A DNA stretch of 64,000 bases from an uncultured virus (IMG/VR IMGVR_UViG_3300025922_000011) (Duplodnaviria > Heunggongvirae > Uroviricota > Caudoviricetes). The notes beneath the pieces are model-generated. The model had not been told where the DNA came from and made no database searches. It saw only the letters and a list, made by a program, of their open reading frames with translations. The stretch is taken from the IMG/VR virus record IMGVR_UViG_3300025922_000011; one strand, written 5' to 3'. A program made the position numbers and the translations under genes. Position 1 is the stretch's first letter; each line of letters starts with the position of its first letter. Below are positions 1 through 64,000 of this stretch, in pieces.

Positions 1-1
1 G

Positions 2-532
2 CTCGCGCACCAGATCCGAATCGATTCGATCCCGCTCCCACACGGTGTACAGGATCGTGGCCGCTCCAATCGCGCGGCGCAGGGTGATGGCGCGTTGCGG
101 ATCGGATTCCCCGAGCGTGCTGCGCGGCAAAATGATCTGGCGCGCATGCGTCGCATCGCGCACCACCGCGTGTTTGATCAGCGGGACTTGCTCGCTCACG
201 CTCGTACGCCGCAGATCCCCCACCTCGGCCTCGATCTCGTCAGGTAACCCCGCGACATGCACCGGCTCTGGCATGCCGGCGGCATTGACGACGACGTTCG
301 AAAAGCTACGGAGTAGGACCGGAATGCCGGTCTGTGCCAGAGCGCGCGCGTGTTTGCGCACGGCCACGCCTGTGCCGTCCCACGGCGTCTCGAATTCTCC
401 CTGGTAGAGCACACCGAATGGATGCTCGGCGGCCTGGCCCGCCGCGAACAAGGGCTTGTTCGCGAGCTCCGCAATGTCGGGCTGCCGCTCAAGAGAAACC
501 TCGTCGGCCTCGTATGCCTTGAGATCCGCCAT
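2..532 (-). CDS. Glycosyltransferase, GT4-like, N-terminal part (runs off the window)
   Basis: Manual translation from ATG at 532 (not in the ORF track): MADLKAYE...DGTGVAVRKHARALAQTGIPV...ILYTVWERDRI, typical GT-B N-terminal motifs. Confidence 0.65.
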   Translation of the reverse strand, partial: MADLKAYEADEVSLERQPDIAELANKPLFAAGQAAEHPFGVLYQGEFETPWDGTGVAVRKHARALAQTGIPVLLRSFSNVVVNAAGMPEPVHVAGLPDEIEAEVGDLRRTSVSEQVPLIKHAVVRDATHARQIILPRSTLGESDPQRAITLRRAIGAATILYTVWERDRIDSDLVRE

Positions 533-533
533 C

Positions 534-770
534 TCAGAGTTTCTTCTGCGCTTGCGCTTGCACTTCTAGACTGAGCGTGATTTCAGCTTCCGCTTCGGCT
601 TCGGCCTTCCACATCTCCTTGGCTTGCCGCGCGAGCTGTTGCGCTGTGTCGATGTGGCAGCCGCGTTCAATCGCCGCTACGAATACACGCTCGTAAAACT
701 CGAACGCGAGCGCCGAGTTGCGCAGCATGAGTTTGCTCTTCAGTATGCTAAGCTGTTCCTCTTCGGTCAT
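534..770 (-). CDS. Hypothetical protein
   Basis: Fits the operon with an overlapping junction; similar to the upstream neighbour. Confidence 0.65.
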   Translation of the reverse strand: MTEEEQLSILKSKLMLRNSALAFEFYERVFVAAIERGCHIDTAQQLARQAKEMWKAEAEAEAEITLSLEVQAQAQKKL

Positions 771-1000
771 TCGTCGCTCTGCCTTGCCTGGTTCGATTCT
801 TTGACTAAACGCTGCACCTCTTCGAAGCGAGTACGGCGAAACTCGAGAAACTTGTCTCGTACTTGCAGAGCGATCTGATTGGCGCGTTTGAAGTCGGCGC
901 CCGCACTAATCGCTGCCAGTACCGCGCGCTCCCATGCCGCATCCGCCAGCTCTTGATCCTGGACGGCATTGATCAGATCGCGCTCCTCGGTCCTCGTCAT
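767..1000 (-). CDS. Hypothetical protein
   Basis: ATGA overlap with the upstream gene; starts MTRTEER. Confidence 0.65.
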   Translation of the reverse strand: MTRTEERDLINAVQDQELADAAWERAVLAAISAGADFKRANQIALQVRDKFLEFRRTRFEEVQRLVKESNQARQSDE

Positions 1001-1608
1001 TGCACGTAAACGACCGAGTCGTCGATGCGCACGGCCCAATCGCAGCCGAGGTTACTGCAGCGGATCAGATCCTTGACCGTGACGGTACCGGCCACAACAA
1101 TCGGTGCGCCGTTGGGCTCGTCGGGGTTCACCCAGAGATCTCCGCGACACAATCCCGTCAGCCCCGGTTTACGCTGCTCCTTGGTTCTCTCGTCGACGTC
1201 GAACCACCGATGGCTCTGACGGATGAGTAGCTGCGCATCGGACAGGTGCCGATGGTGCCGGAAGATGCAGCGCGGACACGCAAGCTGTAGCCACAATTCG
1301 CCTTCGGGCCGCACGATCAGCTCGCATTCGATCCACGCGATCAGCGTCGTGTCTTTGGCGTGCTTGACCGCGAGCACGATCTTCGGGTCTCGGCTGCGGT
1401 CGGCGAGCTTCATCGAATGAATGCGCGCCTCTTCGGGATTGGCCAGGGCGAATTGATGGCGCGCCGCTTCGGTCCGTCGCCGCTCCTCGGCATCCGCGTA
1501 GCGCTTCTCGACGTCCTGGTCGTATTTCAGACTGGTCGTGCCGCCCTTCACCCAGGCGGCCATCGGCAGTTCTACGCCTGGCGCTTTAGGCACCGCTTCA
1601 TCGCTCAT
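997..1608 (-). CDS. Hypothetical Zn-binding protein
   Basis: CPRC and CSNLGC motifs; 203 aa. Confidence 0.65.
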   Translation of the reverse strand: MSDEAVPKAPGVELPMAAWVKGGTTSLKYDQDVEKRYADAEERRRTEAARHQFALANPEEARIHSMKLADRSRDPKIVLAVKHAKDTTLIAWIECELIVRPEGELWLQLACPRCIFRHHRHLSDAQLLIRQSHRWFDVDERTKEQRKPGLTGLCRGDLWVNPDEPNGAPIVVAGTVTVKDLIRCSNLGCDWAVRIDDSVVYVQ

Positions 1609-1649
1609 GAAGCTAGCACTGTTAGCAGTGCTTGCTCTGAGCTGTCAAG

Positions 1650-1940
1650 CTAGTCTTTGCTCAGTCGGTAAATGCCGTATGCCACTGCCGCGGCCAGCGC
1701 GTAGCCGGCGAATGCGGGCCACACCGGAAGCGTGCCGGCGGGCGGGGGAGTAGGCGGAGCGCTCTCGGGCGCTGGCACAGCGTCCTCACCCAAACCCGCG
1801 AGCTCGTAGGGCAGCATTTGGTTCGGGTTCATGCCCCAACCGACGTACGGAGCTTTGCTCCAGCCGACGCTGCCGTTCTCGAACGGGGTCTCCGGCTGGA
1901 ACGTCAGGTAATTGGAGCGCGGAATGGCGCTGTACGACAT
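1650..1940 (-). CDS. Small membrane protein with GLG motif
   Basis: LAGLGE motif; C-terminal hydrophobic helix with basic tail. Confidence 0.7.
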   Translation of the reverse strand: MSYSAIPRSNYLTFQPETPFENGSVGWSKAPYVGWGMNPNQMLPYELAGLGEDAVPAPESAPPTPPPAGTLPVWPAFAGYALAAAVAYGIYRLSKD

Positions 1941-2010
1941 GGCCTTGAGCTTACCCGACTCTCTGCCGTCAAGCCAAAAAGTGAGCCCCCGCCGAGCGGA
2001 AGCGCTTTGC

Positions 2011-2211
2011 CTAGGGCTTAGGCCGAAGGGTGGCTAGAACCCGCGCGGCCGCTTGACGCACTGCTTCCGTCGTCACCGAGTAGCCCTCTATGTTGACCGA
2101 CTGCCGAATGCTCTGGATGGATCGATCGCTCATAACGAAACGCGGGTCTGATCGCTGCACTTTACTAGCAATACGCAACTCAGACAAACGTGTCTTGACC
2201 GTGATGTTCAC
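2011..2211 (-). CDS. VbhA/FicA-like antitoxin
   Basis: 66 aa with SVNIEG matching the (S/T)xxxE(G/N) Fic-inhibitory motif. Confidence 0.45.
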   Translation of the reverse strand: MNITVKTRLSELRIASKVQRSDPRFVMSDRSIQSIRQSVNIEGYSVTTEAVRQAAARVLATLRPKP

Positions 2212-2789
2212 GCCGCCGCCCGCTCGCGCTCTTTCTGCAAGAGATCAAAGGCGCGCTGCAGTTCCTTGAACTTGGCCTCGGCTTTCGCTCGCTCGCCCTC
2301 GCTCCGGTAGCGGTCCGGGTGCCATTTGGCGCTGAGCTTTCGGTGCGCGGCGCGAATGACGTCCCAATCGGTGGCCGCCGTCACTCGTAGCTGCCGCCGC
2401 GCCCACGCCAGCTCCTTGGCCCTTATCCGATCCTGCCTCAGCGTCTCCTGGGGATCACGACGAGCATTCGGTCGGAGCGTTGCTGTCGCGCAAACAAAGC
2501 AGATCGCTTCCCCCGAGCCGTTGATGAACGCGTGGCCAAGGCACGTAGCCTGTCCACAAGCAATGCAGGCCGCACACGCTGGACGTTTGCAGCGCCCGTC
2601 GGCTCGAGCGACCACGTGGCAGGGCTGGTTCGCTGCCAGCCTCTGAACCCATTTGATCGGCGCTTCGACCGAGAGGTTTCGCAACCATGGCCCAAGCTCC
2701 TGCCATATGCGCACGTGCACTGGTCCTGGGGCTTGCTGCAAAACTCCAAACAATTCCCCGATCTGGTCGATGAACCGTGGCGGAGGCAC
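2208..2789 (-). CDS. Zn-finger protein with C-terminal J domain (DnaJ-like)
   Basis: IRAAHRKLSAKWHPDRY...AEAKFKELQRAFDLL with HPD motif; Cys-rich centre; start uncertain (GTG 2789). Confidence 0.85.
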   Translation of the reverse strand: MPPPRFIDQIGELFGVLQQAPGPVHVRIWQELGPWLRNLSVEAPIKWVQRLAANQPCHVVARADGRCKRPACAACIACGQATCLGHAFINGSGEAICFVCATATLRPNARRDPQETLRQDRIRAKELAWARRQLRVTAATDWDVIRAAHRKLSAKWHPDRYRSEGERAKAEAKFKELQRAFDLLQKERERAAA

Positions 2790-2800
2790 CGCTAGCGAGC

Positions 2801-3112
2801 TTACTTCTTGCGCAGCATCCCGAACAAGAGATATCCGCCGACCGCCGCCGCCAGGCCCAGGCCTATGTTGAGCGGAGTCGCCCACTCGGGCAGCGCGCCG
2901 ATGCCGTGCGTGCCCCGGGCGCGGGCAATCGCGGCCATGCGAGCCCGATCGGCCGCTTGACGCGCCGACAGGGGCGTCCGACGGGTCGGAAACACCATGG
3001 CGCTCGGGCTCATGAGGGCGCCAAGGCTGCCATCGGCGTAACTGCCCGACTGAAGGCCGAGGCTACCGTCGGAGTAGCTACCGGACTGACCGCTGAGAAT
3101 TCCGTAGTTCAT
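2801..3112 (-). CDS. Small membrane protein
   Basis: Duplicated QSGSYxDGSLG, THGIGA, C-terminal TM plus RKK. Confidence 0.7.
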   Translation of the reverse strand: MNYGILSGQSGSYSDGSLGLQSGSYADGSLGALMSPSAMVFPTRRTPLSARQAADRARMAAIARARGTHGIGALPEWATPLNIGLGLAAAVGGYLLFGMLRKK

Positions 3113-3136
3113 GGTGAGAAACCTCGAAGTGTGAGT

Positions 3137-3502
3137 CTACCGGGCGTAGCGCACCGAGCGCAAAAACTGTCGATTGTTGGAGCCACGCGAGGCGTTTCGA
3201 CGCAGAAAGGGCAAGCCCTTGAGACTCGGACCGTATTGCACACCGACCACCACGCCGACGCCTAGGGCGAGCACGACCCAAGCCCAGGACGGGATCCCCG
3301 CCTGCTGCTCGGCTTCGCCCAAGCCGGCAAAGCGACCCGCGATGGCGATGGGGTTACCGATGGCGGAGGCCGCTCGGTAGAGCGTACCGAGGTCCGAGGG
3401 GCTCATAACGAGCTGCGGGCTCATCGCGCGCGCGTCCGACGACGCGGCGCTTGGATCGTCAGAAAGAACATGAGCGCCGCCGCTCCCAAGATGATGAGCC
3501 AC
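3137..3502 (-). CDS. Small membrane protein with GLG motif
   Basis: FAGLGE followed by a TM helix and basic tail. Confidence 0.65.
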   Translation of the reverse strand: MAHHLGSGGAHVLSDDPSAASSDARAMSPQLVMSPSDLGTLYRAASAIGNPIAIAGRFAGLGEAEQQAGIPSWAWVVLALGVGVVVGVQYGPSLKGLPFLRRNASRGSNNRQFLRSVRYAR

Positions 3503-3581
3503 GCGCCCGTTGCGACCGCCGGTTGTACGCCCGTCTGATCCGGATCACCGGGTAAGCCCAAGCCACTGACCGCTACGATCT

Positions 3582-4283
3582 TCATCGGTTTTTCACCATT
3601 CTGTAGGCGATAAAGCCCGCGCCGACGGCCAAGCCGACTAGCAAGATCTTGGCGCCGGTGCCGCTCGCGGCGGCCGCTTGATCGACCTGCGTCCCCGCTT
3701 GCTCGGTCTGCAACGCACTGTCGAACGAAACGTACGGCTGTTCGCGCGCCACGCCTTCGATCGGCAGCGCAACCGGATAGACCAGCATCAAGCCCGCTGC
3801 ACTCGCTTGACGCGCGAGCGTCGCGTAGCTGCCCACGCGCTTGTCTTCGTCGCGCAAGCTGCCCCAGTACACGAAGCTGACGGCCGGGGTTTCGTTGTTG
3901 TCCTGCTCGTTGAAGACGCCTTGAGTCTGAAAGAATTCGTACGGCGTGCCTTCGAACAGCGTGTCGGCGTCATTGAGCGAGACGAGCTTGTTGCCCATCA
4001 TCGCAACGAAGCCGACGGGCTGACCGCTCGCAGCTTTCTCCACGGCATCGAGCTGAGCGGCGGTCACCGGAAAGATCGCGTAGCGGTTCTCGGGATTGGG
4101 GATGTCCTGCCATTGCGCTTCGCTGATCTCGGTAGACCAGGGGACGAAGATGCCGATCGGATAGGCCTTGACCAGGGCGGCCTGCATCTGCGTTTCGGCT
4201 TCGCTCGTCATGTTGGTCTCGGCTTGGCCGAGGCCGGAGATCGGCGAGATGGGATTGAACGCGTAGTACGCTCCGAGTGTCAT
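3582..4283 (-). CDS. Membrane-anchored virion protein candidate
   Basis: ISGLGQ near the N-terminus; C-terminal TM and basic tail. Confidence 0.75.
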   Translation of the reverse strand: MTLGAYYAFNPISPISGLGQAETNMTSEAETQMQAALVKAYPIGIFVPWSTEISEAQWQDIPNPENRYAIFPVTAAQLDAVEKAASGQPVGFVAMMGNKLVSLNDADTLFEGTPYEFFQTQGVFNEQDNNETPAVSFVYWGSLRDEDKRVGSYATLARQASAAGLMLVYPVALPIEGVAREQPYVSFDSALQTEQAGTQVDQAAAASGTGAKILLVGLAVGAGFIAYRMVKNR

Positions 4284-4422
4284 GACCGTGCTCCTGCCCG
4301 CCGCTCCGCATTACCGTCCCTGCCGCCGCCTCGGGTAACCACCGATGCACGATGAAACTGTGCCGCGTTCATCGTGACGGGAGCCACCAGGCGGTAGGGA
4401 CGGTGATGCGGAGTGGCGATCA

Positions 4423-5250
4423 TCAGTGACCTGCGCAGGGCGTCACACCATCGAGATAGTCCCGCATGGCGTTACTGCCGATGAGGATGCCCGAGAATTC
4501 TCCTTCGAAGAATGCGATCGGGATCGGGATCTTCTTGAGCACGATCGTACGCAGGGTCAGGTTTGCGTTGCTCTCGACCACGTACGTAAAGGGCATCTGC
4601 GGCTGCACGTCGCGCCGATGTCGTTGCGGCAAGAGCGCGCCCGCGCTCGTCGTCATCTGCGTGTTGAATGCCGATTGCAGATCGAATTGCGCTTGCGCTG
4701 CGCTCGGTAGTCCATGCTCACCCGGTACAACCAGACCGCCCGTGAGTGACGGTGCGTAGGCGATCTGCGAGGGCTTGGGCACGTTGGGCGTGATCTGGTA
4801 CTGGATATTGGCCGTGTGGTGGTCGCTGAACACGACGTCATGGCCGATCGAGAGCGCGAGGCTTCGATCGGCGATGGGCTCGACGTCGCCCACAATCGTG
4901 CCCGTCGGCTGATACACGTCGAAGCGCCAATCGAACAAGAGCAGGAGCATGTTCTCGGGCACGCGGAAGCTACCGAGCTCGACGGTGAAGGGGCGAACCG
5001 GGGTGGCTGTGAAGATGCCGTCCGTCGGCAGCTTTCGAAACAGACGCTCGGTCGAGATGACCGTCGGGTGCTGCGCCAAGTTCATCAGCTGGCCACCCGC
5101 TAGCTGAACGCGTATCGCCCCGCACGCATTCATTGGCGGCTCGGGCCGCTCGCGCACGAACGCTTTTATGTTCGCGCTCGGGGCGGCGCCAAGCTGCTGC
5201 GCTGGAATGCCAGCGCGGCCAAACATCTCTTTCCAAGCGGGCTGGGTCAT
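4423..5250 (-). CDS. Putative jelly-roll minor capsid protein
   Basis: Beta-rich pattern ending FFEGEFSGILIG; adjacent to two similar proteins; fold is inferred. Confidence 0.45.
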   Translation of the reverse strand: MTQPAWKEMFGRAGIPAQQLGAAPSANIKAFVRERPEPPMNACGAIRVQLAGGQLMNLAQHPTVISTERLFRKLPTDGIFTATPVRPFTVELGSFRVPENMLLLLFDWRFDVYQPTGTIVGDVEPIADRSLALSIGHDVVFSDHHTANIQYQITPNVPKPSQIAYAPSLTGGLVVPGEHGLPSAAQAQFDLQSAFNTQMTTSAGALLPQRHRRDVQPQMPFTYVVESNANLTLRTIVLKKIPIPIAFFEGEFSGILIGSNAMRDYLDGVTPCAGH

Positions 5251-5260
5251 CGCCCCTAGC

Positions 5261-6217
5261 TTAATACGGTCCCGCTCCCGGCGGCTGAATGATTCGGTAG
5301 CCGTGGAAGCCGATGGTCAGGATCGCGTTGGGCAGACGAATGACCGGATCGGTGGATTCGGCGGAGGTCAGGTTGGGGTCGCTGATCCCTTCGTCGGCAT
5401 CCCATTGGCTGTCGATGAACGGGAAGTTGGCGTTCGGTACGCCGAAGCTCGAAACGTTGCCGTAGGGCGGGTTATTGACGTGCAGGGGCAGCACGTTGAA
5501 CGTCAGCACTTCGCCTCGCTCGAAGACATCGAGAGCGCCGAGGTTGAAGGGGCTGTTGATTTGCGTCGTCCAGAAGGTGCTCGGCACTGGCTGATTGCCG
5601 CGCGGGTAGCTCGATCCGGCCGTGACGAACTGGATACGGAAGTCGCCCTCCATGCTCCGCCACGCGCTTTCGTTGCTCGGGTTGATGACGTGCGGAGCGC
5701 CCGTGCCCGGGAAGGACACGGCTTCGGTCACCTGCGTGACGGGTCGGCCATCCATAATGTCCCACGCCGAATGGATCGGTCGATAGCGGCCGTACGAGCG
5801 AGACTGGAAGGTGACCGTGGTCGAGGTCGTTGGCGCGGTGAATTGAAACTGGTGCTGGCTGAGCAAGGTCGCATAGCGCGCGACCGCCACGAAGGGGCCT
5901 TCCTGGCTCACCATCACGGTGCCCTGCTGCACGCCGTTGACGCCCGCAGCAATCGGGATGTCTACGGTCATGTCCCACGGCACACGACGGCCCGGGATGT
6001 TCTCGACGTATTGGATCTTCGGATCCGCCTGGCGCGTCATCTGCGTGCGTTCCAGCATGCTCTTGAGCGCGACGTTCTCATTGAGCAATCGCTGCAGATC
6101 GCCCTGCATGTTACGGACGTTGGCGTCTAAGCCGGCCGCAGCTTCGAGCGCGCGGCGCGCTTGTGCGTTGGCCGTTCCGACTTGGCGGGCCAACTCCTGA
6201 AACTGATTCATCGTCAT
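5261..6217 (-). CDS. Putative jelly-roll capsid/penton protein with N-terminal coiled coil
   Basis: Heptad N-terminus; beta-rich body ending LTIGFHGYRI; fold is inferred. Confidence 0.5.
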   Translation of the reverse strand: MTMNQFQELARQVGTANAQARRALEAAAGLDANVRNMQGDLQRLLNENVALKSMLERTQMTRQADPKIQYVENIPGRRVPWDMTVDIPIAAGVNGVQQGTVMVSQEGPFVAVARYATLLSQHQFQFTAPTTSTTVTFQSRSYGRYRPIHSAWDIMDGRPVTQVTEAVSFPGTGAPHVINPSNESAWRSMEGDFRIQFVTAGSSYPRGNQPVPSTFWTTQINSPFNLGALDVFERGEVLTFNVLPLHVNNPPYGNVSSFGVPNANFPFIDSQWDADEGISDPNLTSAESTDPVIRLPNAILTIGFHGYRIIQPPGAGPY

Positions 6218-6274
6218 GTGATTCGTGCCTCCCGATGGGAGTACCCGAGCAACGCTCGGTACCGGTCAGATCCT

Positions 6275-6327
6275 AAAAACTTTGCCCGCCCGGATCCAGC
6301 GGAGCGAAACGCTGAACCCGAGCGAGC
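6275..6327 (-). terminator. Intrinsic terminator after the putative major capsid gene
   Basis: 18-bp stem (6284-6301/6310-6327) that pairs fully, using G.U wobbles, only as minus-strand RNA; followed by AAAGUUUUU. Confidence 0.65.
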
Positions 6328-6365
6328 TTTCTTTTTTTTGGTAGCTGTAGAGCGCGCGCCCGTGC

Positions 6366-7127
6366 TTACTGCACGTCTCGGCTGTAGAGGCCGTCGAAGA
6401 TGAACGTGACGACCTTCTGCACGGCGTCGATCGCATTCAAGTTGTCCTTGAGGGACAACATGTTGCGCGAGCCTTGCGTGGTGCCGAACGTTGCAGCCTG
6501 ACCGCCAGCGCCCGCATTCATTGCAAAGATTTTGGCTTTGCAGATGATGTTCTGCCGCGGGGGCAGCAGAATTGCGCGAGCCAGGCGAAGGATGCCAGCG
6601 TGGCCGTCCCAGCCACTGTTTTGCCAGTGGATGAGGTCGGTCGCTGCGCCCATGTCGCCCGAGATGCCGCCGCCCGTGGGGAAGTACCAGGTCGGCATGT
6701 TGGTGATCGAGTCCTTGTTGCCGGTTCCGAAGTCCCAGTGCAACTGCTCCTCGGTCTGCCAGTGCAGACGGTACACGTCTTGGATCTGACCCGGTGCTTG
6801 ACCGAAAGCAACGCCAGCGGCCCCTGCCCAGGGTGCAAGTGCCGAGTAGTCACCATTCAGTGACACCGAACCGGTGTCCGTTCCATCAATGCGCTTGATG
6901 GAGTTGCGGTACCAGGTGAAGACGCGCAGTGCGAGCACGACGTGACTCTGATCGGACGGCAGCACGCTGCCTTGGATCAGATTGGTCGTCGCTTCACTAC
7001 GAGCGCCGTTGTTGGTGAACAGATCAGTGAAGTCGCCGATCAGGCCCTGTTCGAGACCTGCGGTGCGAATGAGTGAGTCCCAGAACGGCTGATGAACGCG
7101 CTCTCGGATGGTGACTACTTTTGCCAT
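6366..7127 (-). CDS. Putative major capsid protein, single jelly-roll type
   Basis: Strong AGGAG RBS before ATG 7127; QPFWD, TNLIQGSVLP, FPTGGG and terminal FDGLYSRDVQ motifs; downstream terminator. Confidence 0.55.
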   Translation of the reverse strand: MAKVVTIRERVHQPFWDSLIRTAGLEQGLIGDFTDLFTNNGARSEATTNLIQGSVLPSDQSHVVLALRVFTWYRNSIKRIDGTDTGSVSLNGDYSALAPWAGAAGVAFGQAPGQIQDVYRLHWQTEEQLHWDFGTGNKDSITNMPTWYFPTGGGISGDMGAATDLIHWQNSGWDGHAGILRLARAILLPPRQNIICKAKIFAMNAGAGGQAATFGTTQGSRNMLSLKDNLNAIDAVQKVVTFIFDGLYSRDVQ

Positions 7128-7290
7128 GGGTATGATTCTCCTAAGGACTTCCGTGATTAGAGAGGCTTGGTTCCTCTTCGGTCCTATCGACACCTCAACC
7201 CCAGGACCGAGGTTTTCCTCTGGTCTCTGGGGCCGAAGTGCTGGGAGGTCCTAACGGCTGTCCGCTATGGACCTCCCAACTCGTCAGGGC

Positions 7291-9045
7291 TTATCCGAAG
7301 ATGCCCTGACCTCCACTGGTTTCGAGCACGCCCGCAGGCAGCATTTCATGTGCCGCTTGCGATTGGCCCGCCGAGCGCGTTCCGGCCCAGAGCTGCGGGA
7401 CAGACTGTCCCGGGATCCAGGTCGAAGTGCTCGGTACGGTTGCGCCCAGGCCATTCATGCCACTGGCGAAGTACTCACCCATGCCGGCCGAAGCTTCGTA
7501 GGACTTGACGGCGCCGATGCCGGCGGCCGCTTCTGCGATCGAAAGCTCACGGTCGAGATTGCTCGAAGGGGAGACGTGGTTGGTGTTCATGGTCTCGGCT
7601 GCTCCCATGCCGGCGGCGGCTTGAAGCAAGTCGGGATTGCTCGTGTACGCTCCGAGGCCATTGACGCCTGAAGCGAAGTATTCACCGACGCCAGAGTTTG
7701 CGAAGTACTCGCCCACTCCTGCGGCTGGTGCGTAACGCGGCATGATCGAGCCGCCCAGGCCGTACATCGCAGCGATCCGCGCTGCGGTGCCGTCACCCGA
7801 AAGCATGGCTGCGATCTTCGGCTGATTGAGCTTGTCCAGGGCGAACATCAGCACGGTGTGCACGAAGCCCGCACCCAAGCCGCCCATGATGAGCCCCTTG
7901 GTCGTGGGATTCTTGACCACCTTTTGCGTGACGTACGCGCCGCCCACCGTCGCAATGAAGCTCGCGATGAGTCCATTGTACGGCTGCAGCATCTCCAGGC
8001 CCGATGCGGCCGGTGGCGTCGCGGTTTCGGCCTTGCCCGTGATGCGAGCAAGAACCTGATCGCGCACCACACCCGCGATGAGCTTTTCGGCCACCACACC
8101 GACCGTGATGAGACCGCCGGTCTTGAGCAGATCCATGATGAATCCACCCGGATTGCGACGCAGGCTCCGGTGGTGACGGCGCCGATTGGCCCGATGCCGC
8201 CTACGATTGCTCCGATGCCGACGCCTGTGCGAGCGACGCCTGCGATTGCTCACCATCGCGTTACGTCGATGGCTTCGACGCCGACGACGACGGGGATTGG
8301 CGCGCATCGCCTTGCGACGACGACGGCGACGACGCACCGGCGCCTTGGCTGCGCTTCGGCGACGACGACGAGTGCGACGCACGGGTGCACGGCGCGCGGA
8401 TCGACGACGGCGACGACGCACCGGGGAAGCCCGGCGTGCTGCGCTTCGGCGACGACGTCGGCGACGCACCGGCGCTTTACGCGCTACCCGGCGGCGCCTA
8501 CGATTGCTCACCATGGCGTTACGTCGATGCGATCGGCGACGAGTACGCTTTACCCGACGCTTGCCAGCCTTGCGACGACGGCCTCTTTTCGCTGCGCGGG
8601 AATGACCCACAGCAAAACGCACCGTGCGGCTGCCTGTTTTTCTTTCATGCCAGGCGTTACGCCGATGCCGGCGGCGCCGTCTTTTCTTCAACATGGTTGG
8701 TGTACTCCTGTGGACGGTCTTGCGGCGCGCGGGCGCCTTTCGAGCAGAAGGTTTCGGACGCCTTTTCAGGCGAGTAGCGAGCTGACGACGAGCGGCCGCG
8801 ACGCGCGCTGCACGCGTTCGGTGCCGGCTCATGCTGGTCTTGGCGCTGCGGCGCTTATTGGCCTTGAGCGGCACCAGGTTCTTGCGCAGCTTTGCGGCTC
8901 GGCCGTAGGCGCCGCGGCCATTGATCGCGGCGATGGTCGTTACGGCCGCACCGTTACGCTTCAAACGCCGTTTGGCCGTGTAGCCGTAGCTCTTCACGTC
9001 CTTGCGGCGGATTGGAAATGCTTTGCCTTTGGGTCGTCGGGTCAT
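7291..9045 (-). CDS. Arg-rich protamine-like DNA-condensing core protein with hydrophobic middle and GxG-repeat tail
   Basis: Long poly-Arg blocks, repeated RRNA/RANP/RRNP, hydrophobic helices, repeated GVGEYF/GLG; start 9045 or 9102. Confidence 0.7.
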   Translation of the reverse strand: MTRRPKGKAFPIRRKDVKSYGYTAKRRLKRNGAAVTTIAAINGRGAYGRAAKLRKNLVPLKANKRRSAKTSMSRHRTRAARVAAARRQLATRLKRRPKPSARKAPARRKTVHRSTPTMLKKRRRRRHRRNAWHERKTGSRTVRFAVGHSRAAKRGRRRKAGKRRVKRTRRRSHRRNAMVSNRRRRRVARKAPVRRRRRRRSAARRASPVRRRRRRSARRAPVRRTRRRRRSAAKAPVRRRRRRRKAMRANPRRRRRRSHRRNAMVSNRRRRSHRRRHRSNRRRHRANRRRHHRSLRRNPGGFIMDLLKTGGLITVGVVAEKLIAGVVRDQVLARITGKAETATPPAASGLEMLQPYNGLIASFIATVGGAYVTQKVVKNPTTKGLIMGGLGAGFVHTVLMFALDKLNQPKIAAMLSGDGTAARIAAMYGLGGSIMPRYAPAAGVGEYFANSGVGEYFASGVNGLGAYTSNPDLLQAAAGMGAAETMNTNHVSPSSNLDRELSIAEAAAGIGAVKSYEASAGMGEYFASGMNGLGATVPSTSTWIPGQSVPQLWAGTRSAGQSQAAHEMLPAGVLETSGGQGIFG

Positions 9046-9161
9046 CGTTCGGACAGAGCTCTGCGTCACCAGCAGGGCAGATCCGGCGACCCGAGGAGTC
9101 ACCTAGACAGATGCGGTACCTCGGACCCTACAACGCCCCGTCCATGTCCACCAAAAAGTCG

Positions 9162-9599
9162 CTATCGCGCCGAGCGATGTTTTTTCTTATAGAGGAGGTA
9201 GCCGCCCGTGACGGCCGCGGCCGCACCCACATAAAAGCGCCAATCTAGGCGGATTTGTGTGCCGCTTTCGACCAAGCGGCTCGGGCCCATGAGGTTGACC
9301 AGGCTTTGGACCATGCCGCTGCCTGAGGGCGCCTCGGTCGCTCCGAGGCCGCTCGTCGGAGCGGAGGCTCGGGCGGCATCGATCGCCTTCTGAGCGGCTG
9401 CCGCCGCGCCCGAGCTCACGAAATCCGGGGCTCCACCGGGCGGATAGGGTGCCGTCTGCAGGGTCGCGTAACGCTTTCGGTTGAGCTCGGCCCCGTACGC
9501 CAGGCCCGAGCTCTGGGCGCTCGATGCGGCCTTGGCGGCGGCTGCGGCCGCTGCGTCATCGCCCGGACCACTGAGGTATTGATAGCTCACAGCGTCCAC
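9162..9599 (-). CDS. Small membrane protein with GLG motif
   Basis: TSGLGA; C-terminal TM then KKKHR. Confidence 0.7.
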   Translation of the reverse strand: MDAVSYQYLSGPGDDAAAAAAAKAASSAQSSGLAYGAELNRKRYATLQTAPYPPGGAPDFVSSGAAAAAQKAIDAARASAPTSGLGATEAPSGSGMVQSLVNLMGPSRLVESGTQIRLDWRFYVGAAAAVTGGYLLYKKKHRSAR

Positions 9600-11086
9600 A
9601 CATACGCGAGCAGGCCCGCGCCTCCTGCCAGCGCTCCGTTATTGAGCGCGCTCGTTGCTGCTCGTGCCGCCGCTGCCTTCTTCTGGCTGTCGCTCATCAG
9701 CTTGTTCGTCTGCTCGCGGGCCGCGGTGATCTGCCCATCGTAGACGGCTTTCTGCATACCGACGACGGCCGCGGTCATCGCCAGATCGCCAGCGATGCGC
9801 ACCGTCAGCTGGCTCATGCCGACGAGTTTGGATTGCTCGAGCTCCATCGTCTGATTCATCGCCTCGATCCAAAAGTTCCGGTACTCGGCATCGGTGATCG
9901 CCGCGCGTGGAGCGGTGAATCCGCAATTGTAGTTACGCGCTGACGGCGGCTTCCAAGCCCAGCCGCGCGCTTGATACGCGGCGACGACGCGATTGGCGTT
10001 GCCGAAAATGTTTGCGGACGTCGGCGCGCTGACCGTAGTCGGCGGCGGATACGGGCAGCCAAATGGCTGCGGGCAGATGAAGCGGCACTTCTTGAAGTGC
10101 ACGGTGCCCTCCGAGTCACTAACAATCGTCTGACTCAAGCATGCATTTTCGAGCTTCTGCGCCCACGTGATCTGACGCACGGTGCGCGATTTGGCGTCGT
10201 ACACATTGACGGGCACGTAGGTCTTGGTGGTCGGATCCCAAACGCTCGTGAATGGCGTGCCGTCCCATTGCTGATCGAACCAGCGCAGGCCGAACTTCCA
10301 ACCGATCCGTAGCTCAATCGCTTCCCACTTTTGCTCGAGACTCAGGATGGTCTTGTCGTACGCATCCCAATACATGTGCCGCAGATCGGTGCACTGGTTA
10401 TTGGCATTGGCCGCCGTCTGCTGCAGTGCTTTCATCACCTGCTTAGTGTGCTCGACCCAAAGCTCTTCCTGCGTCTTGCCGATCGAAAAGACGTCATTGA
10501 CGGTATCGCCCACCATCGCGCCGAATTTGCCACCGAAGAAGGCACCGATCGGCGCGGGGATGCCGAATGCTTGGCACACCGCTGCTCCGCCAATAGCGCC
10601 CGCCGTTGCGCCGATCGCTTCCACATCCGCGCGGCCGAGCTTGCCGTCTTTGATCGCGTCGACGGTCACGGCGCAGATGCGCGGATCGACGCCGAGCGCG
10701 TACGCCATGCCAGCGCCCGCGATGTTGGTCAACGCCTTGTACGCTTCCTTCTTATTCTCCGGCAAATGCTCAGGCACGAAGCCTTCGAGACCGTACGCGC
10801 TCGCCAGCTCCTTGATCTCGCTATCGGCGAGCTTCATGCCTTCGGATTTGGCGTAGTTCGTCAGCGCCTCTTCGCCCCAATTGACGCAATCCTTGGTGCT
10901 CGTTAGATCGGGAATGCGCTTGGGTGCGTACTGCGCGTACTTATTGAAAGTGTCGGCCGCTTCTTTGCTCGTCGGCGTTTGGCTGAGCAGATGATCGACC
11001 GAGGCCTTCGCTTGCTTCTTCGCCTCGCCCTCGAGGTGATCGATCTGCGTACTGACTTGTGCTTTGACGGTGGCCTTGATGTCCAT
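9587..11086 (-). CDS. Large membrane-associated virion protein candidate
   Basis: 499 aa; glycine-zipper hydrophobic hairpin, Cys-containing domain, C-terminal TM. Confidence 0.7.
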   Translation of the reverse strand: MDIKATVKAQVSTQIDHLEGEAKKQAKASVDHLLSQTPTSKEAADTFNKYAQYAPKRIPDLTSTKDCVNWGEEALTNYAKSEGMKLADSEIKELASAYGLEGFVPEHLPENKKEAYKALTNIAGAGMAYALGVDPRICAVTVDAIKDGKLGRADVEAIGATAGAIGGAAVCQAFGIPAPIGAFFGGKFGAMVGDTVNDVFSIGKTQEELWVEHTKQVMKALQQTAANANNQCTDLRHMYWDAYDKTILSLEQKWEAIELRIGWKFGLRWFDQQWDGTPFTSVWDPTTKTYVPVNVYDAKSRTVRQITWAQKLENACLSQTIVSDSEGTVHFKKCRFICPQPFGCPYPPPTTVSAPTSANIFGNANRVVAAYQARGWAWKPPSARNYNCGFTAPRAAITDAEYRNFWIEAMNQTMELEQSKLVGMSQLTVRIAGDLAMTAAVVGMQKAVYDGQITAAREQTNKLMSDSQKKAAAARAATSALNNGALAGGAGLLAYVWTL

Positions 11087-11637
11087 TAGCCGACGATCCC
11101 GTCCTTCTCGATGTCGAGCTGTTTGCCGACGATGATGAGGTCGACGCCCGCACTACTGTAGACGATCAGGAACGCGTCGCCTGAGTCAGGGAAGCGCGAG
11201 GCGCCGAGCTTGGCGCGACTGATGTCCACTTGGTACAAGCCGTCATCGCCTTTGGGAATGCGGTAGCCGTCTGCTCCTCCTCGCTCATAGAGCTGCAGCT
11301 GCACGCCGAGGATATCAGCGAGCACGGCGAAGGAGTCGGGCAACGGACCGAGATCGATCATCGGGCCCACGACCGGCAATTGATGACTCGGTGTATCGTA
11401 GTGCACGAGAAACCCCGAGCGGGCCAGGACCCATTGCGGCCCTTCGGCGACGTGCTTGTAGTCTTCGAACGAGCCGCGCTTTTTCCACTTGTCGCTCGTG
11501 TACATCACCGCTTGGCAGGTACCGATCTCACGCAAGCGCCTCGGCCATTGCCATGGAACGGCGCGCTCGGTCTCCACCGGGCGATCGACGAACGTCTCGC
11601 GCAGGTTGCGCGCGAGATCTCGACTGTTCGCCCGCAT
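11086..11637 (-). CDS. Hypothetical protein
   Basis: 183 aa, TAATG-coupled to both neighbours. Confidence 0.75.
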   Translation of the reverse strand: MRANSRDLARNLRETFVDRPVETERAVPWQWPRRLREIGTCQAVMYTSDKWKKRGSFEDYKHVAEGPQWVLARSGFLVHYDTPSHQLPVVGPMIDLGPLPDSFAVLADILGVQLQLYERGGADGYRIPKGDDGLYQVDISRAKLGASRFPDSGDAFLIVYSSAGVDLIIVGKQLDIEKDGIVG

Positions 11638-12182
11638 TAAAGACTCTCTCCGCTACCCGTCTGATAGCGACGCACGGTCCCCTCACTCGAAAACTTCTTG
11701 CCGCGCGTCACAGCGTAATCGTGCCGTCCTTTGGTGGCACGGATGCGCGCCGTGGTCCGGGCCGTGTCGAGCTCGTAGGGACCGAACGGGCCCTCGCCGC
11801 GCAATGGCCGCCCATCTCGGCCCAATGGCCAAACGTAGTAGCTGCCGCTGTTGGCGCTCATCCGGTACTCACGCCGATCGGTCTCGGGTGCTGGCTCGGC
11901 TACGGCCACCCAATCGCCCGCGTGCGAGCGCTCCATCGTGTACTCCGCACCCTTGAAGAGCTCAGGGGCAACCGATTCGAGCGCTTGGCGCTGGAAATGA
12001 TCCGCTTTGCGCGCGCCCATCGCCCGAGCGGGCTCGTTCGTGTAGAAGGGCAGATCCGTGTAAATGCGGCTTCGGTCGCTCGTCGGGGCGAGGCGGACCA
12101 GGACATCCTCAGTGGGGGTGACAATGCGCACCTCCACGGCATCAGGACGACGGGCGATCCGCACCTCGTTTCGACGCATCAT
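11637..12182 (-). CDS. Hypothetical protein divergent from the CRISPR leader
   Basis: Likely start MMRRNEV at 12182; coupled to the downstream gene; no Cas motifs recognised. Confidence 0.65.
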   Translation of the reverse strand: MMRRNEVRIARRPDAVEVRIVTPTEDVLVRLAPTSDRSRIYTDLPFYTNEPARAMGARKADHFQRQALESVAPELFKGAEYTMERSHAGDWVAVAEPAPETDRREYRMSANSGSYYVWPLGRDGRPLRGEGPFGPYELDTARTTARIRATKGRHDYAVTRGKKFSSEGTVRRYQTGSGESL

Positions 12183-12319
12183 GGGGGGCAGTGTAAGCCG
12201 AGGAGCGTGGTGGGCCCAAAAAAGAGCCTGCGAGCGGTTCGGTGCTGCTTGAACTGCCGTCACCGCTCGCAATCGCCCAATGCTTGTTGTAAGCTCTGCT
12301 ATACACGGATGCCGCATCG

Positions 12320-12409
12320 CAGTTCACCCCGGCTCAGCGTTGGGGAGAAAGCGTACCGCTCGCAAAACGGTCGCTAACCCCGCGATTCGGCTGGTTTCTC
12401 TGACAATCT
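12320..12409 (+). promoter_or_regulatory. Putative CRISPR leader
   Basis: Non-coding, adjacent to the end of the array with identical repeats. Confidence 0.45.
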
Positions 12410-13133
12410 AGCTCAGTGGTTGCTCGGTCACCCGAAAAACGAGACGAGCGCAATGCGTGGATAACCGACCCTCGGCGCGTCGAGCTCAGTGGTTGCTCGG
12501 TCACCCGAAAAACGAGACGGCCGCAGGCACGGCCCGCGGTGCGGAGCGCGTCGAGAGCTCAGTGGTTGCTCGGTCACCCGAAAAACGAGACCACGGAGGC
12601 GGCGGCGGTGCTCACGCAGGGCGATGAGCTCAGTGGTTGCTCGGTCACCCGAAAAACGAGACGCCCGCTCCGCCGCCAGCTCGACCACTCCGCTCGACTC
12701 AGCTCAGTGGTTGCTCGGTCACCCGAAAAACGAGACGCTTGGGTGGACATGGATGGGGCGTTGTAGGGTGTCGAGAGTTCAGTGCTCGCTCGATTGCCGT
12801 AAGATCGAGACTTGAGCTCAGTTGCTTCGTCGGATTTTCATTTTGAAGTCAGCTCAGTGGTTGCTCGGTCACCCGCAAAACGAGACGCAAAACGGCGCTC
12901 GATATCCGCGACTTGAACACTCAGCTCAGTGGTTTGCTCGATCACCGTAAGATCGAGACCGATCGAGCCGCGCATACTTCAGTGGTTGCTCGATCATCCT
13001 CAAACGAGACCGTTTGGCACGCAGACGCCGTGCGCTCGAGACTTCAAGATCTCAGTGGTTGCTCGGTCACCTAAGATCCGAGACGATTGCGGTTGGATTC
13101 GTGTCATTGTTTGCTCGGCAGCGGAGCCGAGAC
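12410..13133 (+). CRISPR. CRISPR array without cas genes; 36-bp repeat AGCTCAGTGGTTGCTCGGTCACCCGAAAAACGAGAC
   Basis: Identical repeats at 12410, 12483, 12556, 12627 and 12701; variants at 12776, 12851, 12923, 12976, 13049 and about 13101; unique spacers mostly 35-39 nt; orientation inferred from distal degeneration. Confidence 0.93.
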
Positions 13134-13197
13134 ACCTAGACGCAGAGACTCGCGGGACGTGATAGCTCCGTCTGACGGAGACAAGCCGTGGCTGGAC

Positions 13198-14784
13198 TTA
13201 ACGCAGCATGCGTACTGGGTAGCCCTTACTTCGAACACCCTTAGCGGACGGAGAAGTGAATGCTGCGCTGGTGATCTCCGCAGCGCGGTGCACGATGGCC
13301 GCTCCTGTCGCATATGCCATCGTCGCCGATTGTAGAACCGGCCTTCCCACTACAACGCCACCCGCTTGGGTGACGCCTGAGATCGTGCTCATGCTCAACA
13401 TCACCGGTGCGCTGGCCGCAATGGCGGACGCACTGGCTTCTATCTGCGCGATCGATGAGCTTTGAGCTTGCTGCGCCGCGATCCCCGCGGCGTCGCTCGC
13501 AAGCAATGCGCTCGCCGTAAGTTCTGGGCTTCGAGTATCGACGCCTGCTGCTCGTCCACTGACATTGGCCGCCGCACCACTTTCCGGAGCCCGTGCGGCA
13601 ATCGTCGCGCTGTCGGCGGCGGCGCGCGTTGCTACGCTCTGCTCGGCATCGGATGCATCGACGCTCACGCCCGTAGCGCTGGCGCGCGGGCTGACCGCGG
13701 ATGCGCTACTCTGCGCGACGACGGCCGCTGCGCTCGCGTAGGCGCAACTCGGTACCGATTGCTTCGGCGAGCACGCAGTGAGCGCGGTCGTTACCGCATG
13801 CACGCGACTGGCAACACTGCTCTTGGCACTGCGCGCGTGAAGCGGTGTGCCGTCGGCTCTCGCGGTCGCTGTGGCCGTGCAGGATGCTTGTACGCTCAGT
13901 AGCGATGCGGTCGTTGTACGGGCTGAGGCTGCACTCGATTGCGCCGTTGCGGGCGCCATGACCGCGGCTCCCGTTGCATTGCTTTTGGCCGCGACAGAGT
14001 CGGCGGCCGTGGCACTCTTGATGCTGACGCTGGCCGCGTAAGCTTTAGTGGCGGAGCTCGTGCGACCGGCAACCGAATCCACCGCGGCTGGCGTAGCCGA
14101 TACCTGCGTGGCTACTTTAGAGGCGGTCGCTGGCGCAATGACACGAGCGGCGGATGCGAGCGCTGTCGTCGCGGACGCTTCGGCACTCGGGCGCGCTGCG
14201 ATCATCGCGCCACTGGCTTTGGTCAGCGTCGCGTCTACATCGGCGGCTGCACGCGCCTGAATGCTCGCGGGTGACGCCGACGCCTTCGTTGCGACTACGT
14301 CCGAGCTCGCGCGCGCATTGAGGGTCGCGGGGGACGCCGAGGCCTTCGATGCGCTCGGGTCCGAAGTCGCACGGGCCGCGATGGCGGCTGGCGTAGCCGA
14401 TACCTGCGTGGCTACTTTAGAGGCGGTCGCGGGCGCAATGACACGAGCTGCACTGCCGAGTGCTGTCGTCGCTGACGCTTCTGCACTCGGGCGCGCCGCG
14501 ATCATCGCGCCACTGGCTTTGGTCAGCGTCGCGTCTACATCGGCGGCAGCGCGCGCTTGGATGCTCGCGGGTGAGGCCGAGGCCTTCGTTGCGACTACGT
14601 CCGAGCTCGAGCGCGCAGCGATGGTCGCTGCCGCTGCGTTCGCTTTGGTCGCTACTCCTTGTGCCGCAGTTGTGACAGTGACCGCAGCGGGCGATGCACT
14701 CGCCGCGACCGCTACGCTCGCGATCGCAACCGGACCGTTGAGATTATTCGCGAAGAGTAGAAAGGAGCCGAGGCCGCCGGCCAC
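13198..14784 (-). CDS. Ala/Ser/Thr-rich repetitive fibre-like protein
   Basis: 528 aa low-complexity repeats with an internal 100-aa duplication. Confidence 0.7.
   Translation of the reverse strand: MAGGLGSFLLFANNLNGPVAIASVAVAASASPAAVTVTTAAQGVATKANAAAATIAARSSSDVVATKASASPASIQARAAADVDATLTKASGAMIAARPSAEASATTALGSAARVIAPATASKVATQVSATPAAIAARATSDPSASKASASPATLNARASSDVVATKASASPASIQARAAADVDATLTKASGAMIAARPSAEASATTALASAARVIAPATASKVATQVSATPAAVDSVAGRTSSATKAYAASVSIKSATAADSVAAKSNATGAAVMAPATAQSSAASARTTTASLLSVQASCTATATARADGTPLHARSAKSSVASRVHAVTTALTACSPKQSVPSCAYASAAAVVAQSSASAVSPRASATGVSVDASDAEQSVATRAAADSATIAARAPESGAAANVSGRAAGVDTRSPELTASALLASDAAGIAAQQAQSSSIAQIEASASAIAASAPVMLSMSTISGVTQAGGVVVGRPVLQSATMAYATGAAIVHRAAEITSAAFTSPSAKGVRSKGYPVRMLR
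14084..14610. repeat. Intragenic direct repeat, period 300 bp
   Basis: GCGGCTGGCGTAGCCGATACCTGCGTGGCTACTTTAGAGGCGGTCGC at 14084 and 14384, with similarity continuing more than 200 bp. Confidence 0.9.
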
Positions 14785-14785
14785 T

Positions 14786-15445
14786 TTATGCGGCGACTTC
14801 TTCCCACGTCATCGACGCCATGACGATGGGGCTCGTGCCCGCTGCAGCCGCAAAGATGCCGACCGCTCCACCGGGCGGAACAATGATGTCGCCCGCCGTC
14901 TCTTCGTTGACGGTCAAGTTGGCATTCGCCGCGCCCGCGCCCGTCGTCGGGCCACCGATGAAGCGAAGGAGTAAGCCTGCACCGCCACCGGTCCATGCCG
15001 ATCCGGTGAACGTTTTGGCCGTGCTACCACCGGTGATGAGCGTTCCGTTGTTGATCGCTCCGTTACCGCCACCTGCAGTGATGCCCGCATTGGCCGCGAG
15101 ATATCCCCAAACCCAACCACCGGCGCCCGCCGTGCCGCTCGCCATCTGTGTGGAGGCACGCAGGATCACACAGTTCTTGCCAGAACCGGACGGATTGAAG
15201 ATGCCGACGATCGGTGAGCCTGCGCTCGCCGAAAAGACGTTTGCCGCGGCAACCGTCACACCGCCAGCCGCAGTGCTGAGCGACCAAACGCTGCCTTGCC
15301 GCACAGCTTCCTGATAGCGGCCGTGACCATCGGCCGTGACGAGAGCACCGGTGTTATCCGAGCGGGCCGCCTGAATGGCTCCTTGGATGAGCCCGGCGGA
15401 ATATTTGTAGAGTTCAACTAGCATCTTACGAAACCTTTCCTGCAT
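14786..15445 (-). CDS. Gly/Ala-rich virion fibre-associated protein
   Basis: 219 aa beta-rich, ends MTWEEVAA; lies in the fibre module. Confidence 0.6.
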   Translation of the reverse strand: MQERFRKMLVELYKYSAGLIQGAIQAARSDNTGALVTADGHGRYQEAVRQGSVWSLSTAAGGVTVAAANVFSASAGSPIVGIFNPSGSGKNCVILRASTQMASGTAGAGGWVWGYLAANAGITAGGGNGAINNGTLITGGSTAKTFTGSAWTGGGAGLLLRFIGGPTTGAGAANANLTVNEETAGDIIVPPGGAVGIFAAAAGTSPIVMASMTWEEVAA

Positions 15446-15746
15446 CTAGCGAAGACTCGATGTCTTCAGCATCGTTGCGCGGAACTCGAACACCCGCGCT
15501 CGTGAGTAAGTAAGCCATATTTGTGTTGAGTAGCCGAAGCTCGATCAGTATCGCTTTGAGCATGCGAACCTGATCATCTTGATAGCTAGCTGCTGCAGAC
15601 AACGGATTGTCAGCCGTGACGGGACCGCCACTGACATTCGCCGCACCCGTATAGATCTTCGAAACGGCAAGTTTCTGCGTGCCTAGATCCTCGGTGACGA
15701 TATCGTCACCGCCCGTGCCTGGATTGAGAACTGTGCCGTCAGCCAT
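15426..15746 (-). CDS. Hypothetical phage protein
   Basis: MADGTVLNPGTGGD N-terminus; ILIELRLLN helix. Confidence 0.65.
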   Translation of the reverse strand: MADGTVLNPGTGGDDIVTEDLGTQKLAVSKIYTGAANVSGGPVTADNPLSAAASYQDDQVRMLKAILIELRLLNTNMAYLLTSAGVRVPRNDAEDIESSLDAGKVS

Positions 15747-15752
15747 GTGCGC

Positions 15753-16442
15753 TTAGCCCTCGCGAATCGTGGTCGTGGTTTCGAGCCGAGGGATGACGTT
15801 GATGGCCATCGTGATCGGTTGAATGAGTTGCGCAAAGCCCGCACCATCGGCCGTGATGTTGAGCGTTGCGCCGCCTTGCGAGGTGGACACCGTGATCGCA
15901 TTGCCGCTGACGGTTTTCACCCAGTAAACCGTGCCCTCGGTGATGCCCGCGGGCAGCGATAGGCCTTGGAGCGAAAGAAACTGCACTCGGTCGTCGACCG
16001 AGAAGGCCTGATTGGGGACCGTGATCAAATCGGAACTCGCCACAGCGGTCATCGGAACCGGGGCGGGACCAATGCCGCCGCGATAGAGGATCTCGCCGGC
16101 ACCCGAAAGGGAGGTTCCTAAGGCCCAATGGGTGAGTGGGTTGCCTGGGCTTGCGGTGCATTTGGCGTAATCGACATTCGCCGCTGGCGAGACGGCATTG
16201 CCTGAAACCGTGAAGCCGCCGCTCGAGCGCGCGGCGCCGATGCGCGCGTAGGGCGTGTACGCCGCTTCGTTCGTCGTCTGATCGCCCGCCGCCCCTGGAT
16301 CGGCCGTATGCAGACTGAAGTAGAGGCTACCGGCCGCCGTGCTGCCCCGAAGCCCAGTGGCATCTCCGATGTTGGCCGCATTGGTGTTGTTGAACACGAG
16401 CAGCATGTAGGCATTGTCGAAGGCGTCGCTCTTAGCGGTCAT
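15753..16442 (-). CDS. Phage tail-fibre-like protein
   Basis: LYFSLHTADPG...TTNEAAYTPYAR motif, common in phage tail-fibre genes. Confidence 0.7.
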   Translation of the reverse strand: MTAKSDAFDNAYMLLVFNNTNAANIGDATGLRGSTAAGSLYFSLHTADPGAAGDQTTNEAAYTPYARIGAARSSGGFTVSGNAVSPAANVDYAKCTASPGNPLTHWALGTSLSGAGEILYRGGIGPAPVPMTAVASSDLITVPNQAFSVDDRVQFLSLQGLSLPAGITEGTVYWVKTVSGNAITVSTSQGGATLNITADGAGFAQLIQPITMAINVIPRLETTTTIREG

Positions 16443-16469
16443 GGTGGTCCTTTACGTTTCTGTTCGTCA

Positions 16470-16892
16470 CTACCAGGCGCGTGCTGTCGAGGGTATTGCT
16501 TCCACATTCTCAGCCAAATACTCGGAGTAAGTGTCGGCTCGCGATTTGACGAGCAGCCTCTCTTCGGTGGGCGCATCGGTCGCATCGAGCGTGACCTTGT
16601 AGATGCCACCCACATAGCCGTACATCTCGGCCGAGCTGATGGGGACGAGGCTCAATTTGTAACGCACCAGTTGCAAAAAGAGACGGTCCACGGTCTCTGG
16701 GTCAGGCTCGGTCAGGATTTCTAACAGGCTCGCGCCCTGGGGGATATTCTCGGTAGCCACTCCGTTTTCCCAGAGAACGTTCATTTTTCCAGTATCAATG
16801 GTGGTGATGCGGCCGAGCACGGGTGACTGGCCCAAGCGTCCGGTCGGGCCGAGCGTGACGCTCAGCCGAACGAGATCGCCTACATTAGCCAC
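16470..16892 (-). CDS. Hypothetical protein
   Basis: 140 aa ORF co-oriented with the operon. Confidence 0.6.
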   Translation of the reverse strand: MANVGDLVRLSVTLGPTGRLGQSPVLGRITTIDTGKMNVLWENGVATENIPQGASLLEILTEPDPETVDRLFLQLVRYKLSLVPISSAEMYGYVGGIYKVTLDATDAPTEERLLVKSRADTYSEYLAENVEAIPSTARAW

Positions 16893-16928
16893 AGCGCGTT
16901 CATCCTAGGATCAAACCGGTGTGGAAGC

Positions 16929-17246
16929 CTAAAACTTAGCTTTCCTACCGATCATCCAGCCCGCGAGCGCGGCAAGCCCGAGCCAGACCACACTCGGCAG
17001 GCTGTCCGATAAGCCGCTCAGCGTGAGCCCGGCGCGATCGAGTGGCGCGATCACGCCTTTGGCGAACTTGCCCTTTCCGATGAGCTTCGCGCTCGACGGC
17101 ATCGGCCGGCCCGCTTCCGTACTGGGCACACCGAGCGCCGAGGCCACCGGGAGCTTGGGAGTCGGTAGATCATCGCCGAGCCCTCGCCGCTCGGGCGTCT
17201 CGAAGTAGTCGTAGCCACCATCACCGCGAAAGCGCGAGTAGATCAA
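16929..17246 (-). CDS. Small membrane protein with GLG motif
   Basis: RRGLGD; C-terminal TM plus RKAK. Confidence 0.7.
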   Translation of the reverse strand: MIYSRFRGDGGYDYFETPERRGLGDDLPTPKLPVASALGVPSTEAGRPMPSSAKLIGKGKFAKGVIAPLDRAGLTLSGLSDSLPSVVWLGLAALAGWMIGRKAKF

Positions 17247-18193
17247 GCGGCACCCTCGTGCGCCACACTGCGCGCCTTCATGAACGAGCGCACGATGTTC
17301 GGTAGGAAGAATACGCCGCCTGCGATCAGTACCCCTGCGAACAGATACGGCATCACGCTACTGATGGCGCTCGCAAAGGGGTTACCGATCTGCGGGGTGC
17401 CCAGGACCTTGATGCATTGATCGCGCGTGGATTGATCCTTGGGGTCCGCGCAGATCTCCCGCAGGATGCCCAGGGCTTGCTCGTTGTATTCGGTCGTCGT
17501 GCGGGACCAGGCCCAGATCGCACCCAGGGCAACGATGACGGCGGCCGCGGCGATGACGAGTGCAAGCGGCACAGCGCCCAAGCCTTGCATCGGATTTTTC
17601 ATGTCCAGCGGTAGCCCTTGCTCGGCACGCAAGTCCTTCATGTATTGACTGTCCCACTTGAGCCAATAGAGCGCCTGGGCATCATCGAGAAAGCTGATCG
17701 CATTCAAGATGCGTGTCACCCGATCGGCATGCTCGCGCCACGATTGCCGATCCAAAAACGCAATCGCGTAGTTGGTCTCGGCCGTGTGCATCTTGGCGCC
17801 TTGGAGCGCAATGCCATAAGCGAGCGAGATGAAGGTGCGGAGCTTGACCAAATCGAAGCTGAACACCGCACTCATTGCGCCCCAGTAGTTGCCTAGGGCC
17901 CAGTTTTTACCGACCTCTTCGATCGTCGGCAGGATCTCAGCGGCCACCGTGCGGATCGCTTCCTTGGTCACCGTGTGATTGGTGATCTCCGGATCGAAGT
18001 AGAGCGTCGACATCACCCGGCCCGCACGATCGAGCGCCGGGCCCATGTACAGGTAGAGGTAATCGGCGTGCACGTCGATTGAGGGATCGAGCGGGATCCC
18101 TTTGCCTTGCTGATCGAGCGCATCCCAATCGATGCCCTTGATCACCTGAGCGCCGTCGCGAGCGAACTGCGCTATGGCCTCTTCGAGGTCCAT
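17243..18193 (-). CDS. Membrane protein with GLG motif
   Basis: MQGLGA directly before a TM helix; second C-terminal TM. Confidence 0.75.
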   Translation of the reverse strand: MDLEEAIAQFARDGAQVIKGIDWDALDQQGKGIPLDPSIDVHADYLYLYMGPALDRAGRVMSTLYFDPEITNHTVTKEAIRTVAAEILPTIEEVGKNWALGNYWGAMSAVFSFDLVKLRTFISLAYGIALQGAKMHTAETNYAIAFLDRQSWREHADRVTRILNAISFLDDAQALYWLKWDSQYMKDLRAEQGLPLDMKNPMQGLGAVPLALVIAAAAVIVALGAIWAWSRTTTEYNEQALGILREICADPKDQSTRDQCIKVLGTPQIGNPFASAISSVMPYLFAGVLIAGGVFFLPNIVRSFMKARSVAHEGAA

Positions 18194-18199
18194 CAGCGA

Positions 18200-18610
18200 C
18201 TAGCCTCCGCTCGGCCGCGATTGCTTGTAGCTTCGGTACGCCAGGTAGAGCAGCAGCGCGCCGCCCGCCATGTAGGCCCAGCGCGGCACTTGGTTACTGG
18301 CCGTCGCCGCATCGCGCAGGGCCGTGCCCATCGGTGCGCCGCTTTGCAGGTAGCGCGCGACGTCAGCGGGAGCGTTCGCTGCGATGGCGTTGGTGAGCGA
18401 TGCGGCCGTCGCTTGATCGCTCACGCCCAAGCCCATCAGCGTGTTGTCTTGGAAGTAGCCCTGATGGTACGGCGCGCGAAACCAGCCGGTCTCCCAGTAG
18501 CTCCGCTGCACACCGCCCAAGCCCTGAAGCACTTGGCCTTGGAACGGTGCGTGGAAGTGACTGACGTCGATGTAGCTACGCGCCATGTTCGCCTTTGCGT
18601 TAGCCGCCAA
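18200..18610 (-). CDS. Small membrane protein with two GLG motifs
   Basis: LQGLGG and LMGLGV; C-terminal TM. Confidence 0.75.
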   Translation of the reverse strand: MAANAKANMARSYIDVSHFHAPFQGQVLQGLGGVQRSYWETGWFRAPYHQGYFQDNTLMGLGVSDQATAASLTNAIAANAPADVARYLQSGAPMGTALRDAATASNQVPRWAYMAGGALLLYLAYRSYKQSRPSGG

Positions 18611-19580
18611 TCGCCTTGTGCTTGAAGTAGTAGACCGCGGCGCCCAGGGCGGCCATCAATCCGAGTCCCATCGCCATGCCGGCGGCATTGACCTTCGGTG
18701 CGGGCGTAACGACTACCGGGGAGGGAGCGGGTGCAATTACGGGCATGACCGTTGGAGTGGCCACGGCCACCGGCGCCGTCGTCGTTGCGGCGCAGAGATT
18801 CGGCGCAACCTTGTCGCCCACCGAACAGGTCGGATAGAGATTGTCGCGTTCGGTTTGCGTCAGACCATCGCCGCCGGCATTCGCGATCAGCCACACCTGC
18901 GCCGCAGGTGGCGCCGGTCCTGGTTTACCGTCCACCGCAATCGCACACATGCCGTGCGCGGTCAGGCCCGCGTTGAGTTTGCTCTGTGCGCTCTTGACGA
19001 TCGACGAGTCGTAGCTCGCCTTCTGCAAGGTCGTCACAGCCGTCGTGTAATCGCTCGTCTTAGCGGCTGTGGTGAGCGGAGTCGGTGCGGTCTGCGAGCT
19101 CGTACTGCAGACCTGCCAGACCTCGAAGAACGAAGCGGGTGCCGTCGAGATATCGACCGCAGGCGTATTGCCGAACGCCCACGCGCAGGCGCCGCAAGTC
19201 TTGGCGCCGAGTTTGCCGTCGACGGTCAAGAGCGAGAAGCCGAGCTGCGAGAGGTAGCCGTTGAGCCACTTCTGCGTCTCGGTCACCTTCGAATCGCTGG
19301 TCGTGTTGCCGAACACGACGCCCAAACCCATGACGCCAGCGCCCAGGGGACGCGCAAGCTTGTTCGGTGGCGTGAAAATTCCTAATCCGTGCACAGCGTC
19401 CTCTTTCTGTTTCTTCTTCTTTTTGCGCTCGCGCTCAAGATCGTCTTCGTCGGGCACGATGAACACGGGCACGTAGTTCGGCTCGCTGTAGTACGTCGGG
19501 TACGGATAGTAGCCGCCGTAGTAGCCGCCGCGCGAAAATCCTCCGCCGCCTCCGTGATGATGATGGCCGCCGCCGCCCAT
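18600..19580 (-). CDS. Membrane-anchored protein with two peptidoglycan-binding-like repeats
   Basis: Start ATG 19580 (TAATG overlap); QKWLN...VDGKLGAKT and QSKLN...VDGKPGP; VHGLG and VMGLG; C-terminal TM. Confidence 0.7.
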   Translation of the reverse strand: MGGGGHHHHGGGGGFSRGGYYGGYYPYPTYYSEPNYVPVFIVPDEDDLERERKKKKKQKEDAVHGLGIFTPPNKLARPLGAGVMGLGVVFGNTTSDSKVTETQKWLNGYLSQLGFSLLTVDGKLGAKTCGACAWAFGNTPAVDISTAPASFFEVWQVCSTSSQTAPTPLTTAAKTSDYTTAVTTLQKASYDSSIVKSAQSKLNAGLTAHGMCAIAVDGKPGPAPPAAQVWLIANAGGDGLTQTERDNLYPTCSVGDKVAPNLCAATTTAPVAVATPTVMPVIAPAPSPVVVTPAPKVNAAGMAMGLGLMAALGAAVYYFKHKAIGG

Positions 19581-20527
19581 TAGCGGTGCCCTTTCTTCTT
19601 GTTGAAGTACCAGGCGGCGCCAACGACGGCGAGCGCGCCCACGCCGAAAGCGGCGTAGCGCTTCCAATCCGTGGAGCCGCCCGTCATCGAAGCGGTCATG
19701 GCCGCTTGCTGCTCGGGAGTGAGCTTCGAACTGGTCGTGCTCGATGCGACGTAAGAAGTGGTCGCGCACGGGCCTTTGCTCGGTGCCTTGAAACTCGTGC
19801 ACGTGCTCGGCACCGATAGGCCGAGCGTTTGCCGAGCGCCGCAGGTGGCAGGGCCGAGCTTTCCGTCTACGGTCAGCGGACAGTAGCCGGCGGATTTGAG
19901 CGCCGTGTTCGTGGCCTCTTGCAGCGCCTTGGTGTCGGCGCTGTAGACGCCCCACGGATAGCTCACACCGGTGGTAGCGGCCGCGTAGGCCTTGCAATAA
20001 TGATCGAGGCAACTACTGATCGTGCGCGCGGCCGTGTCCTTGGCACACTCGTCCACCGTGCCCCAATACGCCGGCGGTCCCTCGATCTGCTCCTTCGTGT
20101 AGCTGTAACATTGCTGCTGAGCCGCGGCGAAGTTCCGATCGGAACAATCCTTGAATCCCGTCTGTGACCAGCACTGATACGGGATCTCCGGGTACGGGCT
20201 CGTCGCGCCAAGGCCGAGCGCGCCGATTGCTTTCTTCACACCACCGAAGATGCCGGCGATGGAGTTATCGAAGATGCCGCCGCCGCTGCCACCCGGGCGA
20301 AACACGCCTTCGCCCGTGTTGTAGAGCAGCGCTTCTTTTTCGGCTTCGTAAGGTGCGCCGAGACCATTCATACCGCCACCGCCATTGTAGAGATCGTTGG
20401 GCTTGAACACGCTCTGCGGCGCCCACTGCCACGGCATCCCGAACGCCGGCCGCGTGTAGATCGGTCCGTGAAACCGCGTCGGGTACGGATGCACATGCAG
20501 CGAGTAGGGGTTGGGGACACCGCTCAT
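19580..20527 (-). CDS. Membrane-anchored protein with peptidoglycan-binding-like domain
   Basis: MNGLGA, LGLGA, Cys-rich block, LQ...AGY...VDGKLGPAT, C-terminal TM. Confidence 0.75.
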   Translation of the reverse strand: MSGVPNPYSLHVHPYPTRFHGPIYTRPAFGMPWQWAPQSVFKPNDLYNGGGGMNGLGAPYEAEKEALLYNTGEGVFRPGGSGGGIFDNSIAGIFGGVKKAIGALGLGATSPYPEIPYQCWSQTGFKDCSDRNFAAAQQQCYSYTKEQIEGPPAYWGTVDECAKDTAARTISSCLDHYCKAYAAATTGVSYPWGVYSADTKALQEATNTALKSAGYCPLTVDGKLGPATCGARQTLGLSVPSTCTSFKAPSKGPCATTSYVASSTTSSKLTPEQQAAMTASMTGGSTDWKRYAAFGVGALAVVGAAWYFNKKKGHR

Positions 20528-20877
20528 AATAGGCCCGCCTCTGATGCTGCCTCGAGCGCGAGCTCGGCTTCCGTGACTCGCGCGTAGTTTCGATCAGGAT
20601 CTCCGATGCCGCCGAGAGACGTCAGCACATTGCCTTCTTCATCACGAAGTACGGCGGCATACACTTCTTTAGGCTGGTCCCATTCACCGCCAGATTGATA
20701 CTCTTCCGGGTCCTCCTCCCAATCGACGGTCCACCCTAAAGACTCAGCCAGCATTTCTGCTCGGGCGAGTGCCACGGCGCTCTGCGCACTTTTGCCCACA
20801 ATTGATCCCGCGTGCTTACGGAAGAATTTGTAGCGCCGCTCAAGATCAGGGCTCAGTTTGCTTCGGCTCGCCATCAT
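20524..20877 (-). CDS. Hypothetical protein
   Basis: Start MMASRSK overlaps the upstream stop. Confidence 0.65.
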   Translation of the reverse strand: MMASRSKLSPDLERRYKFFRKHAGSIVGKSAQSAVALARAEMLAESLGWTVDWEEDPEEYQSGGEWDQPKEVYAAVLRDEEGNVLTSLGGIGDPDRNYARVTEAELALEAASEAGLL

Positions 20878-21218
20878 TTCACCATCACGTACAGCGCTTG
20901 GCCCGCAGCGCCGAGCGGTCCGAAGATGCCAGTGAGCGCCGCGCCCGCAACGGCGTAACCGGTGCGCTTGCTCTTGTCGGGCGCCATGGCTGCACCGATG
21001 ACCGCGCCGCACGCCGCACTGATGAGGATGCCGCCGATCACGATCGCCATGCTGTCGGTGTATTCGACCGCGCCCGTGCCGCGTGGCGGCAACCATTCGA
21101 GTCCGCTACCGGGGCCCGTGGTCTTCTCGGTCGGAAAGCTGTGCGAGTTGCCCAGGCCATCGGGTGAACCGTTCAGGCCGAGCAAGCGTTCCACGAAGCT
21201 TTTGGGTTTGACCTTCAC
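20874..21218 (-). CDS. Small membrane protein
   Basis: PDGLGN; two TM helices. Confidence 0.7.
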   Translation of the reverse strand: MKVKPKSFVERLLGLNGSPDGLGNSHSFPTEKTTGPGSGLEWLPPRGTGAVEYTDSMAIVIGGILISAACGAVIGAAMAPDKSKRTGYAVAGAALTGIFGPLGAAGQALYVMVK

Positions 21219-21377
21219 GCATTCACCGCCAGGAAAAGTCCAATGCCTGCACCGAAGAGCATGCCGGTCTTCTCGACGCGCTCCTGATCCGCGCGCTGCA
21301 CCGCTAGCTGCGCGATGAGCCCGGTGAGTAGGCCCATCGAGACCGCGCCCAGGAACGCGTAGCTCAGAAACGGCCGC

Positions 21378-21668
21378 TCAAGCACTGCCGCCTCGATTCT
21401 TGAGCCAGAGCAAAACGCCGACTCCTGCGCCCACACCGGCGAGCGTCACGCTCAGCCGATCGAAGGATTCTTTCTTCGAATAGTCGAAGAAGCGCGTGAA
21501 GGGATCGGGGAAAACCACGCCCGTCAATCCGCCCGCAACGGCGCCGACAATGGCGTAGATGTACCAGGGTTTGGCCGAAGCTACGGGTGCGGCTTCTTGT
21601 CCGAACCCAGCGTTGGCTTGATGGCAGGCGGCGCAGGTGCCGATGCCGGCGTTGGCTTGATAGATCAT
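21378..21668 (-). CDS. Small membrane protein
   Basis: Duplicated QANAG(I/F)G; two TM helices. Confidence 0.65.
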   Translation of the reverse strand: MIYQANAGIGTCAACHQANAGFGQEAAPVASAKPWYIYAIVGAVAGGLTGVVFPDPFTRFFDYSKKESFDRLSVTLAGVGAGVGVLLWLKNRGGSA

Positions 21669-22366
21669 CCTGCGCTCCGCTTCTTACGTGCGAGGTATCC
21701 AGCGATGCCACCGATGGCCGCGCCCACGGCAGCGGCGAGCAGAAGATTCTTGCCTGTGGCGCTCGTGTCGATGGCACCGGTTGCGCTCATGGGTGCCGTG
21801 ATCGGCTCGGCGTGTTGCATCCAGTTGGCGATGGAGACGCGCCGCAGCGGACCCATGCTTGCCGCGCGCATCACCGGCTCGGGTGGCGCATACAAGCCGC
21901 GCTCCAAGAATGCGATCTGCGCAGCGTCATCGAGTGCAACGGCGCCACTCGGTACCGCGCGAATGGGCCGACCCGTTGCGACGTCGCGCACTTCGCTCAT
22001 CGCAAAAGGACGCTCGCGCGCGTGATAGCCCGGCAAGCTGAATCGCTCAGCGAAGACGCCCGCATCGGGATGGATGTTTTTCTCCGTACCGGGCGGATCG
22101 AAGATCCCTGAGCCCTGCACGTCATCGAGCTCGGCGTAGGCGGCTAGCTCGTTCGTTGCCCAGGCGGCCTCGGCGTTGGCGTTCTCATCCTGCACTTGGT
22201 GTTCACTCCCGGCCAAAGAGCGACCGTACATCGCATCGATCCCAGCCTGGTAATAGGGCGCGGTGCCCGAGCTGTAGCGAAGGTCGGGAGGGCCGACTTC
22301 GACCATGCTCGGCAGTTTGCCCCCGGCGTACGGCTGACTCGGGTACGACGGGTAAATAGGGCCCAT
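21665..22366 (-). CDS. Membrane-anchored hypothetical protein
   Basis: Probable start MGPIYP; C-terminal TM plus RKKR. Confidence 0.7.
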   Translation of the reverse strand: MGPIYPSYPSQPYAGGKLPSMVEVGPPDLRYSSGTAPYYQAGIDAMYGRSLAGSEHQVQDENANAEAAWATNELAAYAELDDVQGSGIFDPPGTEKNIHPDAGVFAERFSLPGYHARERPFAMSEVRDVATGRPIRAVPSGAVALDDAAQIAFLERGLYAPPEPVMRAASMGPLRRVSIANWMQHAEPITAPMSATGAIDTSATGKNLLLAAAVGAAIGGIAGYLARKKRSAG

Positions 22367-22566
22367 GGCGCTCAGAGTAGATCGCGGGTGGCGTGAGACC
22401 AAAAAGTCAACGCTTCTTGCGTCGGCCGAACCAAACGCCGAGCGCAAAGCCTGAGCCGACCAAGAGGCTCGCCCACAGGATTGCCCCGGTCGTGAGCTCG
22501 GTGCGCTCGGTGCCGCTCAGGCTCAGCACCACCGCGCCGCGAGGTACCGATTGAGCCGGCGGGAGT

Positions 22567-23241
22567 TCAGACCGCGCAAGAACCGCCATGCGTCCTCCGA
22601 AGGGCATCCCGCGTGCGCCCGAGTTCCGCGAACATTTTCAGTTGACCGTGTAGCCCACTCACAAATCCCGTCTTTTGGAGCTTATCGACGATCCTCACGC
22701 CATCCAGAAAGAGCAGAGCCGTACGCCCACCATGGCGCGTAACCGTGAAATTCATCGCCACTTCGATGCGGTAGCCGTTCCAACAGGACAGCGGGAGCCG
22801 GTCGAGCACCCAACGGCGTAAAATCCGCTCGCCCGTGATGATCGGCCCAGCAACGAGCTGGGCGTAATTGCGCATCGTGCTGTAGTCGCGTAGGCCGCAG
22901 ACCATGTCGTAGCCGCGATTCGATGCGGCCACCATTTGTGCTGCGTGCTCGGGCCTCAAACCAACGAGATCAGCATCAAAAAAGGCTATCCGTGAGCCAT
23001 CTTTTGGTAACGCTGTGATGCCAGATCGCATCCCCCCCCCCTTGCCGCGATTCGGCTTGAGCGAGAGAACGCGTGCGCCTGCGTTTTTGGCCTCTACGGC
23101 GGTGCTGTCCGTGGATCCATCGTCTACGACGGTGACCGAGCGGAAACAGCGCGCCGCACGGAGCGCGCGGACTACCTGACCCACTCGGCCCGCTTCATTG
23201 TGCGCGGGTACAATCGCATCTATGGCCGCTTCGTTGATCAT
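22567..23241 (-). CDS. Glycosyltransferase family 2
   Basis: IVPAHNE, VVDDGSTD, NRGKG, FFDADL motifs. Confidence 0.93.
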   Translation of the reverse strand: MINEAAIDAIVPAHNEAGRVGQVVRALRAARCFRSVTVVDDGSTDSTAVEAKNAGARVLSLKPNRGKGGGMRSGITALPKDGSRIAFFDADLVGLRPEHAAQMVAASNRGYDMVCGLRDYSTMRNYAQLVAGPIITGERILRRWVLDRLPLSCWNGYRIEVAMNFTVTRHGGRTALLFLDGVRIVDKLQKTGFVSGLHGQLKMFAELGRTRDALRRTHGGSCAV

Positions 23242-23498
23242 CGCAGTTGGAGCTTGAGCACCTGAGCCAAATCGACGAGAAATTCCTGGCCTTTGGGCGT
23301 GAGCAGTACGCTCGTTCCGCCTTGCTCCTTTAGGTATGCAGTGATGCGCTCGGGCGGCAGATCGTTGATAACACCCGAGAGAAACATGCCGTATTGCGAA
23401 CGTAGCGACTTGGCCACGCTGCCAACGGACTGCTTTTTATTGAAGGCGTCAGTCAGGCCGTTTTCTATCGCCGAAAGCACGTTTTCGCTGATGTACAT
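23238..23498 (-). CDS. Small helical protein paralogous to the C-terminus of the 28252-30570 protein
   Basis: Start MYISEN; by-eye alignment to the paralog. Confidence 0.65.
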   Translation of the reverse strand: MYISENVLSAIENGLTDAFNKKQSVGSVAKSLRSQYGMFLSGVINDLPPERITAYLKEQGGTSVLLTPKGQEFLVDLAQVLKLQLR

Positions 23499-23514
23499 GG
23501 CTTTCGCTCTCCGT

Positions 23515-24210
23515 TTACGTGGCGGGTTTCTTCTTTTTCTTCCACAAGAGCCACGCACCGCCGACGGCGATGATCCCGGCGACGACGAGCAGGCCTCCGC
23601 GGGAGCTACCGCCCGTGATGCTCGCCTGCGTCGCGGCGGGTGCGGCGGCGGCTTCCGTGTCGGGGAAAAGCGCCTCGGATGCACTCGGCGCGCTGGTCGT
23701 TGTCACCGTCGCGGGTGCCGTCGTCGCTGTTTGGGGTGCCGCGGTGGTGCTCGGGGTAGCCGTGGGAGCGACGCAGGTGCCCGGATCGGCCGGAACGACC
23801 GGTTTGGGCGCCACTGGATAGCAGACCGGCATTTCCGCCACGAAGCACGGCGGGTAGTTGCCCATGTACGTGGGCGAGCTCTGGTAGGCGGCCTGCGCGG
23901 CGGCGGCCGCCGCCTCGGCTGCGGTCAGGCCCAAGCCCTTGATGACGTTCTGCGAGCGGTAGCAATCGAGCGCGGCGGCATCCTTCTGCGCCTTGGTGAT
24001 GCAGCGGGGCGCGGACGACGGGTAGCTCACCTTGTACTTGGTCGACAGACGAGCGATTTCCGAGGAGTAATAAGCCTGGTTACTGGATTGCGTCGCGATC
24101 CAGGTCTGCAGCGCCTTGACCGCGGCATCGTAGCTCGCCTTGGCGGCCAGGCAGGACTTGTAGTCGCTCGTTGCATCGCCCAAACCGTACACGCTTCGCA
24201 CATAACTCAT
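23515..24210 (-). CDS. Membrane-anchored Cys-containing protein with GLG motifs
   Basis: VYGLGD, IKGLGL, Thr/Pro linker, TM plus KKKKK. Confidence 0.75.
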   Translation of the reverse strand: MSYVRSVYGLGDATSDYKSCLAAKASYDAAVKALQTWIATQSSNQAYYSSEIARLSTKYKVSYPSSAPRCITKAQKDAAALDCYRSQNVIKGLGLTAAEAAAAAAQAAYQSSPTYMGNYPPCFVAEMPVCYPVAPKPVVPADPGTCVAPTATPSTTAAPQTATTAPATVTTTSAPSASEALFPDTEAAAAPAATQASITGGSSRGGLLVVAGIIAVGGAWLLWKKKKKPAT

Positions 24211-24220
24211 GGTTTTTTCC

Positions 24221-25720
24221 TCAATCGATCGGATAAATCTGATAGGTCGTCACCCGGCGCAACATCGAGCCTTCGTTGGTGCCTGCGACGGGGTCGAGCA
24301 CGATCCATTGGCCGCTTTTGGGCTCTTTCGCTCGAGCGAATACGTGGCTGTAATGGCCAGGTCGGCCGAAACCAACGATCACGAATTGGGTGTCGCGGCC
24401 AAGCTGGCGGCACAGCGTGCCGATCCACAGAGCTAGATCGTCACACTGGCTTACGGTCACGTCATGCTCAGGCAGGTAAACATGGTGGTCCTCCGTTTGG
24501 ATGTCCCAGCAGGGCACCTGCGCGACTTCTCGGTAGATATGCTTGACTCGCAAACACTTTTCAGCTCGATCGCTATTTCTGCGGCGAGTTGATAGGCGCC
24601 AAATCGGATTGGGTCCAAGGCCGCCGTGATTCTCTAGGTAGCTATACCCGCAAGTGATGCCGAACATCTTGTGCAAGACGCGCATCTGAACCGCTAGCTC
24701 ATAGCTTGTTGTCGTTAAAGTACGCCCTGGTCCACGAGTATTCTGAGAGCTGTCCGCCATTACGCCGCGTAGTGTTTCGGCTGCAGCAGTCTCGTCGAGA
24801 TTGATACTCAAAAGGTGCTTATTTACCGCTGTATGACCCATCTGCTGCATGCGCAGTGCCCACTCTTTGTCGTTGACCGCGATGTATTTTCGGTGCCATC
24901 GCGTGGGTAATCCTAGGCGCTGTGCAATTGCTTCGACATCCCTCTTTTGTTCTTCTTTCGGGCAACCATCCTGACCACTGATCGCAAATCGGCTGTCTTC
25001 TGCCCAACCGTCCGCAACGAAGAGTCCTTCGAGGTACGCACGATCTGGATCCATCGACTCAGTGCCAAATGGAATGCGCTCTGGAGTCGTCAGGATCATG
25101 CCTTCAACGACGTTAGAGACTCGGATGCGCTCTTTCTTGCGCTCCGCTAACGGACACGTCTTTGGGCTGCAGTTGCGGCTACCGTGCTCATGTCGCGAGC
25201 AGGTGAGGACATAGACGTGATGATCTGCAGTGAGCTTCAGATCCGAGCCGTTGTTCAGCCGCAGTACGTCAACCGTGAGTGTTCCCTTGTAGGCTGTCGC
25301 CTCCACCTGAACCCATTTGTCCAAGCCCCAGATCCGTTGACCCGGTTGAAGCTCTTGCACTGGAACCAGACGATGCCCCTCTGCCAAGATGAGCGTATTT
25401 TCCGGGAAACAATCCCCCACTGCGCGATTGTATTGGACAATCTGCTGAGTGATACGCTCCGGATCCTGCACTTGCTCGACGCCCAGAGCATCGTTGGAGT
25501 AGCGGATGTATTCGACGGCAAAGTTACGGATCGCCAAGAGTTCTCCGAGGTAATCCTTGGGCTGCAGATCGCGCACGATGCTGTTTTTGAGCGAGTTGAC
25601 CAGGACGCTCTGCTCGCCCCGCGGCCCCTTGGCCATCGCGATCATCGTGCCGACCGTATCCTGTGGACCCCGGAATGGCCGGATCGTGTGGGGCGGGGAA
25701 TCGGCGAGCGGAGCGGTCAC
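24221..25720 (-). CDS. Transglutaminase-like cysteine protease, intein-containing
   Basis: Removing the intein yields 177 aa with GDCDD, SHVF and W-x-x-LDP (Cys-His-Asp triad). Confidence 0.85.
   Translation of the reverse strand: MTAPLADSPPHTIRPFRGPQDTVGTMIAMAKGPRGEQSVLVNSLKNSIVRDLQPKDYLGELLAIRNFAVEYIRYSNDALGVEQVQDPERITQQIVQYNRAVGDCFPENTLILAEGHRLVPVQELQPGQRIWGLDKWVQVEATAYKGTLTVDVLRLNNGSDLKLTADHHVYVLTCSRHEHGSRNCSPKTCPLAERKKERIRVSNVVEGMILTTPERIPFGTESMDPDRAYLEGLFVADGWAEDSRFAISGQDGCPKEEQKRDVEAIAQRLGLPTRWHRKYIAVNDKEWALRMQQMGHTAVNKHLLSINLDETAAAETLRGVMADSSQNTRGPGRTLTTTSYELAVQMRVLHKMFGITCGYSYLENHGGLGPNPIWRLSTRRRNSDRAEKCLRVKHIYREVAQVPCWDIQTEDHHVYLPEHDVTVSQCDDLALWIGTLCRQLGRDTQFVIVGFGRPGHYSHVFARAKEPKSGQWIVLDPVAGTNEGSMLRRVTTYQIYPID
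24446..25411 (-). mobile_element. Intein (322 aa) with LAGLIDADG homing endonuclease domain
   Basis: Block A CFPENTLI, block B LTADHH, YLEGLFVADG, block F CWDIQTEDHHVYL, ends VTVSQ/C. Confidence 0.92.
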
Positions 25721-25809
25721 ACCGAGGAGGGTAACGGGGAGCGGCCATCGAGCGCAAAAAGTCGGTGCTCATTGACCCACATCCGACCAGGGTCTACCTT
25801 TAGTAGACT

Positions 25810-26037
25810 ATGCGAGTTCAGGGCAAGATCATTCGTGTGGGTGGCACTCAGGCGGTTGCTATCCCGGTCGCGGTAATCCGCGAACTGGGCTGGGAAATCG
25901 GTGATGCGGTTGAGCTTGAGGTCAGCAGCTGCGCGGTCACGATCATCGAACCGTCCAAACACAAGACCATCAAGGAAATCGCCAAGCGCTTGGTGCGTGA
26001 GAACACGGACACCATCAAGTGGCTGGCCGAGCACTGA
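25810..26037 (+). CDS. AbrB/MazE/SpoVT-family antitoxin
   Basis: KIIRVGGTQAVAIP...LGWEIGDAVEL; directly upstream of the toxin. Confidence 0.88.
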   Translation: MRVQGKIIRVGGTQAVAIPVAVIRELGWEIGDAVELEVSSCAVTIIEPSKHKTIKEIAKRLVRENTDTIKWLAEH

Positions 26038-26447
26038 AGCTCGCTGAGCTGCATTACCTGACCGTTGAGGACGTTATGGATGTGCACCAGTGCATCCTGC
26101 TCAGCTTCGACGAGCCCGGTGTGCTTAAGCCCAACGAGCTAGAGGCTGCCGTCATGGCTGCGCAAGCAACCTATGACAGCATGCCGCTCATCGGAACCGT
26201 TGCAGGGACGGCCGCCGCGTACGTGCATTACCTCAACCGCTCGCACGTGTTCGAGGACGGCAACAAGCGCACGGCTCTCTTCGCTGCGATCGCTTTTTTG
26301 GAGTACAACGGCTTCGTCGATGTCATCGACTTTCGTAAGTGGCGCCAAGTGATGATCGAGCACGCGGAGCAGCGTGTGTCGCAGGCGGAGCTCGCTCAGC
26401 TCTTCGCTGAGGCATTGGGCGGCGATCCGATCAAAATCGAGTATTGA
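26019..26447 (+). CDS. doc: Doc (death-on-curing)/Fic family toxin
   Basis: HVFEDGNKRTA motif...FLEYNG. Confidence 0.9.
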   Translation: MAGRALKLAELHYLTVEDVMDVHQCILLSFDEPGVLKPNELEAAVMAAQATYDSMPLIGTVAGTAAAYVHYLNRSHVFEDGNKRTALFAAIAFLEYNGFVDVIDFRKWRQVMIEHAEQRVSQAELAQLFAEALGGDPIKIEY

Positions 26448-26511
26448 TGCGGATCGGACGGTCTCGGCAATCAGCCGAGCTTGAATTCCTCGATCGACCG
26501 GTAGTCTCGGC

Positions 26512-27696
26512 TCATTGAGCGGCCGAGTTTGCTTCGTCCCGGTCGGTGACCGTCTCGATGCAATCGAGCTTGTAATCGGAGAACCAGCGTTTGATGGATT
26601 CGGCCACCGCTTGCGCCAATGCAGGCGGCATGGCTTGACCCAGCATGCTCCAGCGTTCCGTTTTGGTCTTAGCCACGAAGATCCAGTCTTCGGGAAAGCC
26701 CTGCAGGATGGCGCCCGCCTTCTCGCTCAACGCAATCGCATTGGGCCCACTGCGCGCCTTCCACACGCTGTCATTGTGACCCGGCGGTTGCAGACGCTCG
26801 TCGCATGCGATGCCCGTCGCCGGTCGATCCCATGGCCACTCGAGCCGAGCGTTGCGCTTGGTACCGATGGTGCGCGTCGGCTCATCCATGCCGCTCTTGC
26901 GATCTTTCCAATTGGGACGCGCGAGCACCGCTCCGCCTTTCTGGTCGCGCGGCGTACCGGTGAGGATCGTTTGCGCGGGTTCTTCCAGTTCGCTTGGTGG
27001 ATGTTTGCCTCGGGGCTTGATGCGCAGCGGGCGGCCGATCTCTTTGGCGTCCAAGTGTTGCAGCGCATCGCGGCAGGTCACCCAGGGCTTACGCGCGTCA
27101 TTGAAGAGCGCGAGCTGCTTCAACAATTCTGGATCGCAATGCGTCGGGGGTTGCCAGCGAATGCAATCGCTCTGCTTGGGATGACCAAACCAGAACGGTC
27201 GCACGCGATGCTGCGGCACGCCGTACGATGCAGCATCGAGACGCCGGTAGTCGATGCAGTAGTTGTTACTCAACCGACCCATCGTGCGCCGCAGGACATC
27301 TGCATTGGTGGCATCATCGAGACCCGGAACGTTGCCGATGAGCCAGGTGGTGGGTCGGAGACTTTCGATGAGCTCCACCGTCGTCGTCAGCATGTCACGC
27401 GGATCATCGGTGCCCTTGCGCTTGCCTGCGCGTGACCACGGCGTGCACGGAGGATCGAAGATCCATAGATCGATTTGCCTGCTCGCTGTCATCTCGGAAG
27501 CAAGACGACGGAGGTCGCGTGCATCGATCTGGATCGGTCGATGGCCGAGATTCTTCTCGTAGCTCGCGCACGCGTTCGTGTCCCAATCGAAGGCCAGCGT
27601 CACGGGCAGGCCCGCGCGGCGAAAGCCTTCGCTCATGCCACCTGAACAACAAAAGAGTTCCCAAACATTCATCGGTTTTCTCGAGCTCAGAGTCAC
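26512..27696 (-). CDS. DNA cytosine-5 methyltransferase-like protein (atypical motifs)
   Basis: ELFCCSGG, PPC, YGVPQHRVR, LQGFP, GQAMPP. Confidence 0.88.
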   Translation of the reverse strand: MTLSSRKPMNVWELFCCSGGMSEGFRRAGLPVTLAFDWDTNACASYEKNLGHRPIQIDARDLRRLASEMTASRQIDLWIFDPPCTPWSRAGKRKGTDDPRDMLTTTVELIESLRPTTWLIGNVPGLDDATNADVLRRTMGRLSNNYCIDYRRLDAASYGVPQHRVRPFWFGHPKQSDCIRWQPPTHCDPELLKQLALFNDARKPWVTCRDALQHLDAKEIGRPLRIKPRGKHPPSELEEPAQTILTGTPRDQKGGAVLARPNWKDRKSGMDEPTRTIGTKRNARLEWPWDRPATGIACDERLQPPGHNDSVWKARSGPNAIALSEKAGAILQGFPEDWIFVAKTKTERWSMLGQAMPPALAQAVAESIKRWFSDYKLDCIETVTDRDEANSAAQ

Positions 27697-28064
27697 AGAT
27701 CCGGGTAGTGCTCACCGTCATCGGTCGACAGACCATCTTTGGTCCAATAGCCGAGCAGTCCCACCACCATGTTCTGGACCATCGCATCCGGATCGAAGTC
27801 CATGACGCGGCCGTTCATCGTCGTGGCTCTGACGGCGTAGCGTGTTGCTTCACGTATCTGCTGGGCCAGCTGATCGCGCGCTACTCCTACGCCGACGCGC
27901 ATCGGTGCGGGTGGATCGTCTGGATGCTCGGCGTAGAGCCAGTGGTCCTTCGGCAGCGCCGTCGTCATTGTCGCAAAACCACTACCGTCTGGCAGAATGA
28001 CCGCCTCATGGATCGTGCCACCAACCGCCGCGGCTATTTCTACAACGGGATGCTTGCCTACCAT
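27693..28064 (-). CDS. Hypothetical phage protein
   Basis: GTGA overlap with the methyltransferase gene; 123 aa. Confidence 0.65.
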   Translation of the reverse strand: MVGKHPVVEIAAAVGGTIHEAVILPDGSGFATMTTALPKDHWLYAEHPDDPPAPMRVGVGVARDQLAQQIREATRYAVRATTMNGRVMDFDPDAMVQNMVVGLLGYWTKDGLSTDDGEHYPDL

Positions 28065-28251
28065 CGAGTTCTCCTTTTTCGCTTGTACCGCGAATCTGCG
28101 GACGTCTCGGCTCTGTTAGCCGAGCTAACGGCTGGATCTGTCGGTGCCCGTCCTGGGCCAAAAGGGCCAGGCTCTTTCTGTTGTAGCAGCGCGCTCCGTC
28201 CCGCTTCGAACGGGCTCGGGATTATTGATTGGCAGCGTCTCAACCCGGGGG

Positions 28252-30570
28252 TCAGCTGAGCTTGCACAGCTGGCGGAGTTTACCCCAAATCGCGCGCAAA
28301 TACTTCTGTCCTTCGCGCCGGCAAAGCGGGCTCGTGCTGAAGCCGCCCCGCTGCAAGGCCCCGTTGATGCGCACGGGATCGACCATGCCGAGCAGTTGCG
28401 TCATCGTCGGCACACCGATCTGACCGATCAAATGATCTGCAACTTCGCCAGGATCCGCGTTGGCCTTGAAGGCGGTTTCGAACATTTCTCGAAACTGCAA
28501 GATCTGAGCATCGGGTACGCTCGGACCGGTGGCCGGCGGAGGTTGGATGCTCGGATTGGGCTGCTGAGCGGGCGCGCCGGGTGCCGTTGAGACGCCCAGG
28601 GGCACCGGTGGCTGCAGCGGGAGCATCGGTTGGGCCACCGTCGTTGCGGGCGCTTGGATGGCGCTCGGCGGGGTGATGGGCGGGGCTACTGGCGGCGGCT
28701 GCGGGGCGGCCGCAAAGCGCGGAACGTCGTTGCCCTCGAAGAGCGGGCTATCCTCGGTCGCAAAGCGAGGACGGAGCTGAGCGGCTTGCGCCTGGGCCGC
28801 ATGCTGCATCTGCGCCGCTTGGTCGGCTTGGAAGGCCTGCTGCTGGGCGACCGAGGGCGAGCTCCGAACGGCGCGCACCGCTTCGCCCGCGCTCTTCATG
28901 ATGTCGGGCAATTGGCTGCCGACATTCATTGCCATCTGCATCAGCATGCTCTTCCAATCACCGGGCTCCGCATCCGCGCGTCCGAGGCCAATCGCTTCGG
29001 CCGCTTCGGTGATCTCGGCTAGGCGCTTTGTGATGGGTTTATTGGCTTCGTCGCGCGCGCGATCGAGCTCGTGCTGCAGTCGGCGGTTGTCCGACTTGAG
29101 GCTCTCGATCTTCGCTTCGACCGATGCGCCCGAGGTCTCGAGCTTCATCGTCCACGCCGTGTCCTTGGCGCGGAGCTCCGCTTCATGCTGCCGCTGGATG
29201 TCGGCGATGCGTTCGGTGTGCCGCGTCGTCATGTCGGCGATGCGTCGGTCGGCATCGCGCTTGGCTTCTTCGACATCCTTGCCAGCACGCGCTTCAACGG
29301 CGGTGATGCGTTCTTTGGTTTGAGTATCGAGCGCCGTCACGCGATCCTTGTGCTGCTCTTCGAGCCGGTGAATGGTCTCGCTCGCGCGGGTCTCGGCATC
29401 CTTGATCCGAATAGCAGCGTTGTCGGTCGCATCCTTGATGCGCTCATCGGCCCGACGCCGCTCTTCGTTCATCAACGTTTGCAGCTCGGGGCCGTTGTCT
29501 TTCTTGGTGGCCATCTGCGCGACGAGCGGCGCCATCATGCTGTTCATCATGGTGCCCATCGAGTTGACCATCGCGGCGGCCTTGTCCGCGTCGTCCTTCT
29601 TATTGCCGTTGGCCGTCAGCTCGAGCAGCTTGTCGCGCATCTCGCGCATCTCGCGTTGCTGCGATTGCAAGATCTCTTGGTAGCGGTCGGCCGTGCGATC
29701 GATGGCGATGACGGCCGCGTTCTGCTCTTCGCGAGATTTGCGCTCCACCTCGGCCACTTCGCGTTTGCGCTTCTGCTCCTCGCGCTCGGCTCGGTTGTCT
29801 TCGTACGTTCGTGCTTCTCGTTCGTGGGCCAAATTAGCCTCGTGTACTCTGGCGTCCGCATTGGATGCTTGGCCTAGGCGACGCGCACCTTTCGATGCGC
29901 TGCGTTCTTCGTCTTCGTCTTCAGAGCTAGCCGCAATGCCAGCCAACAGGTTCGGTGCTGGAGGGATCGGGATGTCGATGCGCATGACCGCGCCCCATGG
30001 TTTATAGATCTCGCGTCCCGAATCATCGACCGAGCTCGGCTTCTTGCGATAGATGCGTAAATCGTAACGCCCTCCGCCGTAGATCTTTCCGAATTCCGCA
30101 TGCGTCATCATGCGTGTGATCGGTTTCATTGCCCCAAGGCAGAAGCGGCCATTGACGCTCTCGGGCCGCTTGCGATCGACCGCAATGTAGCCTTCACTGA
30201 AATCGCCGAGGAGCGCGCAGAGTTCTTCGACTCGTTGCGGCTCGGGTTGGCGCACAGGCGGCGGCTCGGCAGCGGGCGGCGTGTTGTACGTGTTCTCAGG
30301 TTCTATGTCGGGATGACGCGCCAAAACGCTGTCGATGTTCGGATCCCTTTGACCTAATTGTTCTTCGGGCGGCGGATCGGTGGGCTTGTCGCTGGCTTCG
30401 GGATCCGCCGCTGGTTGCCCTAGCGGACGCACGATGCGGCGACGTCGAGCGGACGCGGCACGCATTTCCGCCGGCGTCGTGTGCACCATGCCCGGCTCTT
30501 CACTCGGCTCATCGGCAATCGCCGCTGAGCCGTTGGAGGCGCCGTTTTTCTTGTGGTCGTCGTCGCTCAC
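28252..30570 (-). CDS. Large coiled-coil protein
   Basis: 772 aa; long heptad region, Pro-rich linker, C-terminal helical domain. Confidence 0.8.
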   Translation of the reverse strand: MSDDDHKKNGASNGSAAIADEPSEEPGMVHTTPAEMRAASARRRRIVRPLGQPAADPEASDKPTDPPPEEQLGQRDPNIDSVLARHPDIEPENTYNTPPAAEPPPVRQPEPQRVEELCALLGDFSEGYIAVDRKRPESVNGRFCLGAMKPITRMMTHAEFGKIYGGGRYDLRIYRKKPSSVDDSGREIYKPWGAVMRIDIPIPPAPNLLAGIAASSEDEDEERSASKGARRLGQASNADARVHEANLAHEREARTYEDNRAEREEQKRKREVAEVERKSREEQNAAVIAIDRTADRYQEILQSQQREMREMRDKLLELTANGNKKDDADKAAAMVNSMGTMMNSMMAPLVAQMATKKDNGPELQTLMNEERRRADERIKDATDNAAIRIKDAETRASETIHRLEEQHKDRVTALDTQTKERITAVEARAGKDVEEAKRDADRRIADMTTRHTERIADIQRQHEAELRAKDTAWTMKLETSGASVEAKIESLKSDNRRLQHELDRARDEANKPITKRLAEITEAAEAIGLGRADAEPGDWKSMLMQMAMNVGSQLPDIMKSAGEAVRAVRSSPSVAQQQAFQADQAAQMQHAAQAQAAQLRPRFATEDSPLFEGNDVPRFAAAPQPPPVAPPITPPSAIQAPATTVAQPMLPLQPPVPLGVSTAPGAPAQQPNPSIQPPPATGPSVPDAQILQFREMFETAFKANADPGEVADHLIGQIGVPTMTQLLGMVDPVRINGALQRGGFSTSPLCRREGQKYLRAIWGKLRQLCKLS

Positions 30571-31064
30571 GCTTGTCCGATAGCCTCAGGTGTTGCTTCT
30601 TCTTCGTCGTCGTCCGATTCCAAAGTGATATCGGTGATGAGTGTCAGGGCGTTGCGGATGTCGTTCAGCTTACCGCTGAGCTTTTCGCGCTTTTCGTTGT
30701 CCACTTCACCCCGGTGCATCATCTCGATGAAGTCGCGGTACTCATTGATGAGACCGCTCAGTAGCTCGGCGTCTTCAGGGATGAGACCGCTGCCGCTCTC
30801 TTCATCGTCGTCGCCCTCGGCGTCGTCTTCGTCGTCGTCCTCATCGGGTGGCGCGCAGGCTTCGCACAGCCGCTCGCTGAAATCCGTCATCAGCGGCATC
30901 AGCGTCTCGGTCAGCTCAAGCACGAGCGTGTTGTGGTCGAGTGTGCCCGACTCGGCCAGCTGCTTGATGCGCTTGGTGTTCTCGCGCCACTCTTCGTTCA
31001 ATTCCTGCAGTGCGGCGTACAGTGCTTCGTCGGGGTCTTCAACCATCTGATTCGTTTGAGGCAT
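30567..31064 (-). CDS. Highly acidic protein
   Basis: Start MPQTNQ; D/E runs. Confidence 0.7.
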   Translation of the reverse strand: MPQTNQMVEDPDEALYAALQELNEEWRENTKRIKQLAESGTLDHNTLVLELTETLMPLMTDFSERLCEACAPPDEDDDEDDAEGDDDEESGSGLIPEDAELLSGLINEYRDFIEMMHRGEVDNEKREKLSGKLNDIRNALTLITDITLESDDDEEEATPEAIGQA

Positions 31065-31105
31065 GCTTCGCTTCTCTTTCGCTTCGTTTACGCTTGCTTT
31101 TCGCT

Positions 31106-31822
31106 TCAACCAAAAATCCCGCCGCCGTTGTTCGGCTCTTCGAGCCCCGCGGTGCGCTCCTTGTCGAGGGCCGCGTGCACGTCGAAGGGTTTCTTGACGC
31201 GTTCTTCGGCCAGGGCCACGAGCTTGGCGTCGAAGGCATCGAGCACCGCTTCGCTCTGGGCATCCCGCGGGCTTCGTAGCTCGCAGGCGAACATCTGCGC
31301 GTCGCGGAGCGACACGTATTCCCCTGTCTCCGTCCGCTGCGCCGTGCACAGGCGCAAGGCCATGCGGTGGCGAGGGTTGTCGGGCATGTCGATCATCTGC
31401 CGCGCGTAGTGCTGGCAGGCCGGCCGGATGGGCTCTATTCGTCCGCCGCGAGCCAAAGCAGAGAGGATTGCGCCGCCATCACCAAAGGTCGCCTCAAGCG
31501 GCGCGAAGGTTCCACGTGCAACTTCTTTGACCTGCCCGGGCTCGAGATAGCCCACGATGGCGCCATCGACGGCGCGCACGACGAATTGGCTGCGATCCTC
31601 CATGCAGACGAAGGTTCTCGGGGATAAGCCCGGCACATAGCTGTCCTCCTGCGAGACAGCGGACAGCGGACGGGGCAGGCCGTCCTGCGGGTCCATGCCG
31701 GCGGCAAATGGCTGCTCTCGGTGCTGGTGAAATTCACCCGCACCCGGGTGCTCGTGGTCGAAGTAGTCCGTTCGTTCGAGCCCAGCGGGCGTCGTGAATG
31801 TCGGCAGGTCTTCGTCGCTCAT
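31106..31822 (-). CDS. Hypothetical protein
   Basis: 238 aa with spaced Cys/His residues. Confidence 0.7.
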   Translation of the reverse strand: MSDEDLPTFTTPAGLERTDYFDHEHPGAGEFHQHREQPFAAGMDPQDGLPRPLSAVSQEDSYVPGLSPRTFVCMEDRSQFVVRAVDGAIVGYLEPGQVKEVARGTFAPLEATFGDGGAILSALARGGRIEPIRPACQHYARQMIDMPDNPRHRMALRLCTAQRTETGEYVSLRDAQMFACELRSPRDAQSEAVLDAFDAKLVALAEERVKKPFDVHAALDKERTAGLEEPNNGGGIFG

Positions 31823-31825
31823 GGG

Positions 31826-32311
31826 TTACTGTGTCTTGGGAAGTGGGGCTGGGTGGTTGTCCGCGAATTCACTCACGATTTTGAGCAGGGTCGGGCCGAG
31901 ATCGACCTTTTTGCCATCACGGCGCAGTTCGGTCACTAGCCGCTGGACTTCCCGCATCAACAGCGCCTGGGCCGCCGAATGCTGCGCGCTTTGCTCATGG
32001 TAGTGCTTGTTCCACCAATCGCGCTCGGCCAGGATCCCGCTGATCCGCTCGCCCAACTGCTCGGCCCGCCGCTTCCACTCGTCGCGGTCGATGCTCACCT
32101 GCGTGAGCGATTCACGCTCGTTGTGATGCACTTCGCCGATGATCTTGACCTGCTCGCTGACCGCCGCGCTCTGCCGCTCGAAGATCGAGACCATCTCGGT
32201 CACTCGGTGGACGAGGTTCCGGTTACGGGCGAGTAGCAGTCCGCTCGTTAGTAGCGAAATTGCTAGTAATGTCGCTAGGATAACTAACATTGTCTCAAAG
32301 TATTCTGTCAA
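31826..32311 (-). CDS. N-terminal TM plus coiled-coil protein
   Basis: Hydrophobic N-terminus then heptads. Confidence 0.65.
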   Translation of the reverse strand: MTEYFETMLVILATLLAISLLTSGLLLARNRNLVHRVTEMVSIFERQSAAVSEQVKIIGEVHHNERESLTQVSIDRDEWKRRAEQLGERISGILAERDWWNKHYHEQSAQHSAAQALLMREVQRLVTELRRDGKKVDLGPTLLKIVSEFADNHPAPLPKTQ

Positions 32312-33101
32312 CTATCCGATCGAGATCATCGAGCGAGCTGTAGTCGATCAGGACTTGACCCTTCGTCTCGTCTTTTTTCTTGACTTTCAGCTGAACCTTG
32401 CAGCCGAGTGACCGCTGCAGGCGATTCTCGAGGTCGCGGGCTGAGACGGACCGAGCGACTGGTGTTGGTTTTCCCTTAAGGATTAAGCTGCGCAGCGCCA
32501 TCGCTGACAGCTTTTTAGCCTTCGCAATGGCTGCAAATCGTTGCTGATCCGCGTGCGGCAAATCCTTCAGAACATACGCACAAATATAGCTAAATTCACC
32601 CGTGCGAACCATTAGACGGACGCTGGGTTCCAGCTTCAACAGTCCTAGATGCTGAAAGATGTAGCCGTCTGTTTTTCCGATGGAGCGCGCGACTTCGGCA
32701 CCGGTGATGCCTGTCGAATCCATCGTCTCTCGAATGCTTTCGGCGATTGAGATTGGGTCGAGATCCGAGCGCTGAATGTTCTCCACCAGACTCACGAGCG
32801 CTTCGGTCTTGCCTTGTCGCTCGCGCACGACCGCATCGATCTCAAGCAAGCCTACTCGCTGAGCCGCGCGCCAACGCCGTTCGCCCGCAATGAGCTTGTA
32901 GCGCCCATTGGCCTTCGCGCGTACGACAATCGGCTCGATCACGCCGAGTTCGGCGATGCTTGCGGCAAGCGCGGCCATCTCCTCCTCATCGAAGTACTTG
33001 CGCGGCTGCTTCGGATCGCGATCGATGAGCTCAATCGGAAGCGCGATCAATCGATCGGCTGGTCTCTCGCCCGGCACGTTGGCAGGAGTTTCGTCTTTCA
33101 T
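32295..33101 (-). CDS. parB: ParB/Spo0J partition protein
   Basis: QPRKYF, IAGERRWRAA, LVENIQRSDL, HTH, C-terminal dimerisation domain. Confidence 0.95.
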   Translation of the reverse strand: MKDETPANVPGERPADRLIALPIELIDRDPKQPRKYFDEEEMAALAASIAELGVIEPIVVRAKANGRYKLIAGERRWRAAQRVGLLEIDAVVRERQGKTEALVSLVENIQRSDLDPISIAESIRETMDSTGITGAEVARSIGKTDGYIFQHLGLLKLEPSVRLMVRTGEFSYICAYVLKDLPHADQQRFAAIAKAKKLSAMALRSLILKGKPTPVARSVSARDLENRLQRSLGCKVQLKVKKKDETKGQVLIDYSSLDDLDRIVDRIL

Positions 33102-33655
33102 GCGACACAATGCAAGGGCAGAGAGTAGCGGTGGGCGGCGATTGAGGCAGCGACCAGGGCCGCACCCGCAGCGAGCATCACGCGCCGATCGCTCGAACCT
33201 ATTGGCACGTAGAGCCGTCGCTGCACCGCGGTCAGTAGCTTTTCCCCCTGAAATACGCGATTTATCTTCTCTTTCGTCACGTCGCAGACGGGCAAGTCGA
33301 ACAGGGCCGCCATCGAACGGACGGCCATGCGTGCGCCCGCCACATGTGGAGCGGGCTCTTTACTGCGAGCCGCCGGCGCCAAGGCGATCAGGCACGGGGT
33401 GTGTCGCTCAACGATCACTTCGATGACCAGCCGATGCACCTTGAAGCGCTTGGCCAGTTCGCTGATGTTGCTCAAGAGCTCGAGTGCCGGGATGCCGAGC
33501 TTTGCGAGCTGGCTCGGGCGCGTACCTATGAGCACATCGTAGTCCAACACCTGGGGCGCATTATTGGCGCTAAATGCAAGCACAGCGAAGCTCGCGGAGG
33601 TCAACCCCGGAGCAACGCCCAGCACCACGGTCGGGCTGATCGCTCGTGCACGCAT
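33098..33655 (-). CDS. RuvC-like protein lacking catalytic acidic residues
   Basis: VLGVAPGL (cf. GIDPG), IVERHTPCLIALA; overall RuvC layout. Confidence 0.55.
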   Translation of the reverse strand: MRARAISPTVVLGVAPGLTSASFAVLAFSANNAPQVLDYDVLIGTRPSQLAKLGIPALELLSNISELAKRFKVHRLVIEVIVERHTPCLIALAPAARSKEPAPHVAGARMAVRSMAALFDLPVCDVTKEKINRVFQGEKLLTAVQRRLYVPIGSSDRRVMLAAGAALVAASIAAHRYSLPLHCVA

Positions 33656-33721
33656 GCGTTGTTGTAGTTGGATCGAGGCTACTCAACGCACAAGCCGAGT
33701 TCGATTGTCAAAAACTTTGAT

Positions 33722-34150
33722 CTACGTGACCCGACTCGGCGACGAATCGGTGGGGTTGTCCATCGCGTATTCGGAGCGATCTCCGTACCCGTCGCGATTC
33801 TTTGCCTTCACGCTCCAAACGTTGTCGCCGAACAGATCCTTGAGGGCAAAGGCGACCCGCTGCGCTGCGGGCCAGCCGAACCAGCCGTAATCCCACCAAG
33901 GGGCAGTCGCACTGGTCGAGCGGCCGACGACGATGATCCGGTACCACGTCGGGCTCCACCAGTTGGTGGTGACCACGTAGTTCGAGCCGTAGACGTAGTA
34001 CCACTCGCGATCGCCCGAATTGTTGATGTAGGGGCGGTACGCGTTCAGGGCACGCACCACTTGCGACGCCCGGTTCGCATCGGGCACATAACCCACGAAA
34101 CGCCAGCCTTCGGTGCGCATCCAGCCCCAAACTGCCGAGTAGTTCGCCAT
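33722..34150 (-). CDS. Trp/Tyr-rich hypothetical protein
   Basis: 142 aa ORF with coding-like codon use. Confidence 0.6.
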   Translation of the reverse strand: MANYSAVWGWMRTEGWRFVGYVPDANRASQVVRALNAYRPYINNSGDREWYYVYGSNYVVTTNWWSPTWYRIIVVGRSTSATAPWWDYGWFGWPAAQRVAFALKDLFGDNVWSVKAKNRDGYGDRSEYAMDNPTDSSPSRVT

Positions 34151-34197
34151 TTCGATGGGCCCGAGTGTCGCAGAGCGATGGCCCGAGGGGCAAAAAG

Positions 34198-34488
34198 TCA
34201 GCTCTGGCCGCCCGGCGACAGCGCTTGGCCCTTGGGCAGCATCAGGAAATGGATCCGCTCGTCAATCACCGCCTCGATGTCGGCGACCGCTGCCTCCCAG
34301 CCCGATTCGCAAATCATCGCCTTGAGCTTACGGCGCGCGATCTCTAAGACGGCGTAGGCTTCCAGTGGACCGTTCGTTGCGTCTTTGAGTGCCACCAGTG
34401 TTTCCTCAGCGGTTGGGATCGAGCGCTCCAATAGATCGTTGATCGAGCGAGCGACCGCTTCTTCTAAGATTTCATCTTGCTTCGCCAT
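34198..34488 (-). CDS. Hypothetical protein
   Basis: 96 aa downstream of dnaB. Confidence 0.6.
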   Translation of the reverse strand: MAKQDEILEEAVARSINDLLERSIPTAEETLVALKDATNGPLEAYAVLEIARRKLKAMICESGWEAAVADIEAVIDERIHFLMLPKGQALSPGGQS

Positions 34489-34508
34489 CCGCGATCGCCG
34501 CCTTTCAC

Positions 34509-35954
34509 TCAGTGATAGTCGTTGTCAAATTCGTTGAAATCGTATTCGGCACTGGCGCGATTGGCGAAGCGCATGTGCTCGGCAACGAAGGTCATCTTCT
34601 GCATGCCAGGAGCACCGTTACGCTGCTTGGCAACGATCACTTCGCATAGGCCCTGGATTGTCGAATCGACATCCTCGCCTTTGCGCACGTAGTACTCGGG
34701 CCTGTACAGGAGCAGGATGTCATCGGCGTCCGCTTCCACACTGCCCGATTCCCTCAGGTGATGGAGCTGCGGTCGCTTGTCTGCGCCCTTCTCGACTTCG
34801 CGGTTCAACTGAGCCATCGCGGTGATCGGAACATTGAGCTGCTTGGCACTCTCTTTCAACTCACGGCTGATGCTCGAGACATCCACCTCGCGGCTGCCAC
34901 TCGGTCGTGCGGGCTTCATCAGCTGCAGATAGTCGACGTACACCGCACCCACGCGCTTTTTCGTCACATTGAGGTAGCGATCGTTATTGATCTCCGACTT
35001 CCAGCGCTTGACGCGCGCACGCAGTTCGAACGTGGTCAGAGCGGTGTTGTCGTCGATGAAGATCGGCAGCTCTTTCAGGCGCGCCAGGGCTTCGGTGTAA
35101 TGCGGCCATTGCTCGTCCGTGATCCGTCCCGCTCGTAGATCGCTGACCGTGAACTGACTGTCCATGCTGACTAGGCGCATGCCGAGCTGGATGGCGGGCA
35201 TCTCGAGCGAGAACATCGCCACGGCGTAGCCCTTCTTTGCGATGTTGTATGCTTCGCTCAATGCCCAGGCGCTTTTGCCCATTCCTGGGCGAGCCGCGAC
35301 GATGCGTAGATTCGAATCGTGCAAGCCGCCCGTGTACGTGTCGACGTCGAAGCCCGTCGGGATGCCGATCACATGGCTCTCGCTGTTCTTGGCAGCGACA
35401 ACCTGCGTGTTCACCTCCGAGAGCACCTCACTCACTGGGCGCAGGTACTTGGGCGCGTCGAGCTGACTGAGATCAGACAGCCGTACTTGCAGATCGTCGA
35501 ACAGCGTCTGCACGGCGCCCGGCTTGTCAATCTCGGTCAGCATGCCGGGCACGGCACGCACCAGGTGAAGTAACTGACGTAGCCGGCTCTTGTCTTTGAC
35601 GATCTGAGCGTGATCGAGGACGTGAAAGTAGTAGGGCGTCGCGTCGATCAGAACCGATAGATACGTTGTGCCACCGACTCGCTGCAGGTGCCCGTTTGCG
35701 CGTAGCCTGCTCGCCACCGTGACGATGTCCCACGGCTTGCCTTCATCTTGCAGATCGCACAGCGTCTGAAAGATGATGCGGTTTGAGTCGGAGTAGTAGT
35801 CTGCGGGTTGCAGAATGCTGCGACTGAGATCGAGCGCGCGTCCGTCGTGCTCCATAAAGCAAGCACTGAGCACCGCTCCTTCTGCGTCGAGATTCAGCGG
35901 CGGCGGTACTTCGGGCGGCAGCCACGCGAATGGATAAGTCTCTTCTGCGTACAT
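34509..35954 (-). CDS. dnaB: Replicative DNA helicase
   Basis: AARPGMGKS, FSLEM, VDYLQLM, AQLNR, LRESGSVEADAD, KQRNG. Confidence 0.97.
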   Translation of the reverse strand: MYAEETYPFAWLPPEVPPPLNLDAEGAVLSACFMEHDGRALDLSRSILQPADYYSDSNRIIFQTLCDLQDEGKPWDIVTVASRLRANGHLQRVGGTTYLSVLIDATPYYFHVLDHAQIVKDKSRLRQLLHLVRAVPGMLTEIDKPGAVQTLFDDLQVRLSDLSQLDAPKYLRPVSEVLSEVNTQVVAAKNSESHVIGIPTGFDVDTYTGGLHDSNLRIVAARPGMGKSAWALSEAYNIAKKGYAVAMFSLEMPAIQLGMRLVSMDSQFTVSDLRAGRITDEQWPHYTEALARLKELPIFIDDNTALTTFELRARVKRWKSEINNDRYLNVTKKRVGAVYVDYLQLMKPARPSGSREVDVSSISRELKESAKQLNVPITAMAQLNREVEKGADKRPQLHHLRESGSVEADADDILLLYRPEYYVRKGEDVDSTIQGLCEVIVAKQRNGAPGMQKMTFVAEHMRFANRASAEYDFNEFDNDYH

Positions 35955-35973
35955 TTAGGGCTCCCCTCACCGT

Positions 35974-36222
35974 TTAGAGATCGTAGTGCTTTGGATCCAG
36001 CGCTTCTCTAATTAAATGCTCTACCTGTGGGTAGCCTTCGCGCAGTGTATCGGGCAACGCGAGCCATTCTTCGATGGACCGGTCACCGTAGGCGCGTATC
36101 ATGCTGCCCGCGATCTCTTCGTCGTTCGGACTGTGATCGGGCGCGTCAGGATTTCCGTGTTGCAACGCGATGATGGTGCGGTATTCCACGTCGGCCGCGA
36201 GCAGTTCGGATTTGGTCTTCAT
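35974..36222 (-). CDS. Hypothetical protein
   Basis: 82 aa between loader and helicase, ATGA overlap. Confidence 0.6.
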   Translation of the reverse strand: MKTKSELLAADVEYRTIIALQHGNPDAPDHSPNDEEIAGSMIRAYGDRSIEEWLALPDTLREGYPQVEHLIREALDPKHYDL

Positions 36223-37199
36223 TGCTTGCCCGCCCGGTTATCGGGACCTTCAACGATGCAGAGGGTCGATTGCTGAATGCGACTAACGATACGCTCGCCC
36301 ACGAGATCGATCAGTGTTTTGGTGCTCTCGTTCGTGGTGACGAGCACGCTCTTGTTGCTCGCGTGTCGCTCATGCAGGATCATCAAAATGTGGTCGCGCT
36401 CGAAATCCCCGATGCGTGTTGCGCCGAGATCATCGAGCACCAGGACTTCGGTATTAATCGCCTGCTGGACTAGAGCATCGCGATCTTCGTAGCCTCGCTG
36501 GTAGCTCAGTTGATGCGTCAGTGTCGGCGTGTAGAAGAAGAGTGCTTCTTTGATGCGTCGACCTGCTAACAGGCGTCTGAGCAATGCGCAGACCAGGTGC
36601 GTCTTACCTGTGCCAGGTTTGCCTAAGAGCACCAGGTTTCTCTCTTGCTCGGCAGTCCACTCGCTGATGGTGATGCATGCCTTGAGCGCTGCCTCTTGCG
36701 ACGGAGTCTTGGGTACGTACGGCGAGATACCGAATTGCGCGTCACGCATCGCTGGTGTCAGCGTGACGTGCCGCATTGAGAGCGGTATGCCCATCTGTCC
36801 AAGGTGCCGACGGAACCGGTACTCGGTCCACTTGGCGCACCTCTGATATTCGATGCTGCCGTTATTGTACATCGGGATCTTGCCGACGTGATCGTAGGGA
36901 TCCTGATCAGTGTCACAACGTCCGCCACCTGGCGGACACTTGGCGCATTCACCCAGGCGCACTCGGTGCTCGCTGATTTGCGCTTCGTCGGTGCCGGATG
37001 TGAAAGAGAAATTCTCTACGCTTAGATCTTGAGGCAATAGCTCCAACAGAAACTCTTGCTTCCTGCGCACCAAAAGCTCTACGAGTGCTTGGTGTGAATT
37101 GTCTCCGCCAGTCTCGGCCAGGATCGCAGCGCGTCGCTTCTCGCGTTGTTCGGAGACCGTGCGCAGTAGCTCTGCTGACAGTTCTTCAAGCGTCGGCAT
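36219..37199 (-). CDS. DnaC/IstB-like AAA+ helicase loader
   Basis: GKPGTGKT, LVLDDLG, VTTN, ERIVSRI. Confidence 0.92.
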   Translation of the reverse strand: MPTLEELSAELLRTVSEQREKRRAAILAETGGDNSHQALVELLVRRKQEFLLELLPQDLSVENFSFTSGTDEAQISEHRVRLGECAKCPPGGGRCDTDQDPYDHVGKIPMYNNGSIEYQRCAKWTEYRFRRHLGQMGIPLSMRHVTLTPAMRDAQFGISPYVPKTPSQEAALKACITISEWTAEQERNLVLLGKPGTGKTHLVCALLRRLLAGRRIKEALFFYTPTLTHQLSYQRGYEDRDALVQQAINTEVLVLDDLGATRIGDFERDHILMILHERHASNKSVLVTTNESTKTLIDLVGERIVSRIQQSTLCIVEGPDNRAGKQ

Positions 37200-38469
37200 T
37201 GGCGGCCTCCTTCTTCTTTGCTTGCCGTTCGAGCCGTTCAGCGTGCATCTGCATTGCGACGACCCATGGCTTTGGCTCTTTAGCGTAAGCTGCGGCTGCT
37301 TCGGCGCGTCGCTGTTCTTCGGCCGCCTTGGCCGCTCGAAAGCGTTCGATGATCGCGAGGTCTTCTGGGGTATCGTAGACAGCCTTGCCGCCGTTGCGTG
37401 TCATCTCGTAGAAAGATTTGGGTCGGTTCGGTAGCGGCGGTAGCTCGCTCTGATCTTTGGTGACCGTTGGCTTGAGCGACGCTGTGGTCGTCGTCTGCTC
37501 CGGCTCGCGCGAGCGGTCTCGGCGATCCAGCCGAGCTTGTTTCTCTTTCGCGTGCATGCCGGCGAATCGGAGAGTGCTCTTGAGAAACTCCACGAACCGC
37601 TTCTCGTGGATCTTGTAGAGCAGGACGTCACCCATGCCCGTGCGGTGATAGCGATCGAGGGAGGCGAGCCATTGTTCGGGTGTCGCGCGCTCGTGCCACT
37701 CGGCCCACAGCTCGGAGCTCGGGGCGTAGTCGAGTCGGCCGACGAGCGTTCGTCTGTCGGGCATCGGCTCCGCATGGACCTGGGGATCCACCTCTGCTGC
37801 CTCCGCTCCCTTCTCCCCTAAAGAAAGATCCAAATGATGATGACCCTCACCACCCGCCAAACCAGAGGGGGTCTGGTTAGGGTGATCTCTCAGTTCGGAT
37901 CTGCTTGTAAGAGAGGGATCAGGCAAGGGAGGTACAGGAGGGGCCGATCCAGACTGCTGGCAGTCTGCCGGCAGACTTCCGTTTGGCCCATTGGCCGTTG
38001 AAGTGGCAGGCATTCGCGGGTAAGCCCCCGCGCTGGTAGTGGACGGAGCTATGGAGTGACTCTGCTGGTCATAAACCCCAGAGCGAGGTCGTCTGTCATT
38101 GCGCGTACGTGCGCGATGTCGGCCAGCCTGGCGCTCTCGGTAGCGCTCGCGCTCAGCGTCACGCTTAGCTAAAACCTCGGATTTACTGGTATTCCATTCG
38201 AGGAAATCGCTAATGCGGTAGCTACCCGCCTCATCAAGCACCTGGAATTCACCGATCGCAACCAACTCAGCGATGGCCGCATCGAGATCGGCGCCTTGCA
38301 CCGAGAACTGCGGGACCGCCGCGTAGAGCTCGTCCCGACTGACCACGCCATCCGATAGCTGCTCCGCACTCCAGCAGGTCGCTGCGGTGTAGAGCCCGAT
38401 GGCCGCAAAACTCAAACGCAAAAAACCCTTGCGTCTCAACGTACTAGGATGCAATACTGCGAGTACCAT
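37186..38469 (-). CDS. Putative phage replication initiator
   Basis: Upstream of loader and helicase; AIGLY...W...QLSDG...ISDFLEWN...RDAERER N-terminal pattern plus low-complexity linker. Confidence 0.65.
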   Translation of the reverse strand: MVLAVLHPSTLRRKGFLRLSFAAIGLYTAATCWSAEQLSDGVVSRDELYAAVPQFSVQGADLDAAIAELVAIGEFQVLDEAGSYRISDFLEWNTSKSEVLAKRDAERERYRERQAGRHRARTRNDRRPRSGVYDQQSHSIAPSTTSAGAYPRMPATSTANGPNGSLPADCQQSGSAPPVPPLPDPSLTSRSELRDHPNQTPSGLAGGEGHHHLDLSLGEKGAEAAEVDPQVHAEPMPDRRTLVGRLDYAPSSELWAEWHERATPEQWLASLDRYHRTGMGDVLLYKIHEKRFVEFLKSTLRFAGMHAKEKQARLDRRDRSREPEQTTTTASLKPTVTKDQSELPPLPNRPKSFYEMTRNGGKAVYDTPEDLAIIERFRAAKAAEEQRRAEAAAAYAKEPKPWVVAMQMHAERLERQAKKKEAANADA

Positions 38470-38867
38470 TTGCTCTCCGTTATGGGTGAGGCGGTTTTAT
38501 CCGCCGCCTCACCCTGGCAAATTGAGCGATTGGTAAAAAAACGAGAAGGTATTACGGCGAGGGGGACCGCCGTCCCACATCCCACCGAACGGTCTCGGCC
38601 GATCATTAGCCGAGCTATCATGAGTAGGACTGGATTGCGGTCTAATCACTGCAGTACCGTCTCTCGTGGTGTGTCCCCACAAGGGACTCTGAGCACGCAG
38701 ATCTGCGTCCTCACGATGCACCGCACCGCTCAGCGCGCGAGGTATAATTCGCGCGAGATCGTCACCCTTACACTAACTTGATCGCCTAGGCCAAAAAATC
38801 TGCATCACGCCGATGACATGATTTGTCAGCGTGATTAGCGGGATAAAGCTTGACGTCGCTAGCGATG

Positions 38868-39980
38868 TCATGCTCCGCGCGAGATCGGCATCAGAACCGC
38901 TGAATAGGTGCCGTCCTCGGAGCGAATGCGGAGCGGCTGCTGGTCTACGCCACCCCCAATGAGGGCTCGGTCGCAGTGCTTGGTGCTCTGGACGAGGTTG
39001 TCCCCATCGATCAGGAACTTCAAAGCATCCTTGCGTTTGAAGTCGGCGCTCACCTCGATGCCACCGGCGATCTCGGGGTTACCCGCCTCGTCAATGGCCA
39101 CCGAGAACTGATTGCCGCTGAACGTGAGCGAGACGATCGGCCGCTTCTCGCCGCTCGCCACCACGCAGGCCCGCGCCGCCTCCTGTAGCTCAGCGCCGTC
39201 CACACTCACGAGCTCTTGTAGCTCTTCGTCCAGCTTGGCCAACACCGGCCGCCAGTCCAGGAATGGCGACAGGGGCAACAGGGACGTGACGAGCGTCCGT
39301 TCGCTCGAGATGAAGACCCGCCGGCCATCGCTCGACAGATTGATGAGCTCCTTGTCGTCGGCCGAGCAGAGCGATTTCACGCTGCGCAGTATTTTATCGG
39401 GTAGGAAGATGTCGGCCTGCCCGCTCAGCCGCTCGACCGGGATGCGCGTCATCCCCCAAGAGCTGCCGCTCAAAGCCACGGCCGTCACTTCCCCGGGGCG
39501 AATCGACAACATGACCCCGTGGATGTGCTCTCGGTCCCGATCCGCCGCCCAGCTCACGCGTTCAACGGCGGCCGCTATCGCCTCGGCGGGTAGCACGAAG
39601 GTGTCGGTCGTGGGCGATTTGGGGATCTCAGGGAAATCCTCGACCGTGAAGGTGGGCAGCGTGAATTTGCGCTTGCCCGCACTGACCACGAGCTTCTCAG
39701 CGCCGTACTTCAATGAGACGGTGCCATCGGGCATCGCCGCTGCGGCCGAGGCGAGGCGCACGCTATCCGCTTGGCAGATCCCCTTTTTCAGCAGGACCGC
39801 CGGCATCGACGTCTCGACGCTCATCGTGGTCCCGACTGCGTAACAACGTAGCCCCTCAATGCGCGCTTCCAGCCGAATGGTGCGCACCATCGTAACGATG
39901 GCACCATCGGTGGCAGCGGGCGCAACTCTGTCGAGCAAGGACACGAGGTCCTTGCGGTCAATATCCATTTGCATCCGCAC
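38868..39980 (-). CDS. dnaN: DNA polymerase III beta sliding clamp, divergent
   Basis: 370 aa; FTLPTF..EDFPEIP, FLDWRPV, terminal VLMPI. Confidence 0.88.
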   Translation of the reverse strand: MRMQMDIDRKDLVSLLDRVAPAATDGAIVTMVRTIRLEARIEGLRCYAVGTTMSVETSMPAVLLKKGICQADSVRLASAAAAMPDGTVSLKYGAEKLVVSAGKRKFTLPTFTVEDFPEIPKSPTTDTFVLPAEAIAAAVERVSWAADRDREHIHGVMLSIRPGEVTAVALSGSSWGMTRIPVERLSGQADIFLPDKILRSVKSLCSADDKELINLSSDGRRVFISSERTLVTSLLPLSPFLDWRPVLAKLDEELQELVSVDGAELQEAARACVVASGEKRPIVSLTFSGNQFSVAIDEAGNPEIAGGIEVSADFKRKDALKFLIDGDNLVQSTKHCDRALIGGGVDQQPLRIRSEDGTYSAVLMPISRGA

Positions 39981-40161
39981 TCCTTCGGGCCCGGGGCCCT
40001 ACAAATTCGGTGAGCACCATGACATGGTCGAGCCGGAGCAGGCAAACAAATTCGCGATCTGAAATTGCTTGCCCCGCGCCTGCTAGAGGTGCTAGGAGTG
40101 CTAGCAGTGTTCAGGACCGTGCCCCGGCGGTTCTAGCTTGGATGGAAGAGAGGGTAGCGGT

Positions 40162-40464
40162 ATGCAAGATGTTGTGGAGAAGCTGGTTGAAGTTGACATA
40201 ACACCGGAGCAGTGGCCACAGATCACGCGGTCACGATTAGCCTTCGGACTCATCGCGACCCACATCATGGTGCACGCGCCGCGTCGCCTTCTCATTACAC
40301 AAGACAAGATGAGCGTTGAGGTAACCGAAGAAACGGCGCACCTTTGGCAACAATGGAAGACACGACTGCACCGACAGAGCGAAAAACTGATAACGATCGC
40401 TGATCTGCTGGACGGGTCGTTCACGCAACTCAACGAATTCCTTGAAGGAGGATGGATCCCATGA
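40162..40464 (+). CDS. Hypothetical protein, first gene of the rightward operon
   Basis: RBS-like GAGGG before ATG; ATGA-type overlap with the next gene. Confidence 0.6.
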   Translation: MQDVVEKLVEVDITPEQWPQITRSRLAFGLIATHIMVHAPRRLLITQDKMSVEVTEETAHLWQQWKTRLHRQSEKLITIADLLDGSFTQLNEFLEGGWIP

Positions 40465-41069
40465 CCGAAGCATCGACACAACAGTACTGTGCACTGTGTA
40501 ACGCCTTGTATCTCCGCGCCCCGGATGCAGCGTTGGTTTTCGGAGGCCTTCCCATTTGCGATGCGTGTGCAAAGAAGGTGGATGCAGAGCCACAGATGTT
40601 CGGGGCGGTCGCCGATGGCGCAACGGACGACACGCTCGCGATCCAAGCCCAGCTATCTGAGCAGAAACAACCGGAGCCGCCGACCGAATTGCCCACGAGC
40701 GCGACGTGCGCTGAATGCAAGGCAGCGATCACGGGCGACCGCCTGCGCTGGATGCCGCTCGATGCGGAGCTCGCCATCAGCCTTGAAAAGCTTGGCGTCA
40801 TGGTCGGGGACCCGCATCGCGCAGGCTTTTCGTACATCTGCAACGCATCCGCCGTCCCGGCGCACATCTGCCTGTGCGTGACCGAAAAAGGCATTCGGGT
40901 CGCGCGTTGCGTCTACTGCGCGCGGCGCTCGCCGTACCCCGCTCCGAACCCTGGCCGCTCACTCGATGAACGCATTCACGTGGCCAAGCTCTCGGCGCCG
41001 AAGCCCACCGCAGAGCCCGAGCCTCAAGGGTGGGCCGCGTGGGCTACTCCGCACGATGAGGGACCGTGA
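40452..41069 (+). CDS. Cys-rich Zn-finger protein containing a spike-gene fragment
   Basis: Multiple CxxC motifs; PQMFGAVADGATDDTLAIQA insert. Confidence 0.65.
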   Translation: MDPMTEASTQQYCALCNALYLRAPDAALVFGGLPICDACAKKVDAEPQMFGAVADGATDDTLAIQAQLSEQKQPEPPTELPTSATCAECKAAITGDRLRWMPLDAELAISLEKLGVMVGDPHRAGFSYICNASAVPAHICLCVTEKGIRVARCVYCARRSPYPAPNPGRSLDERIHVAKLSAPKPTAEPEPQGWAAWATPHDEGP

Positions 41070-42166
41070 GCGACTCAGACACACTGGACAAAGCGTTGCG
41101 CGCGGCCGGCTGGATCCAGAGCAACGAGACTAACGCAAATCGCGTGGCTGAGCGCGATGAGTTACTTGAGCTCCGCGCGAAAGTCTCGGCTCACACCGAA
41201 ATGGACCGTAAGATCACCGAATTAATTCGCGAGCGCGATGAGTTGCTTAAGCAGTACACGCGGTGCAAATCGGAAATCCGTCGCATCACCGAATCCGAAT
41301 CGGACGACGCCGCTCAGCTGTTGCACGATCTGGAGCTGGAAATCAATGCGGAGTTCGAGCGTGCGAAACAAGCCGAAGCGGAGCGAGATGCGCTCCGCGC
41401 GAAACTCTCGGCCCACAGTAACCCAATGCTCATGATCGAACTGGACCGTAAGGTCACCGAATTAATTCACGAGCGCAACGCCCTGAGCCACGAGCTGACC
41501 GGACTGAGGGCGCAGTACGAACTACGCACCCAAGTGCTCAGAACGGAAGAGCGCATCGCTGCTGAGCTCAGGCATGAAAAAGATAATGCCTACGCGGAGC
41601 GCGACAAGTGCGTCGCGCTCATCGTGAGCATGGCCTCGGCACTCGGCTGCCGCGCGGGCCTGCGTGAGCACGATCCGAATGATCCGGATTGGGATCCCAA
41701 TTGGCGAACGGTCGTCTACGTTGATCTGCCGACCGGTCAGGTGAGCTGGCACATCCACGAATCGGAGCGTCACTGGTTCAGTCAGCTCAAGGAGTACCCG
41801 GGTCAATGGGACGGCCACAACACCAAGCAGAAGTACGAGCGTGTGCTGAATGCAACATGGAGACCGACACTGCCAGCATCGGACAGCCCGAGCGATGAGA
41901 CGCTCCAGCGTCTTTGCGTGATTTATAACGTCGCGCAGTCAGCGGCGATGGAGCGGCATCCATGGGACTCGCTAGCGCCTCTGCGGGCGGTAGTACGCGC
42001 GGTACAGAATTCGTTATTGCCTTCGAACGAAGATCTCGGCCGCATCACGCTGACCGCGATTCTAGGCGTTGCGGGCTGGAGCGAAAAGTCGCTCGCCGGC
42101 TTCAACACCCCTGAGCATTTACAGAAGACCGGAGCGGCCATCCGCGCGAAGCTGGTGAAGCCGTGA
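41066..42166 (+). CDS. Coiled-coil plus WDGH-domain protein
   Basis: DLPTGQVSWHI...WDGH motif. Confidence 0.75.
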   Translation: MSDSDTLDKALRAAGWIQSNETNANRVAERDELLELRAKVSAHTEMDRKITELIRERDELLKQYTRCKSEIRRITESESDDAAQLLHDLELEINAEFERAKQAEAERDALRAKLSAHSNPMLMIELDRKVTELIHERNALSHELTGLRAQYELRTQVLRTEERIAAELRHEKDNAYAERDKCVALIVSMASALGCRAGLREHDPNDPDWDPNWRTVVYVDLPTGQVSWHIHESERHWFSQLKEYPGQWDGHNTKQKYERVLNATWRPTLPASDSPSDETLQRLCVIYNVAQSAAMERHPWDSLAPLRAVVRAVQNSLLPSNEDLGRITLTAILGVAGWSEKSLAGFNTPEHLQKTGAAIRAKLVKP

Positions 42167-42459
42167 GCCGTGTGTGGCCCATACGCAGAGCAGACACGGG
42201 CGAGCTCTACGGCTATCACTTCTGGTGCCCAGGCTGCGACGATGAACATGTCGTCGGAGTGAGTTGGCAGTTCAATGGCGACCTGGACCTACCGACGTTT
42301 TCTCCGTCAGTTTTGGTTACATATGGGGACGGGCACGGTGGGCACGGTGCGCACTGCCACTCGTTCATACGAGCGGGTCGAATTGAATATCTGAGCGACT
42401 GTTCACATGCACTTGCCGGCCAGACCGTTGACCTGCCAGAGCGCCCGGTGAAGCCGTGA
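42163..42459 (+). CDS. DUF6527-like Zn-binding protein
   Basis: FWCPGC..H, WQFNG..PTFSPSVL, CHSFI..G.IEYLSDCSH.LAGQTV. Confidence 0.75.
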   Translation: MSRVWPIRRADTGELYGYHFWCPGCDDEHVVGVSWQFNGDLDLPTFSPSVLVTYGDGHGGHGAHCHSFIRAGRIEYLSDCSHALAGQTVDLPERPVKP

Positions 42460-42995
42460 CGCGGCCGAGCTTGGAGGAGATACGTCGCACGTTCTTGTGT
42501 GCGTATAACAGAGAGGACATGCGCGGCGGGGCTACCTTGCCCACTGATGCTGGCCTCCGAGCTGTACTCGACGCTATCCCCGACGCGGACGCAGAGATCG
42601 AGCGCTTACGAGGTCTCATCGATCGCGATCGCACTGGACTCGCAGCGGCTTTCAACGCCGTTCAGAGAATCGTCAAAGGCTACTGGTGGTTGGCCGAGGG
42701 AGAATGGGGCTCGTACGACTACACGCAGCACAATGAAGGCACCCTGCGAAACGAGATACGGCATTGCTTGGAGCAGATCTCATCGCAGGCGAGCGAAGCG
42801 CTGAAGGAGTCGGGGCGTCGAGCGGATTCGGCCTTTCGTTCGCGCGCAATCGAATTGCCCGACGATGAGACGCTTGGGCGGATTGCAGAGAGGTCAGCGA
42901 CAGACTTCTACAATCTGCAGTCTGTACGTCACCCGGATAAGGTGCGCCACGAGGAGTTCGGAGCGGCCATCCGCGCGAAGCTGGTGAAGCCATGA
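42456..42995 (+). CDS. Hypothetical protein, GAAIRAKL cassette family
   Basis: Shared N- and C-terminal motifs with neighbours. Confidence 0.7.
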   Translation: MTRPSLEEIRRTFLCAYNREDMRGGATLPTDAGLRAVLDAIPDADAEIERLRGLIDRDRTGLAAAFNAVQRIVKGYWWLAEGEWGSYDYTQHNEGTLRNEIRHCLEQISSQASEALKESGRRADSAFRSRAIELPDDETLGRIAERSATDFYNLQSVRHPDKVRHEEFGAAIRAKLVKP

Positions 42996-43273
42996 AGCGG
43001 CCGAGCTTCGACGAACTGTGGCGGCTATTCGTAACGGCGAAGGACGCTGCGCACAATCCGCCCACGTCTGCTATTACAGGACACGCTGCGCAACAAGTGG
43101 CACTCCGCGCCGTGCTCGCCGCGCTGCCGCCTGCGATCGAGTTGCCATCGGACGAAGATCTCGGGAGGATTGCGCGCTCCGAGGTTTGCAACGGCGAAGG
43201 TGACCGCAATGCCGGACCATTGAGCGACCACGCAATCGGCGCGGCCATCCGAGCGAAGGTAGTGAAGCTATGA
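42992..43273 (+). CDS. Hypothetical protein, GAAIRAKL cassette family
   Basis: MKRPSFDEL...LPSDEDLGRIA...GAAIRAKVVKL. Confidence 0.7.
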   Translation: MKRPSFDELWRLFVTAKDAAHNPPTSAITGHAAQQVALRAVLAALPPAIELPSDEDLGRIARSEVCNGEGDRNAGPLSDHAIGAAIRAKVVKL

Positions 43274-43638
43274 ACTGGTACCGCATTGTTTGCCATATGC
43301 GGTCTTTGCCGTTGTTGTGGACGAAGCCGGAGTCGTCACGATCGCGGCACCGATTGGACGTTGGATGCGCTCTAAGAGACTGACAGAAGTCACGCGCTGG
43401 GTAAGAGGGAAAGGCGGAACCGTCGAGGAGGTGCGGACGTGAGCTTCGTTGAAAGCAAATGTGTCTACGAAAGCGGGACCGAAGAGCCGCGCCCCAATGC
43501 CGAGTACTGCTCGCACTGCAAACGCTATGTAACCGAAACAGAATGCGGAGCTACCGTTGAAGCCGCCGAGCTCTTCGCATCGGTTACGGCTGCGTTGCCC
43601 TGCAGGTTTGAACGCCTCGCCACTGGAAAGGTGAAGCC

Positions 43639-43908
43639 GTGAAGAGTGCGAGCTTCGAGGAGCTGACATCAATCTATTGGAAAGTGTTCAATAATTATAG
43701 GCTGGACATGGAGCGCCCAGAAGACGTGAGCCACGATGCAGCGCTCCGCGCCGTACTCGCAGCGATCCCCGAAAGCGTGACGCTGCCTGACGATGAGACG
43801 CTTGGGCGGATTGCGAATGAGGCAAGCTGGCCAGAGGGACGAAAGTTTCCGTCAGATCGCGAAGTCGGCGCGGCCATTCGCGCAAAGCTGACGGGAGTGT
43901 CGAGCTGA
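43639..43908 (+). CDS. Hypothetical protein, GAAIRAKL cassette family
   Basis: SFEEL...LPDDETLGRIA...GAAIRAKL. Confidence 0.7.
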   Translation: MKSASFEELTSIYWKVFNNYRLDMERPEDVSHDAALRAVLAAIPESVTLPDDETLGRIANEASWPEGRKFPSDREVGAAIRAKLTGVSS

Positions 43909-44567
43909 TGATCTGGCAGCTCGTCCTAGCGGTTTGCTCGCCCATGGCGCTACTCTGTGCGTACGGCGCTTTCCTGCACGGAGACCCGATTCAAACGCTC
44001 TGCATGGCTGTGGTGAGCGGCGTCGGTGTGGGTAGCCTCGTCTGCTTCAGTTTGGTCGATGCATCGAGCCATAACTTCAAAGAACTCAAGCGTTTGACCG
44101 AAGAGCTACTAGCTGAAAACGCCAAGCTGAAAGAGCGGCTTGACCTAACCGATGGGCAGTGAGCGATGGCGTTCTGCTCACCCGCAGAGCTCGTGATCGA
44201 TATCGAGCAGATGGCCAAGCTGGAAAAGGATCCAGTCAAGCAGAATGCGCTCCTTACATTGAGCAAGGAGGCCTACGCCGAACTCGTTGCACTCGACAAG
44301 ATGGACACCCAAAAAACCCGCCGTCGGCTCGAACTACTGCACCTACAAGCCCTGATGATCCTCGAACATGAAGAGTGAACCGGACAAGAGCGAGCCGCGC
44401 CGCTGCGTGGTGTGCGGAGTGACAGAGGGCGTGCGCAGGATCAGCATCTGTCTCGATGGTGAGCCGCTCCGCATGCAGCCCGATCTATGCACCGCGCACA
44501 GCGAGCAGTTCATTTTGCGTACGGGCATCGCCCTGGGCCAGCTCATTTACCGTAAGGAAGAACAGAC

Positions 44568-45158
44568 GTGACTCACCGCATCCGCGAGCGCTCCCGAGTC
44601 GCTACGCGAAAGACCCCATCCCTCTCCGTACCAACGGATTCGGGGGCGCTCTCGGTTGCGGCGGGCAAAGTAGGCATCGGCATCGATCCGGGCTTGGGTG
44701 CCGAGCGCTGCGGCCTAGCCGCGATCTACGCCGAGCCGCCGCGCCTCATTGAGGTGCAGAGCGTCGGACCCGAGCCATGGGATGAGATCCGGCGGTTCGT
44801 GACGAAGGTAGCGCAGAACTACACGCTCTCATTCATTGCGATTGAAAATCCGCTTCGTGTGCTCGCGGGCAAGCACAAGAGCGGTGAGACGAATGTCAAG
44901 GCGTGGCGTCTGCTCGAGGTGGTCGGTTTCGCGCGGGGGATCGCAGCGATGCTGCACGTAGCCTTCATCGAGATCGATCCGCAGAGGATTAAGCGCGGGG
45001 TCGGTGCCGCTCGCACTGCGGACAAGAAGCAAGTGCGCCGCTGCGTGCGGGCTTGCTTTGGCACGCCGCAGTGGCTCAATGAACACGAGGCCGACGCACT
45101 AGCGACGGCCTACTCCGCGCGCGCCATTCATCGCATGCGCGTGGCGGGGCTGTCATGA
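44568..45158 (+). CDS. ruvC: Holliday junction resolvase RuvC
   Basis: GIDPG, IAIE, IKRGVG...ADKKQV, HEADALA. Confidence 0.88.
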   Translation: MTHRIRERSRVATRKTPSLSVPTDSGALSVAAGKVGIGIDPGLGAERCGLAAIYAEPPRLIEVQSVGPEPWDEIRRFVTKVAQNYTLSFIAIENPLRVLAGKHKSGETNVKAWRLLEVVGFARGIAAMLHVAFIEIDPQRIKRGVGAARTADKKQVRRCVRACFGTPQWLNEHEADALATAYSARAIHRMRVAGLS

Positions 45159-45565
45159 GCGCTGCGACCGACATCAAGGACTACCTGAGCAAGCACCCGT
45201 TTCGGGTCATCATCACCGGCTCGCGCAATTGGCGCGACGCGGGCATCATGCGCGAGCGGATCCTGCGTTTGGAGCTGACCACGAGTCATCCCAACACGTG
45301 CATCGTGCACGGCGCCTCACCGCTCGGTGGTGCTGATTGGATTGCGGACGACATCGCCGACGAGCTCGGCATTCGCTGCGAGCGCTTCCCGCCCGATCCA
45401 CGCATCCAACCGCGCGCCTTCGCCCTCCGAGCGCGCAACACGCGCATGGTCAAGGCGGGCGGCGATCTACTGCTCGCCTTTCCGCTCGCCGACAGTCGCG
45501 GCACATGGGACACGTACAATCTCGCGCGTGCGCACGGCATCCCGGTGGAGGTAGTCAGCCGATGA
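45155..45565 (+). CDS. SLOG family (YspA/DUF2493-like) protein
   Basis: VIITGSRNW, IVHGA...GAD, RN..M, SRGT. Confidence 0.85.
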   Translation: MSAATDIKDYLSKHPFRVIITGSRNWRDAGIMRERILRLELTTSHPNTCIVHGASPLGGADWIADDIADELGIRCERFPPDPRIQPRAFALRARNTRMVKAGGDLLLAFPLADSRGTWDTYNLARAHGIPVEVVSR

Positions 45566-48500
45566 AAAAGAAGACGAAGAAGAAAACCAAGCGGGTCCCT
45601 GAGATTGTGGGGCCCGTCAAAGAGTTCACCAAGCAAACCGAGCAGTGGGTCGATGCGATTCTCAATGCCAAGCGCACAAAGGCGCAGGCCGAGCGCACGA
45701 TCGCCGAGCACGAGACGCTCTTGATGCGCGAGCTCGGCTCATTTAAACAAGGCAAGCTGCCCAATGGGATCCTGGTGATCGCCAAGAAGATGGAGCGCAA
45801 GAGCTACACGGCACCGGCGTGCACCTTCATCCAACTCAAGATCATCAAACCGGAGAGCGAAGATGACCACTACTGACGCGGCAGAACAGCCCCTGAGCCG
45901 CGCCCGCATCATCCAATTACTGTACGCGGCTGACAAGTGGGGGGACGTCAGCCTGTCGTGCGCGGAGTTTCGCGCACTCATCGATGTGACGGACCTCTTG
46001 GCACACCTAGCGCTTGTGCACAGCTACTACTTCACCGGTAACATCTCCGATGAACAGCGCGCCCTGTTGATCGCGTGTGGCTACGGTAAAATCGCTGAGC
46101 GTTGCCGCCTGGATGCACGCTGATGGCTGACGCCGACGAACACATCTCGGGATCTTCAATCCAGGCCGCGCTAGAGGTGGCGAAGGCTCCGGAGATCGCC
46201 GATAGCCTGAGAAAAGCTTACGCCAGTTTAATGGCTGAGCGGGACGGTTATGCAGCCGCACTCGCTCGCATCGCCAGCGAGCACCGCTGGGCGCAGGAGG
46301 ACTACCGCAACTTCGCCAGTGAGGTATTGAAGAAATGGCAACGACAATAGAAGCACCGATCCCGATGCTGCTCTGGTGCCCCAAATGCCACGAGCGGCAC
46401 ATCGATCAGGGGGAGTTTGCGGTTAAGATCCATCACACCCACGCTTGCCAATTCTGCGGCATGGTGTGGCGGCCTGCCATCGTGGCGACCGTAGGTGTAC
46501 GATTCCTGCCAGGATTCAAGGACCCATGACCAACGAAGAGCGTCTCGCGGCAGAGCTTGATTCTCAGAAGGAGTACACGCGCATCTGGAACGAGCGCTGT
46601 AACCGCAAGACCGAGCAGCTCATTGAAGCCGACAAACGCATCGTAGAACTCAGCGAGGAGTTGAAACGCTTGAAGAGTACGGTCCTTTACTCGGAAGCCG
46701 CGCGCATGCAACAGACGCTCGTCGCACTACGCAAAGAGCTGGACGAAGCTCGCTCTGGATACCATGCCCTCGACAAGAACTGGCAAACTATGCACGAGGC
46801 TGCCATGCGACCAATCCGCGCAGCCGTAGGCAACGCTGATGCCACCGTGCCAGAAATAGTTGCGCACATCGAGCGCGTGACCAAAGACCGCGACACGGTT
46901 GGAACTCAGATCGTTGAAGCATGCAGGGAGCGCGATGCGTGGCGCGCCGAAGCCGAAGACTGGAAGAGGCGGATGCGCTGATGACATCCGATCGAATCAG
47001 CGAACTAGAAGCGGAGATCGTTGAGCTGAAGTTCCAGCGCCGCGACGCGGTAATGAGCGTCGTAGAAGACCTACGCAAACAGATACAGCGCAACACCAAT
47101 CTGACCGAGGCCGACGTGGTCAAACTGTCCAGTGAGTTGGACTACTACACGGAGAGGGTCGAAACCTGGTCGGAGCCGCGACCAAAAGTGTTGGAACTTC
47201 AAGAGGCACTCAATGAACTCAGAACCGTCACGTGCCAGTCGTGCATGCACCTGCTCGAACGCAACAAGGAGCTGGCTGATAAACTAATCGAAGTGAGCAA
47301 TGGTGTCACCGAACTCTATCAGCAGGTGGTCAACGAACGCGATCATGCGGTTGCGCAGCAGGAGCGCGCCGCCATTACCTGGCACCGATACCACAACCAC
47401 TTGCTTAGCCGCGAGGAGTTCGAAGGCACGATTGCTGAACTGGCGGAGAAGCGCAAATGAGCAAATCAGAGCAGCGATTAGCCGATGAATGGAATGCTCG
47501 GCACGGGATAGGCAGAGCGGTGACGGTCAAGCGCGACAACGGATTCATGATGTACACCACCACGCGCAGCATGGCATGGGTCCTAGAAAGCGGCGATGCG
47601 GTGGTGCAGGTCGAAGGCATTAGCGGCTGCTATAAATTGGATCGAGTGCAGCCGTGTGATCGCCGATCTTGCTGAGGAGGCAGTGATGCTACCGACGATG
47701 GGAAACCTTGATCAATGCTTGTGCCCGGAGCACGACTCGGCGCTTCGTGTTTGCGCGCAGTGCGACGACTCCGGCATCTGCGACGAGTGCGAGTACTGCT
47801 GGACGTGCGAGACGAGCGGAATGCATCAACCGGTAGAACTCTTGCGCATTCGTGTCGCGCGAGCCAAGGGCTGGGTGCAAGCGAGCGGGCATCTGAACGA
47901 GTTTATTGAAACGGCCAAAGCGGCCACAGAAAAGAGAGCGCCAGCCAAGGGATCCTCGAGGCCGCGCAAGCGCTCGCGCGGCCTCGAGGCCGCGCAAGCG
48001 CTCGCGCAGATCAGCATGGTGGCCTCGCTGGAGCTTGCTAGCCATCATCTACGAAAGCGCGCCGACGAAGAACTGAAGCAATGCCTGGTCTACGCGACGC
48101 ACTGCAATCCCGATGCAGCGGAGGTGCTCACCAAGGATCTGTAATCGGACGAGTGAACTTTTCGGCCCCTCGGGGCGGATGGAGCGACAGTGAGTGCAAT
48201 GGTGAAGGTGAAGCTAAGGCACGTTGGCGGCTCGGAGCGCGAGGTGGACCTTCTGCAGGTCAAGCCAGGCAGCCGAGATCACGACAGTCACGCGAGCGCG
48301 ATGGTCTGGTGGCCGACGGCGGGCCTGTACATCTTGAGTCTCGAGACCGGTAGGATGCATGGCAAGGATTGCGCAAGTTGGCGTTTGGACGAGGCCGAGC
48401 TAGAGCGCCTCCGCGCGATGCTGCAAGCGCTGCGACCGAAGAGGATCGTCGCCCGCATGGACAAGCAGTGGCAGCGCGCTTCCGGGGATTGCCTGTGCAA

Positions 48501-48591
48501 GGTATGCTACGAGCCGTACAGTCGGCATCCGGTGGCCGCAAGCGAGGAGTGGCTGCATGTGCTCTGCGATGGGGCGCGGGTGAAGCTGTGA
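45562..48591 (+). other. Run of small overlapping hypothetical genes (coiled-coil and Zn-finger types)
   Basis: ORFs such as 45562-45876, 45863-46123, 46335-46529, 47457-47675 and 48190-48591, many with overlapping junctions. Confidence 0.6.
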
Positions 48592-48740
48592 CCGAGTCGT
48601 GGGCAAGCGCCTGCTAGCCTAATTCTCGGTACCAAATGAACTTAACTGTACGAAATCATTACTAAAAAGGGTGGCCGGCGGCCTTGTTCATGGGTGACAA
48701 CGACCCCGTTCGGTACGATAGGCAAAACGTTACCTAAACA

Positions 48741-49622
48741 TTGAAAATCATTCACAAATATAGTGTTCGGAAAGGGCGGCCTACATTGGAGAAGAAGCGA
48801 CAGCTCAGTATTGAACTGAGCAAAGAAGTAGATGGTCTGGAGATGGGGGTTCTGGCCGATGGTACGGCATTTCTATCGATGCGCGGGTTGGCGAAACTTT
48901 GCGGGATCGCGGTGAGCACGCTCAGTGAGAACTGCAAGGCTTGGCTTGAGGGGAACCGTTCCGGCCGATTCGGTCAATTTGTACAACGTAACGGTGTTGG
49001 TGACGCAAGCCTCTATATGCGTCAGGAGATTGCGGGCAGCGTCGTTTATGTCTTCTCTGATCAAATCAGCACACTCTTTCTTGAATACTATTCATTCGAA
49101 GCACCGAATCCCACAGCCCAAGCGAACTATCGCACCGTAGCGCGCGCTGGCCTCAAGCTCTTCATCTATACAGCTCTTGGGTACGACCCGAGCCGTCTCG
49201 TCCCGCCCGCATGGCGGCACTTTCATGATCGGGTAAGTCTCGCGAGTGCACCAGCGAACTATTTCAGTGTCTTCAAGGAGACATCGGAATTTGTGGTCAA
49301 CGCAATTCGAGCTGGGCTCCATGTTGATGAGCATACGGTTCCGGACATCAGTGTCGGTAAATTCTGGTCAGCATACTGGGAAGAGGTGCGTCGCTGGTGG
49401 CGCACGCGCACTGAAGTCTGGATACGCAACTCAATGGTTAGTTGCGATCACAGCGTGTTTGACGACTACGTACACAGCCCCTGGTTTCGTAGCGACGGAA
49501 CGAAAGCGTCGTGTCGGCTATCGCTGCGCCTGGACCGCATCGCTTTCGCGATGATGCATCAGCCGCTGCGCAGCCTACCGGAGAATGTCGTGACGCTGCA
49601 TCAACGAGGGCACTACCGCTAA
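48741..49622 (+). CDS. BstA-like anti-phage protein, C-terminus apparently replaced
   Basis: EMGVLADGTAFLSMRGLAKLCG, FHDRVSL, YFSVFKE, PDISVGKFW; visibly lower GC than flanks; family recalled from memory. Confidence 0.6.
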   Translation: MKIIHKYSVRKGRPTLEKKRQLSIELSKEVDGLEMGVLADGTAFLSMRGLAKLCGIAVSTLSENCKAWLEGNRSGRFGQFVQRNGVGDASLYMRQEIAGSVVYVFSDQISTLFLEYYSFEAPNPTAQANYRTVARAGLKLFIYTALGYDPSRLVPPAWRHFHDRVSLASAPANYFSVFKETSEFVVNAIRAGLHVDEHTVPDISVGKFWSAYWEEVRRWWRTRTEVWIRNSMVSCDHSVFDDYVHSPWFRSDGTKASCRLSLRLDRIAFAMMHQPLRSLPENVVTLHQRGHYR

Positions 49623-49991
49623 TGCAGTGCACCCACGACGAAAGACGCTTCGCGTTTTGCAGTCACGCGGTCGAAGGCGCCGAGGTGGCGGAGATCATTC
49701 ACTTCGAGACCACGAGCTTCGTGCTGTGCGAGCCATGCAGTCGAGAGGCATCGGCGGGTAAGGACTGGGATCAGTTGCAACAGCGGATGGAGTGGACGCG
49801 GCTGTGCATCGATTGCGCAGAGACGCAGGGGCTCTTCGATGACGAGGATTGATCGCTCGGCTTGAGCCGGGGATATCGCCTCGATCACGATTTGTCTCAG
49901 CGCGCACCGCTGAGCTAGCACGGGGGGATTACGCAACGAACAGAAGGAGTTTTTGTAGGTATCAGGCGGCTGAGACTAGGATCCAGCCTCA

Positions 49992-50777
49992 ATGCGGCTA
50001 CCCGCGACACTTGCTCCACGTGAACGACTACTTGGTCCGGGCGACGCCAAATCCCTGCAAACGGTCAACACATCGGATATGCCCGATGGTGCGCAATGTT
50101 GGGTGATTGACCAGAAGGCATACTACCACTTCCACAGGGAGGACAACACGACGCCCGCCAACTATCCGAGCGTGATGGTGCCCGGATCAGGACCGGGCCG
50201 CTGGCTCAATAGCGATCACTTCTTCGGAGCGACGGGTGACGCCAACAATGGCTGGCGCGACATGATCGGCCAGATCACGACACCGAGCACCGAGATCGGC
50301 AACCCGACACGCGAGCCAGTGGGCGACAGCGACTTCACCGCGTACAAATTCGATCTCGATGAGCACGTGTGGATCGAGTACCACATCAACCACGACTACC
50401 GTTCAGGCACTCCGATGTACGTGCACGTGCATTGGCTGCCCGATGGCACCGACACCAACTCAGTGAAGTGGCTCGTGCAATACGTTTACGCCAAGGGGCA
50501 CAATCAGGCCAACTACAACTTCGGCGATGGCACCGGCACGAGCGTGGAGATGGAGCAGGCGCCGCCAGGCACACCCTTCCGGCATATGACGACCGAGAGC
50601 GCCTCACCCATCGTCAACGCCGACTTCGAGCCGGACGGCATCCTGTGGATCAAGCTCAATCGCGTCAGTAACGGTGGCTCCAACAACAACGACGGGATCT
50701 TCGTATTGACCGTCGATGTTCACTATCAGAGCAACGCGATCGCAACGAAGAATCGCTCTCCGAACTTCTACCAGTGA
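49992..50777 (+). CDS. Spike/fibre protein with shared N-terminal anchor domain
   Basis: SLQTVNT...PDGAQCWV...GPGRW followed by a beta-rich domain. Confidence 0.7.
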   Translation: MRLPATLAPRERLLGPGDAKSLQTVNTSDMPDGAQCWVIDQKAYYHFHREDNTTPANYPSVMVPGSGPGRWLNSDHFFGATGDANNGWRDMIGQITTPSTEIGNPTREPVGDSDFTAYKFDLDEHVWIEYHINHDYRSGTPMYVHVHWLPDGTDTNSVKWLVQYVYAKGHNQANYNFGDGTGTSVEMEQAPPGTPFRHMTTESASPIVNADFEPDGILWIKLNRVSNGGSNNNDGIFVLTVDVHYQSNAIATKNRSPNFYQ

Positions 50778-50787
50778 GTCGGGGAAT

Positions 50788-51384
50788 TCAGTCGACCACG
50801 GCGACTTCAACCGGCCGATCGAAGCTACTGAGCACTCGCCGCATCGTCCGAACGCGTCCGATACCACCGACCCAGCCGCACGTGCGTCCCGCGTAGCGGC
50901 CAAAGGCGCGCGCCCAAGGGTCAGGATTCTCTTCGTCGGCCGAGCAAAAGCGGTACGCGCTCGATAGTAGCCGAGCGGCGCACCAGGAGCTCTGTCGCAG
51001 CTCGGTCGCACTGCCGTGCGGCTCTTGCCAGGCGGCGGGGCAGCTCACCTGCCACAATTGGAAGTAGGATCGGGCCCGTCCGTTGTCGCAGCGCATTCCC
51101 TTGGGCAGGCTATCGCAGTGACCTTCTCCGATGGCCTGGGCGAACTTGCTCTCGTGCCAGCCGACGGCGATGAGCGCAGCGGCCAGCTGCCGCCTAGACC
51201 CGAGCCAAACCGGGTTACACTCCTTCTTAGAGAAGGCACTCGCGCAGGTCGCCTGCGCCGTGGCCTGGTCGATGGCCTGGGCAATGCCTCGGAGCCGGCT
51301 AAGCCGCTCCGCCTCGCTCTCGGTGTCCAAGGAGAATCGCGGCAGCGTGAAAAGGGCGCTGAGAATGACTTGGAGTAAGGTCAT
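50788..51384 (-). CDS. Lytic transglycosylase/lysozyme-like protein
   Basis: Hydrophobic N-terminus, ALIAVGWHESKF, FQL, RYAG. Confidence 0.55.
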   Translation of the reverse strand: MTLLQVILSALFTLPRFSLDTESEAERLSRLRGIAQAIDQATAQATCASAFSKKECNPVWLGSRRQLAAALIAVGWHESKFAQAIGEGHCDSLPKGMRCDNGRARSYFQLWQVSCPAAWQEPHGSATELRQSSWCAARLLSSAYRFCSADEENPDPWARAFGRYAGRTCGWVGGIGRVRTMRRVLSSFDRPVEVAVVD

Positions 51385-51475
51385 GCTGCCGAGGCTAAGA
51401 TCATTGGTGGACGGCGTCGAGTCAGGACTTTTTGGGGAAAAGGGGCCGAGCCGGTACCCTCGGAAGCTGTAAGCC

Positions 51476-51853
51476 ATGTTTTCCCAGCTCGATACCGACT
51501 CCCTGCCGCCCGACAGCGTCGGTCAGGACAGCGAGACGGCATTGCCGGCAACGGACACCACGACGCAGGCCGCGCCGATCCCGGTCGCTCCCGCACCCGC
51601 CTCGCGTACCAGTGCGGGCGTGGCGCTCCTATTGGCCGGCTCCGGTGCGGTCGCCGGCTGGCTTATGGGCGGCGGCTGGGGCGCTGGAGCAGGGCTCTTG
51701 CTCGTCGGAGCGGCACGTAACGGCTACCGAGCCAAGTCGCTTTGGACTGCCGATCGCGCCGAAGCCGCCAAGTGTGCGACGATGGCGGTTGCTGGTGCCG
51801 CCGGCGGTGGCTATCTCGCCTACCGCGCTGTCAAAGGAAAGAAACGTCGATGA
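51476..51853 (+). CDS. Small multi-TM membrane protein
   Basis: Gly/Ala hydrophobic helices and KGKKRR tail. Confidence 0.7.
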   Translation: MFSQLDTDSLPPDSVGQDSETALPATDTTTQAAPIPVAPAPASRTSAGVALLLAGSGAVAGWLMGGGWGAGAGLLLVGAARNGYRAKSLWTADRAEAAKCATMAVAGAAGGGYLAYRAVKGKKRR

Positions 51854-52665
51854 TCGTTCATCCGCAATGGGGCACGGCTACGGTCCTGCAACCGTTCGTC
51901 AACTTCGAGGACGTCTACCAGGGAGGCTTCGCGGGTAACCCGGTTGCATTCCCCGGCACGATCGATCAGCAAGCAACCAATGGTGTTGCGGGGTTCGATC
52001 CGACGCTCATCGCCGGCACGCCCGTTGTGCTCGGCTCACGGCTCATGTTGTGGATCCCGCTGTGCATGCTCGATTATACGGTGCCCACGGTGTATGCGTA
52101 CCAGCTGGTGTGGCGGCTGCGTTCGATCTCCGACTACGTCTACACCTCCGAGAAGAATCAAGCGACGGGCGATCCGCCGATGCCCTATCACTTGAAGAAG
52201 CGCGAGCTCGGCGTGGAAAACAGCCCGGGTGATCCGACTACGCAGCGGGTAGTGGTGCCAGCGGCCGCCGACTCGGTCGCTTACGAGCAGCAAGAGCCGA
52301 GCGGTGACGGCCTCAACGGTGAGCTCGTTCTACGTGGCGAATCGGTGATCCCCGATGGCGCGCTGTGGGATGCGCCTTTTACGCCGAACAGTGACCCCGA
52401 CAATCCGACGTACGGCACAGTGACTCAAGGGATCTTCCCGTTCGCCACGGGCCAGACGCCCGGCGGACCGGTCTTCTTCCCCTACTGGGTCGATGCCAAG
52501 GGCGACGAGCTCATCATCTTGGCGCGGCGGCGGGAATACGCGCTGGATGACGAGTGGGATTTCGCCAACGATGACCGTAGTTTCTCCAACACTTACGGCA
52601 CCGACAACGGCACGCGCCCGCGGCTGGAGACGGTGGGCATTTACCTGTTCAACGGCTCGTCGTAG
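51850..52665 (+). CDS. Beta-rich putative structural protein
   Basis: Start MIVHPQ (ATGA overlap); function not recognised. Confidence 0.6.
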   Translation: MIVHPQWGTATVLQPFVNFEDVYQGGFAGNPVAFPGTIDQQATNGVAGFDPTLIAGTPVVLGSRLMLWIPLCMLDYTVPTVYAYQLVWRLRSISDYVYTSEKNQATGDPPMPYHLKKRELGVENSPGDPTTQRVVVPAAADSVAYEQQEPSGDGLNGELVLRGESVIPDGALWDAPFTPNSDPDNPTYGTVTQGIFPFATGQTPGGPVFFPYWVDAKGDELIILARRREYALDDEWDFANDDRSFSNTYGTDNGTRPRLETVGIYLFNGSS

Positions 52666-52748
52666 GCTTGAGCCGTACTAGCTCGCGTGCTCGAGCGAGA
52701 CGCGATGAACCAACTCTTGAACCTGCTCGTTGGTGAGGAAACGAGACT

Positions 52749-53480
52749 CTGTCCCTGATCACCGTCATCCTTCCGCTCAGTCGGCCTGAGTTTGCCGAGC
52801 GCGTAGTCAATCAATTCGCTCGGCAGAGCCATTCGGACAAGCGCTTGTGGATCGTCGAGAACGGCCGAGGCATCGGCGCGATGCGCCGGCAGATGCTGTG
52901 GGCGGATCGGGTCCTTTCAAGTGGCCAGGCGGCAAGCCTGGCGCGCAACACCGCCCTCGATGAGCTCAAGCGATCGGGTGGCGGCTACTGGTGCAGTTGG
53001 GATGACGACGACGAGTACTTGCCCGAGTACTTGAGTGAAGTGGCCGCCTGTTCCTCTCGAGCAGAGGTGACGGGCAAAGAGTCGCACTTCGTGAGCTACG
53101 ATGATGAGCACCTGTTCTTCTTTCACGCAGGCCGCGACAGCCGATTCACCGAGCGCTGCCAAGGGGGCACGCTCAGCGGTTGGGCCGAGACAGCGCTGCC
53201 CTTTCCGCAGTTGCGTTTAGGCGAAGATCTGCGCTGGTGCGAAGCGATGCGAAAAGCAGGCGCCAAGATCTGGAGCCGAGGCATCCACCACTATCTCTAC
53301 AGGCGCCGGAGCGCGGGGCCGCATCAGCACGCAACCGGGCGGCAGACTATCGAGATGATGATCTACACGCAGGGCCGCGGAATGTACCTAGGTCCTGTCG
53401 ATCCGCGGGTAATAAGCGGCGCGCTCCCGCTACCTGAGGGCCGGCCCGTACGGCCACATGAGCGGTTCATGCTGCATTAG
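52749..53480 (+). CDS. Glycosyltransferase family 2-like
   Basis: LITVILPLSRP, ARNTAL, WDDDDEY, GED; start probably CTG 52749. Confidence 0.75.
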   Translation: MSLITVILPLSRPEFAERVVNQFARQSHSDKRLWIVENGRGIGAMRRQMLWADRVLSSGQAASLARNTALDELKRSGGGYWCSWDDDDEYLPEYLSEVAACSSRAEVTGKESHFVSYDDEHLFFFHAGRDSRFTERCQGGTLSGWAETALPFPQLRLGEDLRWCEAMRKAGAKIWSRGIHHYLYRRRSAGPHQHATGRQTIEMMIYTQGRGMYLGPVDPRVISGALPLPEGRPVRPHERFMLH

Positions 53481-53534
53481 ACGAAATCTAAGGCGTCTCG
53501 TAGCGGTCTTTGAGATATTGGCGCCGCCAGCCCT

Positions 53535-54335
53535 TTAGGCGTGGGCGATGCCGTAGCGTGAAAGTAGGTATTGCGTAAGCCAGGTTTGATCGTCGCTTGA
53601 GGGTACGGCCGAGTACACCAGTAGCCGCGTGAACTTGAAACCGAAAAAGAAAGCTGCCGCACCGGCACCCAGTTTCTGGCAGCCGATTTGACAGCGATCA
53701 AAGGTACACGCAGTCGTCACTTCGGCTGTGGACGCTAAGTTCGTGGCGCCATTGCGAACGAGACCGACATTACCAGAGCTGTCGTAGCTCCAAGCATCTA
53801 CCAATGCGCCCGCAACAGTACCGGTTGTGCCTGATACGTTTTTGTTGTTGGCAGCACTGTCGTCGCGCCGCAAGAATGATGGCGTCCCAACGTTGACATT
53901 GAGAGAGCTTCGGTAGATGAAGAAAGGGGCTGTTGAGCTGGATCGGGAGAGACAGAAAATGTTACCGGTTTGGCTGCCCGCGTTCGTATAGCTAGCAGCT
54001 ATGGCCAGGTAGAGCGGTTTGCTCGTACCCGCGAATGTCGAGGCTAAACTGTCGACCGTGAGAAAATCGTTGGTGCCATTCAGCGCGACGCTGGCATGTC
54101 CAGAAAAGTTTTTATCTTCGAGCTGGCCCGTGAGTCCAAGCGAGCCTCCTCCAGGCGAGGCATTGTTTCCTTTGCCGCTTTGATCTGCCCACGCACTCAG
54201 CACTAAGCCGGTAGCCCAAGTAATGCCCACGTCTGCATCGAGATCAAGTTCAAGTCCTGGCACGTTGCGCGGCGCGGAACGCGACGCCGCCGGATTGGCT
54301 ACGTTCATGCGGTATTTAAGATTGAAAGCCTTCAC
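53535..54335 (-). CDS. LamG/concanavalin-like spike-associated protein
   Basis: LDLDAD...WADQSGKGN...LNGTNDFL...YLLSRYGI. Confidence 0.75.
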   Translation of the reverse strand: MKAFNLKYRMNVANPAASRSAPRNVPGLELDLDADVGITWATGLVLSAWADQSGKGNNASPGGGSLGLTGQLEDKNFSGHASVALNGTNDFLTVDSLASTFAGTSKPLYLAIAASYTNAGSQTGNIFCLSRSSSTAPFFIYRSSLNVNVGTPSFLRRDDSAANNKNVSGTTGTVAGALVDAWSYDSSGNVGLVRNGATNLASTAEVTTACTFDRCQIGCQKLGAGAAAFFFGFKFTRLLVYSAVPSSDDQTWLTQYLLSRYGIAHA

Positions 54336-57160
54336 AACACATTTTCCATGCCAGCCGCGATCATGTCGATCTCAATCGGGTCGAGTGCATCGGCGTACAT
54401 GAGTCGATAGACCACGGAGCAATCCGTAGCGAGACCGACCGGCACGGCGCCACCTGAAGCAAATAACGTTGCGCCGCTGCTTGAGCCTGTACCTGCATTT
54501 CCCGTCAGTACAGGATGCAGTTGGTTGTAAATCTTGGATGCGGCCCCATTGAGGACAAGCGCGAGAATATTATACGTTCCGTCGTGCGCGTAGTACACAA
54601 TACCTGATTGAAAGAGCGTGCCCGCATCGAGCTCAACGTTGCCATTGTTCTGCGTGAAAATCTTTCGGGTGCCTAGAGCGATACCGTCCTCTATGTGCTG
54701 GTTTCCAACACTTCCACCCTTAAATTTGTAGATCACTGTCATCGGCTGAGCGATGACGGCAGCGGATGTCCGGAGCCAAGATGTGCCGGCGACCGCGTCA
54801 ATCGTTTCGCCGCTCGTGTAGTTCGGCCGCTGCGCAGCGTTGCCCAGATCAGTGAAATTCCATGTAGCGCCACCGCTGCCACCGCGATTCACCCATGCGC
54901 TGACAGCGCCGCCTGTGATCGTGACGTCAGCCGAGAATCGTGCGTCGTGCCAGGAGATCAAGCGCGCGTCGAGCTTTGGATCAAACAGCGGCATTGGGTC
55001 GTTGCGCTCGAACAAAGCGCCAGCCCCGTAATTGTCGATCTCGTACGAGTTGCCGCCAGGCGCGCGCACGGTAATCTTGCTACCGAGAGTCGTGATTAGC
55101 GGCAGGTCTTTCGAGCGCCAGTCAGTGCCGTTCGCCGCGGTGGCGCGCAGTGAATTGCCCTGCGTGATGATCAGTCCGCGCCCGCCGCTTACGCTATTGT
55201 CATATAGAATGCGCGGCAGGATTGGCACACGATTGGCTCCAATCGCGTTGCCGTAGATTTCGAAGGGTCCCTGGGAGTCGTAGATCTGGATCGCGTAGCC
55301 CCACGGAATCCCGCTCGGAGTCGTCCCGTCCACAGCTTGAATGGCCCCACCGCCAGCCATTTCACTACCCTCGATGCGTACACACGCGCGGCCGAGATTG
55401 TGAAACACTGCAAAGCGCGGGGAAACTTCGTGATGCGTGCGGATCCGGATCGCGTCTGAGCCATTGTGCTGGAAATATCCGGCCCAGCCTCCCCCTTCCC
55501 AGTCGCCCGAGAAATCGACGTCGGCTCCGTAGTTCATCAAGCAATAGCTGCCAGGTCCAGCGCCATTCAGCTCCGCCTCGAGTACTGTCTTGCGGAACAC
55601 GATCCGCTTCATGTTTTGGATGCCGTAAAATGCATCCTCGGGCCTCCCAAGCTGCACCGCATTCGCACCATCCGCCGCATTGAAAAAGCAGTTATCGAAC
55701 AGGTGCTGATCGTTGTTCTGGCCGCCGTTGAGCTTACGGCGGATGACTTTGCCGCCCGTACCCGCGCCTATGCCGATGGAGCCGTCGAGCGTGAATGACG
55801 TGTCGCCCGTCTTGGTAATCGTCCAGAATCCCATCTGTTGACGCCAGGACGGCAACAACGCTGCGACCATATTGAACACCGCGTCGTTGCCGACTACGTC
55901 CTCGATCACAACCTGCGCGCCCGTCGTGAGCCCGTGCGCAGTCGCGGTCGTGATCTCGATCGGCGTAGCATTCGAGGCCGTGACAATGCCGCCACCGAGT
56001 TCTTCAATCGCGTAGGTAATGAGCAGCGCAGCCTGACCGAAGTTCGACACCCACGAGTCGCGCAAGCAAATCGACGTCGAGAGCTTGGCGCCGCCATCGA
56101 TCGTCAGGTCCATGTCAATGCCGAGACCAAAGTTTGGCGGGTTGGCTCCGCCATCGCCGAAGATGCCGATGCCCTCGATCACGCAATCGCGACAGTTGAG
56201 CACCTTAAACGAGATGTCCACGCCTGCCGCACCGAAGTACTTGAGTAACGTTGACGTTGCTCCGGCGCCTCTGATGCGTCCGCCAGCAATGCCATGCCAT
56301 ACCAGCGGCTGGCTGTGGAGATAGATTCCTTCTGAGAAATCTAGCTCTATGCTGTGCCCAAATAAATAGCCGGTTACGGTCGCGTCCAAAGCAGCTTGGA
56401 TCGCTGCGTAATCATCCGCCACCCCATCGCCTTGGGCGCCAAAGTTCCGAGCATTAAAACGCTCTAGCGCCCCAAGACCAAATGCAAAACTTCCACCAAC
56501 ACTGATATCGAATGCGAAGTGCGTGTCCGCAATTGTAATGGGACCATTGATCGTAACAACGACTCCGTTGGCTGGCCGAATGACGCCGCCTTCCGAAAAG
56601 TCTATGGCGCCGATGGTGCGGTTCGCTGCGGCCGTCAGCACTGCGCCCGCCTTTGGCTTCAGCGTGAGTGTCGGGTCGGTGATATCCGCGTCGATCACAT
56701 AGGACTGATTGACGAGTAGAAGCGTTTGGCCGGTAGTTGCGCCCGCGGCAGCGACCGCCGCTGACAGCGATCCCCACGCCAGGACGTCGATGTTGCCATC
56801 AAGCAGTTCGATGGACGTGCCGGTGTCTACCGGATGCGGACCGCCACTTCGAGACAACGGTCGTGAGGCGACCAGCGTGCCCGCTTGGTCCTGCCATTGA
56901 AAACCACCGCTGCCTGTGTTGGTCTCGATGAACCAGCGACCCGGGCCCGCGCTCGGCGCGAGGATGGTGATGTTGTCGGCTGGGGTGACGCTGTTCTTGA
57001 AGAGGCGGAAGGACGCACCGCTTGCGACGACCCAGCAGACCGAGCCATTAGGCAACGGGAAGGTGTTGATCGTCTGAAGACTGTCGCCATCCCCCGTTTC
57101 GAGTAGATTCTGGACGGGCGACAGGATGCGGTAGGTCGGAGGGGCAACACGGTTGGTCAC
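54332..57160 (-). CDS. Large spike protein: anchor domain, pectate-lyase-like beta-helix, LamG-like C-terminus
   Basis: Start GTG 57160; FGAQGDGVADDYAAIQAALD; ITTATAHGL insertion; WHDA...SAWVN. Confidence 0.85.
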   Translation of the reverse strand: MTNRVAPPTYRILSPVQNLLETGDGDSLQTINTFPLPNGSVCWVVASGASFRLFKNSVTPADNITILAPSAGPGRWFIETNTGSGGFQWQDQAGTLVASRPLSRSGGPHPVDTGTSIELLDGNIDVLAWGSLSAAVAAAGATTGQTLLLVNQSYVIDADITDPTLTLKPKAGAVLTAAANRTIGAIDFSEGGVIRPANGVVVTINGPITIADTHFAFDISVGGSFAFGLGALERFNARNFGAQGDGVADDYAAIQAALDATVTGYLFGHSIELDFSEGIYLHSQPLVWHGIAGGRIRGAGATSTLLKYFGAAGVDISFKVLNCRDCVIEGIGIFGDGGANPPNFGLGIDMDLTIDGGAKLSTSICLRDSWVSNFGQAALLITYAIEELGGGIVTASNATPIEITTATAHGLTTGAQVVIEDVVGNDAVFNMVAALLPSWRQQMGFWTITKTGDTSFTLDGSIGIGAGTGGKVIRRKLNGGQNNDQHLFDNCFFNAADGANAVQLGRPEDAFYGIQNMKRIVFRKTVLEAELNGAGPGSYCLMNYGADVDFSGDWEGGGWAGYFQHNGSDAIRIRTHHEVSPRFAVFHNLGRACVRIEGSEMAGGGAIQAVDGTTPSGIPWGYAIQIYDSQGPFEIYGNAIGANRVPILPRILYDNSVSGGRGLIITQGNSLRATAANGTDWRSKDLPLITTLGSKITVRAPGGNSYEIDNYGAGALFERNDPMPLFDPKLDARLISWHDARFSADVTITGGAVSAWVNRGGSGGATWNFTDLGNAAQRPNYTSGETIDAVAGTSWLRTSAAVIAQPMTVIYKFKGGSVGNQHIEDGIALGTRKIFTQNNGNVELDAGTLFQSGIVYYAHDGTYNILALVLNGAASKIYNQLHPVLTGNAGTGSSSGATLFASGGAVPVGLATDCSVVYRLMYADALDPIEIDMIAAGMENVL

Positions 57161-57269
57161 GCGCCGAGCATCGCATGCGGGACGAGCGGACCCCAAAAAC
57201 TCCTCGGATCAGCGAAGCGGCCTGCTTTTAGCGCTCCCGATCCGGCCCGTGGTAAGTTTGTGGCTGATC

Positions 57270-57689
57270 GTGGACGACGACCATCTACTCGGGAAATACG
57301 GAAAGCGCTTTCCGCCTCAGCGGCGCGCTCCGGTCGTGCGCGAAATCAACCCCATCACCGATCCGCCAGCATCGCTCGCCGCTCCGCCCGGAACAGTGCA
57401 GGTCAAGGCCGGTGGTTTAAAGTTCACGTTGCCCACAGCGATGGTGATGACGGCCGTTGCCGCAATTGGAGGAGCCCTTGGCGTCAAGGCCCTGCCCACA
57501 CCGAGCACCCAGGATTCGCGGCTGGACACGATCCAGCAGCAGCTCATCACCGCCGACATGAATCGCGCCCGCGAGCTGGAAGAGCACCGGCGCGAATCTC
57601 AAGCGCAGGAGGATCGGATGCGCGCGCTGCAGACCCAAGTGAGTCTACTTGAGGTCCAGGTCGCTAGTTTGCAGCACCGCCAACCCTGA
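57270..57689 (+). CDS. TM plus coiled-coil protein
   Basis: Hydrophobic segment then heptads; start uncertain. Confidence 0.5.
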   Translation: MDDDHLLGKYGKRFPPQRRAPVVREINPITDPPASLAAPPGTVQVKAGGLKFTLPTAMVMTAVAAIGGALGVKALPTPSTQDSRLDTIQQQLITADMNRARELEEHRRESQAQEDRMRALQTQVSLLEVQVASLQHRQP

Positions 57690-57725
57690 TTTACGGTTAC
57701 AATCGACCGAGCGAGCGAGACAACC

Positions 57726-58121
57726 ATGAGCAAAAACGAATACTTCTCTGATGTACCAGAACATGAGCGACTGCCGAGCGGGATCTTCGGATCGGACGGG
57801 GGCCTGGCGCATTTCAACAACGTGCCCACAGCGCGCGACAGTGAGGGCCTACAGATCCGCTGGACGTGCTTGTGCGGTAACCCGAATCGGGTGACGGCCG
57901 AATGGGCCGAGCTCGTCATCATCGCCAAGGAGAGCATTCCCAAGGGTTGGACATACAACGCACGCGGCGTCGCTCAACCGCTCGTCCCCTGCCGCGGCTG
58001 CGGGCGAGCCGCAAACTTCGGCTTGACGCCGGATGAATGCCGACGCGCGATCGAGCAAGGCATCGCCGCGCATGACATCACGCCGCAATTCGTCAGCCAA
58101 GTGGCCGCGAGCGTACGCTAA
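57726..58121 (+). CDS. Hypothetical Zn-binding protein
   Basis: CLCG and CRGC motifs. Confidence 0.65.
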   Translation: MSKNEYFSDVPEHERLPSGIFGSDGGLAHFNNVPTARDSEGLQIRWTCLCGNPNRVTAEWAELVIIAKESIPKGWTYNARGVAQPLVPCRGCGRAANFGLTPDECRRAIEQGIAAHDITPQFVSQVAASVR

Positions 58122-58127
58122 CCGGCC

Positions 58128-58643
58128 GTGTCGTGCGTGGCCACCGAAACGGATCTGAGTCGCGAAGAAGCTCTCGCGATCCTCGAGCCGTATTTCATTG
58201 CGGTACGCACTGAGTTTCTGCAAGCGGGTCTCGAGCGGATCGGTGGCGTGCATCTGCGCTGCAGTTGGGACATGCACGATAGCCCGCGCCACTTCGCGGC
58301 GTGTCGCGAGGATGGGAGCGAGATCCTTGTTGCACCCGAGCTCGCCGAACTCAGCTACGAGACGGTGTGTGCGATCTTGGCGCATGAATGCGGTCACGCC
58401 GTGGACTTCTGTTATCCGGGTGAGTTTCTGCTCCGCAATGATCGGCTGGAGCGAGCGGAGCGGAGCGCGCAGGGTAAACGCTGGCGGCATACGCTTCGCG
58501 GCTGGAAGCTACGCGATGAGGACGCGGTGGAATTCACCGCCGATGCGATTGCCGAGACCGTGCTCGGCATTCCGATCGGATACCGCGGCCCGTGCATGCT
58601 GCAGAGTTTTGGTGGCGCGCCGCGTCCGATTGGTTTGCGTTAA
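58128..58643 (+). CDS. Zincin-like metallopeptidase
   Basis: ILAHECGHAVD (HExxH) plus downstream EFTADAIA. Confidence 0.75.
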   Translation: MSCVATETDLSREEALAILEPYFIAVRTEFLQAGLERIGGVHLRCSWDMHDSPRHFAACREDGSEILVAPELAELSYETVCAILAHECGHAVDFCYPGEFLLRNDRLERAERSAQGKRWRHTLRGWKLRDEDAVEFTADAIAETVLGIPIGYRGPCMLQSFGGAPRPIGLR

Positions 58644-58899
58644 CACATACTGTCTCAGTTGATTCACTGAGCTGATTCGAATTCGATGTGCGAGAAGCAG
58701 TCTCCGCGCCTCGCGCTCTCTCGGCTCTGCCGCCGAGCTGGCATTCAATGCGCTCGTTGGTGGTCGCCGTTTCAATGAAACGGGCTTCTGCTGGTTAGCG
58801 CGGCACGCTGTCTCGTGGAAGTCGTTCGAGCACGCATTTCTTGCGTCCAGCATACACGACTTTTTGCCCCAACTCGGCGCTCGCGTTACCTTCGAGGGC

Positions 58900-59484
58900 A
58901 TGGCAAGCGTCACCACTGTGCTCTGCGCTGCGCTTGGCGCAGGCGCCCTAGTCCGTGCCTTCTATCACCCCGCCCGTGCCCTCATACAAGACGGGTTCGT
59001 GTCACAGTGCGCGGGCAGCGACACGAGCTGCGACCCGCACCTAACCGTGGACGGCTCCATGGGCAGCCAGCCGGTGTACGCTGTGGTGGGTGGCGTCATC
59101 GTGGCCGCGGGACCGGATTGGGTCGCGATTGTCCCGAACCACGAGGCCGTAGTTCTGACCTACGGTAACCTGACCGATGTAGCCCCCGCAGGCAGCAAGG
59201 TGGGTGTGGGTCAGATGATCGGCCGCAGCGCCCGGCTCAGTTTCGGCGTTTCGCGCATCGATCGCGACGCCGCGGGCAGCGTGAAGCTAACGCCCTACGA
59301 GCCGACATCGTGGCTCGCGGTGCGAGGCCTGGGCGTGAGCGTCAAGAGCCGGCACAGCGGTCAGGATCTCTGGTGTGAAGGCGGCCGCACGCTCAGCGTT
59401 CCGCAACAAGTCGGCCGCTGCGGGATAGCACTGCCCGCACCGAGCGCATGGGCTCTATTGCCCGTGAGTGTCACGTTGAGCTGA
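58900..59484 (+). CDS. M23 peptidase-like protein, degenerate
   Basis: PVYAVVGGVIVAAG, YGNL, GSKVGVGQMIG; canonical HxH absent. Confidence 0.5.
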   Translation: MASVTTVLCAALGAGALVRAFYHPARALIQDGFVSQCAGSDTSCDPHLTVDGSMGSQPVYAVVGGVIVAAGPDWVAIVPNHEAVVLTYGNLTDVAPAGSKVGVGQMIGRSARLSFGVSRIDRDAAGSVKLTPYEPTSWLAVRGLGVSVKSRHSGQDLWCEGGRTLSVPQQVGRCGIALPAPSAWALLPVSVTLS

Positions 59485-59489
59485 GGCAC

Positions 59490-59765
59490 ATGGAGGACAA
59501 CGACCGAGCACTCGCACTGTTGGGCATCGCGGCTGTGGTCGGTGGTTACTACATCGCGCGCGGTGCCTTCGGTGGCAAGCAATCCAAGGCCTTGCGCGCA
59601 GGCGAAGAGGACGAGTTCGTAGCGGCGCACTATCGCGCCGCCGGCTGGCGTGAGCCCGAGCAGACCGTCATGCAAGAAGTCGTCGCACTCGGTGTCATCT
59701 TTCTAGTGGGCACGCAAAGCTTGGTTACGGCAGCCGATTGGGCACTCAAGCAGGCCGGTCGATGA
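59490..59765 (+). CDS. Small membrane protein
   Basis: Two hydrophobic segments. Confidence 0.55.
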   Translation: MEDNDRALALLGIAAVVGGYYIARGAFGGKQSKALRAGEEDEFVAAHYRAAGWREPEQTVMQEVVALGVIFLVGTQSLVTAADWALKQAGR

Positions 59766-60088
59766 AGAGTGTCTTGCTCGTTGAGGACGATCCGCATTCA
59801 GGGCTCGCCCTGCAGCGCTGGATCAGCCGTCTAGAATTTCAAGTGGATCTATGCACGACCGTAGCGGAAGCAAAGCACAGGCTGACACAGAAGAATGAAT
59901 ACGCCGCCGTAGTGACCGACTTTCACTTGCCCGATGGAGTGGGCAGTGAGGTGGAGGAGATGGCCAAGCTCAACGGCATCCACTGTATCATCTACTCGGG
60001 TGCTGCCGATTCCGCCATGGGTCCTACCGTGATCAACAAGACAGATCTGCATGCACTGACCCACTGGCTCTTAGAAAACGTGGACTAA
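59762..60088 (+). CDS. Single-domain response regulator (receiver)
   Basis: VLLVEDD, VTDFHLPDGVG, IIYSG, terminal K. Confidence 0.88.
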   Translation: MKSVLLVEDDPHSGLALQRWISRLEFQVDLCTTVAEAKHRLTQKNEYAAVVTDFHLPDGVGSEVEEMAKLNGIHCIIYSGAADSAMGPTVINKTDLHALTHWLLENVD

Positions 60089-60092
60089 AACC

Positions 60093-60377
60093 GTGAAGGA
60101 ACCGATTGAAGAAAAATGGCAGCGCATGTTCGTCGAGCAGAAGCTCGATGCGCTGCTCAGTTTGACGATGACGATGCAGCGTTCGCTCGATCTGTGCATC
60201 GCGTACGTGCAGGCCAATGCAGCGGAAAACATAGCCAAAGCGCGACGCGAAGAGCTCGATACGCAATTCAGCAAGCTGCAGGCTGAGCGCAAGGCCAGTG
60301 AGGGCGAGCAGAAGCCCGAGGACGATATCGACACCGATCGGCCGACGAACGTACCACATCCGGAGAGCAAGTCATGA
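60093..60377 (+). CDS. Hypothetical protein
   Basis: 94 aa, overlaps the start of the lysin. Confidence 0.55.
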   Translation: MKEPIEEKWQRMFVEQKLDALLSLTMTMQRSLDLCIAYVQANAAENIAKARREELDTQFSKLQAERKASEGEQKPEDDIDTDRPTNVPHPESKS

Positions 60378-61144
60378 CGATCGATGTGCAGTACCAGACT
60401 CCACCGAATGCTCAGAATCAGATCCTGGTCATCGACCAGTTGACGCCTTCCGATCTGGTGACGATGGCCGCGGCGCTCACTACCTCGTACCGCGCGCTGT
60501 TCTCAGCCGATCTAGCGCGTCGCGCGCTCTGCGTGTTCCTTGCACACACCGCACTCGAAACCGGTCGCTGGCAGAAGCTACACAATTGGAACATAGGCAA
60601 TGTAAAAGCGTCGCTCGCCTACAACGGCCTGGTTCAATACTTTCGCTGCAACGAAATCATCAACGGCAAGCTCCAATGGTTTGACCCGTACAATCCGCAA
60701 ACACGCTTCCGTGCATTCAAGGGACCCACGAGCGCGACCGAGCAGTACCTGCGCTTTCTCGGCATGGCCACACGCGGAGTGGGGCAACCCAATCGTTATC
60801 AAGCTGCATTCGATGCCGCTGAGAAAGGAGATGTCGTGGGGATGGTCGATGAGCTGGCGCGTGCGGGCTACTTCACCGCCAGCGTCGAGCTCTACCGGCG
60901 CGCCGTCGTTGCGCTGTTCACCGAGTATCTACGCGATCTACCGAGCACATGGCCCACCATGGAGCCCGCGCCGCGCATCGAGAGCATTGCGATCGCGCAA
61001 GAGACGAGCGGGCACAGCAAGCTCAGCAATCAAGACATCCACGACATCCTGATGTTGCAGATCCCGCTCCAAGTCGATTGGGATGAACTCACTAAAGCTC
61101 GTGATGCAGAGATCCTCGACGCCGATCTCAACGAGATCCAATGA
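60374..61144 (+). CDS. Glucosaminidase (GH73/FlgJ-like) endolysin
   Basis: ALETG, NWNIGNVKA, FRAF, RY, LARAGYFTA. Confidence 0.8.
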   Translation: MTIDVQYQTPPNAQNQILVIDQLTPSDLVTMAAALTTSYRALFSADLARRALCVFLAHTALETGRWQKLHNWNIGNVKASLAYNGLVQYFRCNEIINGKLQWFDPYNPQTRFRAFKGPTSATEQYLRFLGMATRGVGQPNRYQAAFDAAEKGDVVGMVDELARAGYFTASVELYRRAVVALFTEYLRDLPSTWPTMEPAPRIESIAIAQETSGHSKLSNQDIHDILMLQIPLQVDWDELTKARDAEILDADLNEIQ

Positions 61145-61473
61145 AGCACGAGCCCAAACAAGAACTGCGGCAAGAGCTGCACCAAGATCTCACGCTTGAA
61201 GATCGGATGCTCTTGCTCGAGCGTCAGCAGCAGAAGTTCGAGCGGCTCATGCAGAGACGCTTCGCGATGCTGCAGAACTCGGTGCTCAAGGATTTCGATC
61301 TCGCCCTGGAATACTCGCGCGCGAATCTCTCTAACCGTTGCCCATTGTCGGTGCGTCAGGATTTAGATGCCAAATGGCAAGCGCGTGAAAAACGGCGTGA
61401 CTGCGAACGACAGGATGAAAAAGCAGCGCTAGAATCAGAAGAAGTCGACGACGACGAGACCACGCAACCCTAA
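61141..61473 (+). CDS. Hypothetical protein
   Basis: ATGA overlap; helical. Confidence 0.55.
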   Translation: MKHEPKQELRQELHQDLTLEDRMLLLERQQQKFERLMQRRFAMLQNSVLKDFDLALEYSRANLSNRCPLSVRQDLDAKWQAREKRRDCERQDEKAALESEEVDDDETTQP

Positions 61474-61481
61474 AAGCGCAA

Positions 61482-62012
61482 ATGCCTAGCAAGTCGCCGC
61501 CTCCCGATATCGTTGTGACGACCGTACCGCCCGGCCCGCGTGTGCCGAGTGGCATCGATAGGCCAACCGAACGCGTCGAGCCGAGTGACGACGAGATCAT
61601 GGCGCACGCTGATCCGGTGCAGCGGCTTCTCTACAAGCGCATCAATGAGTTCAGCGATTCGGTGCTCGCTCCGGACGGCCGTATCTCGCAACTCTTGGGC
61701 TCAGCCGACAAGATCGACAAGCAACTGCCGCTCTTGAGCCGTCAGATCGGAAACCTACAGATCCAGGTCTCGACGCTCGTCACCGATCAGCGTCAGCGCA
61801 ATCACGATGACGAAGGCAACTGGAAGCTCATTCGTAGTCAGATGAGCGGGATCCGTAACGAAGTGCAGCAGCTCAAAGAAGAGCTCGGTCAGCGCTTAGC
61901 GGCTGTCGAGAAAACACAAGAGAAACTAGCGAGCGGTGAACTAGAAATCCGCGAAGAGGTCAAGGCTCTCTGGAGCAAGCTCCAAGAACTGAGTGCGCGC
62001 AAGGACGATTAG
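61482..62012 (+). CDS. Coiled-coil protein
   Basis: 176 aa with heptads. Confidence 0.6.
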   Translation: MPSKSPPPDIVVTTVPPGPRVPSGIDRPTERVEPSDDEIMAHADPVQRLLYKRINEFSDSVLAPDGRISQLLGSADKIDKQLPLLSRQIGNLQIQVSTLVTDQRQRNHDDEGNWKLIRSQMSGIRNEVQQLKEELGQRLAAVEKTQEKLASGELEIREEVKALWSKLQELSARKDD

Positions 62013-62758
62013 ATCACCGGTTCGAGTAAGAGCGTGAAGTAGGCCACGTCGATGTCGTGGCTAGAACTCACGTTACGCAAGGCCATGTTGATGACATCAC
62101 CATCGGTGAGCGTGACGATGCGCAGGGCCGTCAGATCGATGACATCGGGACCATCAGAGATGGCTTCGCGTTGAGCATAGGCGACATCGGTCGTGGTGCC
62201 GATGAGCACGCCGTTGAGATCGGGGGCGATCTCAAGCGACTCGAAGTTACCGGGCGTCCCTTCGCTGGCCCCGATCGAAGCCAGGCACCAGATCTTGTAG
62301 AGGCGATCGGGCCCGTTGTAGGTCAGAGCGGGCGAGGGAGCGGTGTACAAGAAGAGGGCGCCACCGGTGTTAGCGGGCGCCGCGTTGGTGTAATCGAAGG
62401 GCGCATTCGTTGCTTCGACCCAGGTATTCTGACTGGCGACGGTGATCGTGAATCCAGCGTTGCCCTGCAGCTGCACCATGCCGGTGAAGATCGCGCTGGA
62501 GCTCGAGCCGCCGACGAGCGCGATCCAGCGCCCGGGGCCTGCGAGCGGAGCGACGATGGTCTCGTCGACGGGCAGCGGATCGGCGACCGAAGTCTTGTCG
62601 AGGTAGTAGTGGCTGTGATTACTCGACACATAAACGATGGCCCCATCCATGACGGGCGTCGTGTTGATGCCGATCAGGCAATTGCCAAGATCGGCCGCGT
62701 TGACGAAGCCTCGGGTGCCGAGGAAACGGTAGCTTGGGGGGGCGAGATATTCGACCAT
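62009..62758 (-). CDS. Spike/fibre protein with shared N-terminal anchor domain
   Basis: MVEYLAPPSYRF...INTTP.MDGA...GPGRW, then a beta-sandwich-like C-terminus. Confidence 0.7.
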   Translation of the reverse strand: MVEYLAPPSYRFLGTRGFVNAADLGNCLIGINTTPVMDGAIVYVSSNHSHYYLDKTSVADPLPVDETIVAPLAGPGRWIALVGGSSSSAIFTGMVQLQGNAGFTITVASQNTWVEATNAPFDYTNAAPANTGGALFLYTAPSPALTYNGPDRLYKIWCLASIGASEGTPGNFESLEIAPDLNGVLIGTTTDVAYAQREAISDGPDVIDLTALRIVTLTDGDVINMALRNVSSSHDIDVAYFTLLLEPVI

Positions 62759-62852
62759 GGCTGGCAGTATCGATCGGCGGGGTAGTCCCCACCAAAAACT
62801 CCACCAAGCGCGTCTTTTGCCGCGCGGCAGTTTGACCCGTAGCATGTAAGGG

Positions 62853-63428
62853 GTGCACGGCGCCTTCTTTGCTCAGCTCCGACTCTTCTGCGAGGGATCC
62901 CAGCCTGATACGTGGCGCGGCATCCACGAACGCGCGGGGCTGCCTCAGATGCCCTACCTGCCGATCGCGAGCTATCCGGACGAGCGGGCCATCGCACTGT
63001 TCGAAGCGCTGGCGGCCGTCTCCGGGCTGCCGCTGGAACGCGTGCTGGACAGCTTCGGCACCTTCATCGTGTCGTCGCTCTTGAGCTATCCAGGGGTCAA
63101 GATCCCGGGTAACTGGCGCACGCTGGAGATATTGGAGCACACCGCGGAGCTCGAAGCGATGGTGCAGAAGCGGAGCGAAGCGGGCATTAAGCCACCTGTG
63201 CTGCACGTCGATCGCATCGGGCCGCTCGAAGTGAGGATCGAGTACGCTTCGGCCCTGCGCCTGTGCGGCATGGCCAAGGGGATCGTGCGGGGAATTGCCA
63301 AGAACTTCCGCGAAACCATCACGCTGCATGAGACCAGCTGCATGCTGCTCGGCGCGCCCGCGTGCGTGATTGTGGTGCGGCTACGGGGCACCACCACGAC
63401 GCGCTTTCGCGCCACAAAACCGACATAG
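62853..63428 (+). CDS. H-NOX (heme NO-binding) family protein with V4R-like tail
   Basis: MHG...W..I...AGL...YPD...L..FG, YAS.LRLC, CMLLGAPAC. Confidence 0.8.
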   Translation: MHGAFFAQLRLFCEGSQPDTWRGIHERAGLPQMPYLPIASYPDERAIALFEALAAVSGLPLERVLDSFGTFIVSSLLSYPGVKIPGNWRTLEILEHTAELEAMVQKRSEAGIKPPVLHVDRIGPLEVRIEYASALRLCGMAKGIVRGIAKNFRETITLHETSCMLLGAPACVIVVRLRGTTTTRFRATKPT

Positions 63429-63475
63429 AGCCGAGTTTTTGGGTCTAAAGGGTAGCCGTGCCACCCTGAGCGGCG

Positions 63476-64000
63476 ATGACCAACCGACTTGCCCCCCCCG
63501 GATTACCGAATACTCGCCCCGCGTGCTGTGCTGACGGGCGGATCTGATTCTCTAAGCGACATCAATACGACGCCGCTACCGGATGGTTCGCAGTGTTTCG
63601 TGACGGGAGTTCGCACCAACTTCCGGCTCGACAAGACATCAACGACGGGAGTGCTACCGAGTGGAGGACCCGGTAGCTGGTTTCCTGATGCGGGTGGCAG
63701 CGCAGCAAGTTACGTCCTGACGCCGCAGATGTTCGGGGCGGTCGCCGATGGCGTGACCGACGACACCGTCGCGATCCAAGCCGCGATCGACGCGCTTCCG
63801 ACGAACACCCAAGGCTCGCCGCTTCAGTTCATGCTCTTCTTTCCTCCTGGTAGATACCTCGTGACGGACATGCTGTTGATCCAGCATCTTGCCGGTACGA
63901 TCTTCTATGGTTCTGGAATGTGGGAGAGCATCATCTATTACAATGGTGCCGCGGGCAAACGTGCCATCGTCAAGGTTTACAACTGTCGCGATGTCACTTT
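63476..64000 (+). pseudogene. Spike protein gene (anchor plus beta-helix) frameshifted at a C8 tract; runs off the window
   Basis: MTNRLAP then a shifted frame DYRILAP...GPGSW...FGAVADGVTDDTVAIQAAIDA; the ATG frame stops early. Confidence 0.7.

Follow-up and report, generated by a model that had tools for sequence, protein, structure and literature searches.

The stretch of viral DNA analysed here (64 kb; hereafter the window) carries a CRISPR array and no recognisable cas gene, which raises the question of whose effector the array serves and how it gains its spacers. The array showed regular repeats, unique spacers, a leader and polarised acquisition, as expected of a CRISPR array (Table 1). 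Repeats R1-R5, which start at 12410, 12483, 12556, 12627 and 12701, are followed by the variants R6 at 12776 (10 mismatches), R7 at 12851 (1), R8 at 12923, R9 at 12976, R10 at 13049 (6) and R11 at about 13100-13133. The initial annotation had counted 10-11 repeats, five of them identical at the leader end, and our count of 11 with R1-R5 identical agrees with it. The spacer length of 35-39 nt given there holds for eight of the ten spacers and not for S8 and S10, which are 15-16 nt long. It had also described the array as lying inside the structural region and opposed to the surrounding genes, and the array does sit in the virion gene block, antisense to the capsid genes. No second array was detected within the 64-kb window, and neither Rfam matches nor tRNAs turned up there.

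Table 1. Positions of the array, its parts and related features in the window.
Feature	Position	Strand	Remarks
CRISPR array	12410..13133	+	11 repeats, 10 spacers; flanking genes on - strand
Leader and divergent intergenic region	12183..12409	+	precedes repeat 1
R1-R5 and S1-S4	12410..12736	+	identical 36-nt repeats; spacers of 37, 37, 35 and 38 nt; newest, strain-specific
Spacer S5	12737..12775	+	39 nt; near match to own DNA at 9119-9157
Variant repeats R6-R8 with S6 (39 nt) and S7 (36 nt)	12776..12959	+
Trailer: S8 (16 nt), R9, S9 (38 nt), R10, S10 (15 nt), R11	12960..13133	+	spacers common to three strains
Variable insert with array	11637..16929	-	about 5.3 kb, in virion block
Imperfect S5 match	9119..9157	-	gap just upstream of Arg-rich core and capsid genes; 5' flank GAC (not TTN)
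253-aa single jelly-roll capsid-like protein	6366..7127	-	conserved; marker for finding relatives
Second jelly-roll capsid-like protein	5261..6217	-	N-terminal coiled coil; pLDDT 64
Two-unit handle cassette, 3' end of DNA methyltransferase gene	26461..26528	-	units 26504-26528 and 26461-26480
Solitary intergenic handle upstream of ORF 27693-28064	28104..28125	-	z -2.68
Solitary handle between sliding-clamp and replication-initiator genes	38592..38615	-	7-bp stem, z -1.95
Two-unit intergenic handle cassette	52681..52747	+	units 52681-52701 and 52725-52747; co-oriented with flanking genes

When metagenomes were scanned with the repeat core, seven loci were obtained, of which three carried the array and four were single chance matches. 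One of the three (L043) is 99.98% identical to window positions 2413-23084 and possibly comes from the same source, so it does not count as independent; the other two, L041 and L039, are different strains whose array flanks are 97-98% identical to the window. The spacers at the 12410 end differ in both strains, S1-S4 and S5 being absent from each, and the trailer spacers S8, S9 and S10 (the last by inspection) are common to the window, L041 and L039. The L041 array has up to about 19 spacers, and L039 has 8 of its 11 spacers in common with L041. Because the leader-side spacers differ and the oldest ones are common across strains, we conclude that the array is still gaining spacers at its 12410 end. 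The same polarity places the leader at that end with + strand reading and rules out a minus-strand orientation of the array. S6 (12812-12850), which holds a piece resembling the 5' end of the repeat, was found in neither L041 nor L039. A 26-nt match of R11 to a gene start in L002 was dismissed as chance.

The carrier is probably a large, tailless bacterial virus, since the window encodes two jelly-roll proteins and gave no match to a terminase, portal or HK97 capsid in PHROGs and Pfam. PF03237 and PF05065, the two families searched there, were likewise found in none of five relatives with terminal repeats, the controls being positive. The model of the 6366-7127 protein (pLDDT 71) best matched the SPV1 capsid (6oj0; Z 6.4, rmsd 4.1, 134 aligned), and that of the 5261-6217 protein matched the PBCV-1 capsid at Z 8.0 and SPV1 at Z 7.5, the latter equal to non-viral jelly rolls; these scores are middling for both models, and model confidence is moderate. 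A Foldseek search with the capsid model gave nothing at E 0.001 or better. The window also encodes DnaB, a DnaC-like loader, a sliding clamp, ParB and a methyltransferase (PHROGs, Pfam). Since the genes at 16929 and 11086 adjoin each other in all of the first five relatives, the array lies in a variable insert, together with an Ala-rich gene (13198-14784), a Gp80-like gene (15753-16442) and the ORF 11637-12182.

Several further features of the window were noted. The Ala-rich gene beside the array contains a 245-nt direct duplication (91%; 14084-14628), many small proteins of the virion block (1650-22447, - strand) have a Gly-Leu-Gly-like motif and a C-terminal hydrophobic segment, and the Arg-rich core-like protein at 7291-9102 has repeated RxN motifs. 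The gene at 24221-25720 (- strand), 'transglutaminase-like' by inspection, was present in 17/17 relatives and contains an intein in this virus (matches to Hint and LAGLIDADG). A BstA-like abortive-infection gene lies at 48741-49622 (+; PADLOC E 2e-63), a response-regulator receiver gene at 59738-60088 (+) and an H-NOX haem-binding gene at 62853-63428 (+).

No cas gene was found in the window with PHROGs and Pfam (89 ORFs), PADLOC (91 ORFs) or NCBIfam (27 ORFs), and a Cas12m profile and tblastn in all six frames detected no Cas12m there, which bears out the initial statement that no cas gene is recognisable in the 64 kb. The + strand ORF 11391-12377, which ends at the leader, was rejected as a Cas12 remnant by profile, tblastn and PADLOC/NCBIfam scans. 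The genome measures at least 101 kb; the window makes up ~62% of it, and about 37 kb lie outside: the L043 contig (101,180 bp) adds about 32 kb on the left and 5 kb on the right, and two further contigs of the virus measure 102,537 and 103,475 bp. Contigs from four runs contain the virus, and these extend the sequence at least 5.6 kb to the left of position 1. At 9147-9179, beside the S5 match, contigs of two runs end, which may reflect strain variation or a homopolymer artefact.

We then turned to the relatives of the virus. The 6366-7127 protein had 708 homologs, which led to 29 viral loci and 26 searchable records; 17 of these were read whole, leaving out G004 (locus repeat and protein matches as in G005) and eight fragments of 9-75 kb. 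Arrays were present in 13 of the 17 relatives and absent from G006, G011, G014 and G021. All 13 array-bearing relatives encode an effector of the RuvC TnpB/Cas12 type beside an array, at a distance within 200 bp in 11 of the 12 measured and of 693 bp in G019 (G026 was assessed by inspection only). Seven effectors are Cas12u1/V-M-like (G001, G002, G003, G005, G007, G008 and G023), with the reservation that a PADLOC model labelled Cas12f scores about equal to Cas12u1 on these seven proteins; five others are Cas12f/TnpB-like, and that of G020 is a CasPhi (E 7.8e-133). The best PDB match of the G005 effector was Cas12m (23vw, E 5.8e-46). The Cas12u1-type proteins are 490-700 aa long, and in some of them the first RuvC residue is changed, to N in G007 and G008 and to R in G002; according to the accessible part of one study, binding without cutting is common to Cas12m proteins whose triad is D-E-D, H-D-D or N-D-D (PMC11013384). 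In G002, G003, G005 and G023, extra arrays with the same repeat lie 2.6-114 kb away from the effector. Cas1 was found in none of the 17 relatives (the control was positive in 7/14 genomes) nor in the window. G006, with 74% capsid identity and terminal repeats, has neither array nor Cas12m, indicating that the module can be lost.

Four of the relatives showed peculiarities of their own. The CasPhi/Cas12j of G020 (82618-85662; L117), a 126-kb, probably tailless relative, has 775 aa and lies with an 8-repeat array beside capsid genes. G005 has three highly degenerate arrays with short spacers (29255-29846, 112743-113600 and 124400-125628), in which no two repeats are alike but all retain the stem, and G023 has two cas12m-like genes (8790-10550 and 57346-59200) together with many extra arrays in one genome. 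A cluster of tRNA-like sequences was seen in G002 (173700-174850; L017).

The repeats of the window themselves point to a Cas12m-like partner. All seven repeat types in the window have a 3'-AC, a G at -21 to -24, a CTCG/CGAG stem of 4-7 bp and a drifting loop, and the same handle layout was seen in 6/6 viral repeats adjacent to Cas12m (T for G in one). The Cas12m2 scaffold, as given in the accessible part of its description, pairs G(-23) with A(-2) and C(-22..-17) with G(-8..-3) (PMC10442227). The 36-nt repeat fits this scaffold with G(-23/-24):A(-2), a stem and a 3'-AC, the terminal stem of R1-R5 being only 4 bp and their predicted minimum-energy fold a different structure. One repeat copy in L041 retains the stem pair as G-U. 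Among the repeats of the 13 relatives, the closest were those of G007 (21.5), G008 (19) and G003 (18), and all of these adjoin cas12m-like genes.

Copies of the handle also occur away from the array, a feature that, like the near match of S5 to its own genome, the initial annotation did not contain. Six copies with a stem of at least 5 bp lie outside the array, compared with 0-2 in eight shuffles; five of the six are intergenic, and they are co-oriented with their genes. In the 17 relatives, whose sequences are longer, this pattern was counted 0-6 times, so the excess is modest. The window contains no target for the sequences behind these satellite handles, the best agreement being 13-15 of 20. 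Such handles would fit a virus with a cognate effector. The initial annotation had also considered an RNA anti-CRISPR. This does not fit a growing array of 10 spacers; the main locus is not a solitary repeat of the Racr kind, and the handles at 38592 and 28104 are solitary. In G008, three repeats lie immediately upstream of cas12m (28999-29111; L107), possibly as an autoregulatory mini-array.

On these sequence features, we consider that the array is probably the remote part of a type V-M (Cas12m-like) system which the virus itself encodes, the effector gene lying in the part of the genome outside the window. It would work like type V-M; class membership turns on a cas12m gene, which is absent from the window. 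The genes of the window map onto the closest relative, G003, from 62 kb down to 1 kb and then round to 126 kb, so that the unseen part corresponds to G003 62-126 kb, the region that contains its cas12m and both its arrays. The initial annotation had held that cas genes on the same element beyond the window would speak against its reading, and such a gene is likely to be present there.

The alternative that survives best, which we hold to be unlikely, is an orphan array of Cas12m type, the effector of which was lost or never present; its crRNAs would be loaded in trans by a Cas12m that the host or a co-infecting relative provides, or remain unused, while a host integrase still adds spacers. This would agree with the lack of an effector within the 64 kb and with the other contigs of the virus, of which three (101.2, 102.5 and 103.5 kb) could represent almost whole genomes. 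The searches linked none of them to a Cas12m: none of the 62-64 homologs listed or the 29 candidate clusters looked up lay on a 101-103-kb contig, a search of representatives gave none there, and no loci were obtained when proteins encoded at both ends of the window served as queries. The repeat pattern matched a single place in each of two 101-102-kb contigs and showed no effector-adjacent array of the same core, although such a pattern missed the effector-adjacent array in 2/3 trials on relatives. However, none of the 13 array-bearing relatives is without an effector, and the handle has been retained in old repeats and satellites. Moreover, the relatives with terminal repeats measure 112-179 kb, so the 101-103-kb contigs may be incomplete.

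The targets of the spacers were then analysed. We searched 262 spacers against 19 sequences (the window, L041 and the 17 relatives) at a threshold of at least 76%. Matches were obtained for 14 spacers, with 30 hits compared with 0, 0, 1 and 0 in controls, one repetitive spacer supplying 14 of the 30. Twelve of the 14 matching spacers target their own genome, and they are spread over 8 of the 14 array-bearing viruses; these targets differ among the relatives, with matches of 36/36 in G001, 34/36 in G005 and 36/38 in G007. Type I-G may use a TTN PAM, as Cas12m does. TTN was found beside 3 of the 12 own-genome near matches (P 0.007), and each of these three is mismatched within the first 6 nt; the own-genome matches with a perfect seed lack TTN. 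The G007 match (1850; L100) lies in its own cas12m with a TTC flank, and the same spacer matches the cas12m of G008 at 33/38.

In the window, S5 matched its own genome at 30/39 positions ungapped and at 27/28 in the core, with mismatches at positions 1, 2, 5 and 18. With these seed mismatches and no TTN PAM at its own site, the carrier would escape. The pattern is as expected for a spacer directed at a sister virus, a point partly shown by the match itself. A comparison of the spacers with viruses, proposed at the outset, yielded no perfect protospacer for any spacer of the window: the nine besides S5 had no target, and S5 had only its near match in the own genome. No protospacer was found for the S5 core in viral contigs or for the L041 array in GenBank phages, and a plasmid search gave only two weak matches, in the leader/repeat region. 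The initial suggestion that the array attacks competing elements fits these data in that, judging by the S5 near match, it probably acts against competing viruses.

The near self-match bears on a further alternative, namely self-regulation, in which a non-cutting Cas12m with partially matching spacers such as S5 and with handles in transcripts would tune the virus's own replication and capsid genes. The position of the S5 match upstream of the core and capsid genes would suit this, as would the co-oriented intergenic handles, one of them before the replication initiator, the own-genome matches of G001, G005 and G007, and the three repeats upstream of the G008 cas12m. Nevertheless, S5 is specific to this strain, mismatches in the seed and a GAC flank mark its match in the own genome, the sequences next to the satellites lack a target in the window, and the own-genome targets vary between relatives; we therefore regard self-regulation as improbable.

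How the array acquires its spacers is suggested by its leader, which consists of ACCGCTCGCAA (12355-12365), 9 nt, TAA (12375-12377) and TCTCTGACAA (12397-12406), with further ACCGCTCGCA copies in the leader region at 12262 (+) and 12238 (-). No sigma-70 promoter was found at the leader. CTCGC stands at -51 in the window and at -50 to -52 in 14 of 18 viral arrays (chance about 0.06 per array), a count in which G019 was read on the wrong strand and carries the motif at its other end; its placement in viral arrays is independent of the effector type. Species genomes contained CCGCTCGCAA-N9-TAA at 18 loci, and the only one of these before an array is a type I-G locus with cas3g, cas8g and a Cas4/1 fusion. 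Among 301 Acidimicrobiia genomes, 14 matches were obtained, of which 3 precede I-G-type arrays at the same spacing and 11 are chance; across these genomes the motif was not enriched over a reversed control. In total, three cellular I-G arrays from two Acidimicrobiia genomes carry the motif at about -51 to -53; CCGCTCGCAA-N9-TAA about 51 nt before repeat 1 as a feature of type I-G is thus derived here from three arrays, not from print. The CTCGCAA-N9-TAA motif of the window leader is as in cellular I-G arrays, and its presence in both viral and cellular arrays points to adaptation by a host Cas4/1. Since the virus lineage is without Cas1, we infer that an I-G-like Cas4/1 integrase of the host would load the array. 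In one cellular I-G locus (L188:4730-7722), a non-cas insert of about 3 kb lies between cas4/1 and the leader.

The initial annotation had gone further and assumed that the array hijacks the host Cas system, with a repeat that could identify the host. In this model, the array would feed a host class 1 effector, for example an I-G Cascade, with guides or with antisense decoy repeats. Apart from the I-G-like leader, the repeat in reverse complement (hairpin, then ACTGAGCT) looks by eye like the I-G layout (hairpin, then ATTGCGGC), but the same reverse resemblance is seen in repeats beside viral cas12m genes. In the reading direction set by the leader, the last bases of the repeat are CGAGAC, in place of the ATTGCGGC of cellular I-G arrays. 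A strict repeat pattern had no match in 185,579 species genomes, a collection from which the host may be missing, and none in viral contigs. The repeat search in metagenomes gave only the viral locus and the four single chance matches, and an Atlas search with the sliding clamp revealed no host; the repeat has thus not identified one. Together with the effectors that all array-bearing relatives supply themselves, these results make a host class 1 effector very improbable. What stands of the hijacking idea is acquisition, on the grounds of the I-G-like leader and the absence of Cas1 from the window and 17/17 relatives; for interference it probably does not hold, given the Cas12m handle, the type V effectors of 13/13 array-bearing relatives and the synteny of the unseen part with the region of the G003 cas12m.

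That the locus is an assembly chimera or a non-CRISPR repeat, as some short spacers, the degenerate trailer repeats and the breaking of short-read contigs within the array might suggest, is extremely improbable, since the same flanks enclose the array in three assemblies, two of them different strains (L041 and L039), with polarised spacer turnover, so that the array is virus-borne as first described and the chimerism then considered is contradicted.

These results are consistent with the following mechanism for a virus-encoded type V-M system. New spacers enter at the 12410 end, as the strain comparison showed. A type I-G-like Cas4/1-Cas2 integrase of the host would insert them, recognising the CTCGCAA-N9-TAA leader. 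Transcription of the + strand would start from the array's own leader; a Cas12m-like protein would then bind the G-stem-loop-stem-AC handles and process the transcript into single crRNAs without a tracrRNA. To judge from published Cas12m biochemistry, the complex would bind PAM-flanked DNA without cutting and block transcription or replication. Sister viruses would be among the targets, S5 being directed upstream of the core and capsid genes, which the near match shows in part, and competing relatives would be excluded.

A wider reading joins these elements, and as a whole we find it unlikely. Tailless jelly-roll bacterial viruses of 100-180 kb would plug any type V effector (Cas12m, Cas12f/TnpB-like or CasPhi) into the host I-G integrase through one standard leader; here, a non-cutting Cas12m would regulate the virus's own programme, with S5 directed at the start of the capsid operon and the handles before the replication initiator and other genes acting as effector-binding or processing switches in its own mRNAs.

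Among known systems, type V-M Cas12m (MmCas12m2, GoCas12m and MsCas12m; PDB 8hhl, 23vw), as far as the accessible parts of two studies describe it (PMC10442227, PMC11013384), is alike in the 36-nt repeat, the handle with G:A pair, stem and 3'-AC, the lack of adaptation genes and the Cas12u1-type proteins of the relatives. It differs in that here the array is remote from any effector, none being seen in the window, the carrier is a tailless jelly-roll virus rather than a plasmid or prophage, and handles are scattered between genes; the occurrence of Cas12m in some prophages is mentioned in the accessible text of another study (PMC11656645). In the accessible portion of the report on MvCas12m of myxophage MV-1 (bioRxiv 10.64898/2026.09.14.751636), a virus-encoded system of the Cas12m lineage likewise has an array, no cas1/2/4 and a repeat unlike that of the host. 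MV-1, by the same portion, differs in being a tailed phage of the Caudoviricetes; its single array, of 8 spacers, is adjacent to the effector, and no targets were found. Its authors there doubt host-driven acquisition and call direct use of host machinery unlikely, whereas here the strain comparison shows acquisition and the leader points to an I-G integrase.

SPV1/SPV2 (Portogloboviridae) and phage mini-arrays share with the present locus a leader-bearing viral array away from cas genes, according to the accessible parts of their descriptions (PMC6858448, PMC11656645). SPV1 also gave the best fold match for the 6366-7127 capsid-like protein. As the same part of the SPV account states, the spacers of SPV1/SPV2 match the sister virus while the carrier's own site is mutated (PMC6858448); S5 shows a like pattern, and its exact sister target was not found in viral contigs. 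The mini-arrays, in the portion available, have 1-2 spacers compared with 10 here, a size that sets the present array apart from them (PMC11656645), and here the repeat occurs in no cellular genome scanned and the lineage supplies its own type V effectors. The accessible text on Cas12r-CRISPR of Thermus Lalka phages (bioRxiv 10.64898/2026.04.20.719267) describes a type V system that phages carry at a variable site within the structural gene cluster, with polarised acquisition ascribed to host adaptation; it differs by an active nuclease beside the array and a link to host I-E, in place of the remote, Cas12m-like and I-G-like arrangement here.

In the literature surveyed, which lay mostly outside subscription journals, we came across neither a description of this leader motif nor one of type V CRISPR in the tailless lineage. 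Type IV-A3 systems reportedly acquire spacers in trans, silence competitors without cutting and borrow the host's adaptation module; the likeness would lie in a mobile-element CRISPR that borrows host adaptation, and the difference in their being multi-subunit class 1 systems on plasmids. For spacer gain by viral type V systems without cas1 (Cas12m, Cas12f-like and CasPhi), a candidate integrase that can be tested is named by the one leader motif, which keeps the same distance to the array both in cellular I-G loci and in viral loci with several types of effector. A viral array that appears to be cas-less can belong to an effector encoded at a distance by the same virus; since it may serve the virus's own effector, its repeat need not identify the host. 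With these findings, the range of type V CRISPR would include a lineage of viruses that are probably tailless and in which the spacers are often aimed at near-kin.
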